DNA from: Deltaproteobacteria bacterium
GTDB taxonomy: Bacteria > Myxococcota > Myxococcia > SLRQ01
Length of the DNA stretch: 64,000 bases
Assembly (NCBI GenBank): GCA_029210625.1
Contig: JARGFU010000008.1
Span: 138,661 to 202,660 of the forward strand
Reading direction: 5' to 3'
The position numbers and the translations under genes were made by a program. Position 1 is the stretch's first letter. The number at the start of each line of letters is the position of its first letter. The notes beneath the pieces were generated by a model. That model had not been told where the DNA came from. It saw nothing but the letters and a program-made list of their open reading frames with translations, and did no database searches. Below, piece after piece: positions 1 through 64,000 of the stretch.

Positions 1-3000
1 GGACATCCGGGTCTTCGCCCGGCCCGACATCCCGCTGGCCGAGCTCGGCACGCGGCTGCCGGCCTCCCTCGGCGGGGACGATCTGCAGAAGCAGCTCTTG
101 CCCCTGGGACAGGAGGCGGCGCTGGCCGCCGGCCTGGCCGCCCGGCACCCGACCGCCGGGGCGCTGGTGAGCGCGATCCGCGACGCGGTGGGGGGGCACC
201 TCCACCAGGCACGCTCCCTGGGCTCGCTCGCGCCGGGGGGGCCGCTGGCGCGGGCCCACGGCATCGAGGTGCCGGTGGCGCAGGGCCCGATGACCCGGGT
301 GAGCGACGTGGCGGCCTTCGCCGACGACGTCTCCGCCGCGGGCGCCCTGCCCTTCCTCGCCCTCGCCCTCCTGCCCCGCGAGCGCGCGATGGCCCTCCTC
401 CAGGAGACGGCGGAGCGGATGGGCGATCGCCCCTGGGGCGTCGGCATCCTCGGCTTCGTCGACGAGGCCATCCGCAAGGCCCACCTCGAGGCGATCCTCG
501 CCGCCCGCCCGACCGCCGCCCTGATCGGGGGGGGCCGCCCCGCCCAGGCCCGCCAGCTCGAGGCCGAGGGCATCGCCACCTACCTCCACGTCCCCTCGCC
601 GGGCCTCCTCGATCTCTTCCTGCGGGAGGGCGCCCGCCGCTTCATCTTCGAGGGACGGGAGTGCGGGGGCCACGTGGGGCCTCGCTCCTCCTTCACCCTC
701 TGGGAGCAGCAGCTCACGCGGCTGCTCGACTTCGACGCCCCGGAGGAGCTGCACATCTTCTTCGCCGGCGGCATCCACGACGCCCGCTCGGCCGCGATGG
801 TCGCCACCCTCGCCGCGCCCCTGGCGGCCCGGGGCGCGAAGATCGGCATCCTCATGGGTACCGCCTACCTCTTCACCGAGGAGGCGGTGCGGAGCGGCGC
901 CATCGTCCAGGGCTTCCAGGAAGCCGCCATCGAGTGCGAGGAGACCGTCCTCCTCGAGACCTCTCCCGGCCACGCCTCCCGCTGCATGGAGACCCACTAC
1001 GTCGACACCTTCCAGGAGGCGCGGGTGCAGCTGGAGGCCGAGAGCAAGACCCCGAAGGAGATCTGGGCGGCCCTCGAGTCGCTCAACCTCGGCCGGCTGC
1101 GCATCGCCTCCAAGGGCATCCGCCGGGAGGGCGACGCCCTCCTCGATGTCGAGCCCGAGACCCAGCGGCGCGAGGGCATGTACATGCTCGGCCAGGTGGC
1201 CGCGCTGCGGGCCGAGCCCACCACCCTGGCCGAGCTGCACCGCGAGGTGAGCGTCGGCACCCAGCGCTACCTCGAGGGCCTGCGGATCCCCGAGCGGAAG
1301 CGCCGGGCGATCCCGCCCGCCGACGTCGCCATCGTCGGCATGGCGTCCATCTTCCCGGGCGCACCCGACCTGCCCCGCTACTGGTCCAACGTCGTGCTGG
1401 GCGTCGACAGCGTGACCGAGGTCCCCGCCTCGCGCTGGAACCAGGAGCTCTATTACGACCCCGACTCCCAGGACGGGCAGAGGACGCCCTCGAAGTGGGG
1501 TGGCTTCCTCTCGCCCATCGACTTCGATCCACTGGCCTTCGGCATCCCCCCCAACAGCCTGGCCGCCATCGAGCCGGTGCAGCTCCTGGCCCTGGAGGTC
1601 GCCCGCCGGGCGCTGATCGACGCCGGCTACGGCGAGCGCGACTTCGATCGCGAGCGCACCTCGGTGATCTTCGGCGCCGAAGCCGGCACCGATCTCTCGG
1701 CGGCCTACGGCTTCCGCAACCTCTACCGTCAGTACCTCGGCGAGCTGCCCGAGGCCCTCGATCGCGCGCTGCCCTCCCTCACCGAGGACTCCTTCCCGGG
1801 GGTGCTGGCCAACGTCATCGCCGGCCGCATCGCCAACCGCCTGGATCTCGGGGGCGTGAACTACACGGTCGACGCCGCCTGCGCCTCCTCCCTGGCCGCC
1901 CTCGACCTCGCCTGCAAGGAGCTGACGGCGCACACCTCGGACTTCGTCCTCTGCGGCGGCGCGGATCTGCACAACGCCATCGGTGACTACCTGCTCTTCG
2001 CCTCCACCCACGCCCTCTCGCCGACCGGGCGCTGCCGCACCTTCGACGCGAAGGCGGACGGCATCGCCCTGGGTGAGGGCGTCGCGGTGGTGGCCCTCAA
2101 GCGCCTGGCCGACGCCGAGCGCGACGGCGACCGGATCTACGCCGTGGTCAAGAGCGTGGCGGGCTCCTCGGACGGCCGCTCGCTGGGGCTCACCGCGCCC
2201 CGCAAGGAGGGGCAGAAGCGCGCCCTCGATCGCGCCTACCACCGGGCCGGGCTCTCGCCGGCGCAGATCGGGCTCACCGAGGCCCACGGCACCGGCACGG
2301 TCGTCGGGGATCGCACCGAGCTGGGCACCCTCACCGAGACCTACTCCGCCGCCGGCGTCCTGCCGGGCACCATCACCCTGGGCTCGGTGAAGTCGAACAT
2401 CGGCCACACCAAGTGCGCGGCGGGCCTGGCCGGCCTGATCAAGGTCGCCCTCTCCCTCCACCACCGCACCCTGCCCCCCACCCTGCACATCGAGAAGCCC
2501 AACCCGGCCTGGGAGCCCGGCGCCAGCCCCTTCGTCTTCCGACGGGAGGCCGCGCCCTGGCCGGGCCGGGAGCACGCCGCCTCGGTCTCGGCCTTCGGCT
2601 TCGGCGGGACGAACTTCCACGCCATCCTCGCCGCCCACGAGGACCCCTCGGCGCCGCCTGCGCCGGGCCTGATCGAGTGGCCGGCCGAGCTCTTCCTCTT
2701 CCGGGATCCCGAGGACCTCGGGCGGCTGGCCGCCGTCCTCGAGCAGGGCGAGCCCTGGTGCCTGCGGGAGCTGGCCGCCGCGCTGAACGCGCGCGGCGAC
2801 GCCGGTGCGCCAGTGCAGCTGGCGATCGTCGCCTCCACCCCGAGCGAGCTGAAGGAGAAGCTGGTCGGCGCCCGCGCCGGGATGGCCGGCGACGGGATCT
2901 ACCCGGCCGAGGGCCACGAGCTCGCCGGCGGGAAGCTCGCCTTCCTCTTCCCCGGGCAGGGCTCCCAGCGCCCGGGGATGCTGGCCGAGCTCTTCGTCGC

Positions 3001-6000
3001 CTTCCCCTGGCTGCAGTCTCTCCTCGACCTCGACCTCGAGCTGGCCCGGACCATCTACCCTCCCGCGGCCTTCGACCCCGAGGCCGCCAAGCGGCAGCGC
3101 CGGGCCGTCACCGACACCCGGGTGGCGCAGCCCGCCCTCGGCCTGGTCGACCTCGCGGCCTTCCGCCTGCTCGGCTCCCTGCAGCTCGACCCCGCGATGG
3201 TGGCCGGACACAGCTACGGTGAGCTCGCCGCCCTCTGCGCCGCCGGCGCCCTCGAGCCCGAGGATCTGCTCGAGCTCTCGCGGGCCCGCGCCGAGGCCAT
3301 CCTCGAGGCCGCCGAGAGCTCCGAGGATCCCGGGACCATGGCGGCGGTGGGCGCCAGCGCCGACGTCGTCGCCGCCGCCCTCGCCGGCAACGACGAGGTC
3401 ACCCTCGCGAACTACAACGCCCCCAAGCAGACGGTGATCGCGGGCACCGAGGCCGCCATCGAGCGGGCGGTGGAGAAGCTCGGCGCCGACGGCCTGGCCG
3501 CCCGGCGGATCCCGGTGGCCTGCGCCTTCCACTCTCCCATCGTCGCCGGCGCCTCCGAGATCCTGGGCCGCTACCTGGAGACCGTCTCCCTGAAGACCCC
3601 CTCGCTGCCGGTCTACAGCAACACCGAGGCCGCCCCGCACGCCGATGATCCTGGCACCATCCGTCGGCTGCTCGCCGAGCACGTGGCCCGGCCGGTGCGC
3701 TTCCTCGACGAGATCGAGGCGATGTACGAGGACGGCGCGCGGGTCTTCGTCGAGGTCGGCCCCGGGCGGGTGCTCACCGACCTGACCGGCAAGATCCTCG
3801 GTGACCGCCCCCACCTGGCGGTGAGCCTGGAGCAGCCGGGACGCGACGGCCTCACCGGCCTGCTCCACACCCTGGGCCGCCTCGCCGCCGCCGGCGTCGC
3901 CTTCGATCCGGCGCCCCTCTTCGCCGGCCGGGAGGGCCGGCCCCTCGACCTCGAGTCGCCCGCCGCCCTCACCTCGCCGGCCGCCTGGAAGGTGGACGGT
4001 CACCGCGCCGTGCCGCGACGGGGCGAGCCGCCGGTCCACGGTCTGCAGGTGGTCGAGCAGCCCCTCGGCGTCGGACCGGGCGCCGGCCTGGGGCTGGGAG
4101 GCCCGACCGGTGAGCGCGGCGAGGTGATGGTGGAGTACCTGCGCGGGGTGCGGACCCTGGCCGCGGCCCAGCGCGACGTGCTCCTGACCTTCCTCGGCGG
4201 CACCCCGCCAGCAGCGGGCCCGGTGATCGAGACCACGGCCAGCCCGAGCGCCCCCGCCGAGCGCGCCGCCCTCGAGGCGGTGAGCGCCCCGGCGCCCTCC
4301 GGCGCCCCACCCGAGGAGAGGGATCCCGCCGAGGTGCTGATGCAGATCGTCAGCGAGCGCACCGGCTATCCCGAGTCGATGCTCGAGCTGGACCTCGACC
4401 TGGAGGCGGACCTCTCGATCGACTCGATCAAGCGGGTGGAGATCATCGGCCTGCTGGCCGAGCAGCTGGGCCTGGGCGGCGGCTCGGACGACGAGCGCGA
4501 CCGCCTGGTCGAGGAGCTCTCCCGGGTGAAGACCCTCCGCGGGATCCTCGAGTGGCTGGAGGAGCAGCTCCGCAAGGACGAGGAGGCCCCGGCCGCGTCC
4601 GAGGAGGAGGCGCCGGCGCCCGAGATCCCGGAGGCGACCCTGCGCTTCGTCTTCGAGGTCGCCGACGCCCCGCCCCTCGAGCGCCGCGGGAGCTCGCTGG
4701 CCGGCCAGACCTTCGTGCTCCACGGCGGCGACGACACCCTCCGGGGCGTCCTGCGCCGCCGGCTGGAGGGAGCGGGCGCGCACGTGCGCGTCGCCACCGA
4801 TCCGCTGCGCATCGACGCCGGCGATCGGCTGGTGCTCCTCGATCCGCTCTTGCGCGACGGTGAGGCGCGGCAGAGCCACCGCCTCTTCGCGCTGGCGGAC
4901 ATGGCCCGCAAGGCCCTGGGTGCCAGCGCCCGGGCCGTGATCGCGGCCACCACCCTCGGCCCCGGCTTCGGGCGGGAGAGCAGCGGCGACCTGCTGCCGG
5001 CCGCCGGCGTCGCCGGCCTCTTCAAGACCATCGCCCGGGAGTGGCCCGAGGCGCGGGTCCGCGCCGTGCACCTCGATCCCCGGGACGACGCCGAGACCAA
5101 GGCCGAGCATCTCCTCTCCGAGGCCATGGCCCAGGATGACATCGCCGAGGTCGGCTGGTTCGGCGGAAAGCGGCAGGTCCTCCGGGTGGTCGAGTCCCCC
5201 CGGCCGGGCAAGGGCGAGGCGAGCTTCTCCCTCCCCGAGGGCTCGGTCGTGCTCCTCACCGGCGGCGCCCGGGGCATCACCGCCCGGGTCGCCCTGGCCC
5301 TGGCGAGGAAGGGCGTGCGGCTGATCCTGGTGGGACGCAGCGCCGCCCCGGCCGCTCCGGAGAACGAGGCCCTGCGCGGCGCCACCACCGCCGTCGAGCT
5401 GCGCCGGAAGGTGGTCGAGCTGGAGCTCGCCTCCAGCCCGGCCGAGGTCGAGCGCATCTGCCGGACCCTCCTCGGTGAGCGGGCGCTGCGCGCGACCTTC
5501 GCCGCCCTGAAGACCACGGGGGCGAGCTTCGAGTACGAGACCTGCGACGTGCGCGATCGCTCGGCCTTCGGGCGCCTGATCGACTCCGTCTACGAGCGCC
5601 ACGGCCGCATCGACCTGGTGATCCACGGCGCCGGGGTGCTCGACGACCGGCTCCTGCGCGACAAGGACGCCGAGGGCTTCCAGCGGGTGGTCGACACCAA
5701 GGTCGAGGGGGCGCTCACCCTCGAGGCGCACCTCAAGCCCGACATCGGGCAGGTCGTCTTCTTCGGCAGCGTCAGCGGCGCCTTCGGCAACCGCGGGCAG
5801 GCCGACTACGCCGCCGCCAACGACGTCCTCGACAAGCTCGCCACCTCGATGAACCGCCGCCTCGAGGGGCGCGTGCTCTCCATCGACTGGGGCCCCTGGG
5901 GCGGAGGCGAGGGGATGATCGACGCGACCCTGGAGAAGGAGTACGCCCGCCGCGGCATCGGCCTCATCGCCCCCGAGGACGGCGTGCGCTGCCTCCTCGA

Positions 6001-6070
6001 GGAGCTCGCGCGCGAGGACGACGGCCCCCAGGTCCTCTACCTGCGCTCGGATCCCGAGCGCTTCGACTGA
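1..6070 (+). CDS. Iterative type I polyketide synthase, PUFA-synthase/heterocyst-glycolipid-synthase-like, domains ER(PfaD/FabK-type)-KS-AT-ACP-KR. The 5' end is truncated by the window edge.
   Basis: The frame is open from nt 2; the listed 98..6070 ORF begins at an internal TTG. An FMN-dependent ER motif (VAQGPMTRVSDVAAF) comes first. The KS has the active-site Cys (DAACASS) plus HGTGT and GHTKCAAG. The AT has GHSYGE. The ACP has LEADLSIDSIKRVEI. The KR has a Rossmann GGARGITA and a YAAAN motif. The stop is TGA at 6068-6070. Confidence 0.85.
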   Translation, partial: DIRVFARPDIPLAELGTRLPASLGGDDLQKQLLPLGQEAALAAGLAARHPTAGALVSAIRDAVGGHLHQARSLGSLAPGGPLARAHGIEVPVAQGPMTRVSDVAAFADDVSAAGALPFLALALLPRERAMALLQETAERMGDRPWGVGILGFVDEAIRKAHLEAILAARPTAALIGGGRPAQARQLEAEGIATYLHVPSPGLLDLFLREGARRFIFEGRECGGHVGPRSSFTLWEQQLTRLLDFDAPEELHIFFAGGIHDARSAAMVATLAAPLAARGAKIGILMGTAYLFTEEAVRSGAIVQGFQEAAIECEETVLLETSPGHASRCMETHYVDTFQEARVQLEAESKTPKEIWAALESLNLGRLRIASKGIRREGDALLDVEPETQRREGMYMLGQVAALRAEPTTLAELHREVSVGTQRYLEGLRIPERKRRAIPPADVAIVGMASIFPGAPDLPRYWSNVVLGVDSVTEVPASRWNQELYYDPDSQDGQRTPSKWGGFLSPIDFDPLAFGIPPNSLAAIEPVQLLALEVARRALIDAGYGERDFDRERTSVIFGAEAGTDLSAAYGFRNLYRQYLGELPEALDRALPSLTEDSFPGVLANVIAGRIANRLDLGGVNYTVDAACASSLAALDLACKELTAHTSDFVLCGGADLHNAIGDYLLFASTHALSPTGRCRTFDAKADGIALGEGVAVVALKRLADAERDGDRIYAVVKSVAGSSDGRSLGLTAPRKEGQKRALDRAYHRAGLSPAQIGLTEAHGTGTVVGDRTELGTLTETYSAAGVLPGTITLGSVKSNIGHTKCAAGLAGLIKVALSLHHRTLPPTLHIEKPNPAWEPGASPFVFRREAAPWPGREHAASVSAFGFGGTNFHAILAAHEDPSAPPAPGLIEWPAELFLFRDPEDLGRLAAVLEQGEPWCLRELAAALNARGDAGAPVQLAIVASTPSELKEKLVGARAGMAGDGIYPAEGHELAGGKLAFLFPGQGSQRPGMLAELFVAFPWLQSLLDLDLELARTIYPPAAFDPEAAKRQRRAVTDTRVAQPALGLVDLAAFRLLGSLQLDPAMVAGHSYGELAALCAAGALEPEDLLELSRARAEAILEAAESSEDPGTMAAVGASADVVAAALAGNDEVTLANYNAPKQTVIAGTEAAIERAVEKLGADGLAARRIPVACAFHSPIVAGASEILGRYLETVSLKTPSLPVYSNTEAAPHADDPGTIRRLLAEHVARPVRFLDEIEAMYEDGARVFVEVGPGRVLTDLTGKILGDRPHLAVSLEQPGRDGLTGLLHTLGRLAAAGVAFDPAPLFAGREGRPLDLESPAALTSPAAWKVDGHRAVPRRGEPPVHGLQVVEQPLGVGPGAGLGLGGPTGERGEVMVEYLRGVRTLAAAQRDVLLTFLGGTPPAAGPVIETTASPSAPAERAALEAVSAPAPSGAPPEERDPAEVLMQIVSERTGYPESMLELDLDLEADLSIDSIKRVEIIGLLAEQLGLGGGSDDERDRLVEELSRVKTLRGILEWLEEQLRKDEEAPAASEEEAPAPEIPEATLRFVFEVADAPPLERRGSSLAGQTFVLHGGDDTLRGVLRRRLEGAGAHVRVATDPLRIDAGDRLVLLDPLLRDGEARQSHRLFALADMARKALGASARAVIAATTLGPGFGRESSGDLLPAAGVAGLFKTIAREWPEARVRAVHLDPRDDAETKAEHLLSEAMAQDDIAEVGWFGGKRQVLRVVESPRPGKGEASFSLPEGSVVLLTGGARGITARVALALARKGVRLILVGRSAAPAAPENEALRGATTAVELRRKVVELELASSPAEVERICRTLLGERALRATFAALKTTGASFEYETCDVRDRSAFGRLIDSVYERHGRIDLVIHGAGVLDDRLLRDKDAEGFQRVVDTKVEGALTLEAHLKPDIGQVVFFGSVSGAFGNRGQADYAAANDVLDKLATSMNRRLEGRVLSIDWGPWGGGEGMIDATLEKEYARRGIGLIAPEDGVRCLLEELAREDDGPQVLYLRSDPERFD

Positions 6071-6077
6071 TCTCGCC

Positions 6078-9000
6078 ATGGCGAACTCGCGCGGCATCGC
6101 CATCGTCGGACTGGGCGCACGCTTCCCGGGCGCCGAGGACGTCGAGCAGTTCTGGCGCAACATCGCCGCCGGTCACGACGCGATCGGGCCGGTCCCGGAG
6201 GAGCGGATCCCGGGCGTCTTCTTCGACGCGAGCACCAGCAGCATCGACCGGCTCCCCTGCCGCCGCGGCGGCTTCCTCGGGGCGAGCATCAACCTCGACG
6301 TCGCCGCCCACGGCCTGATGCCGGTGGCGGCCCGGGGGGCCGAGCCCGATCAGCTCCTGGCCCTCGACCTCGCGACCGCGACCTTCGCCGACGCGGGCTA
6401 CACCGAGGGCGGCTTCGATCGGAGCCGCACCGCGGTGATCCTGGGCCGGGGGGGCTACCTGGGACCGGGGCTGGTGCGGGCCGATCAGAGCGTGCGGGGC
6501 GCCGAGCAGCTCGCCGGCCTGCTGCGGCGGCTGCTCCCGGACCTGCCCCTGTCGCGGATCGAGGCCATCAAGGACGCCTACCAGGAGGCGGCGGGCCCCT
6601 ACGGTCCGGACACCGCCATCGGCCTGGTGCCGAACCTCGCCGCCTCCCGGATCGCCAACCGCCTCGATCTGCGCGGGCCAGCCTTCACCCTCGACGCCGC
6701 CTGCGCCAGCAGCCTCCTCGCGGTCGAGCAGGCGATGCTCCTCCTCGAGACCCGCCGGGCGGATCACGTCCTGGCCGGGGGCATCCACCTGGTGCAGGAC
6801 CCGACCTTCTGGAGCGTCTTCGCGCAGCTCGGCGCCCTCTCCCGCAGCGAGGCGATCCGCCCCTTCGACGCTCGCGCCGACGGCCTGCTCATCGGCGAGG
6901 GCGCGGGCTTCTTCCTCCTCGAGCGCCTCGAGGACGCCGAGGCCGCCGGTCACCGCATCTACGCGGTGATCCGCGGCGTGGGCTCGGCGAGCGACGGCCG
7001 GGGCACCTCGGTGATGCAGCCGAGGGCCGAGGGGCAGCGCCTGGCCCTGGAGCGGGCCTGGGAGGGATCGGGCCTCGAGCCCGCCCACATCGGGCTGGTC
7101 GAGGGGCACGGCACGGGCACCACCGCCGGGGACGGAGTGGAGCTCGAAACCCTGGCCCGCTTCTTCGGCCCGGCCGGGGAGGGCCCGCGCGCCAGCCTCG
7201 GCTCGGTGAAGTCGATGATCGGTCACACCATGCCGGCGGCGGGCGCCGCGGGGCTGATCAAGGCGGCCCTGGCGATCTTCCACCGCAGCCTGCCGCCCTC
7301 CCTCCACTGCGAGGAGCCCCACCCGAAGCTGGCGGCCACCCGCTTCGAGGTGCACGTCGCGGCCCGGCCCTGGACGACCGGCCCGGGAGAGGAGCGCGTC
7401 GCCGCGGTGAACGCCTTCGGCTTCGGTGGCATCGACGCCCACGTGGTGCTCTCCGAGGCCCCGGCGGGCAGCCGCCGGACCCACCGGGTGCAGGCCCTCG
7501 ACCGGGTCGAGCCCTCCTTCCCCGGCCTCCCCGACGAGGAGCGGACGGGGCTGCCCGAGGTGCTGCGCCTCGCTGGCGACTCGCCCGCCGCGCTCCTCGC
7601 GGCCCTCGAGCGCGGCGAGGGGCCGATCGGCACCGGCCCCTGCCGGCTGGCCGTCCTCCAGCCCACCCCCGAGCGCCTCGCCCGGGCGCGCCGGGTCGTC
7701 GAGCGCGGTGAGCCCTGGCGGGGCCGCGGCGGGATCTGGTTCGCCCCCGAGGGCCTGGCCCTGCAAGGCGGCAAGGTGGCCTTCCTCTTCCCGGGGGTGG
7801 ACGCCGACTTCCGCCCGCGGGTGCGCGAGCTCGCCGAGCACTTCGACCTCTCGCTGCCGCCGGAGCTCGAGGCCCTCGAGGCCGAGGAGGCGCCCCGCCG
7901 CCCCGAGGCCATCGACCGCACCGGGATGGGGATCTACCGGGTCAACCAGCTCTGCTTCGAGCTGCTCTCCCGGATCGGCCTCTTCGCCGACGCGATGGCC
8001 GGGCACAGCATCGGCGAGTGGAGCGCGATGATCCACGGCGGCCTCCTGCCGCAGGGCGCGGTGGAGGCCTTCCTGGAGGAGAGCGGCGGGCAGGCCCTCG
8101 AGGTGCCCGGCGTGCTCTTCGCCGCCGCCGCCTGCTCGGTGGACGACGCCCTCGACGCGATGACCGATCTGGAGGCCATCGGCCTCTCCCACGACAACTG
8201 CCCCCACCAGGTGATCCTCTGCGGGAAGGAGGAGAGCATCGAGACCGCCCGGGCCCGGCTGCTCTCCCGCGGCGCGGTCGTGCAGATCCTCCCCTTCCGC
8301 TCGGGCTTCCACTCCCGCCTCTTCGACGACTACCTCGACCCCCACCGCGCGCACTTCGAGCGGCTGCCCATCGAGGCGGCGCACACCACCGTCTGGTCGG
8401 CGACCACCTGCAGCCCCTTCCCGGTGGGCGCCGACGCCGTGCGCGAGCTCGCCCTGCGCCACCTCGTCGAGCCGGTGCGCTTCCGGGAGCTCATCGAGGC
8501 CCTCTACGATCACGGCCACTCGATCTTCGTGCAGGTGGGCACCGGCAGCCTGCCGGGCTTCGTCTCCGACACCCTCGGCGCGCGCCCCCACCTGACGGTC
8601 AGCGTCAGCGATCCGAAGCGCGGCGGCCTCGAGTCCCTCGCCCGCCTCGGCGCGGCCCTCTTCGTGGAGGGCATCGACCTCTGGGCCGGGATCGACCGCG
8701 CCAGGCGGCCCGGCCGGGAGGCGGCCTCCGGCGGCGGGGTGGAGACCGGGTCGAGGGGCCTGGAGCTCCCCCTGGGTGCGCCCTTCATCTCGGTGGGCGA
8801 GCCCCTGCCCTTCGGCAGCGCCGGCCCTCGCCTGCCCCCGCCCGCCCGCGGCGCGCTGCGGGATCCCCTGCGGGACGAGGTCGAGGCGACCCTCGAGGAC
8901 CTCTCCCGGATGCAGGCGGAGATCCTCGAGACCTACCAGCAGGCGCTGCGGGGGCGGAGCCGGCCCGTGCGGCAGCAGCGCACCCTCTCGGTGCGCACCG

Positions 9001-10439
9001 TGCCCGAGCTGATCGATCACAGCTTCTACCCGCAGGGCGAGGGGGCGACCCTGGCCGAGCGCGATCCCGTCGTGCCGATGACGATGTCGATCGAGCTCCT
9101 CCTGGAGCTCGCCCGCAAGGCCTTCCCCGGCCGCACCCCCGTCGCCCTCGAGGAGCTGCGGATGCACCAGTGGCTGCGGGTGCACCCGGCGGCGAAGGTG
9201 CAGCTCGTCGCCGAGCCCCGGGGAGACGATCGGGCCCACGTCGCCATCGAGGGCTTCTGCGAGGGCACCGTCCGCCTCGCCGACGCCTACCCCGCGCCGC
9301 CGGCCAGCCAGCTCCCCCCTCTCGCCGACGCCGGCCCGCCGCCCATCGACGCGGCCACCCTCTACGCCGACCGCTGGATGTTCCACGGGCCGGCCTACCA
9401 GGGCGTGCACACCATCGGCGCGCTCGGCGCCGGCGGCGTGGAGGGCAAGCTCAAGGTCACCGAGGGGCCCGGCGCCCTCCTCGACTCCCTCGGTCAGCTC
9501 TTCGGCTTCTGGCTGATGGCGACCCGCACCGAGGACAAGCTGGCCATGCCGATCGGCCTGGAGTCCCTCGAGCGCTTCGGCCCGCACCCGCAGGCTGGCG
9601 AGCTCCTCGACGCGCGGGTGCGGATCACTCACTGCGACGATCGCCGCCTGGTGGGGGACATGGAGGTCCTGCGCGGCGAGCAGGTCTGGTGCCGGATCCG
9701 CGGCTGGGCCGACCACCGCTTCCCCTCGGATCCGGACACCTGGAAGGTGCTGCAGCACCCCGAGCGCCACCGCCTCTCGGCGCGCCGGGAGCCCTACTTC
9801 CTCTTCGACGCCGCGCGCTGCCGGCCGCCCTCCCGGGACTGGCTGATCCGGCGGATGCTCTCGGAGCACGAGCGCACCACCCTCCTGGCCTCGGCGCCCC
9901 AGGCGCAGCGCGCCTACCTCCACGCGCGCATCGCCGGGAAGGACGCCGTGCGGAGCCTGCTGGAGCAGGGCGCCGAGCTCGCCGATCCTGGCGAGGCCAT
10001 CTTCCCCTCCACGCTCCCGCTCCTGGGCGATCACGAGGAGGGCCTGCGCCTGGCCGGCCCCCACGCTGGCGAGCTGAAGGTGGACGCCGCCACCGCCGGA
10101 GATCTCGCGGTGGCCCTCGCCTCCCGCAAGGGCGAGGTGGCCATCGCGCTCTACCCCCTGGGCAGCCTGCCGCCCGGCGCCCGCCAGGCGAGCTTCGCCA
10201 GCGACGAGCTGGATGCCGCGCGCGCAGCGGGCGCCGGTGACGACCTCGACGCCCGGCTCCACGTCTGCGCTGCCCGGGCCATCGCCTCCCGCCTGGCCGC
10301 GCGCGGCGGGGAGGCCGGGCCCCGCGAGGCGGACGCCGTGAGCGAGGGCCGGCCGGGCGGCCTGCGCGTCGGAGAGCTCTGGGTCGAGCTGCGGGTGGAC
10401 CTGGGCCACCTGGTGGCCTGGGCCCTGCGACCGGACTAG
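6078..10439 (+). CDS. Second PKS subunit: KS-AT-DH(hot-dog) plus a C-terminal ~230 aa tail with weak phosphopantetheinyl-transferase-like motifs.
   Basis: ATG at 6078 lies 8 nt after the upstream stop. The KS has DAACASS, EGHGTGT and GHTMPAAG. The AT has GHSIGEW. The hot-dog DH region has HQWLRVHP and LYADRWMFHGPAYQG. The tail contains LSEHERTTL and RIAGKDAVRSLLEQG, which resemble AcpS/Sfp motifs. Confidence 0.8.
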   Translation: MANSRGIAIVGLGARFPGAEDVEQFWRNIAAGHDAIGPVPEERIPGVFFDASTSSIDRLPCRRGGFLGASINLDVAAHGLMPVAARGAEPDQLLALDLATATFADAGYTEGGFDRSRTAVILGRGGYLGPGLVRADQSVRGAEQLAGLLRRLLPDLPLSRIEAIKDAYQEAAGPYGPDTAIGLVPNLAASRIANRLDLRGPAFTLDAACASSLLAVEQAMLLLETRRADHVLAGGIHLVQDPTFWSVFAQLGALSRSEAIRPFDARADGLLIGEGAGFFLLERLEDAEAAGHRIYAVIRGVGSASDGRGTSVMQPRAEGQRLALERAWEGSGLEPAHIGLVEGHGTGTTAGDGVELETLARFFGPAGEGPRASLGSVKSMIGHTMPAAGAAGLIKAALAIFHRSLPPSLHCEEPHPKLAATRFEVHVAARPWTTGPGEERVAAVNAFGFGGIDAHVVLSEAPAGSRRTHRVQALDRVEPSFPGLPDEERTGLPEVLRLAGDSPAALLAALERGEGPIGTGPCRLAVLQPTPERLARARRVVERGEPWRGRGGIWFAPEGLALQGGKVAFLFPGVDADFRPRVRELAEHFDLSLPPELEALEAEEAPRRPEAIDRTGMGIYRVNQLCFELLSRIGLFADAMAGHSIGEWSAMIHGGLLPQGAVEAFLEESGGQALEVPGVLFAAAACSVDDALDAMTDLEAIGLSHDNCPHQVILCGKEESIETARARLLSRGAVVQILPFRSGFHSRLFDDYLDPHRAHFERLPIEAAHTTVWSATTCSPFPVGADAVRELALRHLVEPVRFRELIEALYDHGHSIFVQVGTGSLPGFVSDTLGARPHLTVSVSDPKRGGLESLARLGAALFVEGIDLWAGIDRARRPGREAASGGGVETGSRGLELPLGAPFISVGEPLPFGSAGPRLPPPARGALRDPLRDEVEATLEDLSRMQAEILETYQQALRGRSRPVRQQRTLSVRTVPELIDHSFYPQGEGATLAERDPVVPMTMSIELLLELARKAFPGRTPVALEELRMHQWLRVHPAAKVQLVAEPRGDDRAHVAIEGFCEGTVRLADAYPAPPASQLPPLADAGPPPIDAATLYADRWMFHGPAYQGVHTIGALGAGGVEGKLKVTEGPGALLDSLGQLFGFWLMATRTEDKLAMPIGLESLERFGPHPQAGELLDARVRITHCDDRRLVGDMEVLRGEQVWCRIRGWADHRFPSDPDTWKVLQHPERHRLSARREPYFLFDAARCRPPSRDWLIRRMLSEHERTTLLASAPQAQRAYLHARIAGKDAVRSLLEQGAELADPGEAIFPSTLPLLGDHEEGLRLAGPHAGELKVDAATAGDLAVALASRKGEVAIALYPLGSLPPGARQASFASDELDAARAAGAGDDLDARLHVCAARAIASRLAARGGEAGPREADAVSEGRPGGLRVGELWVELRVDLGHLVAWALRPD

Positions 10440-10945
10440 GGGGCGTCCAGCACCTCGACGGGCGGCGGGGAGAGCGGCGCCTCGATCGGCGGCGGCGCGG
10501 CCTCGGCCGGCGGAACGAACTCTGCTGGAGGCACCAACGCTGCCGGCGGCGCGGCCATCGGCGGCGGAGGCGACCGATCCTTCCAGGCCCAGGAGGTCTT
10601 CATCGCCCGGCAGAAGGCGGCGTCCTTCAGCCCGCGCTGACCCGACTGCCAGTGGACGATCGTGGCGAGCGCCGCCGTCACCGGGAAGGCGATCAGCAAG
10701 CCGGTCCGGCGCTCCTGGCAGGTGTCGGAGAGGCGGGGCGTGTTGGCCGCCAGCAAGGCGCCGCCGATCCCCACCGCCGGCCAGAAGAGGCCGGCCATCG
10801 CGTGGTCCCCGACCGGGGCGAGGTAGCTCTCGTTGCAGACCGGCGGCTCCTGCTGCTCCCGGGCCTTCTCTCCCACGTAGGGGACCGCGATCAGGGAGCA
10901 GCCCGCGCAGGAGAGCAGCGCGCTGACGAGCAGCAGGCGCATCAT
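10436..10945 (-). CDS. Lipoprotein with a Pro/Ala-rich C-terminus (hypothetical).
   Basis: Start ATGATG reads MMRLLLVSALLSCAGCS, a signal peptide with a lipobox. Its start overlaps the upstream gene's stop as ATGA. The C-terminus is a low-complexity PPAEFVPPAEAAPPP run. The stop is convergent with the PKS2 stop. Confidence 0.6.
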   Translation of the reverse strand: MMRLLLVSALLSCAGCSLIAVPYVGEKAREQQEPPVCNESYLAPVGDHAMAGLFWPAVGIGGALLAANTPRLSDTCQERRTGLLIAFPVTAALATIVHWQSGQRGLKDAAFCRAMKTSWAWKDRSPPPPMAAPPAALVPPAEFVPPAEAAPPPIEAPLSPPPVEVLDAP

Positions 10946-11316
10946 GGATCGCACCGCTGCACGCAGAGGGTCAGGGCCTGGCCGCAATAGGGGCGCGCCT
11001 TGAGGTCGGGTCCGTTACCGCACCCGCCACCGGAGCATCCGGATCCCCCCCCGCCGGCGACGAGCGCGACGACCGCGAGGACCACCCCGGCCGCCGCCGC
11101 CGCGGCCGCCGTCACGATCCAGGGCGCCATCAGGAGGGTCGAGCTCGAGCGGGCGCTCTCGCAGTCGTCGTAGTCGTTCCGGCAGGCCTGGGTGCAGGGC
11201 GAGCGGTCCAGGTCCGTCGGCATGACGTAGGCCGGCGTGCAGCTCGTGACGAGCAGGACGAGCACGAGCAGCGACGAGGAGAGCGCCGCCCACCCTCTCC
11301 TCGCCTCGAGACGCAT
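10942..11316 (-). CDS. Small Cys-rich lipoprotein (hypothetical).
   Basis: ATG at 11316 reads MRLEARRGWAALSSSLLVLVLLVTSCTP (lipobox). The mature part has about 10 Cys and a GGGSGCSGGGCG motif. Only 2 nt separate it from the fbaA stop, and it overlaps the next lipoprotein start as ATGA. Confidence 0.55.
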   Translation of the reverse strand: MRLEARRGWAALSSSLLVLVLLVTSCTPAYVMPTDLDRSPCTQACRNDYDDCESARSSSTLLMAPWIVTAAAAAAAGVVLAVVALVAGGGGSGCSGGGCGNGPDLKARPYCGQALTLCVQRCDP

Positions 11317-11318
11317 CC

Positions 11319-12389
11319 TCAGATCGCCAGGCCCTTGCCCTTGGAGCCCAGGTCGTCGAAGGCCTGCTGCAGGCGGGTCACCATCGACTCCTCGCCCTTC
11401 CGCAGCCACTTCCGGGGGTCGTAGACCTTCTTGTAGGGCTTGCCGTCGTCCGGATCGATCTGGTGCTCGAAGGCCACCGGCGTCGCCTTGACGTAGTCGC
11501 CGATGGGCTTCGCGAAGGCGAACTGGGTGTCGGTGTCGATGTTCATCTTGAAGACCCCGTAGCTCACCGCCTCGGCGATCTTCTCGGGCTCGCTGCCCGA
11601 GCCGCCGTGGAAGACCAGGTGCAGGGGGTTGTCGCCCGTCCCGTGCTTCTCCTTCACCAGGGCCTGGGAGGCCTTCAGGATCTCGGGGCGCAGCTTCACG
11701 TTGCCCGGCTTGTAGACGCCGTGCACGTTGCCGAAGGAGGCGGCGACGGAGAAGTGACCGAGCGAGGAGAGCTTCTCGTAGGCCAGCAGCACGTCCGCGG
11801 GCTGGGTGTAGAGGTGCGCGTTGTCCGCCCCCTCCTCGAGGTCGTGGCCGACGCCGTCCTCTTCGCCGCCGGTGACGCCCAGCTCGATCTCCAGGCTCAT
11901 GCCCATCTTGGCCATGCGCTCGAGGATCCGGGCGGACTCACCGAGGTTGAAGTCGATGCTCTCGGCCGAGAGATCGAGCATGTGCGAGCTGTAGAGGGGC
12001 GTGCCGGTCTTCTCGAAGTGCTTCTCCGACTCGGCGACCAGCGCCTCGACCCAGGGGATGAGGCTCTTGTCGGCGTGGTCGGTGTGCACGGCCACGCAGA
12101 CCCCGTAGTGCTCGGCCAGCAGGTGGATGTGCTGGGCGGCGGAGACCGCGCCGAGGACCTTGGCCTGGAAGCCGTCCTTCATGCCCTTGCCGGCGTAGAA
12201 CTCGGCGCCGCCGTTCGAGAGCTGGACGATGACGTCCGAGCCCGCGACGGCCGCGGCCTCGAGCACCGCGTTCACCGAGTTGGTGCCCACGATGTTCACC
12301 GCCGGGTAGGCGTAGCCGCCCTCCTTGGCAGCCTGCACGAACTCCACGTAACGCTCACCGGTGACGACGCCGGGCTTCATCTTGGCCAT
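11319..12389 (-). CDS. fbaA: Fructose-bisphosphate aldolase class II.
   Basis: The 356 aa product aligns by eye along its whole length to E. coli FbaA. Shared segments include PAVNIVGTNSVNAVLE, QLSNGGA, VHTDH, IELGVTGGEEDGV, FGNVHGVYKPGNV, FHGGSGS and MNIDTDTQ. Confidence 0.95.
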   Translation of the reverse strand: MAKMKPGVVTGERYVEFVQAAKEGGYAYPAVNIVGTNSVNAVLEAAAVAGSDVIVQLSNGGAEFYAGKGMKDGFQAKVLGAVSAAQHIHLLAEHYGVCVAVHTDHADKSLIPWVEALVAESEKHFEKTGTPLYSSHMLDLSAESIDFNLGESARILERMAKMGMSLEIELGVTGGEEDGVGHDLEEGADNAHLYTQPADVLLAYEKLSSLGHFSVAASFGNVHGVYKPGNVKLRPEILKASQALVKEKHGTGDNPLHLVFHGGSGSEPEKIAEAVSYGVFKMNIDTDTQFAFAKPIGDYVKATPVAFEHQIDPDDGKPYKKVYDPRKWLRKGEESMVTRLQQAFDDLGSKGKGLAI

Positions 12390-12475
12390 GATCGATTCCT
12401 CGCGAGGATCGGGTTTGGGATGCCGAAAGAGCTCGGCCCCCGAGTACCACGAACCAGCGGAGGTTCAACAGCCGA

Positions 12476-14206
12476 TCAGCGCACCTGGACGTCGGGCATC
12501 AGGGCGAGGGTGCGCGGCTGCTCCAGATCCCGCAGCCAGGCCTCGATCGCCGCCGCGTCGGGCAGGGGCTGCGCCGCCTGCACCGAGGCGCCCAGCTCGC
12601 CGTCCTGGATCATCTGCCAGAGGTCCTTGGGCTCGGGGTAGGCCTTCAGCTTCACGTCCTCGCCGAGGCCCGCCTTCTTTGCGGCGAGCTGCACCGCGGT
12701 CTCGAGGCCGCCGGTCTCGTCGACGAGGCCCTTGCCGACCGCGTCCCGGCCGCTCCAGATGCGGCCCTTGGCGAGCTCCTCGACCTTCGGCAGCTCGATC
12801 GAGCGGCCCTCGCCGACCTTCCGCTTGAAGTCGGTGTAGAGGCTGTCGAGGACGCTCACCGTGCGAGCGCGCTGCTCGTCGCTCAAGCTGGCGAACTCGC
12901 TCATGATGTCCGAGTTCTCGGCGAACTTGATCGTCTCGACGTTGGCGCCGATCCACTCGTAGAAGCCGCGGAGGTTGAACTTGCCGAAGACCACGCCGAT
13001 GGAGCCGGTGATGGTCGCCGGCTGGGCGACGATCGCGTCGGCGCCCATCGAGACCCAGTAGCCGCCCGAGCCGGCGACGTCCGACATCGAGACGACCACC
13101 GGCTTGCCGAGCTTCTGCGCCCGCTCGATCTCCCGCCAGACCAGGTCCGAGCCCACCGCCGAGCCGCCGGGGCTGTTGACCCGGAAGACGATGGCCTTCA
13201 CGTCCTCCTCGTCGGCCGCCTCGCGGATGTGCGCGGCGACCACCGGCCCGTGGAGCATCCCGCCCCCGAAGAGACCTCCGCTCTGGCGGGAGGCGACGAT
13301 CTGCCCCTCTCCGAAGATCACGGCGATGTGCTCGCCGCGGACCTTGTCCTTCACCTTCATCAGGTAGCGGCCGATCGAGATCGACTCGTACTCGTCGGTG
13401 CCGGCCACCGTCCGCAGCTCCTCCTCGACCTCGTCGAGGTAGCCGTAGGCGTCGAAGAGGCCGAGGGCCCTCGCCTCCTCGCCGGTCTGCATCCCCTGAT
13501 CGACCAGGGCCTTCAGCTTCTCGCGATCGACGCCGGTGCGGGCGGCGACCCGCTCGTACCAGAGGTCCTGCAGATCGCCGGCGACGTCGGTGATGGCCTC
13601 GCGGAAGTACTCGCTCATCTCCGAGCGGCTGTAGGGCTCGCCGGCCGACTTGTACTCCTTGAACATGATGAAGTCGGGCTCGATGTGGAGCTTCTCCAGG
13701 GTGCCCTTCCAGAAGGGCACGTCGACCTGGAGGCCGTTGAGCATCCAGAAGGCCGTGGGCGTCGCCCAGCTCTTGGTGGCCGCGCCCGCCAGGTAGACGT
13801 GGGGCTCGTAGACCATGTCGGTCTGCAGGAGCACGTGCAGGGGCTTGCCCGACTTCTCCCGGAAGCGATCGAGCTCCGAGGCGACCTCCTCCAGGCTCGC
13901 CATGCCCATGGCCGGGGTGGAGACCTCCACCAGCACCGCCGCGATGTCGTCGTCCTCGGCCGCCGCGCGCAGCCCCTGACGCAGGGAGTAGAGCGAGAGG
14001 GGCTTCTGGCCCGAGAGCTCCGCGAAGATGTCCTTGGTCGGCCCCTCGGTGAGGGGACCGTCGAGCCGGATCTCCAGCACCGTCCCCTTCGAGACGCCGC
14101 CGCTGCTCGCCAGCCAGATCAGGCCGCCGGTGCAGGAGCCCCCCATGAGGAGCAGGACCACCAGCACCGCCATCGAGAACGAGCCACGCTTCTTCTTCTC
14201 CGCCAT
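12476..14206 (-). CDS. sppA: Signal peptide peptidase SppA (protease IV, 67K type, tandem S49 domains).
   Basis: Start is MAEKKKRGSFSMAVLVVLLLMGGSC at 14206. The listed ORF extends further upstream but that part has no support. S49 motifs SDVAGSGGYWVSMGADAIVAQP and RVNSPGGS are present. Confidence 0.85.
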   Translation of the reverse strand: MAEKKKRGSFSMAVLVVLLLMGGSCTGGLIWLASSGGVSKGTVLEIRLDGPLTEGPTKDIFAELSGQKPLSLYSLRQGLRAAAEDDDIAAVLVEVSTPAMGMASLEEVASELDRFREKSGKPLHVLLQTDMVYEPHVYLAGAATKSWATPTAFWMLNGLQVDVPFWKGTLEKLHIEPDFIMFKEYKSAGEPYSRSEMSEYFREAITDVAGDLQDLWYERVAARTGVDREKLKALVDQGMQTGEEARALGLFDAYGYLDEVEEELRTVAGTDEYESISIGRYLMKVKDKVRGEHIAVIFGEGQIVASRQSGGLFGGGMLHGPVVAAHIREAADEEDVKAIVFRVNSPGGSAVGSDLVWREIERAQKLGKPVVVSMSDVAGSGGYWVSMGADAIVAQPATITGSIGVVFGKFNLRGFYEWIGANVETIKFAENSDIMSEFASLSDEQRARTVSVLDSLYTDFKRKVGEGRSIELPKVEELAKGRIWSGRDAVGKGLVDETGGLETAVQLAAKKAGLGEDVKLKAYPEPKDLWQMIQDGELGASVQAAQPLPDAAAIEAWLRDLEQPRTLALMPDVQVR

Positions 14207-14449
14207 CGTCCGCCTCCGGGTGGGACCTACGTCCGGGAGTTCGAGTGCATTCCAGGAATGAGTAGCATCGGCGCCGGGAAGGCGCATCGGGGCCGGTAGA
14301 GGCCCCGGAAGCGCAGGATCTGACGCCTGCCCGGCGGCCCCGGCGGACCTAGAGTGGATCGTGCGGGCGCCCCGTGGGGGGCTCCGGCGGGGAGTTTCCG
14401 CCAGATCGACCGGAGCCCAAGGCGGACGAGATCCGCCCGGGGGTTGACC

Positions 14450-14929
14450 ATGGGATCGAACGGCACGCGGCTGGATCGTCGCATCCAGAAGAGCGAGCAC
14501 GACGCCTATCGAAGCAGCGGCAAGGTCTCCGAGCCGGCGGCCTGCCCGGACTGCGGGGCGGTCTTCCACAGGGGGCGCTGGCAGTGGGCCTCGCGACCCG
14601 AGGGGGCGGCCGAACACCGCTGCCCCGCCTGCAACCGGATCGACGATCACTACCCGGCCGGGATCGTGACGATCGAGGGACCCTTCTTCCGTCAGCACCG
14701 CGAGGAGGTCCTCGGCCTGGTCCTCAACCGCGAGAACGCCGAGAAGATGGAGCGGCCCCTCCACCGCATCATGTCGATCGTCGAGGACGGCGACGTCCTC
14801 GAGGTCTCGACCACCGACCTGCACCTGCCCCGCTGCATCGGCGTCGCCCTCCAGCGCGCCTACGACGGAGAGCTCGACTACCACTACGAGGCAGGTGAGC
14901 AGCTGCTGCGAGTCCACTGGTCGCGCTAA
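14450..14929 (+). CDS. Zinc-ribbon protein (two CxxC pairs), possibly COG1499/Nmd3-like; hypothetical.
   Basis: ATG at 14450 reads MGSNGTRL. The Cys pairs are CPDCGAVFHRGRWQW and CPACNR, followed by a conserved-looking non-repetitive domain. The N-terminal part of the listed ORF is a GTG-initiated extension. Confidence 0.55.
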   Translation: MGSNGTRLDRRIQKSEHDAYRSSGKVSEPAACPDCGAVFHRGRWQWASRPEGAAEHRCPACNRIDDHYPAGIVTIEGPFFRQHREEVLGLVLNRENAEKMERPLHRIMSIVEDGDVLEVSTTDLHLPRCIGVALQRAYDGELDYHYEAGEQLLRVHWSR

Positions 14930-14939
14930 CATCGGGTCC

Positions 14940-15194
14940 ATGCGTGGACCCACCGCCATCGCGCTCACCCTGGTCTTCCTCCTGGGCGGCTGTCCCATCG
15001 GCGCCGTCCTCTGCCTGGGCGCCGACAAGGAGCTCGAGGAGCGCAACGATCCCTTCGAGCGGATCGAGTGCCCCGAGGGGTTCTCACCTCATCGGGAGGA
15101 GACCTGGTGCAGCAGCAGCACCGACTGCGAGGCCCGCCCGGGGGAGCGGACCTACTGCGAGGAGGGAAGCTGCCTGATCTGCCGCCCCGACTGA
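14940..15194 (+). CDS. Small Cys-rich lipoprotein (hypothetical).
   Basis: MRGPTAIALTLVFLLGGCPIG is a signal peptide with a lipobox. The 8 Cys sit in CPEG...CSSSTDC...CEEGSCLICRP. Confidence 0.5.
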   Translation: MRGPTAIALTLVFLLGGCPIGAVLCLGADKELEERNDPFERIECPEGFSPHREETWCSSSTDCEARPGERTYCEEGSCLICRPD

Positions 15195-15395
15195 TTGGCT
15201 TCCGACCGGTGATGCGCTAAACCAGAGATCATGATTCCCGAGCAGTCGCTGGCGACGCGGACGTGCCCGGATGCAAGGAAGGGTGAGGGAGCATAGCCTG
15301 AGCTATGCGACCGAGGCCTGACGCTGCAGGCGGGTGCGGCCTGCAAGCCAGAGGCGATCAGGAATCGTGATTTCTGGTTTTGCTGCGAGGGCAGC

Positions 15396-15836
15396 ATGAG
15401 CCTCCTCGGATATGTCGTCCTCGCCTTCGTCTTCCTCGAGCTCTCGAACGTCGCCGCGCTCTACTTCGCGCCGCAGACCCGGCGGGCCAACGCCATGGGC
15501 GTCTTCGAGGCCTACGAGGGCGCGAAGGCCCACCCCGGGCTCCACCGGCTGGTGCGCTACCTGACCTTCTGGGTCGCGGGCACCAAGCTGATCTTCCTGG
15601 GGCTCCTGCTGGTGATCGTCTTCCTGGGCGGCCCCCTCCTGCTGCAGGTCTCGGTGGGCGTGCTCATCCTGACCATCGGCACCTACTTCTGGAGGCTGCA
15701 CCCCCTCATCCGGGAGATGGACGCCGCCGGTGAGCTCGCGCCGCAGGGCTACTCGAAGACCCTGGGCAAGATGATCCTCGGCTTCGAGCTGGTCTTCACC
15801 GCCGCGCTGCTCTGGGGCGTCTTCGCCGCCCCCTGA
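15396..15836 (+). CDS. Integral membrane protein (4 predicted TM helices), hypothetical.
   Basis: ATG start. Hydrophobic segments are LLGYVVLAFVFLEL, FWVAGTKLIFLGLLLVIVFLGG, VGVLILTIGTYFW and ILGFELVFTAALLWGVF. Confidence 0.6.
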   Translation: MSLLGYVVLAFVFLELSNVAALYFAPQTRRANAMGVFEAYEGAKAHPGLHRLVRYLTFWVAGTKLIFLGLLLVIVFLGGPLLLQVSVGVLILTIGTYFWRLHPLIREMDAAGELAPQGYSKTLGKMILGFELVFTAALLWGVFAAP

Positions 15837-15924
15837 CGACCCCGGTGAAAGCCCCCAGGGAGCTGCGCGAAGGGGAGGCCGATCGTTGTTCGCCCGCCAG
15901 GGGTGATCTACGGTCGAGATCATC

Positions 15925-18255
15925 TTGGGGGATCGGGGACGAGCGGGAGGCACGACGGCGAGTCCGGCAGGCCTGCAGGCGGCGACCCCCGAGCGGGTGA
16001 GGCTCTGGCTGCGGATCGGCGCCCTCGCCTGGTCCGTCATCATCGCGACCTCCATGACGATGACCTTCCGGGCCTACCGCCGGATCCAGGTGGAGCAGGC
16101 CCTCGGCCTCCTTCGCGCGGCCACCGAGCAGGATCTGGTGCTCCGGCACTGGGTCGCCAGGAGCCGGGGGGTCTGGGTCGAGCACGACTTCATCGGGGAG
16201 CACCACGAGGTGGGCGAGCCCGGCTCCCAGCAGGAGATCGACACCGTGGATGGGCGGCGCCTCGTCCGGGTCGAGGCCGCCCACCTGCTGCGCGCCGTGC
16301 ACGCCTCGGACACGCTCTCCGAGGTCGGGTCCCAGGGACGCCTGACCACCCTGAACCCTCGCCAGCCAGAGACGGCCCCCGATCCCTGGGAGCGCAAGAT
16401 GCTCCTGCGGCTGCAGGAGGGCGGAGAGCGGATCCACGAGGTCATCCGGGTGGAGGGTGAGACCGTCCTGCGTCTCCTCGAGCCCATCCGGATCGAGGAG
16501 CGCTGCCTCGGCTGCCACGGGAAGCAGGGCTTCGAGGTGGGTGACCTCCGGGGCGGCTGGTCCACCTCCATCTCCCTCTCCCGCCTGGAGCGCGCCAACC
16601 GGAGCGGCCTGATGACCGGCCTGGTCGCCCAGTTCGGGATCTACCTGCTCGCGCTCCTCGGCCTCGTCGCCGGCGGCCGGACGGTGATCGGCCGGCTCCA
16701 GGCCGCACACGAGTCGGCCTCCGCCCTGGAGGAGTCCGAGCTGCGCTTCCGCACGGTCTTCGAGGCCGCGGTCGAGGGCATCCTGGTGGCCGACAGCGCG
16801 ACCCGCCGCTTCGTCTATTGCAACGGTGCGGCCTGCGAGCTGCTCGGCTACAGCCGGGAGGAGCTCCTCGAGCTGGGGGTGGAGGACATCCACCCGAAGG
16901 AGGCCCTCCCCGAGGTCGGCGAGGCCTTCGAGCGCCAGACCCGCGGTGATCAGCTGCTGGCCCCCAACCTGCCCTGCCTGCGCAAGGATGGCAGCACGAT
17001 CCTGGTGAACATCACCGCGACCGCCGCCACCATCGACGGGCGCCCCTGCACGGTCGGCTTCTTCACCAACGTCACCGAGGCCCGCCAGATGGAGGCGAAG
17101 CTGCGCCAGGCGAGCCGGATGGAGGCGGTCGGCACCCTCGCCGGCGGCGTCGCGCACGACTTCAACAACATCCTCCAGGCCATCCTGGGCCACACCGAGC
17201 TCCTCGCCCGCAACCCCCAGCTCAGGCCCGCGATGCAGCAGGACGTGGGCGCCATCGGGGAGGCGGGCCGGCGGGCCGCCGAGCTCACCCGCCAGCTGCT
17301 CGCCTATAGCCGGCGGCAGGTGCTGGCCCCGGCGCCCCTGGCGCTCGCCGAGCTCTGCGACGGGATGATGAAGATGCTCGGGCGGCTGATCCCCGAGAAC
17401 ATCACCCTGGAGGTCACCCACGAGGGGAGCGACAGCCAGGTGCTGGCCGACCCCGGGCAGATCGAGCAGGTCGTGATGAACCTCTGCGTCAACGCCCGCG
17501 ACGCCCTCGCGGCAGGGGGCACCATCTCTCTGCGGACCCGGCGAGTGGAGCTCGACGAGAGGGACGCGCTCCGTCACCCGGACGCCCGCGCGGGCCAGTT
17601 CGTGCTCCTCGAGATCGCCGACGACGGCGCCGGCATGACGCCGACCGTCCGCGATCAGATCTTCGAGCCCTTCTTCACCACGAAGGGCATCGGCGCGGGC
17701 ACTGGCCTCGGGCTCTCGACGGTCTACGGGATCATCCTCCAGCACGGAGGGTGGATCGAGGTGGAGAGCGCGCCCGACGAGGGCAGCCGCTTCTCGGCCT
17801 TCCTCCCCCACACCATGGAGGACCTGCGGGAGGCACCGGAGCCCACCCCCATCACCGCGCTCGGCGGCGGGACCGAGCTGCTCCTCCTGGCCGAGGACGA
17901 GGAGGCCGTCCTGCAGCTGACCCGCAAGCTCCTCGAGCAGGCGGGCTACCAGGTGCTCGCGGCCCGGGACGGTCAGGAGGCCATCGCGCTGCTGGAGGAG
18001 CGCGGCCCGCAGGTCGCGCTCGCGGTCCTCGACGTGATGATGCCCCGGCGCACCGGGCGTGAGGTCGCCGAGTGGATGAGGGCGCGCTTTCCGGAGGTGC
18101 CGGTGATCTTCACCAGCGGCTACACGCCGGAGAGGATCCGCAACCACCTCCCCCGGGGGGCCGAGCAGCACCTGATCTCCAAGCCCTACAAGGCGAACAC
18201 CCTCCTCACCGCGGTGCGGGAGGCGCTCGACCGCAACGGAGAGACCACGACCTGA
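15925..18255 (+). CDS. Hybrid sensor histidine kinase: TM, periplasmic DUF3365-like domain with a c-type heme motif (CLGCH), PAS, HisKA, HATPase_c, REC.
   Basis: The heme motif is ERCLGCHGKQG. The H-box is HDFNNILQAILGHTELL. The G-boxes are DDGAGM and GTGLGLS. The receiver has LLLAEDEEAV...DVMMP. The start is uncertain: TTG at 15925 or a downstream GTG. Confidence 0.85.
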   Translation: MGDRGRAGGTTASPAGLQAATPERVRLWLRIGALAWSVIIATSMTMTFRAYRRIQVEQALGLLRAATEQDLVLRHWVARSRGVWVEHDFIGEHHEVGEPGSQQEIDTVDGRRLVRVEAAHLLRAVHASDTLSEVGSQGRLTTLNPRQPETAPDPWERKMLLRLQEGGERIHEVIRVEGETVLRLLEPIRIEERCLGCHGKQGFEVGDLRGGWSTSISLSRLERANRSGLMTGLVAQFGIYLLALLGLVAGGRTVIGRLQAAHESASALEESELRFRTVFEAAVEGILVADSATRRFVYCNGAACELLGYSREELLELGVEDIHPKEALPEVGEAFERQTRGDQLLAPNLPCLRKDGSTILVNITATAATIDGRPCTVGFFTNVTEARQMEAKLRQASRMEAVGTLAGGVAHDFNNILQAILGHTELLARNPQLRPAMQQDVGAIGEAGRRAAELTRQLLAYSRRQVLAPAPLALAELCDGMMKMLGRLIPENITLEVTHEGSDSQVLADPGQIEQVVMNLCVNARDALAAGGTISLRTRRVELDERDALRHPDARAGQFVLLEIADDGAGMTPTVRDQIFEPFFTTKGIGAGTGLGLSTVYGIILQHGGWIEVESAPDEGSRFSAFLPHTMEDLREAPEPTPITALGGGTELLLLAEDEEAVLQLTRKLLEQAGYQVLAARDGQEAIALLEERGPQVALAVLDVMMPRRTGREVAEWMRARFPEVPVIFTSGYTPERIRNHLPRGAEQHLISKPYKANTLLTAVREALDRNGETTT

Positions 18256-18308
18256 GGTTCACGGTTTCGCGGCCACCGGGCGCCGGGGGGCTGCTATGCT
18301 CCTGCGCG

Positions 18309-18593
18309 ATGAGCACCGAGGCCAGCAAGCCGGAGATCCTCGCCGCCGTTCGCGGCTGCATCGTGGAGGTGGTCGGCGAGGCCTGGGCCTCGGAGGTGAC
18401 CATCGGCCCCGAGACCTCCTTCTCCGAGGATCTCGAGCTCGAGAGCATCGAGCTGGTCGCCCTCTCGGAGAAGCTCGCCGAGGCCTTCGGCGAGGGCATC
18501 GACTTCGTGGGCTGGCTCTCGGGGATGGAGCTCGACGCGATCCTGGAGCTGTCGGTGGGCGACGTGGTGGAGCACATCGAGTCGTGCCGCTGA
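18309..18593 (+). CDS. Acyl carrier protein (discrete).
   Basis: The 94 aa product has the DLELESIELVALSEKLAEAFG motif with a Ser in the DSL-like position. It lies 54 nt after the kinase. Its stop overlaps the next gene's GTG start. Confidence 0.7.
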   Translation: MSTEASKPEILAAVRGCIVEVVGEAWASEVTIGPETSFSEDLELESIELVALSEKLAEAFGEGIDFVGWLSGMELDAILELSVGDVVEHIESCR

Positions 18594-19369
18594 TCGACGC
18601 CGGCGGCCTCGAGCTCCACGTCCAGACCCTCGGGCCCGGCCCCGAAGCCCCCCGGCCCCCACCGCCGCCGGTGATCTTCCTCCACGGCCTGCTCGTGGGC
18701 TCGATGGCCACCTGGTACTTCTCCCTGGCCCCGGCCCTGGCGGCGCAGCGCAAGGTGGTGCTCTACGACCTGCGGGGCCACGGGCGCAGCGCGACCCCGG
18801 CGCGGGGCTACGCCCTCCACGATCACCTGGTGGACCTCGGCGCGGTGCTCGGCGCCTGTGAGGTGAAGAGCGGACCGGTGGTGCTGGTCGGCCACAGCTT
18901 CGGCGCCCTCGTCGCCCTCATGGCGACCCTGCGGCGGCCCGAGCGCGTGGCGAAGCTCGTGCTCTGCGAGCTGCCCCTGCCCCCGGCCTCGGCCGGCGTG
19001 ATCCCCGATCCCGCGCAGATCGACGTCGAGGGGCTCTTCGCCTCCCTGCCGCCGGCCGTGCAGGCGGCCGTCGCCGAGGGGGGTCGGCGCGGCCGGCGCT
19101 TCGTGGAGCGGGTGCGCACGCTGGTCGAGGAGACCTCCCTGCTCGCCGACCTCTTCGCCATGACCGACGTCGACGACACGGACCTCGGCGGCCTGATGAC
19201 CCCCACCCTGGCCCTCTACGGCCGGGACTCCCTCTGCCTGCCGACCGGCGAGCGCCTCGCCCGGGTGATGCCGGCCGCGCGGCTCGTCACCCTGCCCGGC
19301 GGGCACTTCCTGCCGGTGGAGTCGCCCGACGCGGTGGGCGAGGCGGTGAAGGAGTTCCTCGGTGGCTGA
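18584..19369 (+). CDS. Alpha/beta-hydrolase fold protein.
   Basis: GTG at 18584 overlaps the ACP stop. The nucleophile elbow is VGHSFGAL. HGLLVGS fits an oxyanion region. It is a paralog of the next gene, sharing an N-terminal GGLELHVQTLG / GGLKLHVQSLG segment. Confidence 0.8.
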   Translation: MPLIDAGGLELHVQTLGPGPEAPRPPPPPVIFLHGLLVGSMATWYFSLAPALAAQRKVVLYDLRGHGRSATPARGYALHDHLVDLGAVLGACEVKSGPVVLVGHSFGALVALMATLRRPERVAKLVLCELPLPPASAGVIPDPAQIDVEGLFASLPPAVQAAVAEGGRRGRRFVERVRTLVEETSLLADLFAMTDVDDTDLGGLMTPTLALYGRDSLCLPTGERLARVMPAARLVTLPGGHFLPVESPDAVGEAVKEFLGG

Positions 19370-20156
19370 AGTCCTCGTCGGTGGCCTGAAGCTCCACGTC
19401 CAGAGCCTGGGGCAGAGCCCGGGGGAGGACCGGGCCGAGCGAGCCCCGGCCCTCTTCCTCCACGGCCTGGTGATGGACAACCTCTCCTCCTGGTTCTTCA
19501 CCGTCGCCGGCAAGGCCGCCGCCGAGCGCCGGGTCGTGCTCCACGACCTGCGCGGCCACGGGCGGAGCGAGCGGCCGGCGAGCGGCTACACCCTGCCGGA
19601 GCTGACCGGCGAGATCGTCGGGGTCCTCGACGCCCTCGGCGTCGAGCAGCCGGTGCAGGTGGTGGGCAACTCCTTCGGCGGCCTGCTGGCGATCTGCCTC
19701 GCCCTCGAGCACCCGGAGCGGGTAGCCAGCCTGGCGCTGGTCGACGCCCTGCTCCCCGAGCCCGGCTGGGCCGGGAACATGCGCGCCACCCTCTCGCTGG
19801 AGGGCGACGCGGCCGACAGCCGCATCGCCTCGGACTTCAAGAGCTGGCTCGGCCGCCACAGCGCCCGCAAGCGCAACCGCCTGGCCGACGCCGCCCGGAC
19901 GCTGGTGAAGGAGACCAGCCTCCTCGACGACCTGGAGACCTCGCCGACCCACGAGGACGCGGCCTACGAGCGCATCACCGCGCCGGTCCTCGCCCTCTAC
20001 GGCGGCGCCTCCGATCAGCGCGCGGCCGGCGAGCGCCTCTGCGCCCGCCTGCCCGACGCTCGCCTGGAGATCGTCCCCGGCGCGACCCACTCGATCCTCT
20101 GGGAGGCCACCGACCTCCTCACCGAGCGCCTGCTGGCCTGGCTGGCCCTGCGCTAA
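19362..20156 (+). CDS. Alpha/beta-hydrolase fold protein, tandem paralog.
   Basis: GTG start overlaps the preceding stop by 8 nt. GNSFGG is the nucleophile motif. A His is present near the C-terminus (GATHSILWE). Confidence 0.8.
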   Translation: MAEVLVGGLKLHVQSLGQSPGEDRAERAPALFLHGLVMDNLSSWFFTVAGKAAAERRVVLHDLRGHGRSERPASGYTLPELTGEIVGVLDALGVEQPVQVVGNSFGGLLAICLALEHPERVASLALVDALLPEPGWAGNMRATLSLEGDAADSRIASDFKSWLGRHSARKRNRLADAARTLVKETSLLDDLETSPTHEDAAYERITAPVLALYGGASDQRAAGERLCARLPDARLEIVPGATHSILWEATDLLTERLLAWLALR

Positions 20157-20200
20157 ACCCCACCGAGGCCGGTGGCTCGGGGCGCCATCGGGGGGAGGCC

Positions 20201-20896
20201 TCACCGCTTCTTGAGAACCACGACCGCGCCGATCACGGCAGCGGCCGCCATGAGGAGCAGCCCGAAGATCTGGATCATGCGGGCGTTGAGCAGGAGTGAA
20301 TCCAGCAGCTGCTCACGGGTGCCGGCGTGGAAGTAGTCGACCTTCAGGGTCGCCTCGCGATCGACTCTGCCCACGAGGGTCACCCGATCTCCGTTCCTGA
20401 CTCCGAGGAAGCGGAGTGACCCGTGGGGCAAGGGAGTCCCTTCGTGGTCGGCGACCCGCTCATCCGCGTGGGGCTCCAGGAGCTCATGGGCCATGGCGCT
20501 GCGAGCCGTCGGTGGACCGGAGGCGGTCTGCACGACCCCTCCCTCGATCGCCACCCGCAGCCGCGGCCAACGCTCCTCGTCTCCCCACCATCGTCCCTCG
20601 TTCTCCCCGTCCCGGTAGCGCACCTCCCAACGCTCGGACCGGTAGGCGACGAGGTCCTCACCCTTGATGACGGGGTTGTCCAGGAGCGTGCCCGTCACCA
20701 GGACAGCCTCTCCGAGAGTCTCCTGCACGAGCTGCCCCCTGCTCACCGTGGGCACGGCCTCGAGCTCCCGGCGCTCTTGCATCTGCCGGGGGAAGACGAC
20801 GAAGGCCAGGTAGAACCCCGCGAGGAAGATCAGGCCCACGACCACCGCGGCGAAGATCAGGGCTCCCTTGTCGTCTCTCGCCTTCTCCTTGCTCAT
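20201..20896 (-). CDS. Bitopic membrane protein with N- and C-terminal TM anchors, hypothetical.
   Basis: The start is MSKEKARDDKG followed by TM IFAAVVVGLIFLAGFYLAFVV. A C-terminal TM is IQIFGLLLMAAAAVIGAVVVL. The middle is a non-repetitive soluble domain. Confidence 0.6.
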   Translation of the reverse strand: MSKEKARDDKGALIFAAVVVGLIFLAGFYLAFVVFPRQMQERRELEAVPTVSRGQLVQETLGEAVLVTGTLLDNPVIKGEDLVAYRSERWEVRYRDGENEGRWWGDEERWPRLRVAIEGGVVQTASGPPTARSAMAHELLEPHADERVADHEGTPLPHGSLRFLGVRNGDRVTLVGRVDREATLKVDYFHAGTREQLLDSLLLNARMIQIFGLLLMAAAAVIGAVVVLKKR

Positions 20897-20930
20897 CGAT
20901 CCTCCACGCCAGGTCGGGACGAGGCCTCGC

Positions 20931-21569
20931 TCAGTCGACGATCGCCACCGCCCGCACCGGCGAGCCGTCGCCCCCGCGGATCGGCAGCGGCAGGCAGGAG
21001 AAGGTGAAGGCGCCGGCCGGGACCTCGGCGAGGCGCGTGAGGTTCTCGATGATGACCATCCCCTGGCCCAGCAGGTGGCGGTGCGCGGGGAGGTCCTCGC
21101 TCGCGAGGGGATCGACCGAGAGGGTGTCGATGCCGACGCCCTTCAGGCCGCGCCGGGCGAGCCACCCGGCGGCCCGGGGCGTCAGGTGGGGAAAGGCCTC
21201 GAAGTAGCGCTCGCTGCCCCAGTGGCGGGACCAGCCGGTGTGCAGGAGGGCGAAGGCCGCCCCCTCCAGGCGCTCCGCGTGGGGCTCGAGGAGCGCGAGG
21301 TCGAGCTCGGGAGTCGAGCACCCGCCGAGGTCGAGGATCACCCCCGGGCCGAGGAAGTTCCCGGCCGGTAGCTGATCAAGAGAGGGAGCGCCCTCCAGGA
21401 CGTGGCAGGGCGCGTCGAGGTGGGTCCCGGTGTGGGTGAAGAGCTCGAGGCGCAGCTCGGCGAAGCCGTCCGCCTCGATCGTGTTGGCCCGGGTGATCAC
21501 CGGCGGCGCGGTGCCCGGGTAGACGGGGATCTCCGGGTGGATCGCGTGGGAGAGATCGATGACCTTCAT
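20931..21569 (-). CDS. Cyclase-family protein (kynurenine formamidase-like metal hydrolase).
   Basis: The start is MKVIDLSHAIHPEIPVYPG. HTGTHLDAPCH matches the HxGTHxDxPxH motif. The upstream part of the listed ORF is a low-complexity extension. Confidence 0.8.
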   Translation of the reverse strand: MKVIDLSHAIHPEIPVYPGTAPPVITRANTIEADGFAELRLELFTHTGTHLDAPCHVLEGAPSLDQLPAGNFLGPGVILDLGGCSTPELDLALLEPHAERLEGAAFALLHTGWSRHWGSERYFEAFPHLTPRAAGWLARRGLKGVGIDTLSVDPLASEDLPAHRHLLGQGMVIIENLTRLAEVPAGAFTFSCLPLPIRGGDGSPVRAVAIVD

Positions 21570-21709
21570 CGCCGGCCATTCTAGGACCGAATCCCCTCCC
21601 GGCGGTCGGGAACCCTGGCTGGACCTCGGGGTCGATACGCACCAGGAGGCCCGCGATGGCGAGACGTCAGAGGACGCGACGACCCTGGGAGCCACCCCGC
21701 AGCACGGGG

Positions 21710-22258
21710 ATGGTCCCCTTCATGAACCTCATCCTGATCCTGATCCCCGCGCTGCTGCTCTCGACCAGCTTCCTGCGGGTCTCGGTGATCGAGGCCCGCC
21801 AGACGACGCCGCCTGGCCTGCGCGACGATGACGCCCCACCGGAGGAGCAGCTCCGGGTGACCCTCCACATCGGCCAGGAGGGCTTCCTCCTGCGCTCGGG
21901 AGCGACCGAGGGCACCCTGGCGGGCCCCGACCTCCCGCTGATCGAGGGGCGGCACCCCTTCGAGCAGCTCGTCGATCACCTGCGGGCGCTCAAGGACCTG
22001 CACCCCGACGCCCGGCAGATCACCCTCAGCGCGGACCCGGACGTGAGCTACACGGTCGTGGTCCGGGCCATGGACGCGACCCGGGAGGACGGCGCGACGA
22101 CCCTCTTCCCGGATCTCGTGGTCTCGGCCTCGGGGCCGGCCGGGGCCTCCTCGAGGGCGGGGGCGGGCGCGGCGGCGGGCGGCTCGACGGCGCCAGGGGT
22201 GGCGCGAGCCTTGGTGCGCTTGCCGCCGAAGCGGCCGGTCAGCTCGATGGCCAGGTAG
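21710..22258 (+). CDS. ExbD/TolR-family biopolymer transport protein; the 3' end is uncertain.
   Basis: MVPFMNLILILIPALLL is an N-terminal TM. ITLSADPDVSYTVVVRAMDA matches the ExbD periplasmic domain. The conserved part ends near 22130, and the low-complexity tail runs to the first stop at 22258. There is no adjacent exbB or tonB. Confidence 0.65.
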   Translation: MVPFMNLILILIPALLLSTSFLRVSVIEARQTTPPGLRDDDAPPEEQLRVTLHIGQEGFLLRSGATEGTLAGPDLPLIEGRHPFEQLVDHLRALKDLHPDARQITLSADPDVSYTVVVRAMDATREDGATTLFPDLVVSASGPAGASSRAGAGAAAGGSTAPGVARALVRLPPKRPVSSMAR

Positions 22259-22818
22259 TCCCGGGAGATCTCCTGGGTGCTGCCCGCGCCGATGGTGACC
22301 AGGGCCTTGCCGAAGACCAGGTGGTAGGTGGCGGCGATGCGGAAGCCGCCGAGGTTGATGCCGAGCTGGGGCGCGATGGCGAAGGTGCGACCGGCGTCGA
22401 TGGAGGCGCCGCTGGTGCCGCCGCCCAGGCCCGCCGAGGTCATGGCGCCGAAGCCGAAGCCGACGAAGGGCCGGACCTTCGAGGTGGTGAAGAACCACTC
22501 ACCCTTGAGGTAGCCGGCGGCGTTCAGGCGCATGCCCACGCTGACGCTGTTGCCGCCGTCGTCGAAGCTGCCCATGAAGAGCACGGCAGCCTCCATGCGG
22601 AGGCCCACCGCCAGGTTGTCCATCAGGTTGACCTTCGGCTCCGCGATCGCGCCGAAGCCGTAGGCCCCGGGGTTGCCCAGGCCGAAGGCGCCGGTGACGC
22701 CCGACTCGGTGCGGAAGAGCTGGTAGTTCTCGGCCGGGATCTTGGTCGAGATGCCGGCGAAGGCCGTGGCCGGGGCGAGGATCGCGACGGCGAGAAGAGC
22801 GGTGAGCAGGCGCTGCAT
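22048..22818 (-). CDS. Outer-membrane beta-barrel protein (OmpW/OmpA-barrel-like) with a Pro/Ala-rich C-terminal tail; the 3' end is uncertain.
   Basis: The signal peptide is MQRLLTALLAVAILAPATAFA. Alternating amphipathic strands with Gly-rich turns follow, and the last strand is IELTGRF. The tail overlaps the exbD-like gene at 22048-22258. Confidence 0.6.
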   Translation of the reverse strand: MQRLLTALLAVAILAPATAFAGISTKIPAENYQLFRTESGVTGAFGLGNPGAYGFGAIAEPKVNLMDNLAVGLRMEAAVLFMGSFDDGGNSVSVGMRLNAAGYLKGEWFFTTSKVRPFVGFGFGAMTSAGLGGGTSGASIDAGRTFAIAPQLGINLGGFRIAATYHLVFGKALVTIGAGSTQEISRDYLAIELTGRFGGKRTKARATPGAVEPPAAAPAPALEEAPAGPEAETTRSGKRVVAPSSRVASMARTTTV

Positions 22819-22917
22819 GGGTCCCTCCCTCGAAGAGTGTGCGTGGCGGCCGCGGAGCCTGGGACGCGACACCCCCCCGGAGAATTCACCGGCCGTGATA
22901 GAACGCCCGGTGCCCCC

Positions 22918-24099
22918 ATGGCCCGCTTCCTCGTCATCGTCCCCCCACTCGCAGGTCACATCAACCCCACCCTCGCGGTGGGGGCCGCCCTGGAGCGCCG
23001 GGGACACGAGGTGGCCTGGGTCGGGCACCCCGGCGCGCTGGACGCCCGGCTGCCGGCCTCGGCCCGCCGCTACGAGCTGCCCGACGCGGTGCCGGCCGGG
23101 CTCCTGCGGACGATGACCGACCGCTCGAACAAGGTGCGCGGCCTGGCGAGCCTGAAGTTCCTCTGGGAGGACTTCCTGGTGCCCCTGGCCCGGGCGATGC
23201 TGCCCCAGCTGCCGGCCGTGCTCGACGACTACCGCCCGGACGTCCTCCTGGTCGATCAGCAGGCGGTGGCCGGCGCCCTCGTCGCCCGGCAGCGGGGGCT
23301 GCCCTGGGCCACCTCCTGCTCGACCTCGGCGGGGGTGACCGCGCCCCTGGCCGGGCTGCCGAAGGTGCAGGCGTGGCTCGACGAGCAGCTCGCCGCCCTG
23401 GTGGCCGAGGCGGGCCTCCCCGCGACCCCCGAGCCCGATCGCTCGCCCCACCTGGTGCTGGTCTACTCCAGCCGGGAGCTGGCCGCCCCCGACCAGAGCT
23501 TCCCGGAGCAGATCCGCTTCGTCGGACCCTCCCTGGGCCGGAAGGGTCCGCCGGTGGACTTCCCCTGGGAGGCCCTCGACCCCTCCCGCCCGAAGGTCCT
23601 CGTCAGCCTCGGCACGGTGAACGCCGAGCGGGGCGCCCGCTTCTTCGCCGCCGCCGCCGAGGCCCTCGCGGCGATGGAGGTGCAGGGCATCCTCGTTGCG
23701 CCGGAGGGGAGGGTGGGCGATCTTCCGACGAACGTGATCCGCCGCGACTTCGTCCCGCAGCTCGAGCTGCTGCCCCACCTCTCGGCGGTGATCTGCCACG
23801 GCGGCCAGAACACCGTCAGCGAGTCCCTCGCCCACGGGCTGCCCCTCCTCGTCGCTCCGATCCGCGACGACCAGCCGGTGATCGCCGAACAGGTGGTCGC
23901 CGCCGGCTGCGGCCTGCGCCTGCGCTTCTCGCGCTCGGGCGCCGCCGAGATCCGCGAGGCCCTCGAGGCGATCCTCTCCGACGAGGGCTACGCCGCGCGG
24001 GCCGCGGCGATCGGCGAGAGCCTGAAGCGCGCCGGCGGCGCCGAGGCGGCGGCCGAGGCCCTGATCGCCCTCGACGCCGGGGCGGGGACGCGCGCGTGA
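22918..24099 (+). CDS. GT1-family UDP-glycosyltransferase (MGT/CrtX-like).
   Basis: ATG at 22918. The UDPGT signature CHGGQNTVSESLAHGLPLLVAPIRDDQP is present. The N-terminal acceptor domain is MARFLVIVPPLAGHINP. Confidence 0.85.
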   Translation: MARFLVIVPPLAGHINPTLAVGAALERRGHEVAWVGHPGALDARLPASARRYELPDAVPAGLLRTMTDRSNKVRGLASLKFLWEDFLVPLARAMLPQLPAVLDDYRPDVLLVDQQAVAGALVARQRGLPWATSCSTSAGVTAPLAGLPKVQAWLDEQLAALVAEAGLPATPEPDRSPHLVLVYSSRELAAPDQSFPEQIRFVGPSLGRKGPPVDFPWEALDPSRPKVLVSLGTVNAERGARFFAAAAEALAAMEVQGILVAPEGRVGDLPTNVIRRDFVPQLELLPHLSAVICHGGQNTVSESLAHGLPLLVAPIRDDQPVIAEQVVAAGCGLRLRFSRSGAAEIREALEAILSDEGYAARAAAIGESLKRAGGAEAAAEALIALDAGAGTRA

Positions 24100-25955
24100 G
24101 CTGGGTCGCCCTGATCCTCGCCGCCCTCTGGCTCGGCGACGTCTGGCGCCTGCGCGGACGGCTGGCGAAGCTGCCTCGCCTCCCCTTCGGACCCGAGAGC
24201 GCTGGCGCCGACGAGGCGGACCTCTCGGAGTGGACCCACCTGCTGGCCCCCGGGGCCGAGCTCTCCCGCCACACCTTGCGCGCGGCCGTCGCCCTGGCCG
24301 AGGAGCAGGGCTGGGAGGCGGTGGACCTGATCCCCGGTGATCTGCCGGCCGAGGGGCTGCTAGGGCTCCTGGCGACCTATGATCCCGAGCGCTGGCGCGA
24401 GGATCCCTTCCGCCCGGTGCGCAGCGCCGGTCAGGTGCTGGTCGTTCGCCGGGCGCTCGTCGAGCGCTGCGGCCTCGAGCTCACCGAGGGCGAGCTGCCG
24501 AGCCTGGCGGCCTTCCTCGAGGCCGCCGGCGAGATCCGCCGCTGCACCACCCGGCGCGAGGCGAGCGGTCACGGCTCGGGCCTGGCCCTGGCCCCGGGGC
24601 TGCGAGCCGGTCCCCGGAGCATGGCCGAGGAGCGCACCCTCTTCGACGCCGTGGTCGGGCGGGGGGCGCCCTTCGTCCTGGGCGCCCAGGGCGGCGTGCT
24701 GGCGCTCCTGCTGCTGACCCTGGTGCTGGCGCCGGCCCCGGGGCTGATCGCCCTGCTGGTCTTCCACCTCCAGCCCCTGCTGATCACCGCCGGCCGGGGC
24801 GCGCAGCCCGCCGACACCGGCGCCCTGACCCTCCTGCGGGTCCCCCTGACCCTCTGGCGCTGGGGGCGGCTGGTGCGCGCCGGCAGCGGCGAGCAGCGCC
24901 TGGCCCTCCCCGAGGCCCGCTCGGCCTACGCCGGCCTCCTCGAGGGGGGCACCGCGAGCTTCTTCGAGCCGCGCCGCACCGCCTGCCCCCACTGCGGCGG
25001 CGAGACCCTCTACGAGCACCTCACCACCGGCGACCTCTACCAGCAGAAGCCCGGCACCTTCACCCTGGAGCGCTGCGGCGACTGCTCCCTCATCTTCCAG
25101 AACCCCCGCCTCTCCCTCGAGGGCCTCTCCTTCTACTACCGGGACTTCTACGACGGCCTGGGCGAGGCCGGGATGGAGACGATCTTCGGCGCCTCCCTGC
25201 CGGCCTACCACGCGCGGGCGCAGGCGCTGGAGGGGCTCTCGGATCCGAAGCGCTGGCTCGACGTGGGCGGGGGCCACGGCCACTTCTGCGTGATCGCGCG
25301 CGAGCACTTCCCCGGCTGCCGCTTCGAGATCCTCGACCTCGCCGACAGCGTCGAGGCCGCGAAGCGCCGGGGCTGGGTGGACGAGGGCCACCGCGGGCTC
25401 TTCCCCGAGTCCGCCGAGGGGCTGGGCCGCTACGACGTGGTGAGCATGAGCCACTACCTCGAGCACGTCCGCGATCAAGAGGCGGAGATCGAGGCCGCCG
25501 CCCGGGTGCTGCCCGTGGGCGGGCACCTGATGATCGAGATCCCGGACCCCGAGTCGAAGCTCCCGAAGCTCCTCGGCCGCCACTGGATCCCCTTCTTCCA
25601 GCCGCAGCACCAGCACTTCCTGGCGCCGCGCCACGTGGACGAGCTGCTGCAGCGCCATGGCTTCACGCCGGTGCGCTGGGCGCGGGGCAGCGCCCACATC
25701 CCGGTGGACTTCTTCATGGCCTCCTGGATCCTCGTCACCCGCCTGGCGGGTAGCCCCGGGAGGCCCTGGCTGCCGGCGCCCACGATGGCCGACTGGGTGC
25801 GCCACGACCTGGTCTGGGCCCTGGGCTTCTGGCTCCTGCCCGCGGGCTGGATCGTCGATCGCGTGGCCGAGCGGGCCTTGCGCAAGGGCGGCTGGTCGAA
25901 CGCCTTCCGCGTCGTGGCCCGGAAGGACCGCGACGATCCGGCCGCCGGCGAGTAG
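24096..25955 (+). CDS. Fusion protein: N-terminal ~330 aa multi-TM domain of unknown function, a zinc ribbon, and a class I SAM-dependent methyltransferase.
   Basis: GTG at 24096 overlaps the GT stop as GTGA. TM segments are VALILAALWLG and GVLALLLLTLVLAPAPGLIALLVF. The zinc ribbon is CPHCGG...CGDCS. The MTase motif I is LDVGGGHGHF and the post-I region is RYDVVSMSHYLEHV. Confidence 0.75.
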   Translation: MSWVALILAALWLGDVWRLRGRLAKLPRLPFGPESAGADEADLSEWTHLLAPGAELSRHTLRAAVALAEEQGWEAVDLIPGDLPAEGLLGLLATYDPERWREDPFRPVRSAGQVLVVRRALVERCGLELTEGELPSLAAFLEAAGEIRRCTTRREASGHGSGLALAPGLRAGPRSMAEERTLFDAVVGRGAPFVLGAQGGVLALLLLTLVLAPAPGLIALLVFHLQPLLITAGRGAQPADTGALTLLRVPLTLWRWGRLVRAGSGEQRLALPEARSAYAGLLEGGTASFFEPRRTACPHCGGETLYEHLTTGDLYQQKPGTFTLERCGDCSLIFQNPRLSLEGLSFYYRDFYDGLGEAGMETIFGASLPAYHARAQALEGLSDPKRWLDVGGGHGHFCVIAREHFPGCRFEILDLADSVEAAKRRGWVDEGHRGLFPESAEGLGRYDVVSMSHYLEHVRDQEAEIEAAARVLPVGGHLMIEIPDPESKLPKLLGRHWIPFFQPQHQHFLAPRHVDELLQRHGFTPVRWARGSAHIPVDFFMASWILVTRLAGSPGRPWLPAPTMADWVRHDLVWALGFWLLPAGWIVDRVAERALRKGGWSNAFRVVARKDRDDPAAGE

Positions 25956-25958
25956 GCG

Positions 25959-26939
25959 CTACTGCAGGTGGATCGCGGCGCCCTCGGAGCGCCCGGCCCA
26001 GAGCACGGCCTGGGAGCCGCCGGCCAGGAGGTTGGTGACGCTGGCCGAGCGGGTCACCCCGAGGAAGGCGTTGCCGTTCTGGGCGCCGCCGTCCCGCACC
26101 GGGGCGAGGTACTGCGCCGGCACCTCGAAGCTGCCGGTGTCGTTGGTCACGCAGACCAGCATCGTCCCGGAGATCGCCGAGAGGTAGAAGAGGTCGGCCG
26201 GGGTCAGGGTGATCACGACGAGGTCGCCGCCGCCCGGCGTCCAGGTGATGGTCATCGGGGAGGAGGCCGGCTGCTGAGCCACCGTCGCGCCGGGGGTCGG
26301 CGAGATCAGCGCCATCTCCTGCGGGGTCGTCAGGTTGATCGAGAAGGCGCCGAGGTCCGGGCCGCCCATCGCGTTGGCGGTGATCACGTTGCCCTCGTTG
26401 AAGAGGGGCCGCGGCACGGAGCCGGCCGGCTGGTACTCCACGCCGCCGCTCACGGCGACGGGGTTCAGCGTCACCGCGCTGCCCGCGAGGCCGCCGACGA
26501 CGATCTGGCCGGCGTCGAAGCCGGGCAGGGTGGTCGGCGCGTTCGGATCGTAGGCCTCGTTGCTGCAGCCGGCGGGCGGGGGAGGATCGAAGACGTCGGT
26601 GACCACCGCCTCGACGGTCGAGAGGGGCACCTGCGGGATGTCGGTGAGGGTGATGATCGCCCGCATCGGGGTCCCGGTGCCGCCGTCGTCACCCCCGTCG
26701 GGGAGGCTCCCGTCGGGGATCCCGCCGTCGTCGCCGCCGTCGGGGTTTCCGCCTGCGTCGGAACTGCCGCCGTCCTCGCCGCCGTCGGGCCAGCCCCCGC
26801 CATCGTCGCCGCCGTCGACGCCCGCGTCCCGTCCTCCGTCCCGGTTCGGCGTGTCGAAGTCCGGCTCGTTGCGGCCGCCGCAGGCGGCCAGGAGAAGCAC
26901 GAGGGAAGCGGCGAGGGAGCAGGTGACGAGGTGCCTCAT
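25959..26939 (-). CDS. Lipoprotein with an Asp/Gly-rich DGG-repeat linker (hypothetical, Myxococcales-type).
   Basis: MRHLVTCSLAASLVLLLAACGG has a lipobox. The repeat region is DGGRDAGVDGGDDGGGWPDGGEDGG... A non-repetitive C-terminal domain follows. Confidence 0.65.
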   Translation of the reverse strand: MRHLVTCSLAASLVLLLAACGGRNEPDFDTPNRDGGRDAGVDGGDDGGGWPDGGEDGGSSDAGGNPDGGDDGGIPDGSLPDGGDDGGTGTPMRAIITLTDIPQVPLSTVEAVVTDVFDPPPPAGCSNEAYDPNAPTTLPGFDAGQIVVGGLAGSAVTLNPVAVSGGVEYQPAGSVPRPLFNEGNVITANAMGGPDLGAFSINLTTPQEMALISPTPGATVAQQPASSPMTITWTPGGGDLVVITLTPADLFYLSAISGTMLVCVTNDTGSFEVPAQYLAPVRDGGAQNGNAFLGVTRSASVTNLLAGGSQAVLWAGRSEGAAIHLQ

Positions 26940-27003
26940 GATCCTCCGGAGGATACCCGAATCGGGCCGACTTTGGGTGGGGGGCGGGTTAGAGTGTTCG
27001 CCC

Positions 27004-28203
27004 GTGGCGAATCTCGGCTACATCCAGGTGGTGAGGCACTGCAACCACGTCTGTGGCTTCTGCAGCAACCCGGTCACGCCCTACGTCCACACCTTCGACT
27101 CGATGAAGGTGCTGGTCGACGACTTCGTCGAGCGGGGCTACTACGGCGTCATCCTCACCGGCGGCGAGCCGACCCTCCACCCCGAGCTGCCGGCCATCTG
27201 CCGCTACGCCCGCGACCAGGGCCTGCACGTGCGGATGATCACCAACGGCTCGCGCCTCTCCGAGGAGGGCTTCGCCCGGGACATGGCCGAGGCCGGCCTG
27301 CAGCTGGCGCACATCTCGGTCTACTCGGTGCGCCCGGAGATCGAGGCGCAGCTGCGCGGCACCGAGGACACCCTCCCGGCGGCGCTGAGGTCGATCGAGA
27401 ACGCCCACAAGTTCGGCATCGACGTGAACCTCAACTGCGTCATCAACAAGCTCAACGCCGACCACCTCGACGAGAACATCCGCTACTTCATCGAGCACCA
27501 CCCCTACGTCCGGCACTTCGTCTGGAACAACCTCGACCCCTCCATGGGCCGGGCCGAGGCGAACCAGGCCCACTACCTCCACCGCCTGGTCGACTTCGAG
27601 GTCTCCCTCACCCGGGCCTGCTCCCTCCTGCAGAAGTCCGGCCGCACCTTCCGGGTGGAGAAGGTCCCCTTGTGCTTCATGACCGACTTCGCCTGGGCGA
27701 GCACCGAGACGCGGAAGATCGTGAAGGGCGAGGAGCGCATCGTGCACTTCCTCGACGCCAAGCAGACGGTGCGGCAGACCGAGTGGGGCCACCTCTACGC
27801 CGACGCCTGCGAGCCCTGCTCGCTCAAGACCATCTGCGCCGGCCTCTTCGACCGGGGCGAGGGCTACGATCCGGCCGAGTTGAACCCGGTCTTCGTCGAC
27901 CGCGACGCCATCGCCCGCCGGATCCTCTTCGACGGCCAGGATCCGGCCTTCGAGTTCCCGACCTTCGAGGCCTGGCGGATCGACTTCGACCGCCGCCTGA
28001 AGGCGCAGCGGGAGGAGGCCGAGGCGCGCGGCCCCCGCGATCGGGACCGCCCGCCGCAGGATCACAGCCTGAAGGTGGGCGAGGTCACCGAGAAGGGCCG
28101 CCGCCTCTTCGAGTCCAAGCGCGCCTCCGAGGAGCGCAAGGCCGCCGAGCGCGGCCTCTCCCTCGAGGGGCGCGAGGAGAGCGACGGCCCGGCCGAGGGC
28201 TGA
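27004..28203 (+). CDS. Radical SAM protein with a C-terminal SPASM/twitch-like Cys motif and a charged disordered tail.
   Basis: CNHVCGFC matches CxxxCxxC. The Gly-rich SAM motif is VILTGGEP. The C-terminal Cys cluster is CEPCSLKTIC. The start is uncertain among GTG 27004, GTG 26977 and ATG 26938. The ATG at 26938 would overlap the divergent lipoprotein start. Confidence 0.75.
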   Translation: MANLGYIQVVRHCNHVCGFCSNPVTPYVHTFDSMKVLVDDFVERGYYGVILTGGEPTLHPELPAICRYARDQGLHVRMITNGSRLSEEGFARDMAEAGLQLAHISVYSVRPEIEAQLRGTEDTLPAALRSIENAHKFGIDVNLNCVINKLNADHLDENIRYFIEHHPYVRHFVWNNLDPSMGRAEANQAHYLHRLVDFEVSLTRACSLLQKSGRTFRVEKVPLCFMTDFAWASTETRKIVKGEERIVHFLDAKQTVRQTEWGHLYADACEPCSLKTICAGLFDRGEGYDPAELNPVFVDRDAIARRILFDGQDPAFEFPTFEAWRIDFDRRLKAQREEAEARGPRDRDRPPQDHSLKVGEVTEKGRRLFESKRASEERKAAERGLSLEGREESDGPAEG

Positions 28204-28219
28204 GCCGCCGCCCGGAGGA

Positions 28220-28741
28220 TCAGAAGCCGCGGCCGAGAGCCAGGCCGAAGACCAGCGCCTGGTGGGGGTGCTCGGCGAGCACGTAGTCGAAGTTGAAGGT
28301 CGGCGCGAGGGTGTAGGCCCCGAGGTGGAGGTCGTAGCCGATCCCCGCGCGTGCGACGAAGGCGGCCTCCTCGTGGGCGTAGTCCAGGCCGGGGGCGACG
28401 ATCACCTTGAGGCCGGCGACGGGGTGGACGACCAGCATCGGCGCGGCGAGGACGGCGAAGCTGTAGTGGCCGAGGTCCATCGGGAAGTCGACGAGGAGGC
28501 CGACGCCGAAGAGCTCGGAGAGGCGCCGCTCGTAGTCGAGCCCGGCGGTCAGCACGGTCTGGGGGTGATCCCCGAGGAAGGTGGTGCCGCCGAGGAAGAC
28601 GCCGACGTGGTTGGCGTGGGTCGCGTGGGCGCCGGCGGGCGCCTCCACGGTGTGGTCGGCGCCGGTGGCGGCCTCGGGCGGAGAGGCGCTGGCGGCCGGG
28701 GAGAGACAGAACGCGAGGGCGAGAGCGAGGAGCTTCTTCAT
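28220..28741 (-). CDS. Small His-rich outer-membrane beta-barrel protein (hypothetical).
   Basis: The signal peptide is MKKLLALALAFCLSPAASA. There are 13 His in 173 aa. The C-terminal residue is Phe (LALGRGF), as is typical of OM barrels. Confidence 0.55.
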   Translation of the reverse strand: MKKLLALALAFCLSPAASASPPEAATGADHTVEAPAGAHATHANHVGVFLGGTTFLGDHPQTVLTAGLDYERRLSELFGVGLLVDFPMDLGHYSFAVLAAPMLVVHPVAGLKVIVAPGLDYAHEEAAFVARAGIGYDLHLGAYTLAPTFNFDYVLAEHPHQALVFGLALGRGF

Positions 28742-28837
28742 GGTTGGGTCTCGTGGCTGTGCGGTCGGGGACCGCGGTTGGGAGCGAGCGCAGGTGTACT
28801 CCCAAGCCCTCCGGGGCGAAAAGAGGCCCCGAGGCGA

Positions 28838-29641
28838 TCAGCCGTGGACGAGCTTCCCGAGCTCGCGCATCCAGGCGAGCTCCTCCTCCGACATCGGCCC
28901 CCGCTCGAGCCCGGCGAGGTTCGCCGCGAGCTGCTCGGCGGAGGCCGGGCCGGTGAGGGTCAGGGGGATCGCCGGGTGGGAGAGGCAGAAGCGGTAGCAG
29001 TCGGCGGCGTCGGGGACCCGGCCCTCCCAGCCCTTCGGCGCCATCAGCAGCTTGCGCCAGGAGGTGGCCGTATAGGCGACCAGGAAGCGCTCCCGGGCGC
29101 CCTCCCCCGCGGGCAGGTACGGGAAGATCTCCTTCTCCGCGCCCGGGTGAGCCGCGTTGTAGCGGATCTGCAGCATGTCCAGCTCGCTCTCGGCGGCCAG
29201 GCGGCCGGCCCGGGGGCGGTCGTGGATCGTCACGCCGATCGCGCGGATCTTCCCCTCCTCGCGCAGGGCCAGCAGCTCGTCCATCACGCCGCGGGTGTCC
29301 CAGGAGGTCACCCCCAGCCAGTACATCTGGAAGACGTCGACGTAGTCGATGCCGAACTTGCGCAGGAGGCCCTCGACCCCCCGGCGGTACTGGAAGCCGA
29401 AGGGGCCGCCGGTCCCCGCCGCGAAGATCATCCGCTCCCGATCGCCGGCCAGCGCCTCCTTCACCCCCAGGAAGGCGCGCCCCTTCCTCATCCCGCTCCA
29501 GAAGAGGTAGTTGACGCCCGCCTCGACCGCGTCGCGGACCTCGCGGCTGCCGATGCCGTAGTTGACGGCCAGCCCCAGGGGGAAGGCCTCCTTCTCGACC
29601 ACCGGGAGAATCCTCGCTTCGAAGCTCATGGTGCCCGGCAT
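28838..29641 (-). CDS. Aldo/keto reductase family oxidoreductase.
   Basis: AKR-like segments are DVFQMYWLG, IRAIGVT and EQLAANLA. The start is MPGTMSFEA at 29641, or the internal ATG at 29629. Confidence 0.75.
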   Translation of the reverse strand: MPGTMSFEARILPVVEKEAFPLGLAVNYGIGSREVRDAVEAGVNYLFWSGMRKGRAFLGVKEALAGDRERMIFAAGTGGPFGFQYRRGVEGLLRKFGIDYVDVFQMYWLGVTSWDTRGVMDELLALREEGKIRAIGVTIHDRPRAGRLAAESELDMLQIRYNAAHPGAEKEIFPYLPAGEGARERFLVAYTATSWRKLLMAPKGWEGRVPDAADCYRFCLSHPAIPLTLTGPASAEQLAANLAGLERGPMSEEELAWMRELGKLVHG

Positions 29642-29788
29642 CCTAGCCCAGATGGAGGGAGCGCCCCGGCCACCCCGGATCCTGTCCCGGAGGGTGCCCT
29701 TCGATCTAGGGTGCCCTGCACCGGCCCCAGCCCCCCCCTCGAGCACGCCCCCGTGGACCAGACCCTCACCTCACCTGGCAGACCGAGC

Positions 29789-32242
29789 ATGGTCACGCTC
29801 CTGCGTCCGGGCCTCGCCCTGATCCTGCTGGCCGCGCTGCTCCCGGCCCCGTCCCGGGCCGAGGCGCGCAAGGTGCGGGTCGCCGTCTTCGACCTGCCCC
29901 CCGCCATCTCGCTGACCCCCGAGGGCGCGGCCCAGGGCTTCTTCGTCGATCTCCTGGACGAGGCGGCTCGCCAGGAGGGCTGGGAGCTCGAGTACGTCCC
30001 CGGCGGCTGGGCCGAGGGCCTGGCCCGCGCGCGCGCCGGCGAGCTCGACCTCCTCACCAGCGTCGCGCGCACCCCCGAGCGGGAGGCCTTCCTCGACTAC
30101 GGGGAGGTGCCGCTGCTCCACGTCTGGAGCGAGGTCTACACGACCGAGGGGCAGGAGCTGCACTCGGTCTTCGATCTTCGCGGCAAGCGCGTCGCGGTGA
30201 TGCGGGGCGACTACAACCGCGCGGTCTTCGAGGAGACCATGCGGGGCTTCGGGATCGAGAGCGAGCTCGTGGAGGTCGAGGACTTCGACACCGTCTTCGA
30301 GGCCCTCCGGGAGGGGCGGGCCGAGGCCGGGGTGGTCAACAACACCTACGGCGCCGCTCATGGCAGGGCCAGGGGCGTGGTCGACACCGGGGTGGTCTTC
30401 CACCCCTTCCCCATCTACTTCGCCGTCGCCCGGGGGAAGAACCCCGAGCTGCTCCGGACCCTCGACCGCCACCTGCACGCCTGGCGGGCCGAGCCGAGCT
30501 CCCTCTACCACCGGCGCCTGCGCTTCTGGCTGCATCGCGATCTCGCCGTGGAGCAGGTCACCCCCCGGGCGGTCTGGAGCGCCCTGGCGGGCCTGATCCT
30601 CCTCGGGGCGGTGCTCGCCCTGCTGGTCTTCGTCCTGCGCCGGCGGGTCCTCTCGGGGCAGGAGAGCCTGGTCGCCAGCCGGGAGCAGCTCGCCGAGAGC
30701 GAGCGGATGCTGGCGGCGATCGCCCGCAACCTGCCGGGGATGGTCTATCGCTGCCTCGCCCGCCCCGGCTGGAGGATGGAGACCGTCAGCGCCGGCGCCG
30801 CGACGCTCACCGGCCACCCGGTGGAGGCGCTGGTCGGACCCGGGGCGATCCCCTTCGCCAGCCTGATCCACCCCGACGATCTGCCAGGGGTCGAGGCCCG
30901 GATCGGAGAGGCCGCCGTGGCCGGTGAGCCCTTCGAGCTGGAGTACCGGCTGATCGACCGGGGGGGAGAGGAGAAGGTGGTCTGGGAGCACGGGACCTGG
31001 CTCCCGGCGTCGGCCGAGGGAGAGAACCAGCGGATCGGCATCGTCCTGGACGTCTCGGACCGGGTCCGGGCCGAGAGCGAGAAGGAGCGCCTGCGCCTCC
31101 AGCTGCTCCAGTCCCAGAAGATGGAGTCGATCGGACGCCTCGCCGGTGGCGTGGCTCACGACTACAACAACGTCCTGGGCGTGATCATCGGCCATGCCGA
31201 GATGGCGCTGCTGCGAGAGACCCAGCTCCCCGGCGAGCTGCGCGGGTACCTCGAGGAGATCCGCGACGCGGCGCTGCGCTCGGGGGAGCTCACGAGGCAG
31301 CTCCTCGCCTACGCCCGGCGCCAGCCCTCGGCGCCGCAGGTCTTCGACCTCGAGGAGAAGCTCCAGGAGATCCTGCGCTTCCTCGGCCGACTGATCGGTG
31401 AAGACGTGGAGCTGGTCTGGAAGCGCGGTGACGCCCGGACGAAGGTGCGCATCGATCCCTCGCACTTCGACCAGATCCTGACCAACCTCTGCGTGAACGC
31501 CCGCGACGCCCTCGAGGGCGAGGGCACCATCACGCTCGAGACCACCGTGCAGAACCTCGACGAGGACGACCTCGCCGGAGAGACGGGGCTGCCGCCGGGG
31601 GACTACGCCCGGCTCACGGTCAGCGACACCGGGAGCGGCATCGACGAGACGGTGTTGCCGATGATCTTCGAGCCCTTCTTCACCACCAAGGAGATCGGCA
31701 AGGGCACTGGCCTGGGGCTGGCCACCGTCCAGGGCATCGTGCAGCAGAACGGCGGCTTCATCCGCGCCGCCTCGCGGCCGGGCGAGGGGGCGACCTTCAC
31801 CGTGTACCTCCCGGCGGTCGAGGTCGAGCTGACCGCCCAGGCTCGCCCTGCCCCCCTGCGCCTGGCCGAGGGCGAGCCGGCGACCATCCTCCTGGTCGAG
31901 GACGACCCGCGGGTGCTCATGACCACCCAGATGATGCTCGAACACCTGGGGCACCGGGTGCTGACCGCCAACGGCCCCGAGCAGGCCCTCGAGGTCGCCG
32001 AGCTCCACGGCCAGGAGCTCCACCTGCTGCTCACCGACGTGGTGATGCCCGGGATGGACGGCCACGCCCTCGCCCAGCAGCTCTGCAGCCAGCTCCCCGG
32101 CCTGCGCCACGCCTTCCTCTCCGGCTACACGGCCGACATCCTCTCCAGGAAGGGCGTGCTCGAGGAGGGGGTGCGGCTGCTCCACAAGCCCTTCTCCTTC
32201 ACTCAGTTCTCGGCCTTCCTGGAGGAGGTCCTCTCCGAATAG
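29789..32242 (+). CDS. Hybrid sensor histidine kinase: periplasmic SBP_bac_3 solute-binding domain, TM, PAS, HisKA, HATPase_c, REC.
   Basis: ATG at 29789 gives MVTLLRPGLALILLAALLPAPSRA, a signal peptide. The H-box is HDYNNVLGVIIGHAEMAL. The G-boxes are DTGSGI and GTGLGLA. The receiver has ILLVEDD...DVVMPGMDG. Confidence 0.85.
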   Translation: MVTLLRPGLALILLAALLPAPSRAEARKVRVAVFDLPPAISLTPEGAAQGFFVDLLDEAARQEGWELEYVPGGWAEGLARARAGELDLLTSVARTPEREAFLDYGEVPLLHVWSEVYTTEGQELHSVFDLRGKRVAVMRGDYNRAVFEETMRGFGIESELVEVEDFDTVFEALREGRAEAGVVNNTYGAAHGRARGVVDTGVVFHPFPIYFAVARGKNPELLRTLDRHLHAWRAEPSSLYHRRLRFWLHRDLAVEQVTPRAVWSALAGLILLGAVLALLVFVLRRRVLSGQESLVASREQLAESERMLAAIARNLPGMVYRCLARPGWRMETVSAGAATLTGHPVEALVGPGAIPFASLIHPDDLPGVEARIGEAAVAGEPFELEYRLIDRGGEEKVVWEHGTWLPASAEGENQRIGIVLDVSDRVRAESEKERLRLQLLQSQKMESIGRLAGGVAHDYNNVLGVIIGHAEMALLRETQLPGELRGYLEEIRDAALRSGELTRQLLAYARRQPSAPQVFDLEEKLQEILRFLGRLIGEDVELVWKRGDARTKVRIDPSHFDQILTNLCVNARDALEGEGTITLETTVQNLDEDDLAGETGLPPGDYARLTVSDTGSGIDETVLPMIFEPFFTTKEIGKGTGLGLATVQGIVQQNGGFIRAASRPGEGATFTVYLPAVEVELTAQARPAPLRLAEGEPATILLVEDDPRVLMTTQMMLEHLGHRVLTANGPEQALEVAELHGQELHLLLTDVVMPGMDGHALAQQLCSQLPGLRHAFLSGYTADILSRKGVLEEGVRLLHKPFSFTQFSAFLEEVLSE

Positions 32243-32277
32243 GCTGCGGCACCCCCCCAACGCCGGAGGCGTCGAAC

Positions 32278-33507
32278 ATGAACAAGACCGAGATCAAGCA
32301 GATCCATGCCCGGGGCGAGGAGCTCCGCGACTTCATCGTCGAGACCACCATCGAGATCGCCAGGGTGCGCACGGTGAACTACGACCCGGCCGACTACCCC
32401 GGCGAGGGGCCCGACGGCATGGACCTGCCCGGTCACGAGGCGCGAGTGGTCGAGCGCCTCGAGCGCGTCCTCGACGGCTGGCACCTGCCCCATCACCGGG
32501 AGGGCCGCATCCCCGAGCGCCCGGCCCTCTTCGCCAGCGTCGGCCGCAAGGAGAAGGGAGCCCGGCGGATGATGCTCCTGCTCCACACCGACACGGTCCC
32601 CTCCGGGGACCGCAGCGCCTGGCGCTTCGATCCCTTCGACGCCCACGAGAAGGGCGGCAAGCTCTACGGCCGGGGCGTCCTCGACAACAAGGGGCCGCTC
32701 GTCTCGGCCCTCGCGGCCTTCAAGATCATCTCGGAGCAGGCCGAGCAGATCCCGGGCGAGGTGATCTTCGCCGCCCTCCCCGACGAGGAGGTGCAGGCGG
32801 GCTACGGCCTCGACTGGCTCCTCGCCAACGGCAAGATCGCCTGTGACGAGGCGGTGGTGCCGGACATCGCCGGCGAGATGAAGGAGATCAACATCGCCGA
32901 GAAGGGTCGCCTGGGCCTCTCGATCACCGTACGCGGCAAGTCCGCCCACGCGATGGATCCCTCCCAGGGGGTGAGCGCCGCCTACGGCCTCGCCCAGCTG
33001 GTGCTCGAGCTCGAGAAGATGAAGATGCCCCACACCAAGCACCCCATCCTCGGGCGCCCCACCCTCAACGTGGGGATCATCAAGGGCGGCAACGCCGCGA
33101 ACGCGGTGCCGGATCTGGCCCAGGCCGTGGTGGACATCCGCTACGTGCCCGGACAGAAGGAGGCCGCGATCAAGAAGCAGATCAAGGACCTCTGCGCCGG
33201 GATCGCGAAGAAGCGAAAGGGGCTGCGCTTCACGGTCGAGGCCCGGCGAGGTGCGCCGCCCATCGCGGTGAAGCCCGACGCGCCGATCGTGAAGACCATC
33301 CTCGCCCACGCCCCGAAGGCCCAGATCGTCGGCACCGGCGGCGGCACCTTCGCCCACGCCCTGGTCGAGCAGGGCATCGACGCGGTGGGCTGGTCCCCCG
33401 GCAACGAGAAGACCTACCACCAGGCCAACGAGGAGATCGCGGTCAAGCAGCTGACCACCTACGCCGGCCGCCTGGCCGCCGTGGTGCTGGATCGGGTGGC
33501 CGGGTAG
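32278..33507 (+). CDS. M20-family metallopeptidase/deacylase (ArgE/DapE-like).
   Basis: LHTDTVP includes a metal-binding His. The motifs GRGVLDNKG and EKG are present, along with a dimerisation lid. The product is 409 aa. Confidence 0.85.
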   Translation: MNKTEIKQIHARGEELRDFIVETTIEIARVRTVNYDPADYPGEGPDGMDLPGHEARVVERLERVLDGWHLPHHREGRIPERPALFASVGRKEKGARRMMLLLHTDTVPSGDRSAWRFDPFDAHEKGGKLYGRGVLDNKGPLVSALAAFKIISEQAEQIPGEVIFAALPDEEVQAGYGLDWLLANGKIACDEAVVPDIAGEMKEINIAEKGRLGLSITVRGKSAHAMDPSQGVSAAYGLAQLVLELEKMKMPHTKHPILGRPTLNVGIIKGGNAANAVPDLAQAVVDIRYVPGQKEAAIKKQIKDLCAGIAKKRKGLRFTVEARRGAPPIAVKPDAPIVKTILAHAPKAQIVGTGGGTFAHALVEQGIDAVGWSPGNEKTYHQANEEIAVKQLTTYAGRLAAVVLDRVAG

Positions 33508-33513
33508 CCCTGG

Positions 33514-34749
33514 CTACCGCGCCTTCGCCAGGGCGTGGACCTCGTCGTCGGTGAGGACGTGGTCCGCGGCCTTGGCGCCGGCGAAGACGGCCTGGGCCAG
33601 CTCGTCGCTGACCTCGTAGCCGTTCTTGTCGAGCCAGTAGAGGACGTTCGAGAGGCCGCTCATCGGGCCCACCTCGATGCGCTGGGACTCCCCCACCATC
33701 GAGGCGGGGACGCCCGAGTAGACTCGATCGGCGAGGAAGTCCTCGCCCTTCTTCTCGGCCTTGATCACCGCGGCGGCGTGCACGCCGGTGGCGGTCCGGA
33801 AGGCGTCGGTGCCGACGACGGGGTAGCCCTTGGGGATGGGCGTGTCGGTGGCCTCCGAGATCAGCTTCACCCACTCGGGGAGGTTGGTCAGGTCGCCGTC
33901 GAACTCACCGAGGAGCTTGAGGTTCACCAGGAGCTGATCGAGGGAGGCGTTGCCGACGCGCTCGCCGATGCCCAGCGCCGTGCCGTGGAGGCGGGTGGCG
34001 CCGTACTCCATGGCGGTGAGGGTGTTGGTCAGCGCCAGGCCCCGATCGTTGTGACCGTGCCAGTCGATGCCCACCTCGCGCCCCGAGGACTCGATGATGT
34101 CCTTGGTGAACTCGATGAGGTTCTTCACGCCGTCGGGGGTGGCGTGGCCGACGGTGTCGCAGAGGGTGAGGCGGTGGATGCCGCACTCGATGGCGTTGCG
34201 GAAGAGCACCGAGAGGTCCTGGGGCGTCGAGCGCACGGTGTCCTCGGTGACGAAGGTCACCGGCAGGCCCTCGCCCACCGCGAACTCGATGGCGGTCGAG
34301 CTGAACTTCAGCAGCTTCTCGACCTCCCACTCCTCGACGAAGCGCCGGATGGGGCTGGTGCCGAGGAAGGCCATCACCTCGAGCTGCATCCCGACCTTCT
34401 GGCTGATCTCGGCGATCGGGCGCACATCATTCAGGTGGGTCCGCGCCGCGCAGTTCGCCTTGATGGGCAGCTTCTTCTCGATGATGAACTCGGCCAGCTC
34501 CGTGACGTGCTCGACCGCCCGCGGACCCGCGCCGGGCAGGCCGAGGTTGATCGAGTGGATACCGAGGGCCGCGGAGAGCTCGATGAAGCGCTTCTTCTCC
34601 TCGATGGTCGGATCCTTGACCGAGGGGCCCTGGATACCGTCTCGCAGGGTCTCGTCCTGCAGCATCACCGACCCCTCGGTGAGGGGGTGGCGGCGCTTGC
34701 GAGTGTTCCAGTCGTAGACGAGCTTCTGCTCGTGCTGGTTGGACGACAT
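33514..34749 (-). CDS. DRE-TIM metallolyase of the 2-isopropylmalate synthase/homocitrate synthase family (no LeuA regulatory domain).
   Basis: LQDETLRDGIQ matches DxTLRDGxQ. HGHND is a metal-binding motif. The product is 411 aa. Confidence 0.8.
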   Translation of the reverse strand: MSSNQHEQKLVYDWNTRKRRHPLTEGSVMLQDETLRDGIQGPSVKDPTIEEKKRFIELSAALGIHSINLGLPGAGPRAVEHVTELAEFIIEKKLPIKANCAARTHLNDVRPIAEISQKVGMQLEVMAFLGTSPIRRFVEEWEVEKLLKFSSTAIEFAVGEGLPVTFVTEDTVRSTPQDLSVLFRNAIECGIHRLTLCDTVGHATPDGVKNLIEFTKDIIESSGREVGIDWHGHNDRGLALTNTLTAMEYGATRLHGTALGIGERVGNASLDQLLVNLKLLGEFDGDLTNLPEWVKLISEATDTPIPKGYPVVGTDAFRTATGVHAAAVIKAEKKGEDFLADRVYSGVPASMVGESQRIEVGPMSGLSNVLYWLDKNGYEVSDELAQAVFAGAKAADHVLTDDEVHALAKAR

Positions 34750-34874
34750 GAGGTGCTCCCTTCATCCCGATTTGCGTCAGAGCGGCCGTGGTGTACCACT
34801 GTCCACCCGAGAATGCGTAGATCGACCCGCAACGGGCCCCGGCCCGGACAGTGATTTCCATACCTTAGGAAGCG

Positions 34875-35411
34875 ATGACCCTCCCCGACCCCGCCCCCGC
34901 GCTGCTGCGCCTCCTCGTCAACGGCGAGACGCGGGTGCTCCCCTGTGCCCCGAACGAGACCCTCCTCGAGGTGCTGCGCTACCGCCTCGCCCTCACCGGC
35001 ACCAAGCAGGGCTGCGACAAGGGGGACTGCGGCGCCTGCACGGTGCTCATCGACGGGCAGCCGGCCCTCGCCTGCCTGACCCTGGCCACCCTCTGTGAGG
35101 GGAAGAACATCTGGACCGTCGAGGGGCTGGCCGACGGCCCCGAGCTCCACCCGGTGCAGGCGGCCTTCGTCCGGCACGGCGCGGCCCAGTGCGGCTTCTG
35201 CACCCCGGGGATGCTGATGTCCTCGGTGCACTTCGCCGAGAGCTACACCGGATCGGAGGCGCCGGAGCACGGCGAGATCGCTCACGCCCTCTCGGGCAAC
35301 CTCTGCCGATGCACCGGCTACACCAAGATCCTCGACGCCGTCGCCGAGGCCACCCTCGAGGTGGCCGCCCGGCGCGGGGCCCCCGGAGCGGGAGAGGAGG
35401 GGGGCTCATGA
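34875..35411 (+). CDS. Xanthine dehydrogenase-family molybdoenzyme, small [2Fe-2S] subunit (CoxS/PaoA-like).
   Basis: The Cys clusters are CDKGDCGAC and QCGFCTPG...CRCTGY. Its stop overlaps the next gene's ATG. Confidence 0.9.
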   Translation: MTLPDPAPALLRLLVNGETRVLPCAPNETLLEVLRYRLALTGTKQGCDKGDCGACTVLIDGQPALACLTLATLCEGKNIWTVEGLADGPELHPVQAAFVRHGAAQCGFCTPGMLMSSVHFAESYTGSEAPEHGEIAHALSGNLCRCTGYTKILDAVAEATLEVAARRGAPGAGEEGGS

Positions 35412-37789
35412 AGACCCCGCCCCTCCCCCGGGACCTCGAGCGCTACGCCGACCAGGCCCGACCGCCCCGGGAGACCCCCGGCCACGCGCCGGTGATCGGC
35501 CGCCGCCATGGGCGAATCGACGGGCCGGCCCAGGTGACGGGCGCGGCGATCTACGCCGACGACCTCTGCCTGCCGCGGATGCTCCACGGCAAGATCCTGC
35601 GCTCGCCCCACGCCCACGCGCGGATCGTCTCCATCGACGTCGAGGCGGCCCTCGCCCTGCCCGGCGTCGAGGCGGTGATCACCGGGCAGGACCTGATGAC
35701 CCCCTACGGGATCATCCCCTGGACCGAGGACGAGCACGTGATGGCCGTCGAGCGCGCCCTCTTCGTGGGGGACGCGGTGGCGGCGGTGGCGGCCCTCGAC
35801 GAGGCCACCGCCGAGGCCGCCTGCGGCCTGATCGAGGTCGAGTGGGAGGTGCTGCCGCACGTCCTCGATCCCGAGGAGGCTCTGCGCGAGGGCGCCCCGG
35901 TCCTCCACCCGCACCCGAAGCGGAAGGGCAACCTCACGAAAGAGATCGAGCTCTCGTTCGGAGACCCCGGCGCAGGCGATGAGGCTGCGACGGTTGTGGA
36001 AGGGGACTACTTCTTCCACGGCACCACGCACGCCGCCATCGAGCCCCACTGCGCCATCGGCGAGGTGGGCGCCGACGGGCTGCTCACGGTCCACTCCGCC
36101 ACCCAGGTACCCCACTACCTCCACCGGGCACTGGCCCGCGTCCTCGAGCTGCCGCCGAACCGGATCCGGGTGGTGCAGCCGGCGGTGGGCGGGGGCTTCG
36201 GCGGGAAGTCCGAGCCCTTCGACCTCGAGTTCTGCGTCGCGCTCCTCTCGCTGCGCACCGGCCGGCCAGTGAAGATCCTCTACACCCGGGAGGAGGTCTT
36301 CCTGGCCCACCGCGGCCGGCACCCCACCGCCGTGCACGCGAAGCTCGCCGTGGACGACGAGGGGAGGCTGCAGGGCTACGAGGCCGACCTCCTCCTCGAC
36401 GGCGGGGCCTATGCCTCCTTCGGGCTGATCACGACCTACTACTCCGGGCAGCTCACCGCCCTGCCCTACCGGCTGCCCGCCTACCGCTACCGGAGCCGGC
36501 GCGCCTACACCAACAAGCCAGCCTGCGGCCCCAAGCGAGGCCACGGCGCGGTGCAGCCCCGCTTCGCCCTGGAGGTCTCCCTCGACAAGGCGGCCCACGC
36601 CCTGGGGATCGATCCGATCGAGCTGCGCCGCCGGAACTTCATCGGCGAGAACACCCGCACCGTGAACGAGCTGCGGGTCGGGTCCCTGGGCCTACTCACC
36701 TGCCTGGACGAGGTCGAGCGGCGCAGCGAGTGGAAGGCGCGCCGCGGCAGGCTGCCCTTCGGGCACGGCCTCGGCGTCGCCTGCAGCGCCTACATCAGCG
36801 GCACCAACTACCCGGTCTACCCCAACGAGATGCCCCTCTCGGCCGTGCAGGTCGCCGCCGATCGCTCCGGCCGGGTGCGGATCTTCAGCGGCGCCTCGGA
36901 GATCGGGCAGGGCTCGGACACGATGCTCGCCGCCGTCTGCGCCCAGGAGCTGGGGGTCGAGCTGACCGACGTGCGGGTGGTCAGCGCCGACACCGATCTG
37001 ACCCCCGTCGACCTCGGCGCCTACTCCAGCCGCATCACCCTCATGGCCGGGCACGCGGCCCTCCACGGCACCCGCCAGCTCGCCGCGAAGGTCCGCCAGG
37101 CCGTGGCCGAGGCCTGGGAGATCGAGAAGAAGAACGTCGCCCTCGCCGGCCGCCTGGCCCTCGACATCACCGACCCCTCCCGCAGCCTGCCCATCGCCGA
37201 GGCCTTCGCCCTGGCCGAGGCGCGCTTCGGCACCCTCGGCGCGACGGGCTACTACCACACCCCCAAGGACGTGCACGGCGACTACCGGGGCGGCGCCATC
37301 GGCGCGACGCCGGCCTTCTCGGCCACCGCCCACGTGGTCGAGGTGATCGTCGACCCGGAGACCGGCGTCATCGGCGTGGAGAAGGTCTGGTGCGCCCACG
37401 ACTGCGGCCGGGCCCTCAACCCCCTGCTGGTCGAGGGGCAGATCGAGGGCTCCTGCTACATGGGCCTGGGCGAGGCGCTGATGGAGCACCACGAGGTCGG
37501 CCCTGGCGGGCGGCTCCTCGCCCCCGATCTACTCGACTACCGGATCCCCACCAGCGTCGACACGCCGCCCATCGAGGCCATCGTCGTGGAGGCCCCCGAC
37601 GCCCACGGGCCCTACGGCGCCAAGGAGGCGGGCGAGGGGCCGCTGCACTCGGTGATCCCGGCCCTGGCCAACGCCGTCTTCGACGCCATCGGGGTGAGGA
37701 TCGACACCCTGCCGCTGACCCCCGAGAAGGTCCTGGCGGCCCTCGACGCCCGCCTCGAGGCCACGACCGACGAGGGAGGTGCCGCATGA
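35408..37789 (+). CDS. Xanthine dehydrogenase-family molybdoenzyme, large molybdopterin-binding subunit (CoxL/PaoC-like).
   Basis: The 793 aa product has the aldehyde oxidase/xanthine dehydrogenase a/b-hammerhead and MoCo-binding segments GGGFGGK and AHDCGRALNP. ATGA start/stop junctions lie on both sides. Confidence 0.9.
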   Translation: MKTPPLPRDLERYADQARPPRETPGHAPVIGRRHGRIDGPAQVTGAAIYADDLCLPRMLHGKILRSPHAHARIVSIDVEAALALPGVEAVITGQDLMTPYGIIPWTEDEHVMAVERALFVGDAVAAVAALDEATAEAACGLIEVEWEVLPHVLDPEEALREGAPVLHPHPKRKGNLTKEIELSFGDPGAGDEAATVVEGDYFFHGTTHAAIEPHCAIGEVGADGLLTVHSATQVPHYLHRALARVLELPPNRIRVVQPAVGGGFGGKSEPFDLEFCVALLSLRTGRPVKILYTREEVFLAHRGRHPTAVHAKLAVDDEGRLQGYEADLLLDGGAYASFGLITTYYSGQLTALPYRLPAYRYRSRRAYTNKPACGPKRGHGAVQPRFALEVSLDKAAHALGIDPIELRRRNFIGENTRTVNELRVGSLGLLTCLDEVERRSEWKARRGRLPFGHGLGVACSAYISGTNYPVYPNEMPLSAVQVAADRSGRVRIFSGASEIGQGSDTMLAAVCAQELGVELTDVRVVSADTDLTPVDLGAYSSRITLMAGHAALHGTRQLAAKVRQAVAEAWEIEKKNVALAGRLALDITDPSRSLPIAEAFALAEARFGTLGATGYYHTPKDVHGDYRGGAIGATPAFSATAHVVEVIVDPETGVIGVEKVWCAHDCGRALNPLLVEGQIEGSCYMGLGEALMEHHEVGPGGRLLAPDLLDYRIPTSVDTPPIEAIVVEAPDAHGPYGAKEAGEGPLHSVIPALANAVFDAIGVRIDTLPLTPEKVLAALDARLEATTDEGGAA

Positions 37790-38769
37790 TGGGCCTCCCT
37801 CCCTTCGCCCTCGCGCGGCCCACCGAGCTGGCCGCGGCGATCGAGCTCCTGCGCGCCGGCGGCCCCCGCGCCCGGCTGCTGGCCGGGGGCACCGACCTGC
37901 TGGTGAACCTCAAGCACCGCCTGCACGAGGTCGACACCCTGATCTCCCTGGAGGGCCTCGCCGAGCTGCGCGGCCTGCGGGAGGAGGCGGACGGAACCCT
38001 GGTCCTGGGGGCGAACCTGAAGCTGGTCGAGGTGGCCGCCGATCCCCGCATCCGGCTGCGCGCGACGGCGCTGGCCGAGGCTGCCGGTGAGGTCGCCCAC
38101 CCCCAGGCCCGGCAGATGGGCACCCTCGGCGGCAACGTCTGCCTCGACGTCCGCTGCCGCTGGGTGAACCGGAGCCCGGCCTGGCGGGCCTCCCTCGGGG
38201 GCTGCCTGAAGAGCGAGGGCGAGGTCTGCCACGTGGTCCCCAAGGGGAAGAACTGCGTCGCGGCGCTCTCGGGCGACACCCTCCCCGCCCTCGCCGCCCT
38301 GCGGGCCGAGGCGGTGATCGCCGGCCCGGCGGGCGAGCGCCGGGTGCCGGTGGAGGACCTGCGGGGCAAGGACGGCCGCGAACCCCTCACCCTCGGGCCC
38401 GGCGAGATCCTGGTTTCCCTGCGGATCCCCCCGGCCGCGCCCCTGCGGCGCAGCGCCTACCAGAAGTGGGCGGTCCGGGGCGCGGTGGACTTCCCCCTGG
38501 TGGGGGTCGGGCTCTCGGCGGAGGTGCGGGAAGGTGCGACCCTGCACGACATCCGGATCGCGGTCGGCGTGCTCGGACCCCGCCCGAAGATCGTCACCGG
38601 CCTCCAGGCGTACGAAGGGGAGCGGGCCGATGCCGCCCTCGGGCGTGCCATCGCGGAACGGGTGTGCCGTCAGTGCACACCGCTGCCCAACGTGCTCTCC
38701 GATCCGGACTACCGCCGTAGACTGCTCGGAGTGCTCGTCCAGAGGCAGATCGCGGCCTGGGGAGAGTAG
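37786..38769 (+). CDS. Xanthine dehydrogenase-family molybdoenzyme, medium FAD-binding subunit (CoxM/PaoB-like).
   Basis: The start is MMGLPPFALARPTELAAAIELL. LLAGGTDL is an FAD-binding motif. The C-terminus is CO-dehydrogenase-flavoprotein-like. Confidence 0.85.
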   Translation: MMGLPPFALARPTELAAAIELLRAGGPRARLLAGGTDLLVNLKHRLHEVDTLISLEGLAELRGLREEADGTLVLGANLKLVEVAADPRIRLRATALAEAAGEVAHPQARQMGTLGGNVCLDVRCRWVNRSPAWRASLGGCLKSEGEVCHVVPKGKNCVAALSGDTLPALAALRAEAVIAGPAGERRVPVEDLRGKDGREPLTLGPGEILVSLRIPPAAPLRRSAYQKWAVRGAVDFPLVGVGLSAEVREGATLHDIRIAVGVLGPRPKIVTGLQAYEGERADAALGRAIAERVCRQCTPLPNVLSDPDYRRRLLGVLVQRQIAAWGE

Positions 38770-39073
38770 CGAGGGGCCCGATCCGCCCCGATCGGGTGCC
38801 ACCCCCCTGACGCGGCTGCCGCACTCCCACCGCACCCATGCTCGCCTGACATTCGGGTGGCACCTGTCCGGGGGGGCGGGGCCTCGTTCTCCAACCCCCC
38901 TGGATCACTGGTCATTCCCGGAAGCTGGCACGCCTGGCCCGCGGCGACTGAACCGATCCAGGCGCTGGCCCGTGGCTTGCTAAAGGATCCCCTTCGAGGG
39001 AGGAACGCCGGTCGGCGTCCCTGCCCCGACGAATTCGATAGCCGCAAGGACGCGAGAGGACGAAGGAGAGGCC

Positions 39074-40927
39074 ATGCGAAAGAAGCTTGCCATCGGCACC
39101 ACCCTGGTCGCCACCCTGGCTCTGGTCGGGTGCCCCAACCAGGGCAACTACGTTCCCCGGAGCTCCGGCTCCCTGGGTCTGACCTCCGACGACGCGACGC
39201 TCTTCGTCGCCGACACGGATCACAACCGGGTCACCATCATCGCCACCGCGACGATGGAGGTCCTCGGCCACATCCCCGTGGGCTCGGCCCCCGAGCGGAT
39301 CCTGGTCGGCCCCGACGACACCGTCTGGGTCACCAACCGCGCCGGCCGCACCGTGATGCGCATCCCCGCCGGCTCGATGGAGGTCGAGGCCACCGGCTCG
39401 GTCGGCGGTGAGCCCGTCGGCATGACCCTGACCGAGGACGGCAACCTCCTGGTCGCCAACTCGACCTCGGGCACCGTCTCCGTCCTCGACGCCCAGACCC
39501 TCGGCAACGTCGGCGAGATCCGCGTCGGTGGCACCCCCTGGGCCGTCACCGCGCTGGGCAAGACCGCCTACGTGACCGACCTCCTCTCCTCGCGAGTGGC
39601 CATCATCAACGTCGAGAGCGGTGAGCTCGAGGACGAGATGGAGATCGAGCACGAGCAGTCCGAGAACTGCTTCATGGGCAACGGCCCGCAGCGCGTCCCG
39701 AACCAGCCCGCCGACGTGGTCCTCTCCCCCGACGGCGACCGGGCCTACATCGCCCACGTGCTGGCGCGGACCGGCACCGACGGCTTCACCAACGACAACC
39801 TGAACCTGGCCGTGGCGCCGGCGGTCTCCACCGCCTCCACCTCTCGCAACATGATCCTCTCGGCCTCGACCCCGGCGTCCGACCCTGATCGCGACTACCC
39901 GGGCCAGATGCTCGCCTCCACCGACGACGAGTTCTGCGCCGCGGCGAACCAGGACTCCATGGACGCCCCGAGCTCCCTGGTCGTCGACTCCACCGGCGAG
40001 TGGATCTACGTGGCCGACCACAACTCCAACGCCCTGGCCATCGTCTCGGCCCGCAACAAGCAGTGGCCGACCTTCCTCGATCCCGAGCGCGGCATCGTCG
40101 ACCTGGTCCGGGTCGGCGCCCGCCCCACCGGCCTGGCCGTCCGCGGTGACCTCTCGGCGGCCTACGTCCACAACGCCTTCGACTACAGCATCTCCGTCGT
40201 CGAGCGGCAGGGCGAGCGCCTGGTGACCACCAACGAGATCGTCTTCAACGAGCCCCAGCTCACCCCGGCCCAGGAGAACGGCCGCCGCCTCTTCTACTCC
40301 GCGGTCGACCCCCGCATGACCGAGCCGGATCTGGGCGGCGTCTCCTGCTCCTCGTGCCACCCCGACGGCCGGACCGACAGCCTGAACTGGTCCCTGGCCG
40401 GCGGCCGCATCAACCCCATCGACCCCGACAACCGGATCGGCATCCAGACCCCGGCCCTCTGGGATCTGGCCGACACCGCCCCCTTCGCCTGGGACGGCTC
40501 GAGCCCCGATCTCGATAGCCTGGCCCACGTGATGGTCTCCTGGATGGGCGGCCGCGGCCTGGCCCAGACCGAGGCCGAGGACATCCTGGCCTACATGGAC
40601 ACCATCAGCCCGCCGGACAACCCCGCCGCCGAGATCCTGCCCCAGGCGCAGCTCGACGAGGGCCGGATCCTCTTCCAGTCCAACTGCGCCGGCTGCCACG
40701 CTGGCACCTCCTTCACCGACGGTCAGCAGCACCCGACCGCCTCCGGCGGCGGCCTGGTGAACACGCCCACCCTCAAGGGCGTCTTCGCCACCGGCCCCTA
40801 CCTCCACGACGGCTCGGCCCGCACCCTGCAGGAGGCCTTCTCTCGCGGCCTGCAGACCGGCCACAACGCCGACGGCCTCAACGCGGTGCAGAAGGAGGCC
40901 CTCGAGGTCTACCTGAAGACCCTCTAG
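39074..40927 (+). CDS. Lipoprotein fusing a YVTN-type beta-propeller to a di-heme cytochrome c peroxidase (CCP/MauG-family) domain.
   Basis: Strong SD AAGGAGAG upstream. MRKKLAIGTTLVATLALVGC has a lipobox. Repeated beta-propeller blades follow. The two heme sites are SCSSCHPDGRTD and NCAGCHAG. TPTLKGVFATGPYLHDGSARTL matches the conserved CCP second-heme region. Confidence 0.75.
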   Translation: MRKKLAIGTTLVATLALVGCPNQGNYVPRSSGSLGLTSDDATLFVADTDHNRVTIIATATMEVLGHIPVGSAPERILVGPDDTVWVTNRAGRTVMRIPAGSMEVEATGSVGGEPVGMTLTEDGNLLVANSTSGTVSVLDAQTLGNVGEIRVGGTPWAVTALGKTAYVTDLLSSRVAIINVESGELEDEMEIEHEQSENCFMGNGPQRVPNQPADVVLSPDGDRAYIAHVLARTGTDGFTNDNLNLAVAPAVSTASTSRNMILSASTPASDPDRDYPGQMLASTDDEFCAAANQDSMDAPSSLVVDSTGEWIYVADHNSNALAIVSARNKQWPTFLDPERGIVDLVRVGARPTGLAVRGDLSAAYVHNAFDYSISVVERQGERLVTTNEIVFNEPQLTPAQENGRRLFYSAVDPRMTEPDLGGVSCSSCHPDGRTDSLNWSLAGGRINPIDPDNRIGIQTPALWDLADTAPFAWDGSSPDLDSLAHVMVSWMGGRGLAQTEAEDILAYMDTISPPDNPAAEILPQAQLDEGRILFQSNCAGCHAGTSFTDGQQHPTASGGGLVNTPTLKGVFATGPYLHDGSARTLQEAFSRGLQTGHNADGLNAVQKEALEVYLKTL

Positions 40928-40940
40928 CGGCCCTCACGCC

Positions 40941-41012
40941 GCGCCCCTCTCCCGCTCGCGGGAGGGGGGGAAGCAGCCCCTCTCCGGAAGCGGAGGGGGG
41001 CTTCGCTTTTTT
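40941..41012 (+). terminator. Rho-independent terminator: tandem GC-rich hairpins followed by a T-run.
   Basis: The first hairpin is gcgcccctctcccgc-tcgc-gggaggggggg. The second is cccctctccggaagcggagggggg with G-U wobbles, followed by cttcgcTTTTTTg. It lies 14 nt after the CCP-like stop. Confidence 0.6.
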
Positions 41013-41182
41013 GCAGTTGGTCAGACCAAAAAAGACCGCCAAAACAGCGGCTTGCGTGATTGATCTTGCTGCTGGGGGTGGGTAGTTTGCGGCCCCCTTT
41101 CCTTCGCCGGAACCAGGCCTGGCGACCGGCGCTCGATCGCCGTGGTCCCTTTGCCGGCCTCCCGAGACCGAGGCGCCCTTTC

Positions 41183-42934
41183 ATGACCGCGCTCCCCGAC
41201 ACCGCCGAGACCCGGCTCCCCCTCGCTCACCTCGAGGGTCCGCCGATGCCCGCCCTCGAGGTGGAGACTCTCCCGGCCGCCCTGGCCCGGGCCGCCGGCT
41301 CCCACCCCGATCGCACCTACCTCGGCTTCCTCGACGCCAAGAACGAGCCCACCGAGGTCAGCTTCGGCGCCCTGCAGGCGGGCTCCGAGGCCTTCGCCCG
41401 GGCCCTGCTGGCCTGGGAGCTCGAGCCCGGCGAGCGGGTGGTGCTCCTCCTCCCCACCGGCCCGGACTTCCTCGAGGCCTTCTTCGGCACCCTCCTGGCC
41501 GGAGGCGTGCCCGTCCCCTGGCCCCTGCCCCTGACCATGGGCCGGATCGACGCCTACGTGGAGGGCACCGTCGCCCGGATCGTCGCCGACGCCGGGGCGA
41601 GCCACTGCATCACCACCGATCGGGCCGAGGAGTCCCTCGGCCGGGTGATGGAGGGCCTCGGCAAGCCCGGGCGCGTGAAGACCATGGAGGCCCTGCGGGC
41701 GGACGAGGCTCCGGCGGCGGACTTCCCCGCGCTCTCTCCCGACGGCCTCGCGCTCCTGCAGTACACCTCCGGCCGCACCCACCTGCCGGGCGGCGTCCGC
41801 CTCACTCACCGTCAGCTCCTCTCGAACGTCGCCGGCGTCGGGCAGGCCCTGGCCCTGGGCGAGGACGACGTGGGCATGAGCTGGATCCCCCTGGTCCACG
41901 ACATGGGCCTGGTCGGCGTGCTCTGCTCCAGCCTCTACTTCCGCTTCCCCTCCTACGTGATGGCCCCCGAGGCCTTCCTGATGCGGCCCTACCGCTGGCT
42001 GCAGGCCATCTCGACCTTCAAGGCCACCCTCTCCGCCGCGCCCAACTTCGCCTACCGCCTCTGCGTGCGGAGGGTGAGCGACCGCTACCTCGAGGGGGTC
42101 GACCTCTCCAGCTGGCGCCTGGCCCTGAACGGCGCCGAGCAGGTGCAGCCGGACTCCTGTGACGCCTTCGCCGAGCGCTTCGCCGGGGTGGGCTTCCAGA
42201 AGTCGGCCTTCTATCCCCTCTACGGCCTGGCCGAGAACGCCCTGGCCGCGACCTGCCCGCTCTTGGATCGCACCTACGAGACCTACCCCTTCGACGCGAC
42301 CATCGAGAAGGGCGAGCTGGTCGCCGCCTCTCCCTCGCCGGAAGCAGGCGCGCCCGTCGCCTCGGTGGGCCGGCCTCTGCCGGGCCAGGAGATCGCCATC
42401 GTGGACGCCGCCGGCGAGCTCCTCCCCGAGCGGCACCAGGGCAAGATCGTCGTGCGCGGCGTCTGCCTGATGGAGGGCATCCACGGCCGCCCCGAGCGCA
42501 CCTCCGAGCTGAAGGCCGGGGGCTGGCTGCAGACCGGTGACCTCGGCTTCATCGAGGATGGCCGCCTCTTCGTGACCGGCCGCCTCAAGGAGATGGTCAT
42601 CAAGATGGGGCGCAACTACTACCCGGACGACGTGGAGCAGGTGCTCCTCGACGCCGGCGTGCTGGAGGGCCGGCGCGTCACCGCCCTGGCGACGGGCAAC
42701 GCCGAGAGCGGCACCGAGGACCTCCTGCTCGTCCTCGAGGGGCCCGCCTTCGACGAGGCGGATCCGAAGGCCCGGAAGGCCTTCGAGAACACCCTGAGCG
42801 CCACCCTCCTCGATCAGCTCGGCATCCGCGCCGACCGCATCCTCCACCTGGCCCCGGGGCACCTCGGCGAGGGCGACGCCAGCGCCCGCCGGGCCGCGAT
42901 CCGCACGCTGCTGCGCGAGGAGAGCGCGGCATGA
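41183..42934 (+). CDS. Fatty acyl-AMP ligase (FAAL) / AMP-dependent synthetase.
   Basis: LQYTSGRTHLPGGVRLTHRQLLSN is the FAAL-type A3-A4 region. GWLQTGDLGFIEDGRLFVTGRLKEMVIKMGRNYYPDDVE spans the A8-A10 region. The start is MTALPD at 41183; the upstream part of the listed ORF is unsupported. Confidence 0.85.
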   Translation: MTALPDTAETRLPLAHLEGPPMPALEVETLPAALARAAGSHPDRTYLGFLDAKNEPTEVSFGALQAGSEAFARALLAWELEPGERVVLLLPTGPDFLEAFFGTLLAGGVPVPWPLPLTMGRIDAYVEGTVARIVADAGASHCITTDRAEESLGRVMEGLGKPGRVKTMEALRADEAPAADFPALSPDGLALLQYTSGRTHLPGGVRLTHRQLLSNVAGVGQALALGEDDVGMSWIPLVHDMGLVGVLCSSLYFRFPSYVMAPEAFLMRPYRWLQAISTFKATLSAAPNFAYRLCVRRVSDRYLEGVDLSSWRLALNGAEQVQPDSCDAFAERFAGVGFQKSAFYPLYGLAENALAATCPLLDRTYETYPFDATIEKGELVAASPSPEAGAPVASVGRPLPGQEIAIVDAAGELLPERHQGKIVVRGVCLMEGIHGRPERTSELKAGGWLQTGDLGFIEDGRLFVTGRLKEMVIKMGRNYYPDDVEQVLLDAGVLEGRRVTALATGNAESGTEDLLLVLEGPAFDEADPKARKAFENTLSATLLDQLGIRADRILHLAPGHLGEGDASARRAAIRTLLREESAA

Positions 42935-43944
42935 GCTCGGTGGTGGTCGGCGGCACGGGCTTCATCGGCCTGAACCTCTGCGAGGCGCTCCTCGCCCGCG
43001 GAGAGGACGTCGTCTCCACCCGCCGCAAGTCGAGCAACACCATCTTCGCCCGGCGGCTGAAGCTGCCGCTGGTGCCCGCCGATCTCGAGACCGGCGAGGG
43101 CCTCGCCGAGGCCCTCGAGGGGCGCGAGACCCTCTACTTCGCCGCCGGCCACTATCCCCGCTACTCGGTCGACACCGAGGCCCAGGTCGAGATGGCCGTG
43201 CGCCACCTGCGCGGCGTCCTCGAGGCGGCCCGCGAGGCCGGCCTGCGGCGGGTGGTCTACGTGGGCACCGTCTCCACCGTCGGCAAGGCGCCGGCCGGGG
43301 CGCTGGCCACCGAGGAGGACGGACTGACCGCTCCGGAGGAGGGGGACACCTACGCCGCGATCAAGCTGGCCCTCTCCGAGGCCGCCCTCTCGGCCAACGG
43401 AGAGGGGCTCGAGGTCGTCGAGCTGATGCCCACCGGCGTGCTCGGCCCCTACGACCACAAGGTCGGCACCGGCTTCTTCCTCCTCGGCCAGCTCTCGGAG
43501 AAGCTCGACTTCTGGATCGAGGGCAAGGTGAACTTCATCGACGCTCGCGATCTGGCCGAGGCCGCCATCGCGGCGGCCGAGCGCGGCAAGCCCGGCGAGC
43601 GCTACATCCTCGGCGGCCACAACATCACGGTCGAGGACTTCGTGAAGCAGATCGCCGATCGCTTCGAGGTCCCCGTCCCGGCGCGACGCCTCGATCTGGC
43701 CGCCGCGCGCGCGCTGGCCCACGCCGAGGAGGCGCGGGTCCTCGCCGAGGGCAAGGGCCGCCCGCTGCTGACCCGCGAGATGGCGGATGCCATCGGCGAC
43801 GGTCAGTTCGTCGACATCTCCCGGGCGAGGGCCTCCCTGGGCCTCTCGCCCCGCCCCCTGAACGAGACCCTGGATGCCGCCGTCGGGTGGTATCGCAAGA
43901 ACGGATTCCTTCCGCGGGAGACCCCCGCCAGGAGAACAGCATGA
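42931..43944 (+). CDS. Extended-SDR NAD(P)-dependent reductase (epimerase/dehydratase fold), candidate thioester reductase.
   Basis: VVGGTGFIGLNL is a TGxxGxxG Rossmann motif. A YxxxK region is present (YAAIK). Start and stop overlap the neighbours as ATGA on both sides. Confidence 0.8.
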   Translation: MSSVVVGGTGFIGLNLCEALLARGEDVVSTRRKSSNTIFARRLKLPLVPADLETGEGLAEALEGRETLYFAAGHYPRYSVDTEAQVEMAVRHLRGVLEAAREAGLRRVVYVGTVSTVGKAPAGALATEEDGLTAPEEGDTYAAIKLALSEAALSANGEGLEVVELMPTGVLGPYDHKVGTGFFLLGQLSEKLDFWIEGKVNFIDARDLAEAAIAAAERGKPGERYILGGHNITVEDFVKQIADRFEVPVPARRLDLAAARALAHAEEARVLAEGKGRPLLTREMADAIGDGQFVDISRARASLGLSPRPLNETLDAAVGWYRKNGFLPRETPARRTA

Positions 43945-44195
43945 GCGACCGCAAGGAAGAACTTCAGACCGCCGTCTTCGAGATCGTGGCCGAGCTGGTC
44001 AGCGCCGAGCCGGGCGAGATCAAGGGCGAGGATCGCCTCCGCGAGGACCTGGGCCTCGACTCCCTGCAGAGCATGGAGCTGCTCTCCCGCGTGAGCGAGA
44101 CCTTCGAGATCGATCCCGACCTCGAGGAGGTCATGGATCTGGCCACCGTCGAGGAGGTGATCACCTCCCTCGCCGCCCACCTGGAAGGCGCGTGA
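43941..44195 (+). CDS. Acyl carrier protein.
   Basis: The 84 aa product has EDLGLDSLQSMELL, a DSL phosphopantetheine-attachment motif. Confidence 0.85.
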   Translation: MSDRKEELQTAVFEIVAELVSAEPGEIKGEDRLREDLGLDSLQSMELLSRVSETFEIDPDLEEVMDLATVEEVITSLAAHLEGA

Positions 44196-45499
44196 TGAAG
44201 GTCACCTTCGTCTATCCCGGCTTCGAGCGGCACGCCGAGGCGCACCCCGAGCTCCTCGAGTTCGTCCCGGCGGACGAGTACCTCGGCCCGCCCTCCCTGG
44301 GTATCGCCTCGGTGGCGGCCGCCACCCCCGAGCAGTACGAGGTCGCCTTCATCGACGACCGCCTGACGCCCGTCGACGCCGGCCTCGAGACCGACGTCGT
44401 CGCCCTCTCCTTCTTCACCCCGGCCGCGACCCGGGCCCTGGAGATCGCCGACCAGATGCGGGCGGCGGGCAAGACCGTCGTCGCCGGCGGCATCTTCCCC
44501 ACCCAGATGCCCGACGTCGTCGCCGAGCACGTCGACGCCGTGGTCGTGGGCGAGGGTGAGCCGGTCTGGGCCGACCTCCTGGCCGACGCCGAGAAGGGCT
44601 CGCTGAAGAAGAAGTACGTCGCGCCGCCGCACGACCTCTCCACCTCGCCGGTCCCGCGGGTCGACCTCTACTTCAACGCCGAGACCGAGGGGCACCACCC
44701 GGACGACTACCCCTTCCAGCTCTCCCGGGGCTGCCCCCTCACCTGCGACGCCTGCGTGCTGCCCATCCACATGGGCAAGAAGATGCGCTTCTACTCGCAG
44801 GAGCAGCTCGAGGCGACGATGCGGGCCTACGCCGACGCCGGCAAGATGGTCTCCCTGACCGAGGACACCTCGATCTTCGGCCTCCAGGGCGCCCGGAAGC
44901 ACCTGCGGGAGTTCCTCGACACCACCCTGCGCCTCCAGCAGGAGGGTGTGAAGGTGAAGATCTCCTACCTCGGCATCTCGATGCCGATGATCCTCAACCT
45001 CGATCCGACGCTGCTCCAGCAGATGCGGTCGACGGGGATGGATCGCTTCTACCTGGTGGGCGGCTTCGACCCCATCACCCGCAACGCCTTCGGCCCGAAC
45101 GACCCCAAGGCGCTGGAGAAGGCCTACAAGGTCATCGCCCGCTGCAAGGAGTTCGGGATCGATCCCTACGTCTCCTTCCTCGTGGGCAACGAGGGTGACG
45201 ACGAGGGCACCTTCGATCGGATGCTGGAGTTCGCCAGCAAGTCCGGGATCGAGCTGGCCGAGTTCGTGGTCTCGACCCCCTACCCGGGCACCCCGATCTG
45301 GCACCGCTACCAGGAGGAGGGTCGGATCTTCGACCACACCTGGAAGCACTACAACGACGCGAACGTGGTCTTCGAGCCGCACCAGATGAGCCCGGAGCGC
45401 CTGCAGGAGGGCTACCTCTACCTGTGGCGCGAGTTCTACCGGGGTCGTCAGGCCGAGTTCGACGAGCGTTCGCACCAACGCAGCACCGTTCAGTTCTAG
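44195..45499 (+). CDS. Cobalamin-dependent (class B) radical SAM enzyme.
   Basis: The N-terminal B12-binding Rossmann region is DVVALSFFTPAATRALEIADQMRAAGKTVVAGGIFPT. The radical SAM motif is SRGCPLTCDAC (CxxxCxxC). The product is 434 aa. The ATG overlaps the ACP stop by 1 nt. Confidence 0.8.
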   Translation: MKVTFVYPGFERHAEAHPELLEFVPADEYLGPPSLGIASVAAATPEQYEVAFIDDRLTPVDAGLETDVVALSFFTPAATRALEIADQMRAAGKTVVAGGIFPTQMPDVVAEHVDAVVVGEGEPVWADLLADAEKGSLKKKYVAPPHDLSTSPVPRVDLYFNAETEGHHPDDYPFQLSRGCPLTCDACVLPIHMGKKMRFYSQEQLEATMRAYADAGKMVSLTEDTSIFGLQGARKHLREFLDTTLRLQQEGVKVKISYLGISMPMILNLDPTLLQQMRSTGMDRFYLVGGFDPITRNAFGPNDPKALEKAYKVIARCKEFGIDPYVSFLVGNEGDDEGTFDRMLEFASKSGIELAEFVVSTPYPGTPIWHRYQEEGRIFDHTWKHYNDANVVFEPHQMSPERLQEGYLYLWREFYRGRQAEFDERSHQRSTVQF

Positions 45500-45508
45500 A
45501 GGTACACC

Positions 45509-47140
45509 ATGGGCACCGAGACCGTTCACGCTTTCGAGAGGATTCACGAGGATCACGCAGCGCTCGCCGAGGCGCTGAATCTCGTGGGGGCCACCGCCGA
45601 GGAAGCCGAGAGCGTCTCGATGCTCGTGGACCCGGTGCGGCGCTGGGCGAACGACACGCTCGACGCCGCCGCCATCGAGGAGGCGCACGCGATCTCCCCG
45701 CAGATCCGGGCCTCGGCCGCCGAGATGGGCCTCTACGGCCTGACCATCCCCGAGAAGTTCGGCGGCGCCGGCTTCTCGCTGGTGGGCTCCGGCCGGATCA
45801 TCGAGGAGATCGCCCGGGTGGACCGCTCGGTGGCGGTCTCCATCGGCCTGCACAACGGCCTCGGCCTGCGCGGGATGATCGCCTACGCCTCGGACGACCT
45901 GCAGGCGAAGTTCCTCGAGCAGATGGCCACCGGCGAGCTGATCGGGGCCTTCGCCGCCACCGAGCCGGGCGCCGGCTCGCACATCGCCGGCGTGAAGACC
46001 ACCGGGGTGATGGACGAGGAAGACCCGACCCTGCTCACCGTCAACGGTGAGAAGGTCTACGTCACCAACGGCGGCTTCGCCGACGTCTTCACCGTGCTGG
46101 CCCGCACCCCGGGCCTCGGCGGCGCCCGCCGCGGCTACTCCCTCCTCTTCCTCGAGAAGACGATGGAGGGCCTCGAGGTCGGCCGCGAGGAGGACAAGCT
46201 CGGCATCCGCGCCTCCTCCACCACCGGCCTGACCTTCGAGGACCTGCGGGTCTCCACCGACCGCGTCATCGGCGAGCCCGGCAAGGGCCTGGACCTGATG
46301 AACTGCATCCTGGCCTGGGGCCGGACCCTGATGAGCGCCGGCGCCCTCGGCGGCGCCAAGACCGCCTACGAGATGGCGATGAGCCACGCGCTCACCCGCA
46401 GGCAGTTCGGCAAGCCCATCGCCGAGTTCGGCCAGGTCCGGGAGAAGCTCGCCCGGATGCGGGCGCGCATCTACGCCATGGAGAGCCTGGTGCGCCTCAC
46501 CGGGCTGCTCCAGGCCCGCCACGGCTCGGACGTCATCTGGACCTCCACCGCCACCAAGATCTTCTGCTCGGACGGCGCCGTCGAGATCGCCGACGAGGCC
46601 ATCCAGATCCACGGCGGCGCCGGCTTCATCGAGGAGGTGGGCGTCGCCCGCATCCTGCGCGACTGCCGGATCACGCAGATCTTCGAGGGCGCCAACGAGG
46701 TCCTGCGCTTCCACCTCGCCGCCGGCGCGCTGCCCTTCGCCGGCACCGAGGCCGGCGCCATCGCCGGGCTCTTGCCCGAGGCGTTGAAGGCCCAGGGCGA
46801 GCGCTGGGACGCCCTCCAGGCCCGCACCCGCACGCTGCTCTCCTCCATGGCCAAGAAGTACGGCCCGCGGATCATGGAGCACCAGCTGCGGCTGGCCGGC
46901 GTCGCCGACGCCTTCACGGCCCTCGTCGCCCTCGAGGCGAGCCTGCTGCGCGCGGGCCACGCCCTGAAGACGGCCTCCGGGGAGGAGGCCCGCGAGCTGA
47001 CCGAGCTCGTGACCTACCTCACGGCCCTGCTCGCCCGCGAGGCCGAGGCAGGTCTGGCCTCGGCCGAGGACGAGGCCTTCGAGACGGCGGCCAACGCGCT
47101 CTCCTCGACCGAGATCGAGTCCGCGCGTGCCCGACTTTGA
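45509..47140 (+). CDS. Acyl-CoA/acyl-ACP dehydrogenase family flavoprotein.
   Basis: ACAD middle and C-terminal segments include GSGRIIEEIARVDRSVAVSIGLHNG, AFAATEPGAGS, YVTNGGFADVF and IHGGAGFIEE. The product is 543 aa with an extended C-terminus. Confidence 0.85.
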   Translation: MGTETVHAFERIHEDHAALAEALNLVGATAEEAESVSMLVDPVRRWANDTLDAAAIEEAHAISPQIRASAAEMGLYGLTIPEKFGGAGFSLVGSGRIIEEIARVDRSVAVSIGLHNGLGLRGMIAYASDDLQAKFLEQMATGELIGAFAATEPGAGSHIAGVKTTGVMDEEDPTLLTVNGEKVYVTNGGFADVFTVLARTPGLGGARRGYSLLFLEKTMEGLEVGREEDKLGIRASSTTGLTFEDLRVSTDRVIGEPGKGLDLMNCILAWGRTLMSAGALGGAKTAYEMAMSHALTRRQFGKPIAEFGQVREKLARMRARIYAMESLVRLTGLLQARHGSDVIWTSTATKIFCSDGAVEIADEAIQIHGGAGFIEEVGVARILRDCRITQIFEGANEVLRFHLAAGALPFAGTEAGAIAGLLPEALKAQGERWDALQARTRTLLSSMAKKYGPRIMEHQLRLAGVADAFTALVALEASLLRAGHALKTASGEEARELTELVTYLTALLAREAEAGLASAEDEAFETAANALSSTEIESARARL

Positions 47141-48344
47141 TGGCAGACCGGCGCCCCCCTCTCACGATCTGATCGTCGTCGGGGGCGGCATCGTGGGCCT
47201 GGCCTGCGCTCACGCGGCGCTGGTGGCCCACCCCGACTGGCGGGTCCTGGTCCTGGAGAAGGAGGCCGAGCTCGCCGCGCACCAGACCGGCCGCAACTCG
47301 GGGGTGATCCACTCGGGGATCTACTACACCCCGGGCTCCGCCAAGGCCCGGCTCTGCCGGGCGGGCCGCGAGCAGCTGATCGACTTCTGCACCGCCGAGG
47401 GCGTGCCCTTCGAGCTCTGCGGGAAGGTGATCGTCGCGGCGTGCCCCGAGGAGCTGCCGGCCCTCGACCTGCTCCTGGCCCGCGGAGAGGAGAACGGCGT
47501 CGACTGCGAGCTGGTCGAGGCGGCCGGCCTCCACGCCCTCGAGCCCCACGCCGGGGGGCTGGCCGCCCTCCACGTGCGGGACGCGGGCATCGTCGACTTC
47601 GGTCAGGTGGCCCGGAAGCTCGCCGAGAAGATCGAGGCCGCCGGTGGCGAGATCCGCCGGAGCTGCGCGGTCACCTGCCTGATCGCGGCGAGCCCCGAGG
47701 CGGCGGCGGTCTACCTCGATGACGGCAGCCTCCTGCGCGCAAGCCGGGCCATCGCCTGCGCCGGCCTCCACTCGGACCGGCTGGCCGAGAAGAGCGGCCT
47801 CTCGAGCCCGGTGCGGATCGTCCCCTTCCGGGGCGAGTACCACGAGCTCAAGCCCACCGCGGCCGCCTGGGTGAAGGGCCTGATCTACCCCGTGCCCGAT
47901 CCCCGCTACCCCTTCCTGGGGGTGCACCTCACCCGCCACATCGACGGCCGGGTCTCCTGCGGGCCCAACGCGGTGCTGGCCTGGGCCCGGGAGGGCTACC
48001 GGCGGGGCGCCTTCTCCCTGCGGGACGCCACCGAGAGCCTCCGCAGCCGGGGGCTGCGCCGGCTCATGCGCCAGAACCTGCGCACGGGCCTCGCCGAGCT
48101 GCGCCGCTCCTACTCGCGGCGGCGCTTCGCCGCGGACGCCGCGAGGCTCCTGCCGGGGCTGAAGGCGTCGGATCTGCGGCCCGGCCGCCCGGGGATCCGG
48201 GCGCAGGCCCTCCTCCCCGACGGGCGCCTGGCCGACGACTTCGTGATCCTGAGCGACGGCCCCGTCACGCACGTCCTCAACGCCCCCTCCCCGGCCGCGA
48301 CGGCTTCCCTCGCCATCGGAGCGCACATCGCCGGTATGCTGTAG
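47127..48344 (+). CDS. FAD-dependent oxidoreductase, L-2-hydroxyglutarate oxidase (LhgO)-like.
   Basis: IVVGGGIVGLACA is a GxGxxG motif. NSGVIHSGIYY is the LhgO/L2HGDH signature. GTG start overlaps the ACAD gene by 14 nt. Confidence 0.75.
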   Translation: MPDFDGRPAPPSHDLIVVGGGIVGLACAHAALVAHPDWRVLVLEKEAELAAHQTGRNSGVIHSGIYYTPGSAKARLCRAGREQLIDFCTAEGVPFELCGKVIVAACPEELPALDLLLARGEENGVDCELVEAAGLHALEPHAGGLAALHVRDAGIVDFGQVARKLAEKIEAAGGEIRRSCAVTCLIAASPEAAAVYLDDGSLLRASRAIACAGLHSDRLAEKSGLSSPVRIVPFRGEYHELKPTAAAWVKGLIYPVPDPRYPFLGVHLTRHIDGRVSCGPNAVLAWAREGYRRGAFSLRDATESLRSRGLRRLMRQNLRTGLAELRRSYSRRRFAADAARLLPGLKASDLRPGRPGIRAQALLPDGRLADDFVILSDGPVTHVLNAPSPAATASLAIGAHIAGML

Positions 48345-48365
48345 CTCTCTCGAAAGGAGAGCACG

Positions 48366-49205
48366 ATGGGGATCCTGGGCAGGAGCGACGGAGTCCGGCC
48401 GAAGCGCGAGCACGTGCTGCGCAAGATCATGCCTCACCTGATGCCGACGCGGACCGAGGCGATCGTCTACTTCGATCAGGAGATCCCGATCACGGGCACG
48501 CGCGCCTACCTGGCACAGCACGAGGAGGTGAACCTCTTCCAGGTCATCCTGGCGGCGATGGCCCGGGCCCTGGCCGAGCGGCCGGGGCTCAACCGCTTCG
48601 TCGCCGGCCGGAAGATCTACCAGCGCGAGGAGGTCGCGATCTCCTTCGCGGTGAAGAAGCAGTTCTCGGACAAGGCCAAGCTCACGACCGTGAAGGTGAT
48701 CTTCGAGGCCGAGGACACCCTCGCGAAGGTCGGCGAGCGGGTGAAGGAGGCCGTCGGCGTGGGCAAGGCGGAGAAGGACACCTCCTCCGAGAAGGAGATG
48801 AACCTCGCCAGCTACCTGCCTCGCTCGCTCATCCGCTTCTTCGTCTGGTTCCTGCGGGTGGCCGACTACTGGGGGTTGATCCCGGGGGCGATGCTCAAGA
48901 ACGACCCCCTCTACGCCAGCCTCTTCGTGGCGAACCTCGGCAGCGTCGGCCTCGACGCCGCCTACCACCACCTCTTCGAGTACGGCACGGTCCCCCTCTT
49001 CGCCGTCGTCGGGAAGACGAAGAAGGTCCCCTACGTGAAGGAGGACGACACCGTCGGCGTGCGCGAGGTGGTGCCGATCCGCTACACCTTCGACGAGCGG
49101 ATCAACGACGGCTTCTACTGCGTGAAGAGCCTGGAGAACATGGCTCGATATGTCGAGCAGCCCGAGTTGCTCGAGGCACCCGGAGCTGCTGGGTCGATCG
49201 ACTGA
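48366..49205 (+). CDS. 2-oxoacid-dehydrogenase E2 catalytic-domain-like (CAT-fold) acyltransferase.
   Basis: Strong SD AAGGAGAG upstream. YTFDERINDGFY aligns to the E2 DHRxxDG catalytic motif, but with Glu in place of the His. The fold assignment is by eye. Confidence 0.55.
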   Translation: MGILGRSDGVRPKREHVLRKIMPHLMPTRTEAIVYFDQEIPITGTRAYLAQHEEVNLFQVILAAMARALAERPGLNRFVAGRKIYQREEVAISFAVKKQFSDKAKLTTVKVIFEAEDTLAKVGERVKEAVGVGKAEKDTSSEKEMNLASYLPRSLIRFFVWFLRVADYWGLIPGAMLKNDPLYASLFVANLGSVGLDAAYHHLFEYGTVPLFAVVGKTKKVPYVKEDDTVGVREVVPIRYTFDERINDGFYCVKSLENMARYVEQPELLEAPGAAGSID

Positions 49206-49208
49206 GGG

Positions 49209-49598
49209 TCAGTGAGTCCAGCGGGCGCCGGCGCCCGACTCGGCCTCGTCGGCCTCGAGGCCGTGGGACATCACGAAGTGGAAGATCGGCTCGGCGTCGG
49301 CGGTGGGCGGGACGAGCTCGAAGAGGAACTCGTCGCTGCGGTCCCCGGGCCTGGCCTGCACGTAGGCGACCTCCGAGGGGTGCAGCACCAGCTCGGCCTG
49401 GATGCGCTTCCCCCGGATCACCTGCACCAGGTAGGTGTCGTCGTCCTCGATGCCGAAGTGCCAGTGCAGGTCGTCGTCGTCGAAGACGATGGCCGAGGCC
49501 GAGCCGGCGCGCAGCACGCAGTTGAGGTGCAGCTGCAGCCAGTTCCAGAAGGTCTGGAAGGGATGGGTCTCGAGCGAGGTGCCGACGCCTTCGGACAT
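49209..49598 (-). CDS. Hypothetical protein.
   Basis: The 129 aa product is non-repetitive and rich in acidic and aromatic residues (FWNWLQLHL, DDDDLHWHFGIEDDD). No domain recognised. Confidence 0.45.
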   Translation of the reverse strand: MSEGVGTSLETHPFQTFWNWLQLHLNCVLRAGSASAIVFDDDDLHWHFGIEDDDTYLVQVIRGKRIQAELVLHPSEVAYVQARPGDRSDEFLFELVPPTADAEPIFHFVMSHGLEADEAESGAGARWTH

Positions 49599-49788
49599 GT
49601 GCCCTTCCTAGCGCCCCGACCCCTCCTTTGGCAATCGACCCGAGCTCCCCTGGAACCACCGGGGTCCAGGCGAAAAACTGGACGGCCGCGGATTCTACGT
49701 TACGGTCGACTCGCAGGTCGCCGGTGGGTCCGGCGAGCCGCCTCTCCTACCTGAAGCTGGAAGTCGCTGAACCCTCGAGGAGGTTCCC

Positions 49789-50115
49789 ATGTTCTTGGCC
49801 GTGAGCAGCAAGAAGGATCGCCGTCGTCTCCCCCGGATGCGCCTCGGGTGCGTGATGGAGTACCGGATCGAGGGCACCGAGGAGGTGGTCGAGGGCTACG
49901 CCAAGACCGTCAGCGGTGGCGGCCTCTCCTTCGAGAGCGACCGCGCCCTGGAGCCGGGCACCCTCGTCGAGATCAAGGTCGACCCGCCCCTGCGCCTGAC
50001 CAACGCCCTCACCGGCGTGATCGAGGTGACGCGCTGCGAGCCGATCGACACCGGCCGCGGCATGCCCTACGCGGTCGCCGGCGACTTCAAGAAGATCGGC
50101 TCGGCGGCCGGTTGA
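49789..50115 (+). CDS. PilZ-domain (c-di-GMP-binding) protein.
   Basis: KDRRRLPR matches the RxxxR motif. KTVSGGGLSF matches the D/NxSxxG motif. The product is 108 aa. Confidence 0.7.
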   Translation: MFLAVSSKKDRRRLPRMRLGCVMEYRIEGTEEVVEGYAKTVSGGGLSFESDRALEPGTLVEIKVDPPLRLTNALTGVIEVTRCEPIDTGRGMPYAVAGDFKKIGSAAG

Positions 50116-50163
50116 TCACGCTGGCGCTGTTGATCGCGCGCTATCTGTCCCGGCGCGTCAGCG

Positions 50164-52821
50164 CTACTGGATGAAGCGCGCGTAGGCGGCGGTCACCTCG
50201 TCGAGCGACTGCAGGGTCGCTCCCGTGGCCGCCGTCAGGGACTGGTAGTCCCCGGCCGTCAGCTCCAGCACGCTGATGGTCACCTGCAGCGGGCTGGCCG
50301 CCGGATCGTCCATGCCGGAGGGCGGCGCGGGCAGCACCCAGTTGCCGCCGGTCTGCGGGCCGTAGATGATCCAGGCCCGGCCGGCAGCGGCGACCCGCTC
50401 CCGGTGGAGGTCGGCGCCGCTGGCGTTCTCTGCCGCCAGGGTCCGGGTGCCGGCCGCGAAGGCGGTCGCCTCCGGGAAGGCCAGGAAGGGATCGAGGGCC
50501 ACGTCGGTGGGCAGGTTGGAGGCCGTCAGCACCCGGGCCGAGGCCTGGGTCGGCATGTCGAAGCCGCCGCCGCCGCCGGAGGTCGAGGCGGCCATCGCCA
50601 GCAGCTGGTACTGCCCCACCTCGAGGCCGCCGTAGACCGGCGTGAGGCGCATGGTCACGGGCGGAGCCTCGGTGTCGCCGGTGTTCTCGAGCTCGGTGGC
50701 CGAGAGGCCCAGCGGGGTCAGGCCCAGCCGCCCGCTGCGCACGCCGGCCAGCAGGATCACGGTGTCGGTGGGGGCGCCGGCCAGGGTGGGCATCGGCGCC
50801 GGATCCACGTGGAGGCGCAGGGTCTGGGCCTGGGCGGGCGTGAGGGTCCGGCGGGGGAAGGCGTTCCAGTCCGGGACCAGCTCGGTGGTGTTGCCGTCGC
50901 CGTCGATGTCGGCGGTGTCGACGATGGTGGCCTGAGAGGAGACCAGGACCCGCGGCTCGAGGCCGTGCTCGAAGAGGCCGAAGAGGGGGAGGATGCCGGC
51001 GAGGGTGCCCGCCGCGCCGCCGCCGCCCTGGAAGCGGTCGAAGCCGACCTTGCCGCCGAAGGCCCAGACCGCCCGCAGGCCGGGCTCACCCCGGGCGTAC
51101 CAGGTGGTCTTCAGCTGGATGGGGAAGCCCCCGAAGGAGGCCTCGGCGGTCATGCCGCCGGGCAGGGGCATCTGCTGCCCGAGGCCCGGGATGGTGACCA
51201 CGAAGGTGTCACCCATCACCGCGCCGAGATCGAGGTCCGAGAGGCTCTGCCCGAAGGAGGCGCCCGCCAGGCCGACCGAGGCGTCGCCGGTGGTGGTCAC
51301 CTGGGCGTAGGAGATGCTGCCGGTGAGGCCGGCCACCAGGCCGGTGTTCGACTGCGGGGGCAGGGGCACCACCAGATCGTCGGCGGTGACCCCGAAGAGG
51401 CTCACGTAGTCGTGGGCGTCGTCGTAGACGTGCACGTTGGCCGGGAAGGAGCTCATCGTGAAGCGGGCCACGCCGGTGGCGTCCACGGTGGCCTCCAGGG
51501 CGCTGCTGGAAGAAGGCTCCACCTGCACCGTGGCGGTGGACACCGGATCGCCCGTGTCGCCGTCGAGGACGGTCACCCGGAAGTCGCCGCCGAGGGGATC
51601 GAGGAGGATGAAGTCGACGGTGTCGGACTGGCCGCCCGAGGCCGCCGTGATCGTGGCCGCGCCCGGCGTGCTGCCGCCGGTCACGGTGCCCGCCGCGTCG
51701 ACGTCCACGCTGCCGGTGGCGTTGCTCGCCCAGGTGACGATGGCGCCCGGGATGGCGTCGCCGTTGCCGTCGTAGACCACGGCGATCAGGCCGCGGCTCT
51801 CCCCCGGCAGGAGGACGCCGCCCGGCGAGAGGATCGCCACCCGGTCCACGGCGGCGCCGCCGCCCTCGGTGACGCAGGTGCCGCCCACGCAGACCTCGGT
51901 GGCCGCGCAGTCGGCCGGGCCCCGGCAGACGCCGGGCACGCAGAGGCCGCCCACGCAGTCGAAGGTGGCGCCGCAGTCGGCGCGGGTGGTGCAGCCGGTA
52001 GCCTCGAAGCAGAAGTTCTGGTCGCAGAACTCGCCGGCCTGGCAGTCGATGTCGACCACGCAGGAGGGGCGCGCGACGCAGTACTCGTTGCCGGCCGTGC
52101 AGTCGTAGCCCGGCGGGCAGTCGGCAGGCAGGCCGCACCACTCACCGAAGGTGCAGTCCGTGTCGGCGGTGCAGGGGGTGATGCCCTGGCAGCGGCCGTG
52201 GTCGGCGCTGTCGCAGATCACGTTGCTGCCGGAGCAGTCGGCCAGGGTGGCGCACTCGGCGGGGTGACAGATGCCGCCCATGCCCTGCAGGTCGCAGATG
52301 GTGCCGGCCGGGCAGCCGTTGTCGGAGAGGCAGCGGGGGCTGCAGTGCCCCGCCTCGCAGGCCCAGGCCTGGGCCGGGCTGCCGCAGTCGCCGTCCTGGG
52401 CGCAGGCCTCGACGCAGACGCCCGCGTCGCAGACCCGCGCGCCCGGGCAGTCGGCGTCGGCGGCGCAGGAGGGCGAGGCGACGCAGACGTTGTCCACGCA
52501 GATCTCGCCGGGATCGCAGCCGTCGTCGGCCGTGCACTCCGGAGGGGTGGTGTCGGGGACGCAGGCTCCGGTGGCGTCGCAGACCTCGCCGGTCTGGCAG
52601 GATGCGTCCTCGAGGCAGGCGCAGGTGCCGTGGCGGCACTCGAAGCCGGTCTGGCAGCCGGGATCGCAGATCACCGCCTCGCAGAAGTCGGCGACGCAGC
52701 GCTGGTCGTTGGGGCAGTCGGCGTTACCGGTGCAGGAGACCGCGTCGGTCTCGCTGGGGCAGCCGGAGGCGAAGGGGACCAGCAGGGTCAGACCGAGGGT
52801 CAGGGCGAGCAGCGAGCGCAT
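50164..52821 (-). CDS. Large surface lipoprotein with N-terminal Myxococcus-type cysteine-rich repeats and C-terminal beta-rich domains.
   Basis: [21 protein letters not shown] has a lipobox. About 25 repeats of the CxxGxxC / C..D..C type run from residue ~25 to ~370. The remaining ~500 aa is Ig/beta-sandwich-like. Confidence 0.7.
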
Positions 52822-53042
52822 CTTGGACTTCCTCCCATGACCGGTCCGTCCTGGCTCCCGCGCACCCTCCCAAAGGGCGGCGCATCGCCGGACCGGCGAG
52901 CCCCTCGGTAGCACAGGCCTCCCGCCCCGGAGAAGCGCCGCCACCAAACGTAAGCGGCGCTGCCCTGGTGAGCCTCGACACGGTGCGTCAAGGATCCTCC
53001 CCGGTTGAACGGGGACCCGGCCCTGTGCCAGCATCCGCCGCC

Positions 53043-53786
53043 ATGAGCACGAAACTGGTACTGCTTCGGCACGGGCAGAGTGAGTGGAACCTCGAGAATC
53101 GCTTCACCGGCTGGACCGACGTGGGGCTGACCGAGCTGGGCGTGGAGGAGGCGAGGCAGGCCGGCCGCCTGCTGAAGGAGGAGGGCTTCGACTTCGACGT
53201 CGTCCACACCTCCCTGCAGCGGCGCGCGATCCTCACCATGGTCGAGTGCCTCTCCGAGATGGACCGGCTCTGGCTGCCGGTGCAGCGCCACTGGCGCCTC
53301 AACGAGCGGCACTACGGTGCGCTCCAGGGGCTCAACAAGAAGGAGACCGCCGAGAAGCACGGCGAGGAGCAGGTGCACGTCTGGCGGCGCAGCTACGACA
53401 TCCCGCCCCCGGCCCTGGAGCCCGAGGACGAGCGGCACCCGAAGCACGACCGGCGCTACGCCTTCCTGACCCCCGACGTCCTGCCGGCAACCGAGTGCCT
53501 CAAGGACGTGGTCGAGCGGATGCTCCCCTACTGGCACGATCACATCGTCCCGCAGCTGCGCGCCGGCCAGCGGCCCCTGATCGTCGCCCACGGCAACTCC
53601 CTGCGGGCGCTGGTGAAGCACCTCGACGGCATCTCCGACGAGGAGATCCCGGGGCTCAACATCCCGACCGGGATCCCCCTCCTCTACGAGCTGGACGAGG
53701 ACCTGCGGCCCATCTCGCACCGCTACCTCGGCGACCCCGAGGCCGCGAAGAAGGCCGCCAAGGCCGTCGCCAACCAGGCGAAGTAG
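53043..53786 (+). CDS. gpmA: 2,3-bisphosphoglycerate-dependent phosphoglycerate mutase.
   Basis: [12 protein letters not shown] is the RHG phosphohistidine motif. The segments RFTGWTDV and ERHYGALQG are present. The product is 247 aa. Confidence 0.92.
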
Positions 53787-53817
53787 GGGTGGAAGACCGT
53801 CCCGGCTCAGCCGGTGC

Positions 53818-55158
53818 TCAGGCGGAGGCCGCCCCGGGCTTCCTCCGCCGGCGCCGCCGGCTCCCGCCTGCGCCGCCACCACCGCCGCCGCTCCTCCTCT
53901 GGCCAGGCCGGCCCGCAGCCTTCGGGCTCCGGCCCCCGCTCCCCTGGCCCCGCCGCGCCCCCGGGCGCCCGGTCGGACGGCCGCCGCGGCCGCCGCCGCT
54001 CTTCTTCACGTCCCGCGACTCGGCCTCCTCCTCGAAGCCCTCGGCCCGGCGGCGCGGGATCTTCTCGCCGATCATCTTCTCGGTGGCGCGCAGCCAGCCG
54101 TGGTCGACGCCGGTGACGAAGGTGCTGGCCTCGCCGGAGAGCTCGGCGCGCCCGGTGCGGCCGATGCGGTGGGTGTAGGCTTCGGGGGTGTTGGGCACGT
54201 CGTAGTTGATGACGTGGGAGACCCCGCTGACGTCGATGCCGCGGGCCACGATGTCGGTGGCCACCAGCACGTCGAACTCGCCCTCACGGAAGCCGCGCAT
54301 GGCGCGGTCGCGCTGCCCCTGGCTCATGTTGCCCTGCAGGCCCACCGCCCGGTGGCCGGCCCGGTCGAGCTGCTGGGCGAGCCGCCGGGCCCGGTGCTTG
54401 GTGCGGGTGAAGACGATGGCGCTCTCGCAGCCGGGCGCGTCGAGCAGGTGCTCCAGCAGGTCCCGCTTGTGGTCCTCGGCGATGAGGTAGAGGCCGTGGT
54501 CGACGGTCTCGGCCGGCGCCGAGCGGTTCAGCTCGACCACCTCGGGATCCCGCAGGAGGTCGTCGGCGAGGTGGCGGATCTCCTTGGGCATGGTCGCCGA
54601 GAAGAGGAGGTTCTGCCGGCGATCGGGCATCGGCATCATCAGCTTGCGGATGTCCGGCAGGAAGCCCATGTCGAACATGTGGTCGGCCTCGTCGAGGACG
54701 AGGGTCTCGATCCGGTCGAGCTTGAGGACCCCCTGACCGACGAGGTCGAGCATCCGGCCCGGGCAGCCCACGACGATGTCGGGCCGACGCGCCAGGGCGT
54801 TGATCTGCCGCTTCATCGAGAAGCCCCCGTAGATGGTGATCACCGACAGCGGCGTGAAGGCCGAGAGGGTCTTCATCTCGGCGGCGATCTGGGTGGCCAG
54901 CTCGCGGGTGGGAGCGATGATCGTCGCCCGGGGCCCGTGGGTGGTCTTGCGCCCCCCCTCGAGGAGGCGGTGCATCAGGGGCAGCGCGAAGGCTGCGGTC
55001 TTGCCGGTGCCGGTCTGGGCCAGACCCAGCACGTCGCGGCCCTCGAGGCTGGCCGGGATGGTCTCGGCCTGGATCGGGCGAGGGGCCTCGAAGCCGGCCT
55101 CGCGCACGCCGCGCAGGAGGGAGTCGTGGAGGCCGAAGGCCTCGAAGGAGAGGGACAT
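53818..55158 (-). CDS. DEAD-box ATP-dependent RNA helicase with an Arg/Gly-rich C-terminal tail.
   Basis: The Q-motif is GFEAPRPIQ. Walker A is AQTGTGKT. PTRELA is motif Ia. DEAD (VLDEADHM), SAT and HRIGRTGR are present. The tail reads GGGRGGRPTGRPGARRGQG. The upstream part of the listed ORF is unsupported. Confidence 0.92.
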   Translation of the reverse strand: MSLSFEAFGLHDSLLRGVREAGFEAPRPIQAETIPASLEGRDVLGLAQTGTGKTAAFALPLMHRLLEGGRKTTHGPRATIIAPTRELATQIAAEMKTLSAFTPLSVITIYGGFSMKRQINALARRPDIVVGCPGRMLDLVGQGVLKLDRIETLVLDEADHMFDMGFLPDIRKLMMPMPDRRQNLLFSATMPKEIRHLADDLLRDPEVVELNRSAPAETVDHGLYLIAEDHKRDLLEHLLDAPGCESAIVFTRTKHRARRLAQQLDRAGHRAVGLQGNMSQGQRDRAMRGFREGEFDVLVATDIVARGIDVSGVSHVINYDVPNTPEAYTHRIGRTGRAELSGEASTFVTGVDHGWLRATEKMIGEKIPRRRAEGFEEEAESRDVKKSGGGRGGRPTGRPGARRGQGSGGRSPKAAGRPGQRRSGGGGGGAGGSRRRRRRKPGAASA

Positions 55159-55488
55159 GTTCTGCTCTTTTCGCTGAAAGGGGTTTCCGACCCACACAAC
55201 AGCGAAGGGCAAGAAGTCGATCTCGAAGCGGCGCACCCCGGTGATCTCCCGAGGCTCTGTTGTTCGCCGGGCCGCCGGGGAAGAACACCGACGACGAGGG
55301 CTATCTAGCCCGCCCGGACGGAAAGCGCCAGCTTTCTCTGGAGGGATGAGGGGCTGGCGCGAGCGGAGAGAGACCCTACCTTGGCTCTCGAGACCGGCGG
55401 GCCTCGGACCCGTCAGACGATCGGGAGGTCGGACGACCCCTCCTCCCGAACGTCGTTCCTGGAACCCGCACCCCATCGCGAGGAAGCC

Positions 55489-56370
55489 ATGAAGTACAAA
55501 TCCGTCCCCATCCTCATCATCGCCATCCTGCTCGCCGCCTGGGTGGGCTCCTGCAGCTTCAAGTCGGTGCCGGTGGGCCACGTGGCGGTGGCCACGATCT
55601 TCGGCGAGGTGGTGCCCGAGGGCTACGAGTCGGGCCTGCACTTCCCGGTGAACCCCCTCTACAACTGGACCCTCTACGACTCCCGGAAGGACACCTACAT
55701 GGAGTCCGCCGAGGTGCCGAGCCAGGACCAGCTCACCACCCAGATCGACGTCTCGGTGCAGTACCGCCTCGACTCGAAGATGGCGCCCCAGATCCTGGCC
55801 GAGTCGGGCACCAAGGAGCGCGCCATCAACGTCCACCTCACGCCCAAGCTGCGCTCGCTGCTGCGGGAGCAGGGCAAGTCGATCAAGCGGGCCGAGGACT
55901 TCTTCCTCAAGGAGACCCAGGAGCAGCTCCAGACGAAGATCAAGTCCGAGCTGGTCTCCTTCCTGGGCCCGAAGGGGCTGGTGGTCGAGGACGTGCTGAT
56001 CCGCGACATCAAGCTGCCGGCCTTCATCACCAAGGCCATCGAGCAGAAGAAGGAGCGGGAGCAGGCCGCCGAGAAGCAGAAGGCCGAGCTCGCCCGCTTC
56101 AAGACCGAGCAGGAGCAGAAGATCGCCACCGCCGAGGCCGAGCGCCGCGCCGCCGAGGAGCAGGCCGCCAAGCAGCGGGTGCTCGCCGACGCGCGGGCCT
56201 ACGAGATCCAGAAGATCAACGAGGCGACGGCCCGCAACCCGGCCTACATCCAGCTGCAGGCCCTCGACGCCCTCAAGGCCATCTCCAAGGATCCGGCCTC
56301 GAAGGTCTACTTCATCGACTCGGACAGCACCAAGCCGCTGCCCCTGATGCACATGGGCGAGGGCAACTAG
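55489..56370 (+). CDS. SPFH/band-7 (prohibitin/HflK-like) domain protein with an N-terminal anchor/lipobox and a coiled-coil tail.
   Basis: MKYKSVPILIIAILLAAWVGSC anchors the protein. The SPFH core includes VGHVAVATIFGEVV and TQIDVSVQYRL. A coiled-coil segment rich in E, Q, K and A follows. Confidence 0.8.
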   Translation: MKYKSVPILIIAILLAAWVGSCSFKSVPVGHVAVATIFGEVVPEGYESGLHFPVNPLYNWTLYDSRKDTYMESAEVPSQDQLTTQIDVSVQYRLDSKMAPQILAESGTKERAINVHLTPKLRSLLREQGKSIKRAEDFFLKETQEQLQTKIKSELVSFLGPKGLVVEDVLIRDIKLPAFITKAIEQKKEREQAAEKQKAELARFKTEQEQKIATAEAERRAAEEQAAKQRVLADARAYEIQKINEATARNPAYIQLQALDALKAISKDPASKVYFIDSDSTKPLPLMHMGEGN

Positions 56371-59300
56371 CGGCGCCGGCGGCCGATGAGCGAGAGCCCC
56401 AGCAGGGCGAGCAGCGCGGCGAGGGCCGGGGCGCCGGCCTCCCCGCTCGTGCCGCACTCCCAGCCGCCGGTGCTGCTCGAGAGCACCTCGATCTGCACCT
56501 TCGGGCTGTGAGCGAGGCCGGCGAGCCCGCTGTCGCGCAGGCGGAAGCGCACGTCCACCTCGCTGCTGGCCACGGCGCGGCCGGGCTGCAGGACGGCCTC
56601 GAGCTCGACGGTGACGGTGCTGCCGACCGGCATCCCTCCGACCTCGAAGGTGCCGTCCCCCCGATCGATGACCTCGGTGGCCGAGAGCACCCGCAGGCCC
56701 GCGGTGCGCGGCTCGAAGATCACCGCGTCGAGCGGCCCCGCGTAGGTGTTGGTCAGCTCGAGGCGCAGGGACACGACCTGCCCGGCCACACCCCGGCGGG
56801 TCGTGCTCTGGTGGACGAGGGCCAGGCCCCCGGACTCGAGGAAGGTCAGCGCGTTGCGCAGGATCGCCGAGCGGCCGTCCACCGTGGCGCGCACGTCGAA
56901 GGTCCCGGGCAGGGCGCTGCGCGCCTCGAAGGCGGCGGTCGCGTCGGCCGGGTCTCCCACCACGTCCTGGCTCACCACCAGCGCCGGCGCGAAGGCGATG
57001 GTGACCTCGGGGTCGGCGCTCTCCAGGGAGACCGGCCGGCTGTGGGCAGGGTTCCCGCACTCGTCGAGGGCCACCACCTCCAGGAGGGCGGGGCTCGCTC
57101 CGTCGGCAGGCACCGCCACGCTCGGCGCCACCAGGCCGATGGTCGCCGGATCGACGTCCTCACAGACGAAGCGGATCTGCGGGATGGTCGAGAGCAGCAC
57201 CCCGTCGACGGTGAGGCGCACCGAGACCGGGGTCGGGCTGCAGCGGTTCGAGCCGACCTCGATCCGGTAGATGGGCTCGCCCGAGGGGTTGACGCCCTCG
57301 CGCACCTGCCCGGCGATCAGGAAGGGCGGGTTCTCCTGCACGATGATGGTCCGCCCGGGGGGCAGCGCGTTTCCGGCGTTGTCCTGCGGGACGATCGTCA
57401 CCTCGGCGAAGATGCCCTGGCTCGCGCAGGCGCGGCCGGAGAGGGGTGAGGTCACCGGGGAGGCCGGATCCACGTCGGCCACGTTGCAGGCGAGGGCGAC
57501 GTTGAGGGTGGAGACCACGCTGCCGTCGACCAGCGCCTCGAGCCGCGTCGAGCTGCTGGAGCAGTCGGCGCCCTGGGTGGTGAGGGTGGTCTCGTAGCTG
57601 CCGTCGCCGTTGTCGGTCACCGAGCCGATCGTCCCGATGACGCTCGTGAAGGTCACCGTCTGGCCGCTGCCGAGCAGGTTGGCGCAGGTGTCCCTCGGCG
57701 AGAAGGTGAGGGTCGCGACGTCGAGCCCGGTCACCACCGTCGGGTGGGAGGAGAAGAAGGTCGAGGCGGCGGTGGAGGGCGCGCCGGCCGCGAGGTCGAC
57801 GGGCACGCTCAGGTTCGGCCAGCCGGCCGGGTCGGGGACGACGAGCAGCTCTCCGCTCCCCGGCGCGGAGGCGCTCAGGGTGAAGCGCACCGTGCCGTTC
57901 ACGAGGGTGCCCACCTGGGCGATGGCCGGCAGCGGCGTTCCCCCGGAGAGGGTGCTGCCGATGAGCTGGGTGCTCGCCGGCAGGTTGAGCAGGGTGGCGG
58001 TGATCCCGGCCGAGTCCTTGGCGGGATCGAGGATCTTCCTGCCGTCCGCGTCCTCGATCTGCACGTCGTAGGTCGCGCTGGTCGGGGGGCAGACCACCAC
58101 CGGCGGCGCCAGGGCCGGCGTGCCCAGCTGCACCGGATCGGGCGAGGGGATCGTGCCCCACCAGAGGTCGTCCAGCCCGGTGCTCCCGTCGTGACCGCCG
58201 AAGATCAGGATCCCGCCCCGGGAGGGGGCCGCGGCCATCGCGTGGCCCGCGCGAGCGGGGGGCGGCGTGCTCGGGGAGAAGAGGCTCCAGTCGGCCGCCT
58301 CGAAGACATGCGTCGGGCCGCGCACCGTCAGGGTGGGGAAGGTCGTCGCGCCGCCGAAGTGCACCGGCACGTAGCTCCACTCGTCGAGGGCCATCCCGCC
58401 GTCGAAGACACCCGGAGGCTCCAGGGTCGGCGACGCCCCGACCCAGGTGCCGGCGCCCGGATCGTAGCGCCAGGTCTCGGCGAGGTCCTGGGTGGCGTCC
58501 CGCCCACCGTGGAGGAGCACGCCCGCGGTGGGCAGCGAGGCCATGCTCGCCCCCTCCCTCGCCGGCGGGCTCGCGCCCGGCGAGAGCGGCGTCCAGGTCC
58601 CGGCTGCGGCGTCGCCCTCCCAGGTGTCGGCCAGCGGGCCGGCCGCGCCGAGGCCGCCGTGGAGGATCAGCCGCCCGCTCTGCCGCTCGTAGGCCATCGC
58701 GGCGCCGGAGCGGGCGGTCGGCCCCGTGCCGATGGCGATCTCGGTCCAGGTCATCGTCGCCGGGCTCCAGCGCCAGGTGTCGGCGAGCAGCGCGCCAGCC
58801 GCGTCGGCGCCGCCGTGGAGGACGATGGTCCCGTCGCTGCCCACGGTGCTGATGCTCGCGCGCCTGCGAGCCGGCGGCGCGCTGGCCCGCAGCGGCCGGT
58901 CGGACCAGGCCCAGGTCGTCGCGTCGAGGAGCCAGGTGCGGGCGAGGGGAAAGCCTCCCTGGGTGTCGCCCCCGAAGAGGAGGAAGCGGTCGTTGGTCGC
59001 GTCGTAGGCCATCGCCGCCTCGGTCCGGGCCAGGGGCCCCAAGGGACCCGGCGTCGGGAGCGCGTAGCCGATCGTGCCGCCCAGAGACCAGTCGAGGATC
59101 TCGCTGCTCCGCCCGGCTGCCGTGACCCCACCGAAGACCATGAGGGAGCCCACCACCGGATCCAGGGCCGCCCCGGCGGCGGCCCGGGCGGCGGGCAGCG
59201 GGGCGACCGCCCCCGAGGCCAGCACCCAGTCGCCCACCGAGAACTCCCAGTACCAGAGGTCGTCGAGGAGGCCGCCGCCGACCTCCCCACCGTAGAGCCA

Positions 59301-60086
59301 GGCGCCGGTGGCGTCGACGGCCATCACCGCGTCCTGGCGCGCGCCGGGGGAGGTGGCCGGCGTCACCTGGCGCCAGAGCCGGGTGGTGGGGCTGTAGGCC
59401 CACATCGCCGCGGACTCCGCCCCGCCGGCCTCGCCGCCGAAGACGAAGAGCTCGGCGCTGTTCGGCTCCCAGAAGCCCATGTGCCGACGCAGGGTGGGCG
59501 CCGCCGGGCTGGCGCCGTCGGGCGTGCTCTGGAGGAACTGCGTGCCGTTCCAGATCTGCACGTCGCCCAGCTCGATGGCGCCGTTGGTGCCGCCGTGGAC
59601 GACGATCGAGGAGGTCGACGGATCCCAGGCCATCACCTGCCCCTCGCGGGGCAGGGGCAGGGTGCCGGCGGTCACCGGCGACCAGGTTCGCGTCGTGGGA
59701 TCGAAGGTCCAGGGATCCCCCATCACGCCCAGCCCGTCGCGGCCCCCGAAGAGGAGGAAGTTCTCGCGCACGGGATCGTAGGTCATCCGCCCGAACGCCC
59801 GGGCGCGAGGCCAGGCCACGGCCTGGGTCGGCACCTGGTGGTACGCCTCCAGGACGGGATCCCACCACCACAGCTCGTTGCTGTAGCCGGAGGCGTCGAG
59901 CCCACCGTAGAGCAGCACCCGCTCCTCGACCGGATCCCAGGCCGCCGCGATCCCTTCGCGGCTGGAGGGGAGCTCCGGGGTGAGGGTCTGGAGCTGCCAC
60001 TCCACGCTCCCCACCGCCGCCAGGGCGCTCCCCCCGGGGACCGCCAGCAGAGACACCACGAGTGCGAAGAGACCAGCCCGACCCAT
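56367..60086 (-). CDS. Giant surface protein: signal peptide, ~12 Kelch-type beta-propeller repeats, Ig-like (Big) domains and a MYXO-CTERM-like sorting tail.
   Basis: The signal peptide is MGRAGLFALVVSLLAVPGGSALA. Kelch repeats recur (W.YDP..W, GG, R..H motifs). The C-terminus is GGWECGTSGEAGAPALAALLALLGLSLIGRRRR. The upstream 300 aa of the listed ORF is in-frame read-through over the aldH gene and was rejected. Confidence 0.8.
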   Translation of the reverse strand: MGRAGLFALVVSLLAVPGGSALAAVGSVEWQLQTLTPELPSSREGIAAAWDPVEERVLLYGGLDASGYSNELWWWDPVLEAYHQVPTQAVAWPRARAFGRMTYDPVRENFLLFGGRDGLGVMGDPWTFDPTTRTWSPVTAGTLPLPREGQVMAWDPSTSSIVVHGGTNGAIELGDVQIWNGTQFLQSTPDGASPAAPTLRRHMGFWEPNSAELFVFGGEAGGAESAAMWAYSPTTRLWRQVTPATSPGARQDAVMAVDATGAWLYGGEVGGGLLDDLWYWEFSVGDWVLASGAVAPLPAARAAAGAALDPVVGSLMVFGGVTAAGRSSEILDWSLGGTIGYALPTPGPLGPLARTEAAMAYDATNDRFLLFGGDTQGGFPLARTWLLDATTWAWSDRPLRASAPPARRRASISTVGSDGTIVLHGGADAAGALLADTWRWSPATMTWTEIAIGTGPTARSGAAMAYERQSGRLILHGGLGAAGPLADTWEGDAAAGTWTPLSPGASPPAREGASMASLPTAGVLLHGGRDATQDLAETWRYDPGAGTWVGASPTLEPPGVFDGGMALDEWSYVPVHFGGATTFPTLTVRGPTHVFEAADWSLFSPSTPPPARAGHAMAAAPSRGGILIFGGHDGSTGLDDLWWGTIPSPDPVQLGTPALAPPVVVCPPTSATYDVQIEDADGRKILDPAKDSAGITATLLNLPASTQLIGSTLSGGTPLPAIAQVGTLVNGTVRFTLSASAPGSGELLVVPDPAGWPNLSVPVDLAAGAPSTAASTFFSSHPTVVTGLDVATLTFSPRDTCANLLGSGQTVTFTSVIGTIGSVTDNGDGSYETTLTTQGADCSSSSTRLEALVDGSVVSTLNVALACNVADVDPASPVTSPLSGRACASQGIFAEVTIVPQDNAGNALPPGRTIIVQENPPFLIAGQVREGVNPSGEPIYRIEVGSNRCSPTPVSVRLTVDGVLLSTIPQIRFVCEDVDPATIGLVAPSVAVPADGASPALLEVVALDECGNPAHSRPVSLESADPEVTIAFAPALVVSQDVVGDPADATAAFEARSALPGTFDVRATVDGRSAILRNALTFLESGGLALVHQSTTRRGVAGQVVSLRLELTNTYAGPLDAVIFEPRTAGLRVLSATEVIDRGDGTFEVGGMPVGSTVTVELEAVLQPGRAVASSEVDVRFRLRDSGLAGLAHSPKVQIEVLSSSTGGWECGTSGEAGAPALAALLALLGLSLIGRRRR

Positions 60087-60133
60087 GAGGCGGATTTTAT
60101 CACCGCCTCGGAGGCGGGAGCGAATCGAAGGAC

Positions 60134-61558
60134 TCAGCCCCGCAGGACCAGGAGGCGCGGCTCGGTCATGGCCTCGATGGCGTAGCGCAGCCCCTCGCGG
60201 CCGAGCCCCGAGCCCTTCACGCCCCCGTAGGGCATCGGATCGATCCGGTAGGTGGGCACATCGTCGTGGATCACCGCCCCGACCTCCAGCTTCCGGTGGG
60301 CCTCCATCACCCTGCCGACGTCGCGGGTGAAGACGCCGGCCTGCAGTCCGAAGGGGGAGTCGTCCACCCGGGCGAGGGCCTCCTCCCAGTCCTCGTAGCG
60401 GTGGACCACCACCACCGGGCCGAAGACCTCCTCGCAGGAGAGGCGCGCCGAGGGGTCGACCCCGGTGAAGACCATCGGCGTGATCACCCTCCCCTCGCGC
60501 TCGCCTCCGCAGTGCCGCACGGCGCCGGCCGCCTCGGCGTCCCTCACCCACTCGAGGATCCGGTCGGCGTCGCGGTCGGCGCGCAGCGGACCCACCACGA
60601 CCTCGGGGTCGGAGGGGTCGCCGCACTTCAGCGCCTTCGTGCGTTCGACCAGCGCCTCGAGGAAGCGGTCGTGGACGGCGGCGTGGACGTAGATCCGCTG
60701 CACCGAGATGCAGACCTGGCCGGCGTGGGCGAAGGCGCCGAAGGCGCAGCGCTCGACGGCCTGCTCGAGGTCGGCGTCCTCGTGGACGATGACCGCGGCG
60801 TTGCCGCCGAGCTCCAGCAGCGCGGGCTTCTTCCCCGCCAGCCCCTTGAGCATCCAGCCCACCGTGGCGCTGCCGGTGAAGGAGAGCAGCCGCACCCGCT
60901 CGTCGGCGGTCAGCGGCGCCGCGTCCTTCACCTCGCAGGGGAGCACCGCCAGCGCGCCCGGCAGCACGCCGACCTCGGCGTAGATCTCGGCGAGGAGCCC
61001 CGCGCACAAGGGGGTCTCGTCGGCGGGCTTGAGCAGCACCGGGCAGCCGGCGGCGAGCGCCGGCGCGAGCTTGTGGGCGACGAGGTTGAGGGGGAAGTTG
61101 AAGGGGGTGATGGCCGTGACCGGCCCCACCGGGAAGCGGCGCACGATCCCCAGGCGGCCCTCGCCGGTGGGCACTGCGTCGAAGGGGAGGACCTCGCCGC
61201 CGATGCGGCGGGCCTCCTCGGCGGCGAAGGAGAAGGTGGTGAGGCAGCGGGCCACCTCGCCCTCGGCGAAGCGGCGGGGCTTGCCACCCTCGGCGACGAT
61301 CAGCTCGACGAAGCGCTCGCGCCGCGCGGCGATCCCCTGGCGGATCCCGTCGAGCCAGGCCGCCCGCTGGTGGGCCGGGGTCTCGCGCAGGGCCGGCGCC
61401 GCCGCCGCCGCCGAGGCGAGCGCCGCCTCGATCTGCTCGGGGCCGGCGAGGTGGACGCTGCCCACCTCGGAGCCGTCGAAGGGGCGGAGGACGCTCCGGC
61501 GGCCCACGCCCTCGTGGAAGGCGCCGGAGTGGAAGAGCTTCATCTCGATCGCGCTCAT
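60134..61558 (-). CDS. NAD(P)-dependent aldehyde dehydrogenase family protein.
   Basis: LELGGNA is the ELGG motif. The catalytic Cys is in GQVCISVQR. The NAD-binding segment is FTGSATVG. The product is 474 aa. Confidence 0.9.
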   Translation of the reverse strand: MSAIEMKLFHSGAFHEGVGRRSVLRPFDGSEVGSVHLAGPEQIEAALASAAAAAPALRETPAHQRAAWLDGIRQGIAARRERFVELIVAEGGKPRRFAEGEVARCLTTFSFAAEEARRIGGEVLPFDAVPTGEGRLGIVRRFPVGPVTAITPFNFPLNLVAHKLAPALAAGCPVLLKPADETPLCAGLLAEIYAEVGVLPGALAVLPCEVKDAAPLTADERVRLLSFTGSATVGWMLKGLAGKKPALLELGGNAAVIVHEDADLEQAVERCAFGAFAHAGQVCISVQRIYVHAAVHDRFLEALVERTKALKCGDPSDPEVVVGPLRADRDADRILEWVRDAEAAGAVRHCGGEREGRVITPMVFTGVDPSARLSCEEVFGPVVVVHRYEDWEEALARVDDSPFGLQAGVFTRDVGRVMEAHRKLEVGAVIHDDVPTYRIDPMPYGGVKGSGLGREGLRYAIEAMTEPRLLVLRG

Positions 61559-61667
61559 GCCCGCGTCTTATTCCCCCCTCCGGGGAGCGACAAGGCGTGA
61601 ACCAACGGGAAAGGGGCCCCCCGGACGAACCGGAAGACCCCTTTTCCTCTACTGCCTGACCGGGCGC

Positions 61668-61973
61668 TTACTTGGCCTTGGCCTTGTAGGTGCCGGTGGC
61701 CTCCTTGAAGGCCTTCGAGGCGCGGAAGGCGATCTTCTTGGAAGCCTTGATGCGGATCTTCTCACCGGTCTGGGGGTTGCGGCCCCAGCGCGCCGGACGA
61801 GCACGGACGGTGAAGATGCCGAGGCCCGGCACGTTCACCTTGTCCTTCTTGGAGTTCTTCGCGATGTAGGCGATGAGGTCGTCGAGGAGCGCGATGGCGT
61901 CCTTCTTGTTCACGGTCTCGATGCGCTTCTGCACGAGCGCGGCCCACTCCTTCTTGAACTGACCCTGAGTCAT
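61668..61973 (-). CDS. HU/IHF-family nucleoid-associated DNA-binding protein with a Lys-rich C-terminal extension.
   Basis: GLGIFTVRARPARWGRNPQTGEKIRIKASKKIAF is the HU arm signature. The C-terminus is TGTYKAKAK. A lower-GC promoter region lies upstream at 61974-62220. Confidence 0.9.
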   Translation of the reverse strand: MTQGQFKKEWAALVQKRIETVNKKDAIALLDDLIAYIAKNSKKDKVNVPGLGIFTVRARPARWGRNPQTGEKIRIKASKKIAFRASKAFKEATGTYKAKAK

Positions 61974-62220
61974 CTTTCACTTTCCCCGCTGATTGCGTTG
62001 AGGATGTGTATTTCAACTACCTTCCCGATCACTCACCAAGACCGATCGGGCGGCTGTTTTAGATCACAGCCGGATCAGCGCCACAAGTGCTTTCGGATAC
62101 TTTTTTTGCGGGCCATATCGATCGACCGGACGGAAGACCTTGAACCCGGCGATCGAGAGTGGTAGGCGCCCGCGCCCCATCTCTCTGAGCCCTGGATCGA
62201 GCGACCGAGAGCGCGGTCGA

Positions 62221-63159
62221 TCAGCCTTCCCCCTCGCCGGATCGATGATGGGCGAGCAGCGCCCGCGCGCTGCGTCGGAGCCCCTCCCGGCCCGCGCGGC
62301 GGAGCGCGCTCCCCTCGCTCGCCGAGGCGTATCCGGCCTCGTCGAGGTCCCGCCACGCCTCGAGTGATCGCCCCATGATCGCCGCGCGCGGCGCGAAGTC
62401 CTCGACGCTCGAGCGCGTCGCGTGTTTCTCGTTCCAGGGGCAGACGTCCTGGCAGGCGTCGCAGCCGAAGAGCCACTCGCCGGGCGCCTCGGCGAGCCAC
62501 GCGGGCCAGGGCTCGCGGTGCTCGATCGTGTGGAAGGAGAGGCAGCGGCGCGCGTCGATCACCCCCGGCGCGACGATGGCCGCGGTGGGGCAGGCGGGGA
62601 GGCAGTCCTCGCACCGGCCGCAGCGCTCGGGGTGCGGCGCGTCCGGCGGCAGCTCGAGGTCGGTGACGAGGGTGGCGAGGAAGACCCAGGAGCCGAAGGC
62701 GGTCGTGATGAGGTTGCCGTGCTTGCCGATCCAGCCGATCCCGGCGCGCTCGGCCCAGACCTTCTCGGCGATGGGCACCGCGTCGACCCCTCCCCAGAGC
62801 GCGATCCCCGGCACCGCCTCCGCGAGCGCCCGTCGCAGCCGCCGCAGGCGCCCTCCGAGCACCTTGTGGTAGTCGCGCCCCCAGGCGTAGCGGGAGATCC
62901 GGCCTCCGCCCGGCAGCTCGGTGGAGCCCGGCTGGTGGTAGTTCACCGCCAGCGCGATCACGCTGCGCGCCCCGGGCAGGAGCAGGCGCGGATCACAGCG
63001 CACGGCCTCGCTGCGAGCGAGCCAGTCCATGCTCGCGTGGTGGCCCGCGGCCAGCCACGCCCGCAGGGGCGCGGGATCCAGGGCCTCGGCCCGGGCGAAG
63101 CCGACGAGATCGAAGCCGGCCTCGTGGCAGAGCGCCCGGATCCGCTCCCGATCAGCCAT
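62221..63159 (-). CDS. queG: Epoxyqueuosine reductase QueG (tRNA Q34 maturation).
   Basis: HPERCGRCEDCLPACPT and CDACQDVCPWN are 4Fe-4S ferredoxin motifs. A cobalamin-binding core lies at GWIGKHGNLIT. The ATG start overlaps the upstream gene's stop by 8 nt. Confidence 0.85.
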   Translation of the reverse strand: MADRERIRALCHEAGFDLVGFARAEALDPAPLRAWLAAGHHASMDWLARSEAVRCDPRLLLPGARSVIALAVNYHQPGSTELPGGGRISRYAWGRDYHKVLGGRLRRLRRALAEAVPGIALWGGVDAVPIAEKVWAERAGIGWIGKHGNLITTAFGSWVFLATLVTDLELPPDAPHPERCGRCEDCLPACPTAAIVAPGVIDARRCLSFHTIEHREPWPAWLAEAPGEWLFGCDACQDVCPWNEKHATRSSVEDFAPRAAIMGRSLEAWRDLDEAGYASASEGSALRRAGREGLRRSARALLAHHRSGEGEG

Positions 63160-63538
63160 CCGCCCTGGGCGTCTCACCCTCCGACGGAGCCTCGGGCTTG
63201 GCCTCGGCAGCAGGAGCTTCAGCGGCCTTGGGTGCCGGCTTGGCCTTCGGCTCGGGCTTCGCCTTCGGCGGGGGCGGCGGCGGCGCCTCCTCGTGCGGCT
63301 CGAGGACGTAGTCGTCGATCTCTCCCGACGCCTTCATCAGCTCCAGCGCCCGCCGCAGCGCGGCCTCGGGATCCTTCGCGTTGATCTTGTAGCGGTGGAG
63401 GGCCGCCTTGCGGACACCGAGGTTCACGGTGGCCGTGGGGACCTCCTCCTGCGACAGGACGGCGACGCCGTAGTTCTTCGGGATGATGAGGTCGCAGCGG
63501 ACCTCGTGCTCCTTGCCCTGGATGATCGCCTTGGCCAT
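63152..63538 (-). CDS. Small protein with a globular N-terminal domain and a Pro/Ala/Lys-rich histone-H1-like C-terminal tail (hypothetical, possibly nucleoid-associated).
   Basis: The start is MAKAIIQGKEHEVRCDLIIPKNYGV. The tail is PPPPPPKAKPEPKAKPAPKAAEAPAAEAKPEAP. It shares an overlapping start/stop junction with queG and lies about 1.2 kb from the HU gene. Confidence 0.55.
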   Translation of the reverse strand: MAKAIIQGKEHEVRCDLIIPKNYGVAVLSQEEVPTATVNLGVRKAALHRYKINAKDPEAALRRALELMKASGEIDDYVLEPHEEAPPPPPPKAKPEPKAKPAPKAAEAPAAEAKPEAPSEGETPRADG

Positions 63539-63652
63539 GAGCCTCTTGCCTTCTCTAAGGTGGGGGGGGTGCCGGCAGGCGGCCGACGAGCGGTCGCACG
63601 ATAGCACGGCCGTTTTGATTCGCACTCCCCGTGCGCATAACCTTGCGGCGAA

Positions 63653-64000
63653 GTGAGCGAGGCCTCCAGAGCGTCGGCGAGGGTGAGCCGGGCGAGCGAC
63701 GTCGCCGGGGCGGCGGGGCTCGTCCTCGGCCTCCTCCTGGCGGCGGCCCCCGCCCGCGCGCAGTCCTCCGATCCGGTGGCCGAGCTCCAGGCCTGCTTCG
63801 ACGATCTGCGGGTCCCGCAGATCCTCGACGGCCGCCCGGTGGAGTCGCCGACCGTGGGCCCCTACTACGGGCTGCGCCTCATGGGCATGGGCGGCGCCTT
63901 CACCGCGGTGGCCGAGGGCATCGAGGCGGTGCCCTACACCCTCACCGCGCTCGCCAACCGGCGGCCCCACCAGGGAGGGTGGTTCGACTGGGACGCCACC
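63653..64000 (+). CDS. Secreted protein of unknown function; the 3' end is truncated by the window edge.
   Basis: The frame is open to the window end. GTG at 63653 (or GTG at 63683) gives the signal peptide AGAAGLVLGLLLAAAPARAQS. The frame is not in the supplied track because it has no stop inside the window. Confidence 0.4.
   Translation, partial: MSEASRASARVSRASDVAGAAGLVLGLLLAAAPARAQSSDPVAELQACFDDLRVPQILDGRPVESPTVGPYYGLRLMGMGGAFTAVAEGIEAVPYTLTALANRRPHQGGWFDWDAT

Follow-up and report, generated by a model that had tools for sequence, protein, structure and literature searches.

The window, i.e., the whole 64-kb stretch of DNA that was analysed, carries on its + strand an operon in which the gene of a radical SAM enzyme lies between those of an ACP and an acyl-thioester dehydrogenase. 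Its features are the following:

40975..41012, + strand: intrinsic-terminator-like hairpin (12-bp stem with 9 G-C pairs, then a T-run) that closes the upstream gene and forms the 5' boundary of the operon
41183..42934, + strand: fatty acyl-AMP ligase (FAAL), predicted to charge the dedicated ACP with a free long-chain fatty acid (AMP-binding, 1e-57; ATG at 41183)
42931..43944, + strand: extended SDR of the NAD-epimerase/3-beta-HSD type, predicted keto- or thioester-reductase (Epimerase, 1.3e-28)
43941..44195, + strand: dedicated ACP of 84 aa (PP-binding, 8.5e-13; GLDSLQS motif)
44195..45499, + strand: radical SAM gene of class B architecture (B12-type Rossmann domain, residues ~1-135; radical SAM barrel, ~170-360; DUF4070, ~366-416)
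44732..44755, + strand: CX3CX2C motif (C180, C184, C187; translation CPLTCDAC), predicted [4Fe-4S] site
45509..47140, + strand: VLCAD/ACAD9-like long-chain acyl-thioester dehydrogenase (ACAD), with three ACAD domains and an ACAD9/ACADV C-terminal domain
47127..48344, + strand: L-2-hydroxyglutarate-oxidase-like (LhgO-like) FAD enzyme (NF008726, 505 bits, cutoff 299)
48366..49205, + strand: protein similar to the catalytic domain of 2-oxoacid-dehydrogenase E2, last gene of the operon (PF00198, 1.4e-13)

The start of the SDR gene overlaps the FAAL stop through an ATGA and, as the sequence-only reading had pointed out, the radical SAM gene overlaps the ACP stop by a single nucleotide (TGA at 44193-44195, ATG at 44195-44197). 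The phosphopantetheine serine of the ACP is Ser41, encoded at 44061-44063. The ACAD gene starts 9 nt 3' of the radical SAM gene, and the LhgO-like gene overlaps the ACAD stop by 14 nt and is translationally coupled to it in the window. An Rfam search of the window for RNA regulation gave zero matches. The last two genes of the operon fall outside the conserved unit and were rejected as parts of the system, since no other locus has either of them next to the cassette and the E2-like protein is devoid of the catalytic His (its DERINDG aligns with the E2 motif DHRILDG). A link to the PUFA-synthase-like genes at 2-10439 was also rejected because of their distance of 30 kb, a stretch filled with unrelated genes; nor were they seen near the cassette elsewhere.

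The radical SAM gene, which lies within a high-GC3 coding frame, encodes a protein of 434 aa that is 100% identical to the deposited MDF1563303.1, labelled 'radical SAM protein'. It scores above the Pfam cutoffs for B12-binding (PF02310; 42.6 bits, cutoff 32.1, residues 33-125), Radical_SAM (PF04055; 40.1 bits, cutoff 29.5) and DUF4070 (24.7 bits, cutoff 22). The hallmark of the radical SAM superfamily, a CX3CX2C motif within a partial TIM barrel, is present, and N-terminal of this domain lies the Rossmann-type B12 domain that characterizes class B architecture. Its predicted structure (pLDDT 92.5) begins with a five-strand Rossmann fold, and all of its best fold matches belong to the class-B fold group. 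The Pfam domains and the fold matches bear out the class B architecture read from the sequence, and the CX3CX2C motif at residues 180-187 (CPLTCDAC) is invariant in the family. C180, C184 and C187 are the sole invariant cysteines among 30 aligned members, which argues for a single Fe-S cluster, and all 90 related loci examined for it (90 of 90) retain the C...C..C pattern. In the N-terminal domain the invariant motifs are PxxLG..AA, S72-x-F74-T75-P76, G98-G99 and G119-E120-G121. This domain aligns by sequence with the cobalamin-binding domains of CysS and TokK, and the family profile matches the B12 domain of CysS with an E of 6.7e-6. The lower-axial W76 of TokK aligns in register with the invariant S72-F73-F74-T75-P76 loop, at P76 and thus two residues after F74, in an alignment that is weak (E 0.59). 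A putative use of cobalamin, which class B enzymes bind base-off about 11 A from the cluster, can be proposed with moderate confidence.

The window gene serves as the first example of a Myxococcota family, tightly conserved and without a name, of radical SAM proteins with class B architecture, and its product is an uncharacterised variant within a known enzyme class. The family comprises at least 120 clusters at ≥55% identity, all of them from Myxococcota or "Deltaproteobacteria" MAGs. Membership in named families was judged by the score against the curated NCBIfam cutoffs. A placement with BchE/HpnR-type enzymes, which the sequence-only reading had named as the result that would speak against it, was not found, given that the scores are far below the cutoffs for the anaerobic Mg-protoporphyrin cyclase BchE (TIGR02026; 43.7 bits versus 481) and for the hopanoid enzymes HpnR (TIGR04367; 28.8 versus 650) and HpnJ (TIGR03471; 44.2 versus 578). 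Other candidates rejected by their scores were the ladderane-type 'lipid biosynthesis B12-binding/radical SAM protein' (TIGR04072; 40.9 bits versus 360), the AprD4 family of diol dehydratases (NF033070; 27.7 bits versus 500, in the C-terminal region only, despite the best fold match), and MgmA, PhpK and KedN5, whose curated cutoffs are far from being reached. The membrane-spanning-lipid synthases Mss and Tes are absent from the fold matches, and the Mss paper gives no description of a B12 domain. The nearest out-groups of the family are also unnamed, with at most 71.4 bits to TIGR04072 (cutoff 360).

Gene co-occurrence was evaluated in the 26 related loci whose flanks reach at least 5 kb upstream and at least 1.8 kb downstream; a gene was counted if it lies within 6 kb of the radical SAM gene and on its strand. 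Both an ACP and an ACAD are encoded in this way in 26/26 of these loci, so their adjacency is not due to chance; 22 of the 26 also have the SDR, and 20 have the FAAL. Two gene orders were found, ACP-rSAM-ACAD and ACP-ACAD-rSAM, with the ACAD 3' of the radical SAM gene in 14 loci and 5' of it in 12, so that the gene set has survived a swap of these two genes. The ACAD said to follow the radical SAM gene is therefore a constant partner whose place relative to that gene varies. The ACP gene usually lies directly upstream of the radical SAM gene with a start/stop overlap. The ACP motif DS[LVMI] is kept in 73/73 related cassettes, the ACAD motif IFEG[AST]N[DE] in 71/71, and the SDR motifs GxxGFxG and YxxxK across the loci. 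Two loci (L031 and L044) carry a minimal cassette, ACP-rSAM-ACAD, with no loader. The partners that vary are a type I PKS (KS-AT-ACP), a FabF-like KS or a synthase resembling serine palmitoyltransferase (Spt). The Spt-like alpha-oxoamine synthase (AOS) is encoded directly 3' of the ACAD, scores 370 bits to NF047600, below the Spt cutoffs (640), and occurs only in the sub-clade formed by L006, L031, L032, L038 and L044; the SDR is absent from the FAAL-ACP-rSAM-ACAD-AOS sub-clade. De novo clustering of the flanking ORFs gave no other partner of wide occurrence, since every further group is present in at most 16 of 91 loci; these minor groups comprise a KS, an AOS, a CoA-transferase, a Crp/Fnr regulator and an unannotated 16-locus group without a Pfam match. 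No description of an ACP-rSAM-ACAD cassette was found in literature searches.

The partner enzymes were also compared with curated models and solved structures. The best NCBIfam matches of the FAAL are all FAAL families, with 388 bits to PRK09192, under its cutoff of 600. The SDR scores 193 bits with the HpnA-like model (cutoff 368), 120 bits with SdmB and 85 bits with OleD-like, missing the HpnA and SdmB cutoffs widely, and its nearest solved structures are 2x4g and 3wj7, followed by cinnamoyl-CoA reductases. The best solved relatives of the ACAD are ACAD9 (260 bits) and VLCAD, and its catalytic-Glu motif IFEGANE aligns with IFEGTNE of ACAD9. ACADs normally act on CoA thioesters. An identity as an MbtN-type acyl-ACP dehydrogenase was rejected (NF037942; 67.7 bits versus a cutoff of 700), and the distance of the ACAD from these enzymes is an observation that runs against the pathway proposed below.

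Two known systems resemble parts of the cassette. In the MbtM-MbtL-MbtN modules for mycobactin or lipopeptide tails, a FAAL loads a stand-alone ACP and an ACAD-family enzyme carries out the alpha,beta-dehydrogenation on the carrier. These three activities are common to the window cassette, although the MbtM model (233 bits for the FAAL, cutoff 621) and the MbtN model match weakly, the window ACAD is of the long VLCAD type, no NRPS or acyltransferase partner is encoded in the window, and the Mbt-type modules have no radical SAM enzyme. The second system is the ceramide module AasR-Epi-AcpR-Spt (Caulobacter CC_1162-1165; E. coli BL21 ECD_RS14830-14845), in which a dedicated ACP is loaded by a dedicated acyl-ACP synthetase (PMC9386255). 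Its genes follow an identical order, i.e., FAAL, epimerase-type SDR, ACP and next enzyme, and the FAAL-SDR-ACP order of the window is that of E. coli BL21 ECD_RS14830-14840. The overlap between the ACP stop and the next start is a further likeness, as is the sub-clade of cassettes that ends in an Spt-like alpha-oxoamine synthase. On the other hand, the ceramide module has neither a radical SAM enzyme nor an ACAD, and the SDR scores higher with the HpnA model when it is compared for orthology to Epi/CerR. Identities to the E. coli BL21 proteins are 34% for the FAAL, 25% for the SDR (E 4e-8) and 33% for the ACP (E 2e-7), and a tblastn search of all 64 kb detected neither an Spt nor a YghO homologue. 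The bacterial ceramide cluster is therefore kept as an analogue, of which the window cassette is not counted as a member, and orthology of the SDR and ACP is at most putative; that the homology is generic (25-34% identity) is also a point against the pathway proposed below.

More remote relatives of the radical SAM protein give further indications of its substrate. In some of them it is fused to a KS, or to KS-CLF (P0131, P0132), and some out-group genes lie inside KS/CLF-ACP-DH-KR-AT clusters; others are fused to, or lie beside, CrtI-like flavin desaturases (P0152, L013, L101). The out-group contexts are nonetheless mixed, P0127 (42% identity) being a stand-alone gene in an unrelated neighbourhood. 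The constant presence of ACP and ACAD, the survival of the gene set through the rearrangement, and the KS fusions all point to a carrier-bound acyl substrate, and this gene context argues strongly that the enzyme probably modifies a long-chain fatty acyl chain tethered to the ACP. Comparative genomics thus gives strong backing to the carrier-protein-bound substrate first proposed from the sequence. The accompanying claim of an unusual substrate class stands for fatty acyl-ACP, for which no characterised precedent exists among class B enzymes (PMC13459092), but not for tethering as such, given that pantetheine-tethered substrates were already known from CysS and TokK. Both CysS and TokK/ThnK are radical SAM enzymes of class B, with its B12-binding domain, and act on substrates held as thioesters; the crystal structures of CysS and TokK contain pantetheinylated substrates. 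Nevertheless, CysS and TokK are only 13-17% identical to the window protein, are about 200 residues longer owing to extra C-terminal domains, act on an aromatic ether and a carbapenam and not on fatty acyl chains, and neither is encoded with an ACAD.

The explanation that accounts best for these observations, and that we consider fairly probable, is a stepwise tailoring of acyl-ACP by the FAAL, ACP, ACAD and radical SAM enzyme. The FAAL would adenylate a free long-chain fatty acid and load it onto the dedicated ACP, whereas in some lineages the loading may proceed through elongation by the FabF-like KS. The ACAD would put an alpha,beta double bond into the thioester-tethered chain, and the radical SAM enzyme would functionalise a C-H position of the same chain via a 5'-deoxyadenosyl radical, probably with the additional use of base-off cobalamin in its N-terminal domain. 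Its single most likely outcome would be a C-methylation via methylcobalamin, with O2-independent desaturation, or ring or C-C bond formation, as live alternatives. The tailored acyl-ACP would then be handed to a condensing enzyme that differs between lineages (type I PKS, KS or Spt-like alpha-oxoamine synthase), unless the SDR processes or releases it. The order of the steps and the type of reaction are suggested with low confidence.

The main alternative keeps the same module and the ACP-tethered substrate, but the radical SAM enzyme would not be a methylase and would, together with the ACAD, catalyse an O2-independent desaturation, a cyclisation or a C-C coupling; we regard it as unlikely, albeit a serious contender. 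Its parallel is found in the pairs of radical SAM and phytoene-desaturase-like proteins of the 'ladderane-type' FAS-II clusters (TIGR04072; Kuste2803-type; antiSMASH 'ladderane' class), in which a B12-domain radical SAM protein is likewise encoded among ACP-dependent fatty-acid genes with a flavin desaturase (PMC2649909). The nearest out-groups of the window family lie in KS/CLF-ACP-DH clusters with CrtI-like genes, the pairing of radical SAM enzyme and flavin desaturase recurs across the wider clade, as mentioned above, and clusters of this type were proposed by Rattray et al. for anaerobic PUFA or ladderane synthesis (PMC2649909). Another parallel is the tetraether desaturase Ted, a B12-radical SAM lipid desaturase that acts on inert lipid carbons (bioRxiv 10.1101/2025.10.20.683597); moreover, methylating and non-methylating class-B enzymes are structurally indistinguishable (PMC12931638). 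In contrast with the ladderane-type clusters, the flavoenzyme here is an ACAD and not of the phytoene-desaturase type, the loader is a FAAL, and the window operon has no KS/CLF pair, dehydratase or KR. The TIGR04072 cutoff is missed by the window protein, and the ladderane-type function has been demonstrated for none of these clusters. In addition, most characterised class-B enzymes are methyltransferases, and the invariant F74/P76 loop would fit the hydrophobic surroundings that radical methylases have below the corrin, to the extent that the weak alignment with W76 of TokK allows.

A second, quite improbable alternative is that the N-terminal domain is without cobalamin and the enzyme is an AprD4-like dehydratase or isomerase, with the SDR as reductase partner and an oxygenated acyl-ACP intermediate. 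AprD4 pairs with AprD3 as its reductase partner, and the NAD(P)-dependent SDR of most cassettes could be seen in an equivalent place. AprD4 (PDB 6FD2), a radical SAM 1,2-diol dehydratase, is the top structural neighbour of the window protein, with about 20% identity and a Rossmann domain of similar kind. Its substrate is an aminoglycoside and it binds no cobalamin (PMC12931638). However, the sequence similarity is limited to the barrel and the C-terminus (residues 175-406) and stops short of the N-terminal domain, which, as described above, exceeds the Pfam B12-binding cutoff and aligns with the cobalamin domains of CysS and TokK. The SDR is dispensable, as its absence from the AOS sub-clade indicates, and for a 3-hydroxyacyl-ACP a FabZ-type dehydratase would be the simpler solution. 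Least probable is a misleading neighbourhood, in which the ACP would serve only the FAAL, KS or AOS steps and the radical SAM enzyme would act on a molecule free of the carrier, such as a CoA ester, a sterol, a hopanoid or a finished membrane lipid: finished isoprenoid lipids are the substrates of most characterised lipid-modifying radical SAM enzymes (PMC13459092), the best curated matches of the SDR are hopanoid- or sterol-associated, the ACAD is nearest to CoA-dependent VLCAD/ACAD9 and one out-group member stands alone, but against this are the ACP adjacent in every locus and mostly immediately 5', the loader-free minimal cassettes, the KS fusions, the wide margins by which the HpnA, SdmB, HpnR and HpnJ cutoffs are missed, and the annotated related loci, in which no hopanoid, squalene cyclase or sterol cyclase genes were seen.

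Returning to the tailoring of acyl-ACP, it is tentatively proposed, with some doubt, that the ACP-rSAM-ACAD trio is an O2-independent machine that tailors an ordinary fatty acid on a dedicated carrier, and that in uncultured Myxococcota its product (methyl-branched, desaturated or cyclised, and 2-enoyl) goes into polyketide lipids or, via the Spt-like synthase, into sphingolipid-like long-chain bases. If so, this would be the first demonstrated case of a fatty acyl-ACP being modified by a B12-type radical SAM enzyme, and in the Spt-linked variants an alpha,beta-dehydrogenation before the condensation would yield a 4,5-unsaturated (sphingosine-type) base without oxygen. According to a 2026 review, nearly all radical SAM lipid modification concerns isoprenoids, and the only fatty-acid-derived cases proposed are the ladderanes and the Jaw5 product (PMC13459092). 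The cassette is compact, with five genes, and highly conserved, and its partners (FAAL loader, stand-alone ACP and flavin dehydrogenase) are standard to reconstitute; it is therefore much more tractable than the large anammox ladderane clusters for the study of a B12-type radical SAM enzyme on a carrier-bound acyl chain. If confirmed, the reaction would add a new substrate class to the class B enzymes; it could also lead to a hitherto unknown lipid, a potential biomarker of uncultured Myxococcota, and possibly to an anaerobic pathway for long-chain bases that are branched or unsaturated.

The window has a G+C content of approx. 72%, which makes raw ORF lists noisy, so GC3 frame analysis was used; it picked out a run of genes on the + strand from approx. 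41.1 to 49.2 kb. This run forms an operon of seven translationally coupled genes that follows a terminator-like hairpin and includes the radical SAM enzyme studied here (rSAM):

40975-41012, strong terminator-like hairpin, 3' of the upstream beta-propeller/di-haem gene
41183-42934 (+), fatty acyl-AMP ligase (FAAL), operon gene 1
42931-43944 (+), short-chain dehydrogenase (SDR) of the Epimerase/3-beta-HSD type, operon gene 2
43941-44195 (+), acyl carrier protein (ACP) of 84 aa, PP-binding 8.5e-13, phosphopantetheine site GLDSLQS
44195-45499 (+), rSAM, operon gene 4
45509-47140 (+), acyl-CoA dehydrogenase (ACAD), three canonical domains plus an ACAD9/VLCAD C-terminal domain
47127-48344 (+), L-2-hydroxyglutarate-oxidase-like flavoenzyme, NF008726 equivalog with 505 bits (cutoff 299)
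48366-49205 (+), E2-catalytic-domain-like protein that has no lipoyl domain, final operon gene

The gene after the operon is convergent, and no Rfam elements were found in the window. The sequence-only reading had placed rSAM between an ACP and an acyl dehydrogenase, and every detail of this arrangement was confirmed: the ORFs, the Pfam domains, the single base shared by the TGA of the ACP gene and the ATG of rSAM, and the start of the ACAD gene 9 nt past the rSAM stop. The 434-residue product is identical to MDF1563303.1, deposited from a Deltaproteobacteria MAG simply as 'radical SAM protein'. By its architecture it is a class B radical SAM enzyme, with Pfam matches to B12-binding (residues 33-125, 42.6 bits, cutoff 32.1), Radical_SAM (residues 176-347, 40.1 bits, cutoff 29.5) and DUF4070 (residues 366-416, 24.7 bits, cutoff 22), and its CX3CX2C motif reads CPLTCDAC (window 44732-44755).

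Several other features of the window were recorded. Directly 5' of the operon, on the other side of the strong terminator, lies a YVTN/NHL beta-propeller fused to a di-haem cytochrome c peroxidase/MauG-like domain (39074-40927, +). A second, unrelated radical SAM ORF of 549 aa (26554-28203, +; Radical_SAM 2.2e-23) has no reported B12 domain. At the left end, an NMO-type enoyl reductase fused to KS-AT-...-KR (2-6070, +; more than 2022 aa, running off the end) and a KS-(CLF/AT)-PS-DH protein (5919-10439, +) make up a PUFA-synthase-like pair, which probably represents a separate lipid pathway of the same genome, since it lies approx. 30 kb from the operon with unrelated genes between. A small protein (49789-50115, +) matches TIGR02266 with 25.7 bits, under the 68.7 cutoff; this model stands for a paralogous family of PilZ-type domains that is typical of Myxococcota, in agreement with the taxonomy assigned to the window.

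A word-indexed search returned at least 120 clusters with 55-86% identity over the full length of rSAM, and those named by taxon are nearly all from Myxococcota, 'Deltaproteobacteria', Myxococcales or Polyangiaceae MAGs. The edge of this family is sharp: when 1.84 billion representatives were searched exhaustively with HMMER, a single one lay at 56% identity, the next at 42-44% and further ones at 30-38%. The enzyme is outside every named family, and none of the curated NCBIfam models was reached (TIGR04013, 77 bits versus a cutoff of 251; HpnJ, 44 versus 578; BchE, 44 versus 481; TIGR04072, 41 versus 360; MgmA-type, 41 versus 360; HpnR, 29 versus 650; AprD4, 28 versus 500). The CX3CX2C motif is intact in 90/90 related loci, and in a 30-member alignment C180, C184 and C187 are the sole invariant cysteines; therefore, there is one cluster and the auxiliary site is absent.

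The window proteins were mapped onto 92 related loci, and co-occurrence was counted in the 26 non-redundant loci whose flanks span at least 5 kb upstream and at least 1.8 kb downstream. In all 26, both an ACP and an ACAD were present within 6 kb and on the same strand as rSAM, accompanied by the SDR in 22 and by FAAL in 20. In the closer relatives (57-86% identity) the order is [KS]-[FAAL]-SDR-ACP-rSAM-ACAD, where KS is a ketosynthase, and in a remoter sub-clade (51-56% identity) it is FAAL-SDR-ACP-ACAD-rSAM; that the gene set stayed together when its order changed speaks for a functional unit. The smallest version is ACP-rSAM-ACAD (loci L031 and L044). Conservation extends to the active sites, with DS[LVMI] kept in 73/73 ACPs, IFEG[AST]N[DE], which includes the catalytic Glu, in 71/71 ACADs, and GxxGFxG and YxxxK conserved in the SDRs. 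When all flanking ORFs were clustered de novo, no further widespread partner emerged. Beside cassettes in which ACAD precedes rSAM, a regulator of the Crp/Fnr family, with cNMP-binding and HTH_Crp_2 domains, is found repeatedly (L048, L057 (5829-6701), L069, L071, L072, L089 and L090), which could be a sign of redox or oxygen control.

The last two operon genes do not recur beside the cassette in the mapped loci of the relatives. The L-2-hydroxyglutarate-oxidase-like gene shares its first 14 nt with the end of the ACAD gene, and such coupling to a lipid cassette is odd for a central-metabolism enzyme; in the source organism, its substrate might be a 2-hydroxyacyl compound. The E2-like protein has DERINDG at the catalytic motif DHRxxDG, with Glu in place of His.

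Regarding the conserved partners, ACAD is closest to ACAD9 (260 bits) and VLCAD (252 bits), and its catalytic Glu is retained (IFEGANE versus IFEGTNE of ACAD9); this likeness fits a long-chain thioester substrate. Since it is far from the MbtN-type acyl-ACP dehydrogenase model (68 bits versus a cutoff of 700), context is the sole ground for proposing that it acts on an ACP thioester. The SDR scores 193 bits against HpnA (cutoff 368) and 85 bits as OleD-like. Among solved structures, two uncharacterised proteins come closest to it, followed by cinnamoyl-CoA reductases; it might reduce the keto group in the product of a KS or of an alpha-oxoamine synthase (AOS), or serve as a thioester reductase.

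The variable partners suggest that an acyl-ACP is passed onward. A FabF-like KS is found 5' of the cassette in many loci, sometimes in the place of FAAL; a second FAAL and a type I PKS (KS-AT-ACP) lie 3' of it in L001-L003 and L016; and an AOS follows ACAD directly in L006, L031, L032, L038 and L044, a sub-clade from which the SDR is absent. The best matches of this AOS are serine palmitoyltransferases (NF047600, 370 bits, cutoff 640) and the BioF/Kbl family (362 bits). Other conserved neighbours in these five loci are an unannotated protein of approx. 500 aa and an upstream family III CoA-transferase; in L044, for example, the extra neighbours, AOS included, occupy 3358-6050 and 9344-10537.

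The evidence best supports a model in which a long-chain fatty acid would be placed on the dedicated ACP, either by FAAL or via KS elongation; the bound chain would undergo alpha,beta-dehydrogenation by ACAD and modification of a C-H position by rSAM, and the product would then be handed to a condensing enzyme or released. That the substrate of rSAM is an ACP-tethered acyl chain seems quite likely. Class B radical SAM enzymes most often methylate their substrates via methylcobalamin, and methylation is proposed here only tentatively as the rSAM reaction. Desaturation or cyclisation stays alive as a rival, because in the wider clade the enzyme is recurrently paired with flavin desaturases; B12-dependent radical SAM lipid enzymes now include ring synthases and the O2-independent desaturase Ted (bioRxiv 10.1101/2025.10.20.683597).

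Among these remoter homologues (32-38% identity), P0131 and P0132 are rSAM-KS-(CLF) fusions (L014:8001-11762), P0152 is a fusion with a CrtI-like desaturase, a flavoenzyme of the phytoene desaturase family, and P0206 is a fusion with a PLD-like domain. P0131 is surrounded by KS-CLF, ACP, GCV_T-fold, KR and AT genes, and P0123 (43% identity) by an ApeP/FabA-like dehydratase, a KS/CLF pair, a glycosyltransferase, an aminotransferase and an amine-oxidase-type flavoenzyme. P0129 belongs to a tandem pair of paralogous B12-rSAM genes (30% identity to each other's family) that stands before fragments of a CrtI-like gene (L101:2-2449), on a low-GC contig from a lineage other than that of the window. 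These neighbourhoods look like the 'ladderane-type' FAS-II clusters of anammox bacteria and Desulfotalea (PMC2649909), although none of the out-groups reaches the TIGR04072 cutoff. This context is not universal, as P0127 (42% identity) has an unrelated neighbourhood; the contig of P0124 is too short to judge.

A real caveat is that rSAM could be AprD4-like: this radical SAM diol dehydratase, its closest solved fold, binds no cobalamin (PMC12931638). Nevertheless, the similarity to AprD4 is confined to the barrel and the C-terminus, whereas the N-terminal domain of rSAM scores above the B12 threshold of Pfam and can be aligned to the CysS and TokK cobalamin domains. This domain has many invariant residues in the 30-member alignment, including G36/A38/A41/A42, D54-D55-R56, S72/F74/T75/P76, G98-G99 and G119-E120-G121. 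An AlphaFold2 model built from this alignment is confident (pLDDT 92.5, pTM 0.90). In a weak alignment, the lower-axial Trp76 of TokK falls on the invariant S-F-F-T-P loop, which would suit the hydrophobic surroundings seen in radical methylases. On balance, rSAM probably uses cobalamin.

Four proteins make up the characterised bacterial ceramide module (PMC9386255): an acyl-ACP synthetase and an ACP, both of them dedicated, a reductase of the epimerase type, and Spt. In E. coli BL21(DE3) the order is FAAL-SDR-ACP-spt, with an overlap of the ACP stop and the spt start; the window shows the same order with rSAM-ACAD where E. coli has spt. Membership in this module was rejected, and it is kept as an architectural analogue, because the homology is only generic (identities of 34% for FAAL, 25% for SDR, 33% for ACP and 36% for AOS) and no Spt or YghO homologue is present in the window.

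A carrier-bound acyl chain had been regarded as an unusual substrate class for these enzymes, which was overstated in general because CysS and TokK already have pantetheine-tethered substrates; the claim holds for fatty acyl-ACP. In the literature searched, 'cobalamin-dependent radical' and 'acyl-ACP' were paired only in a review on radical SAM lipid modification (PMC13459092) and a ladderane preprint, and no published description of the cassette was found. The enzyme represents a new subfamily with clear limits, and ACP, rSAM and a VLCAD-like ACAD form its new fixed module, for which fatty acyl-ACP is a probable new substrate class.
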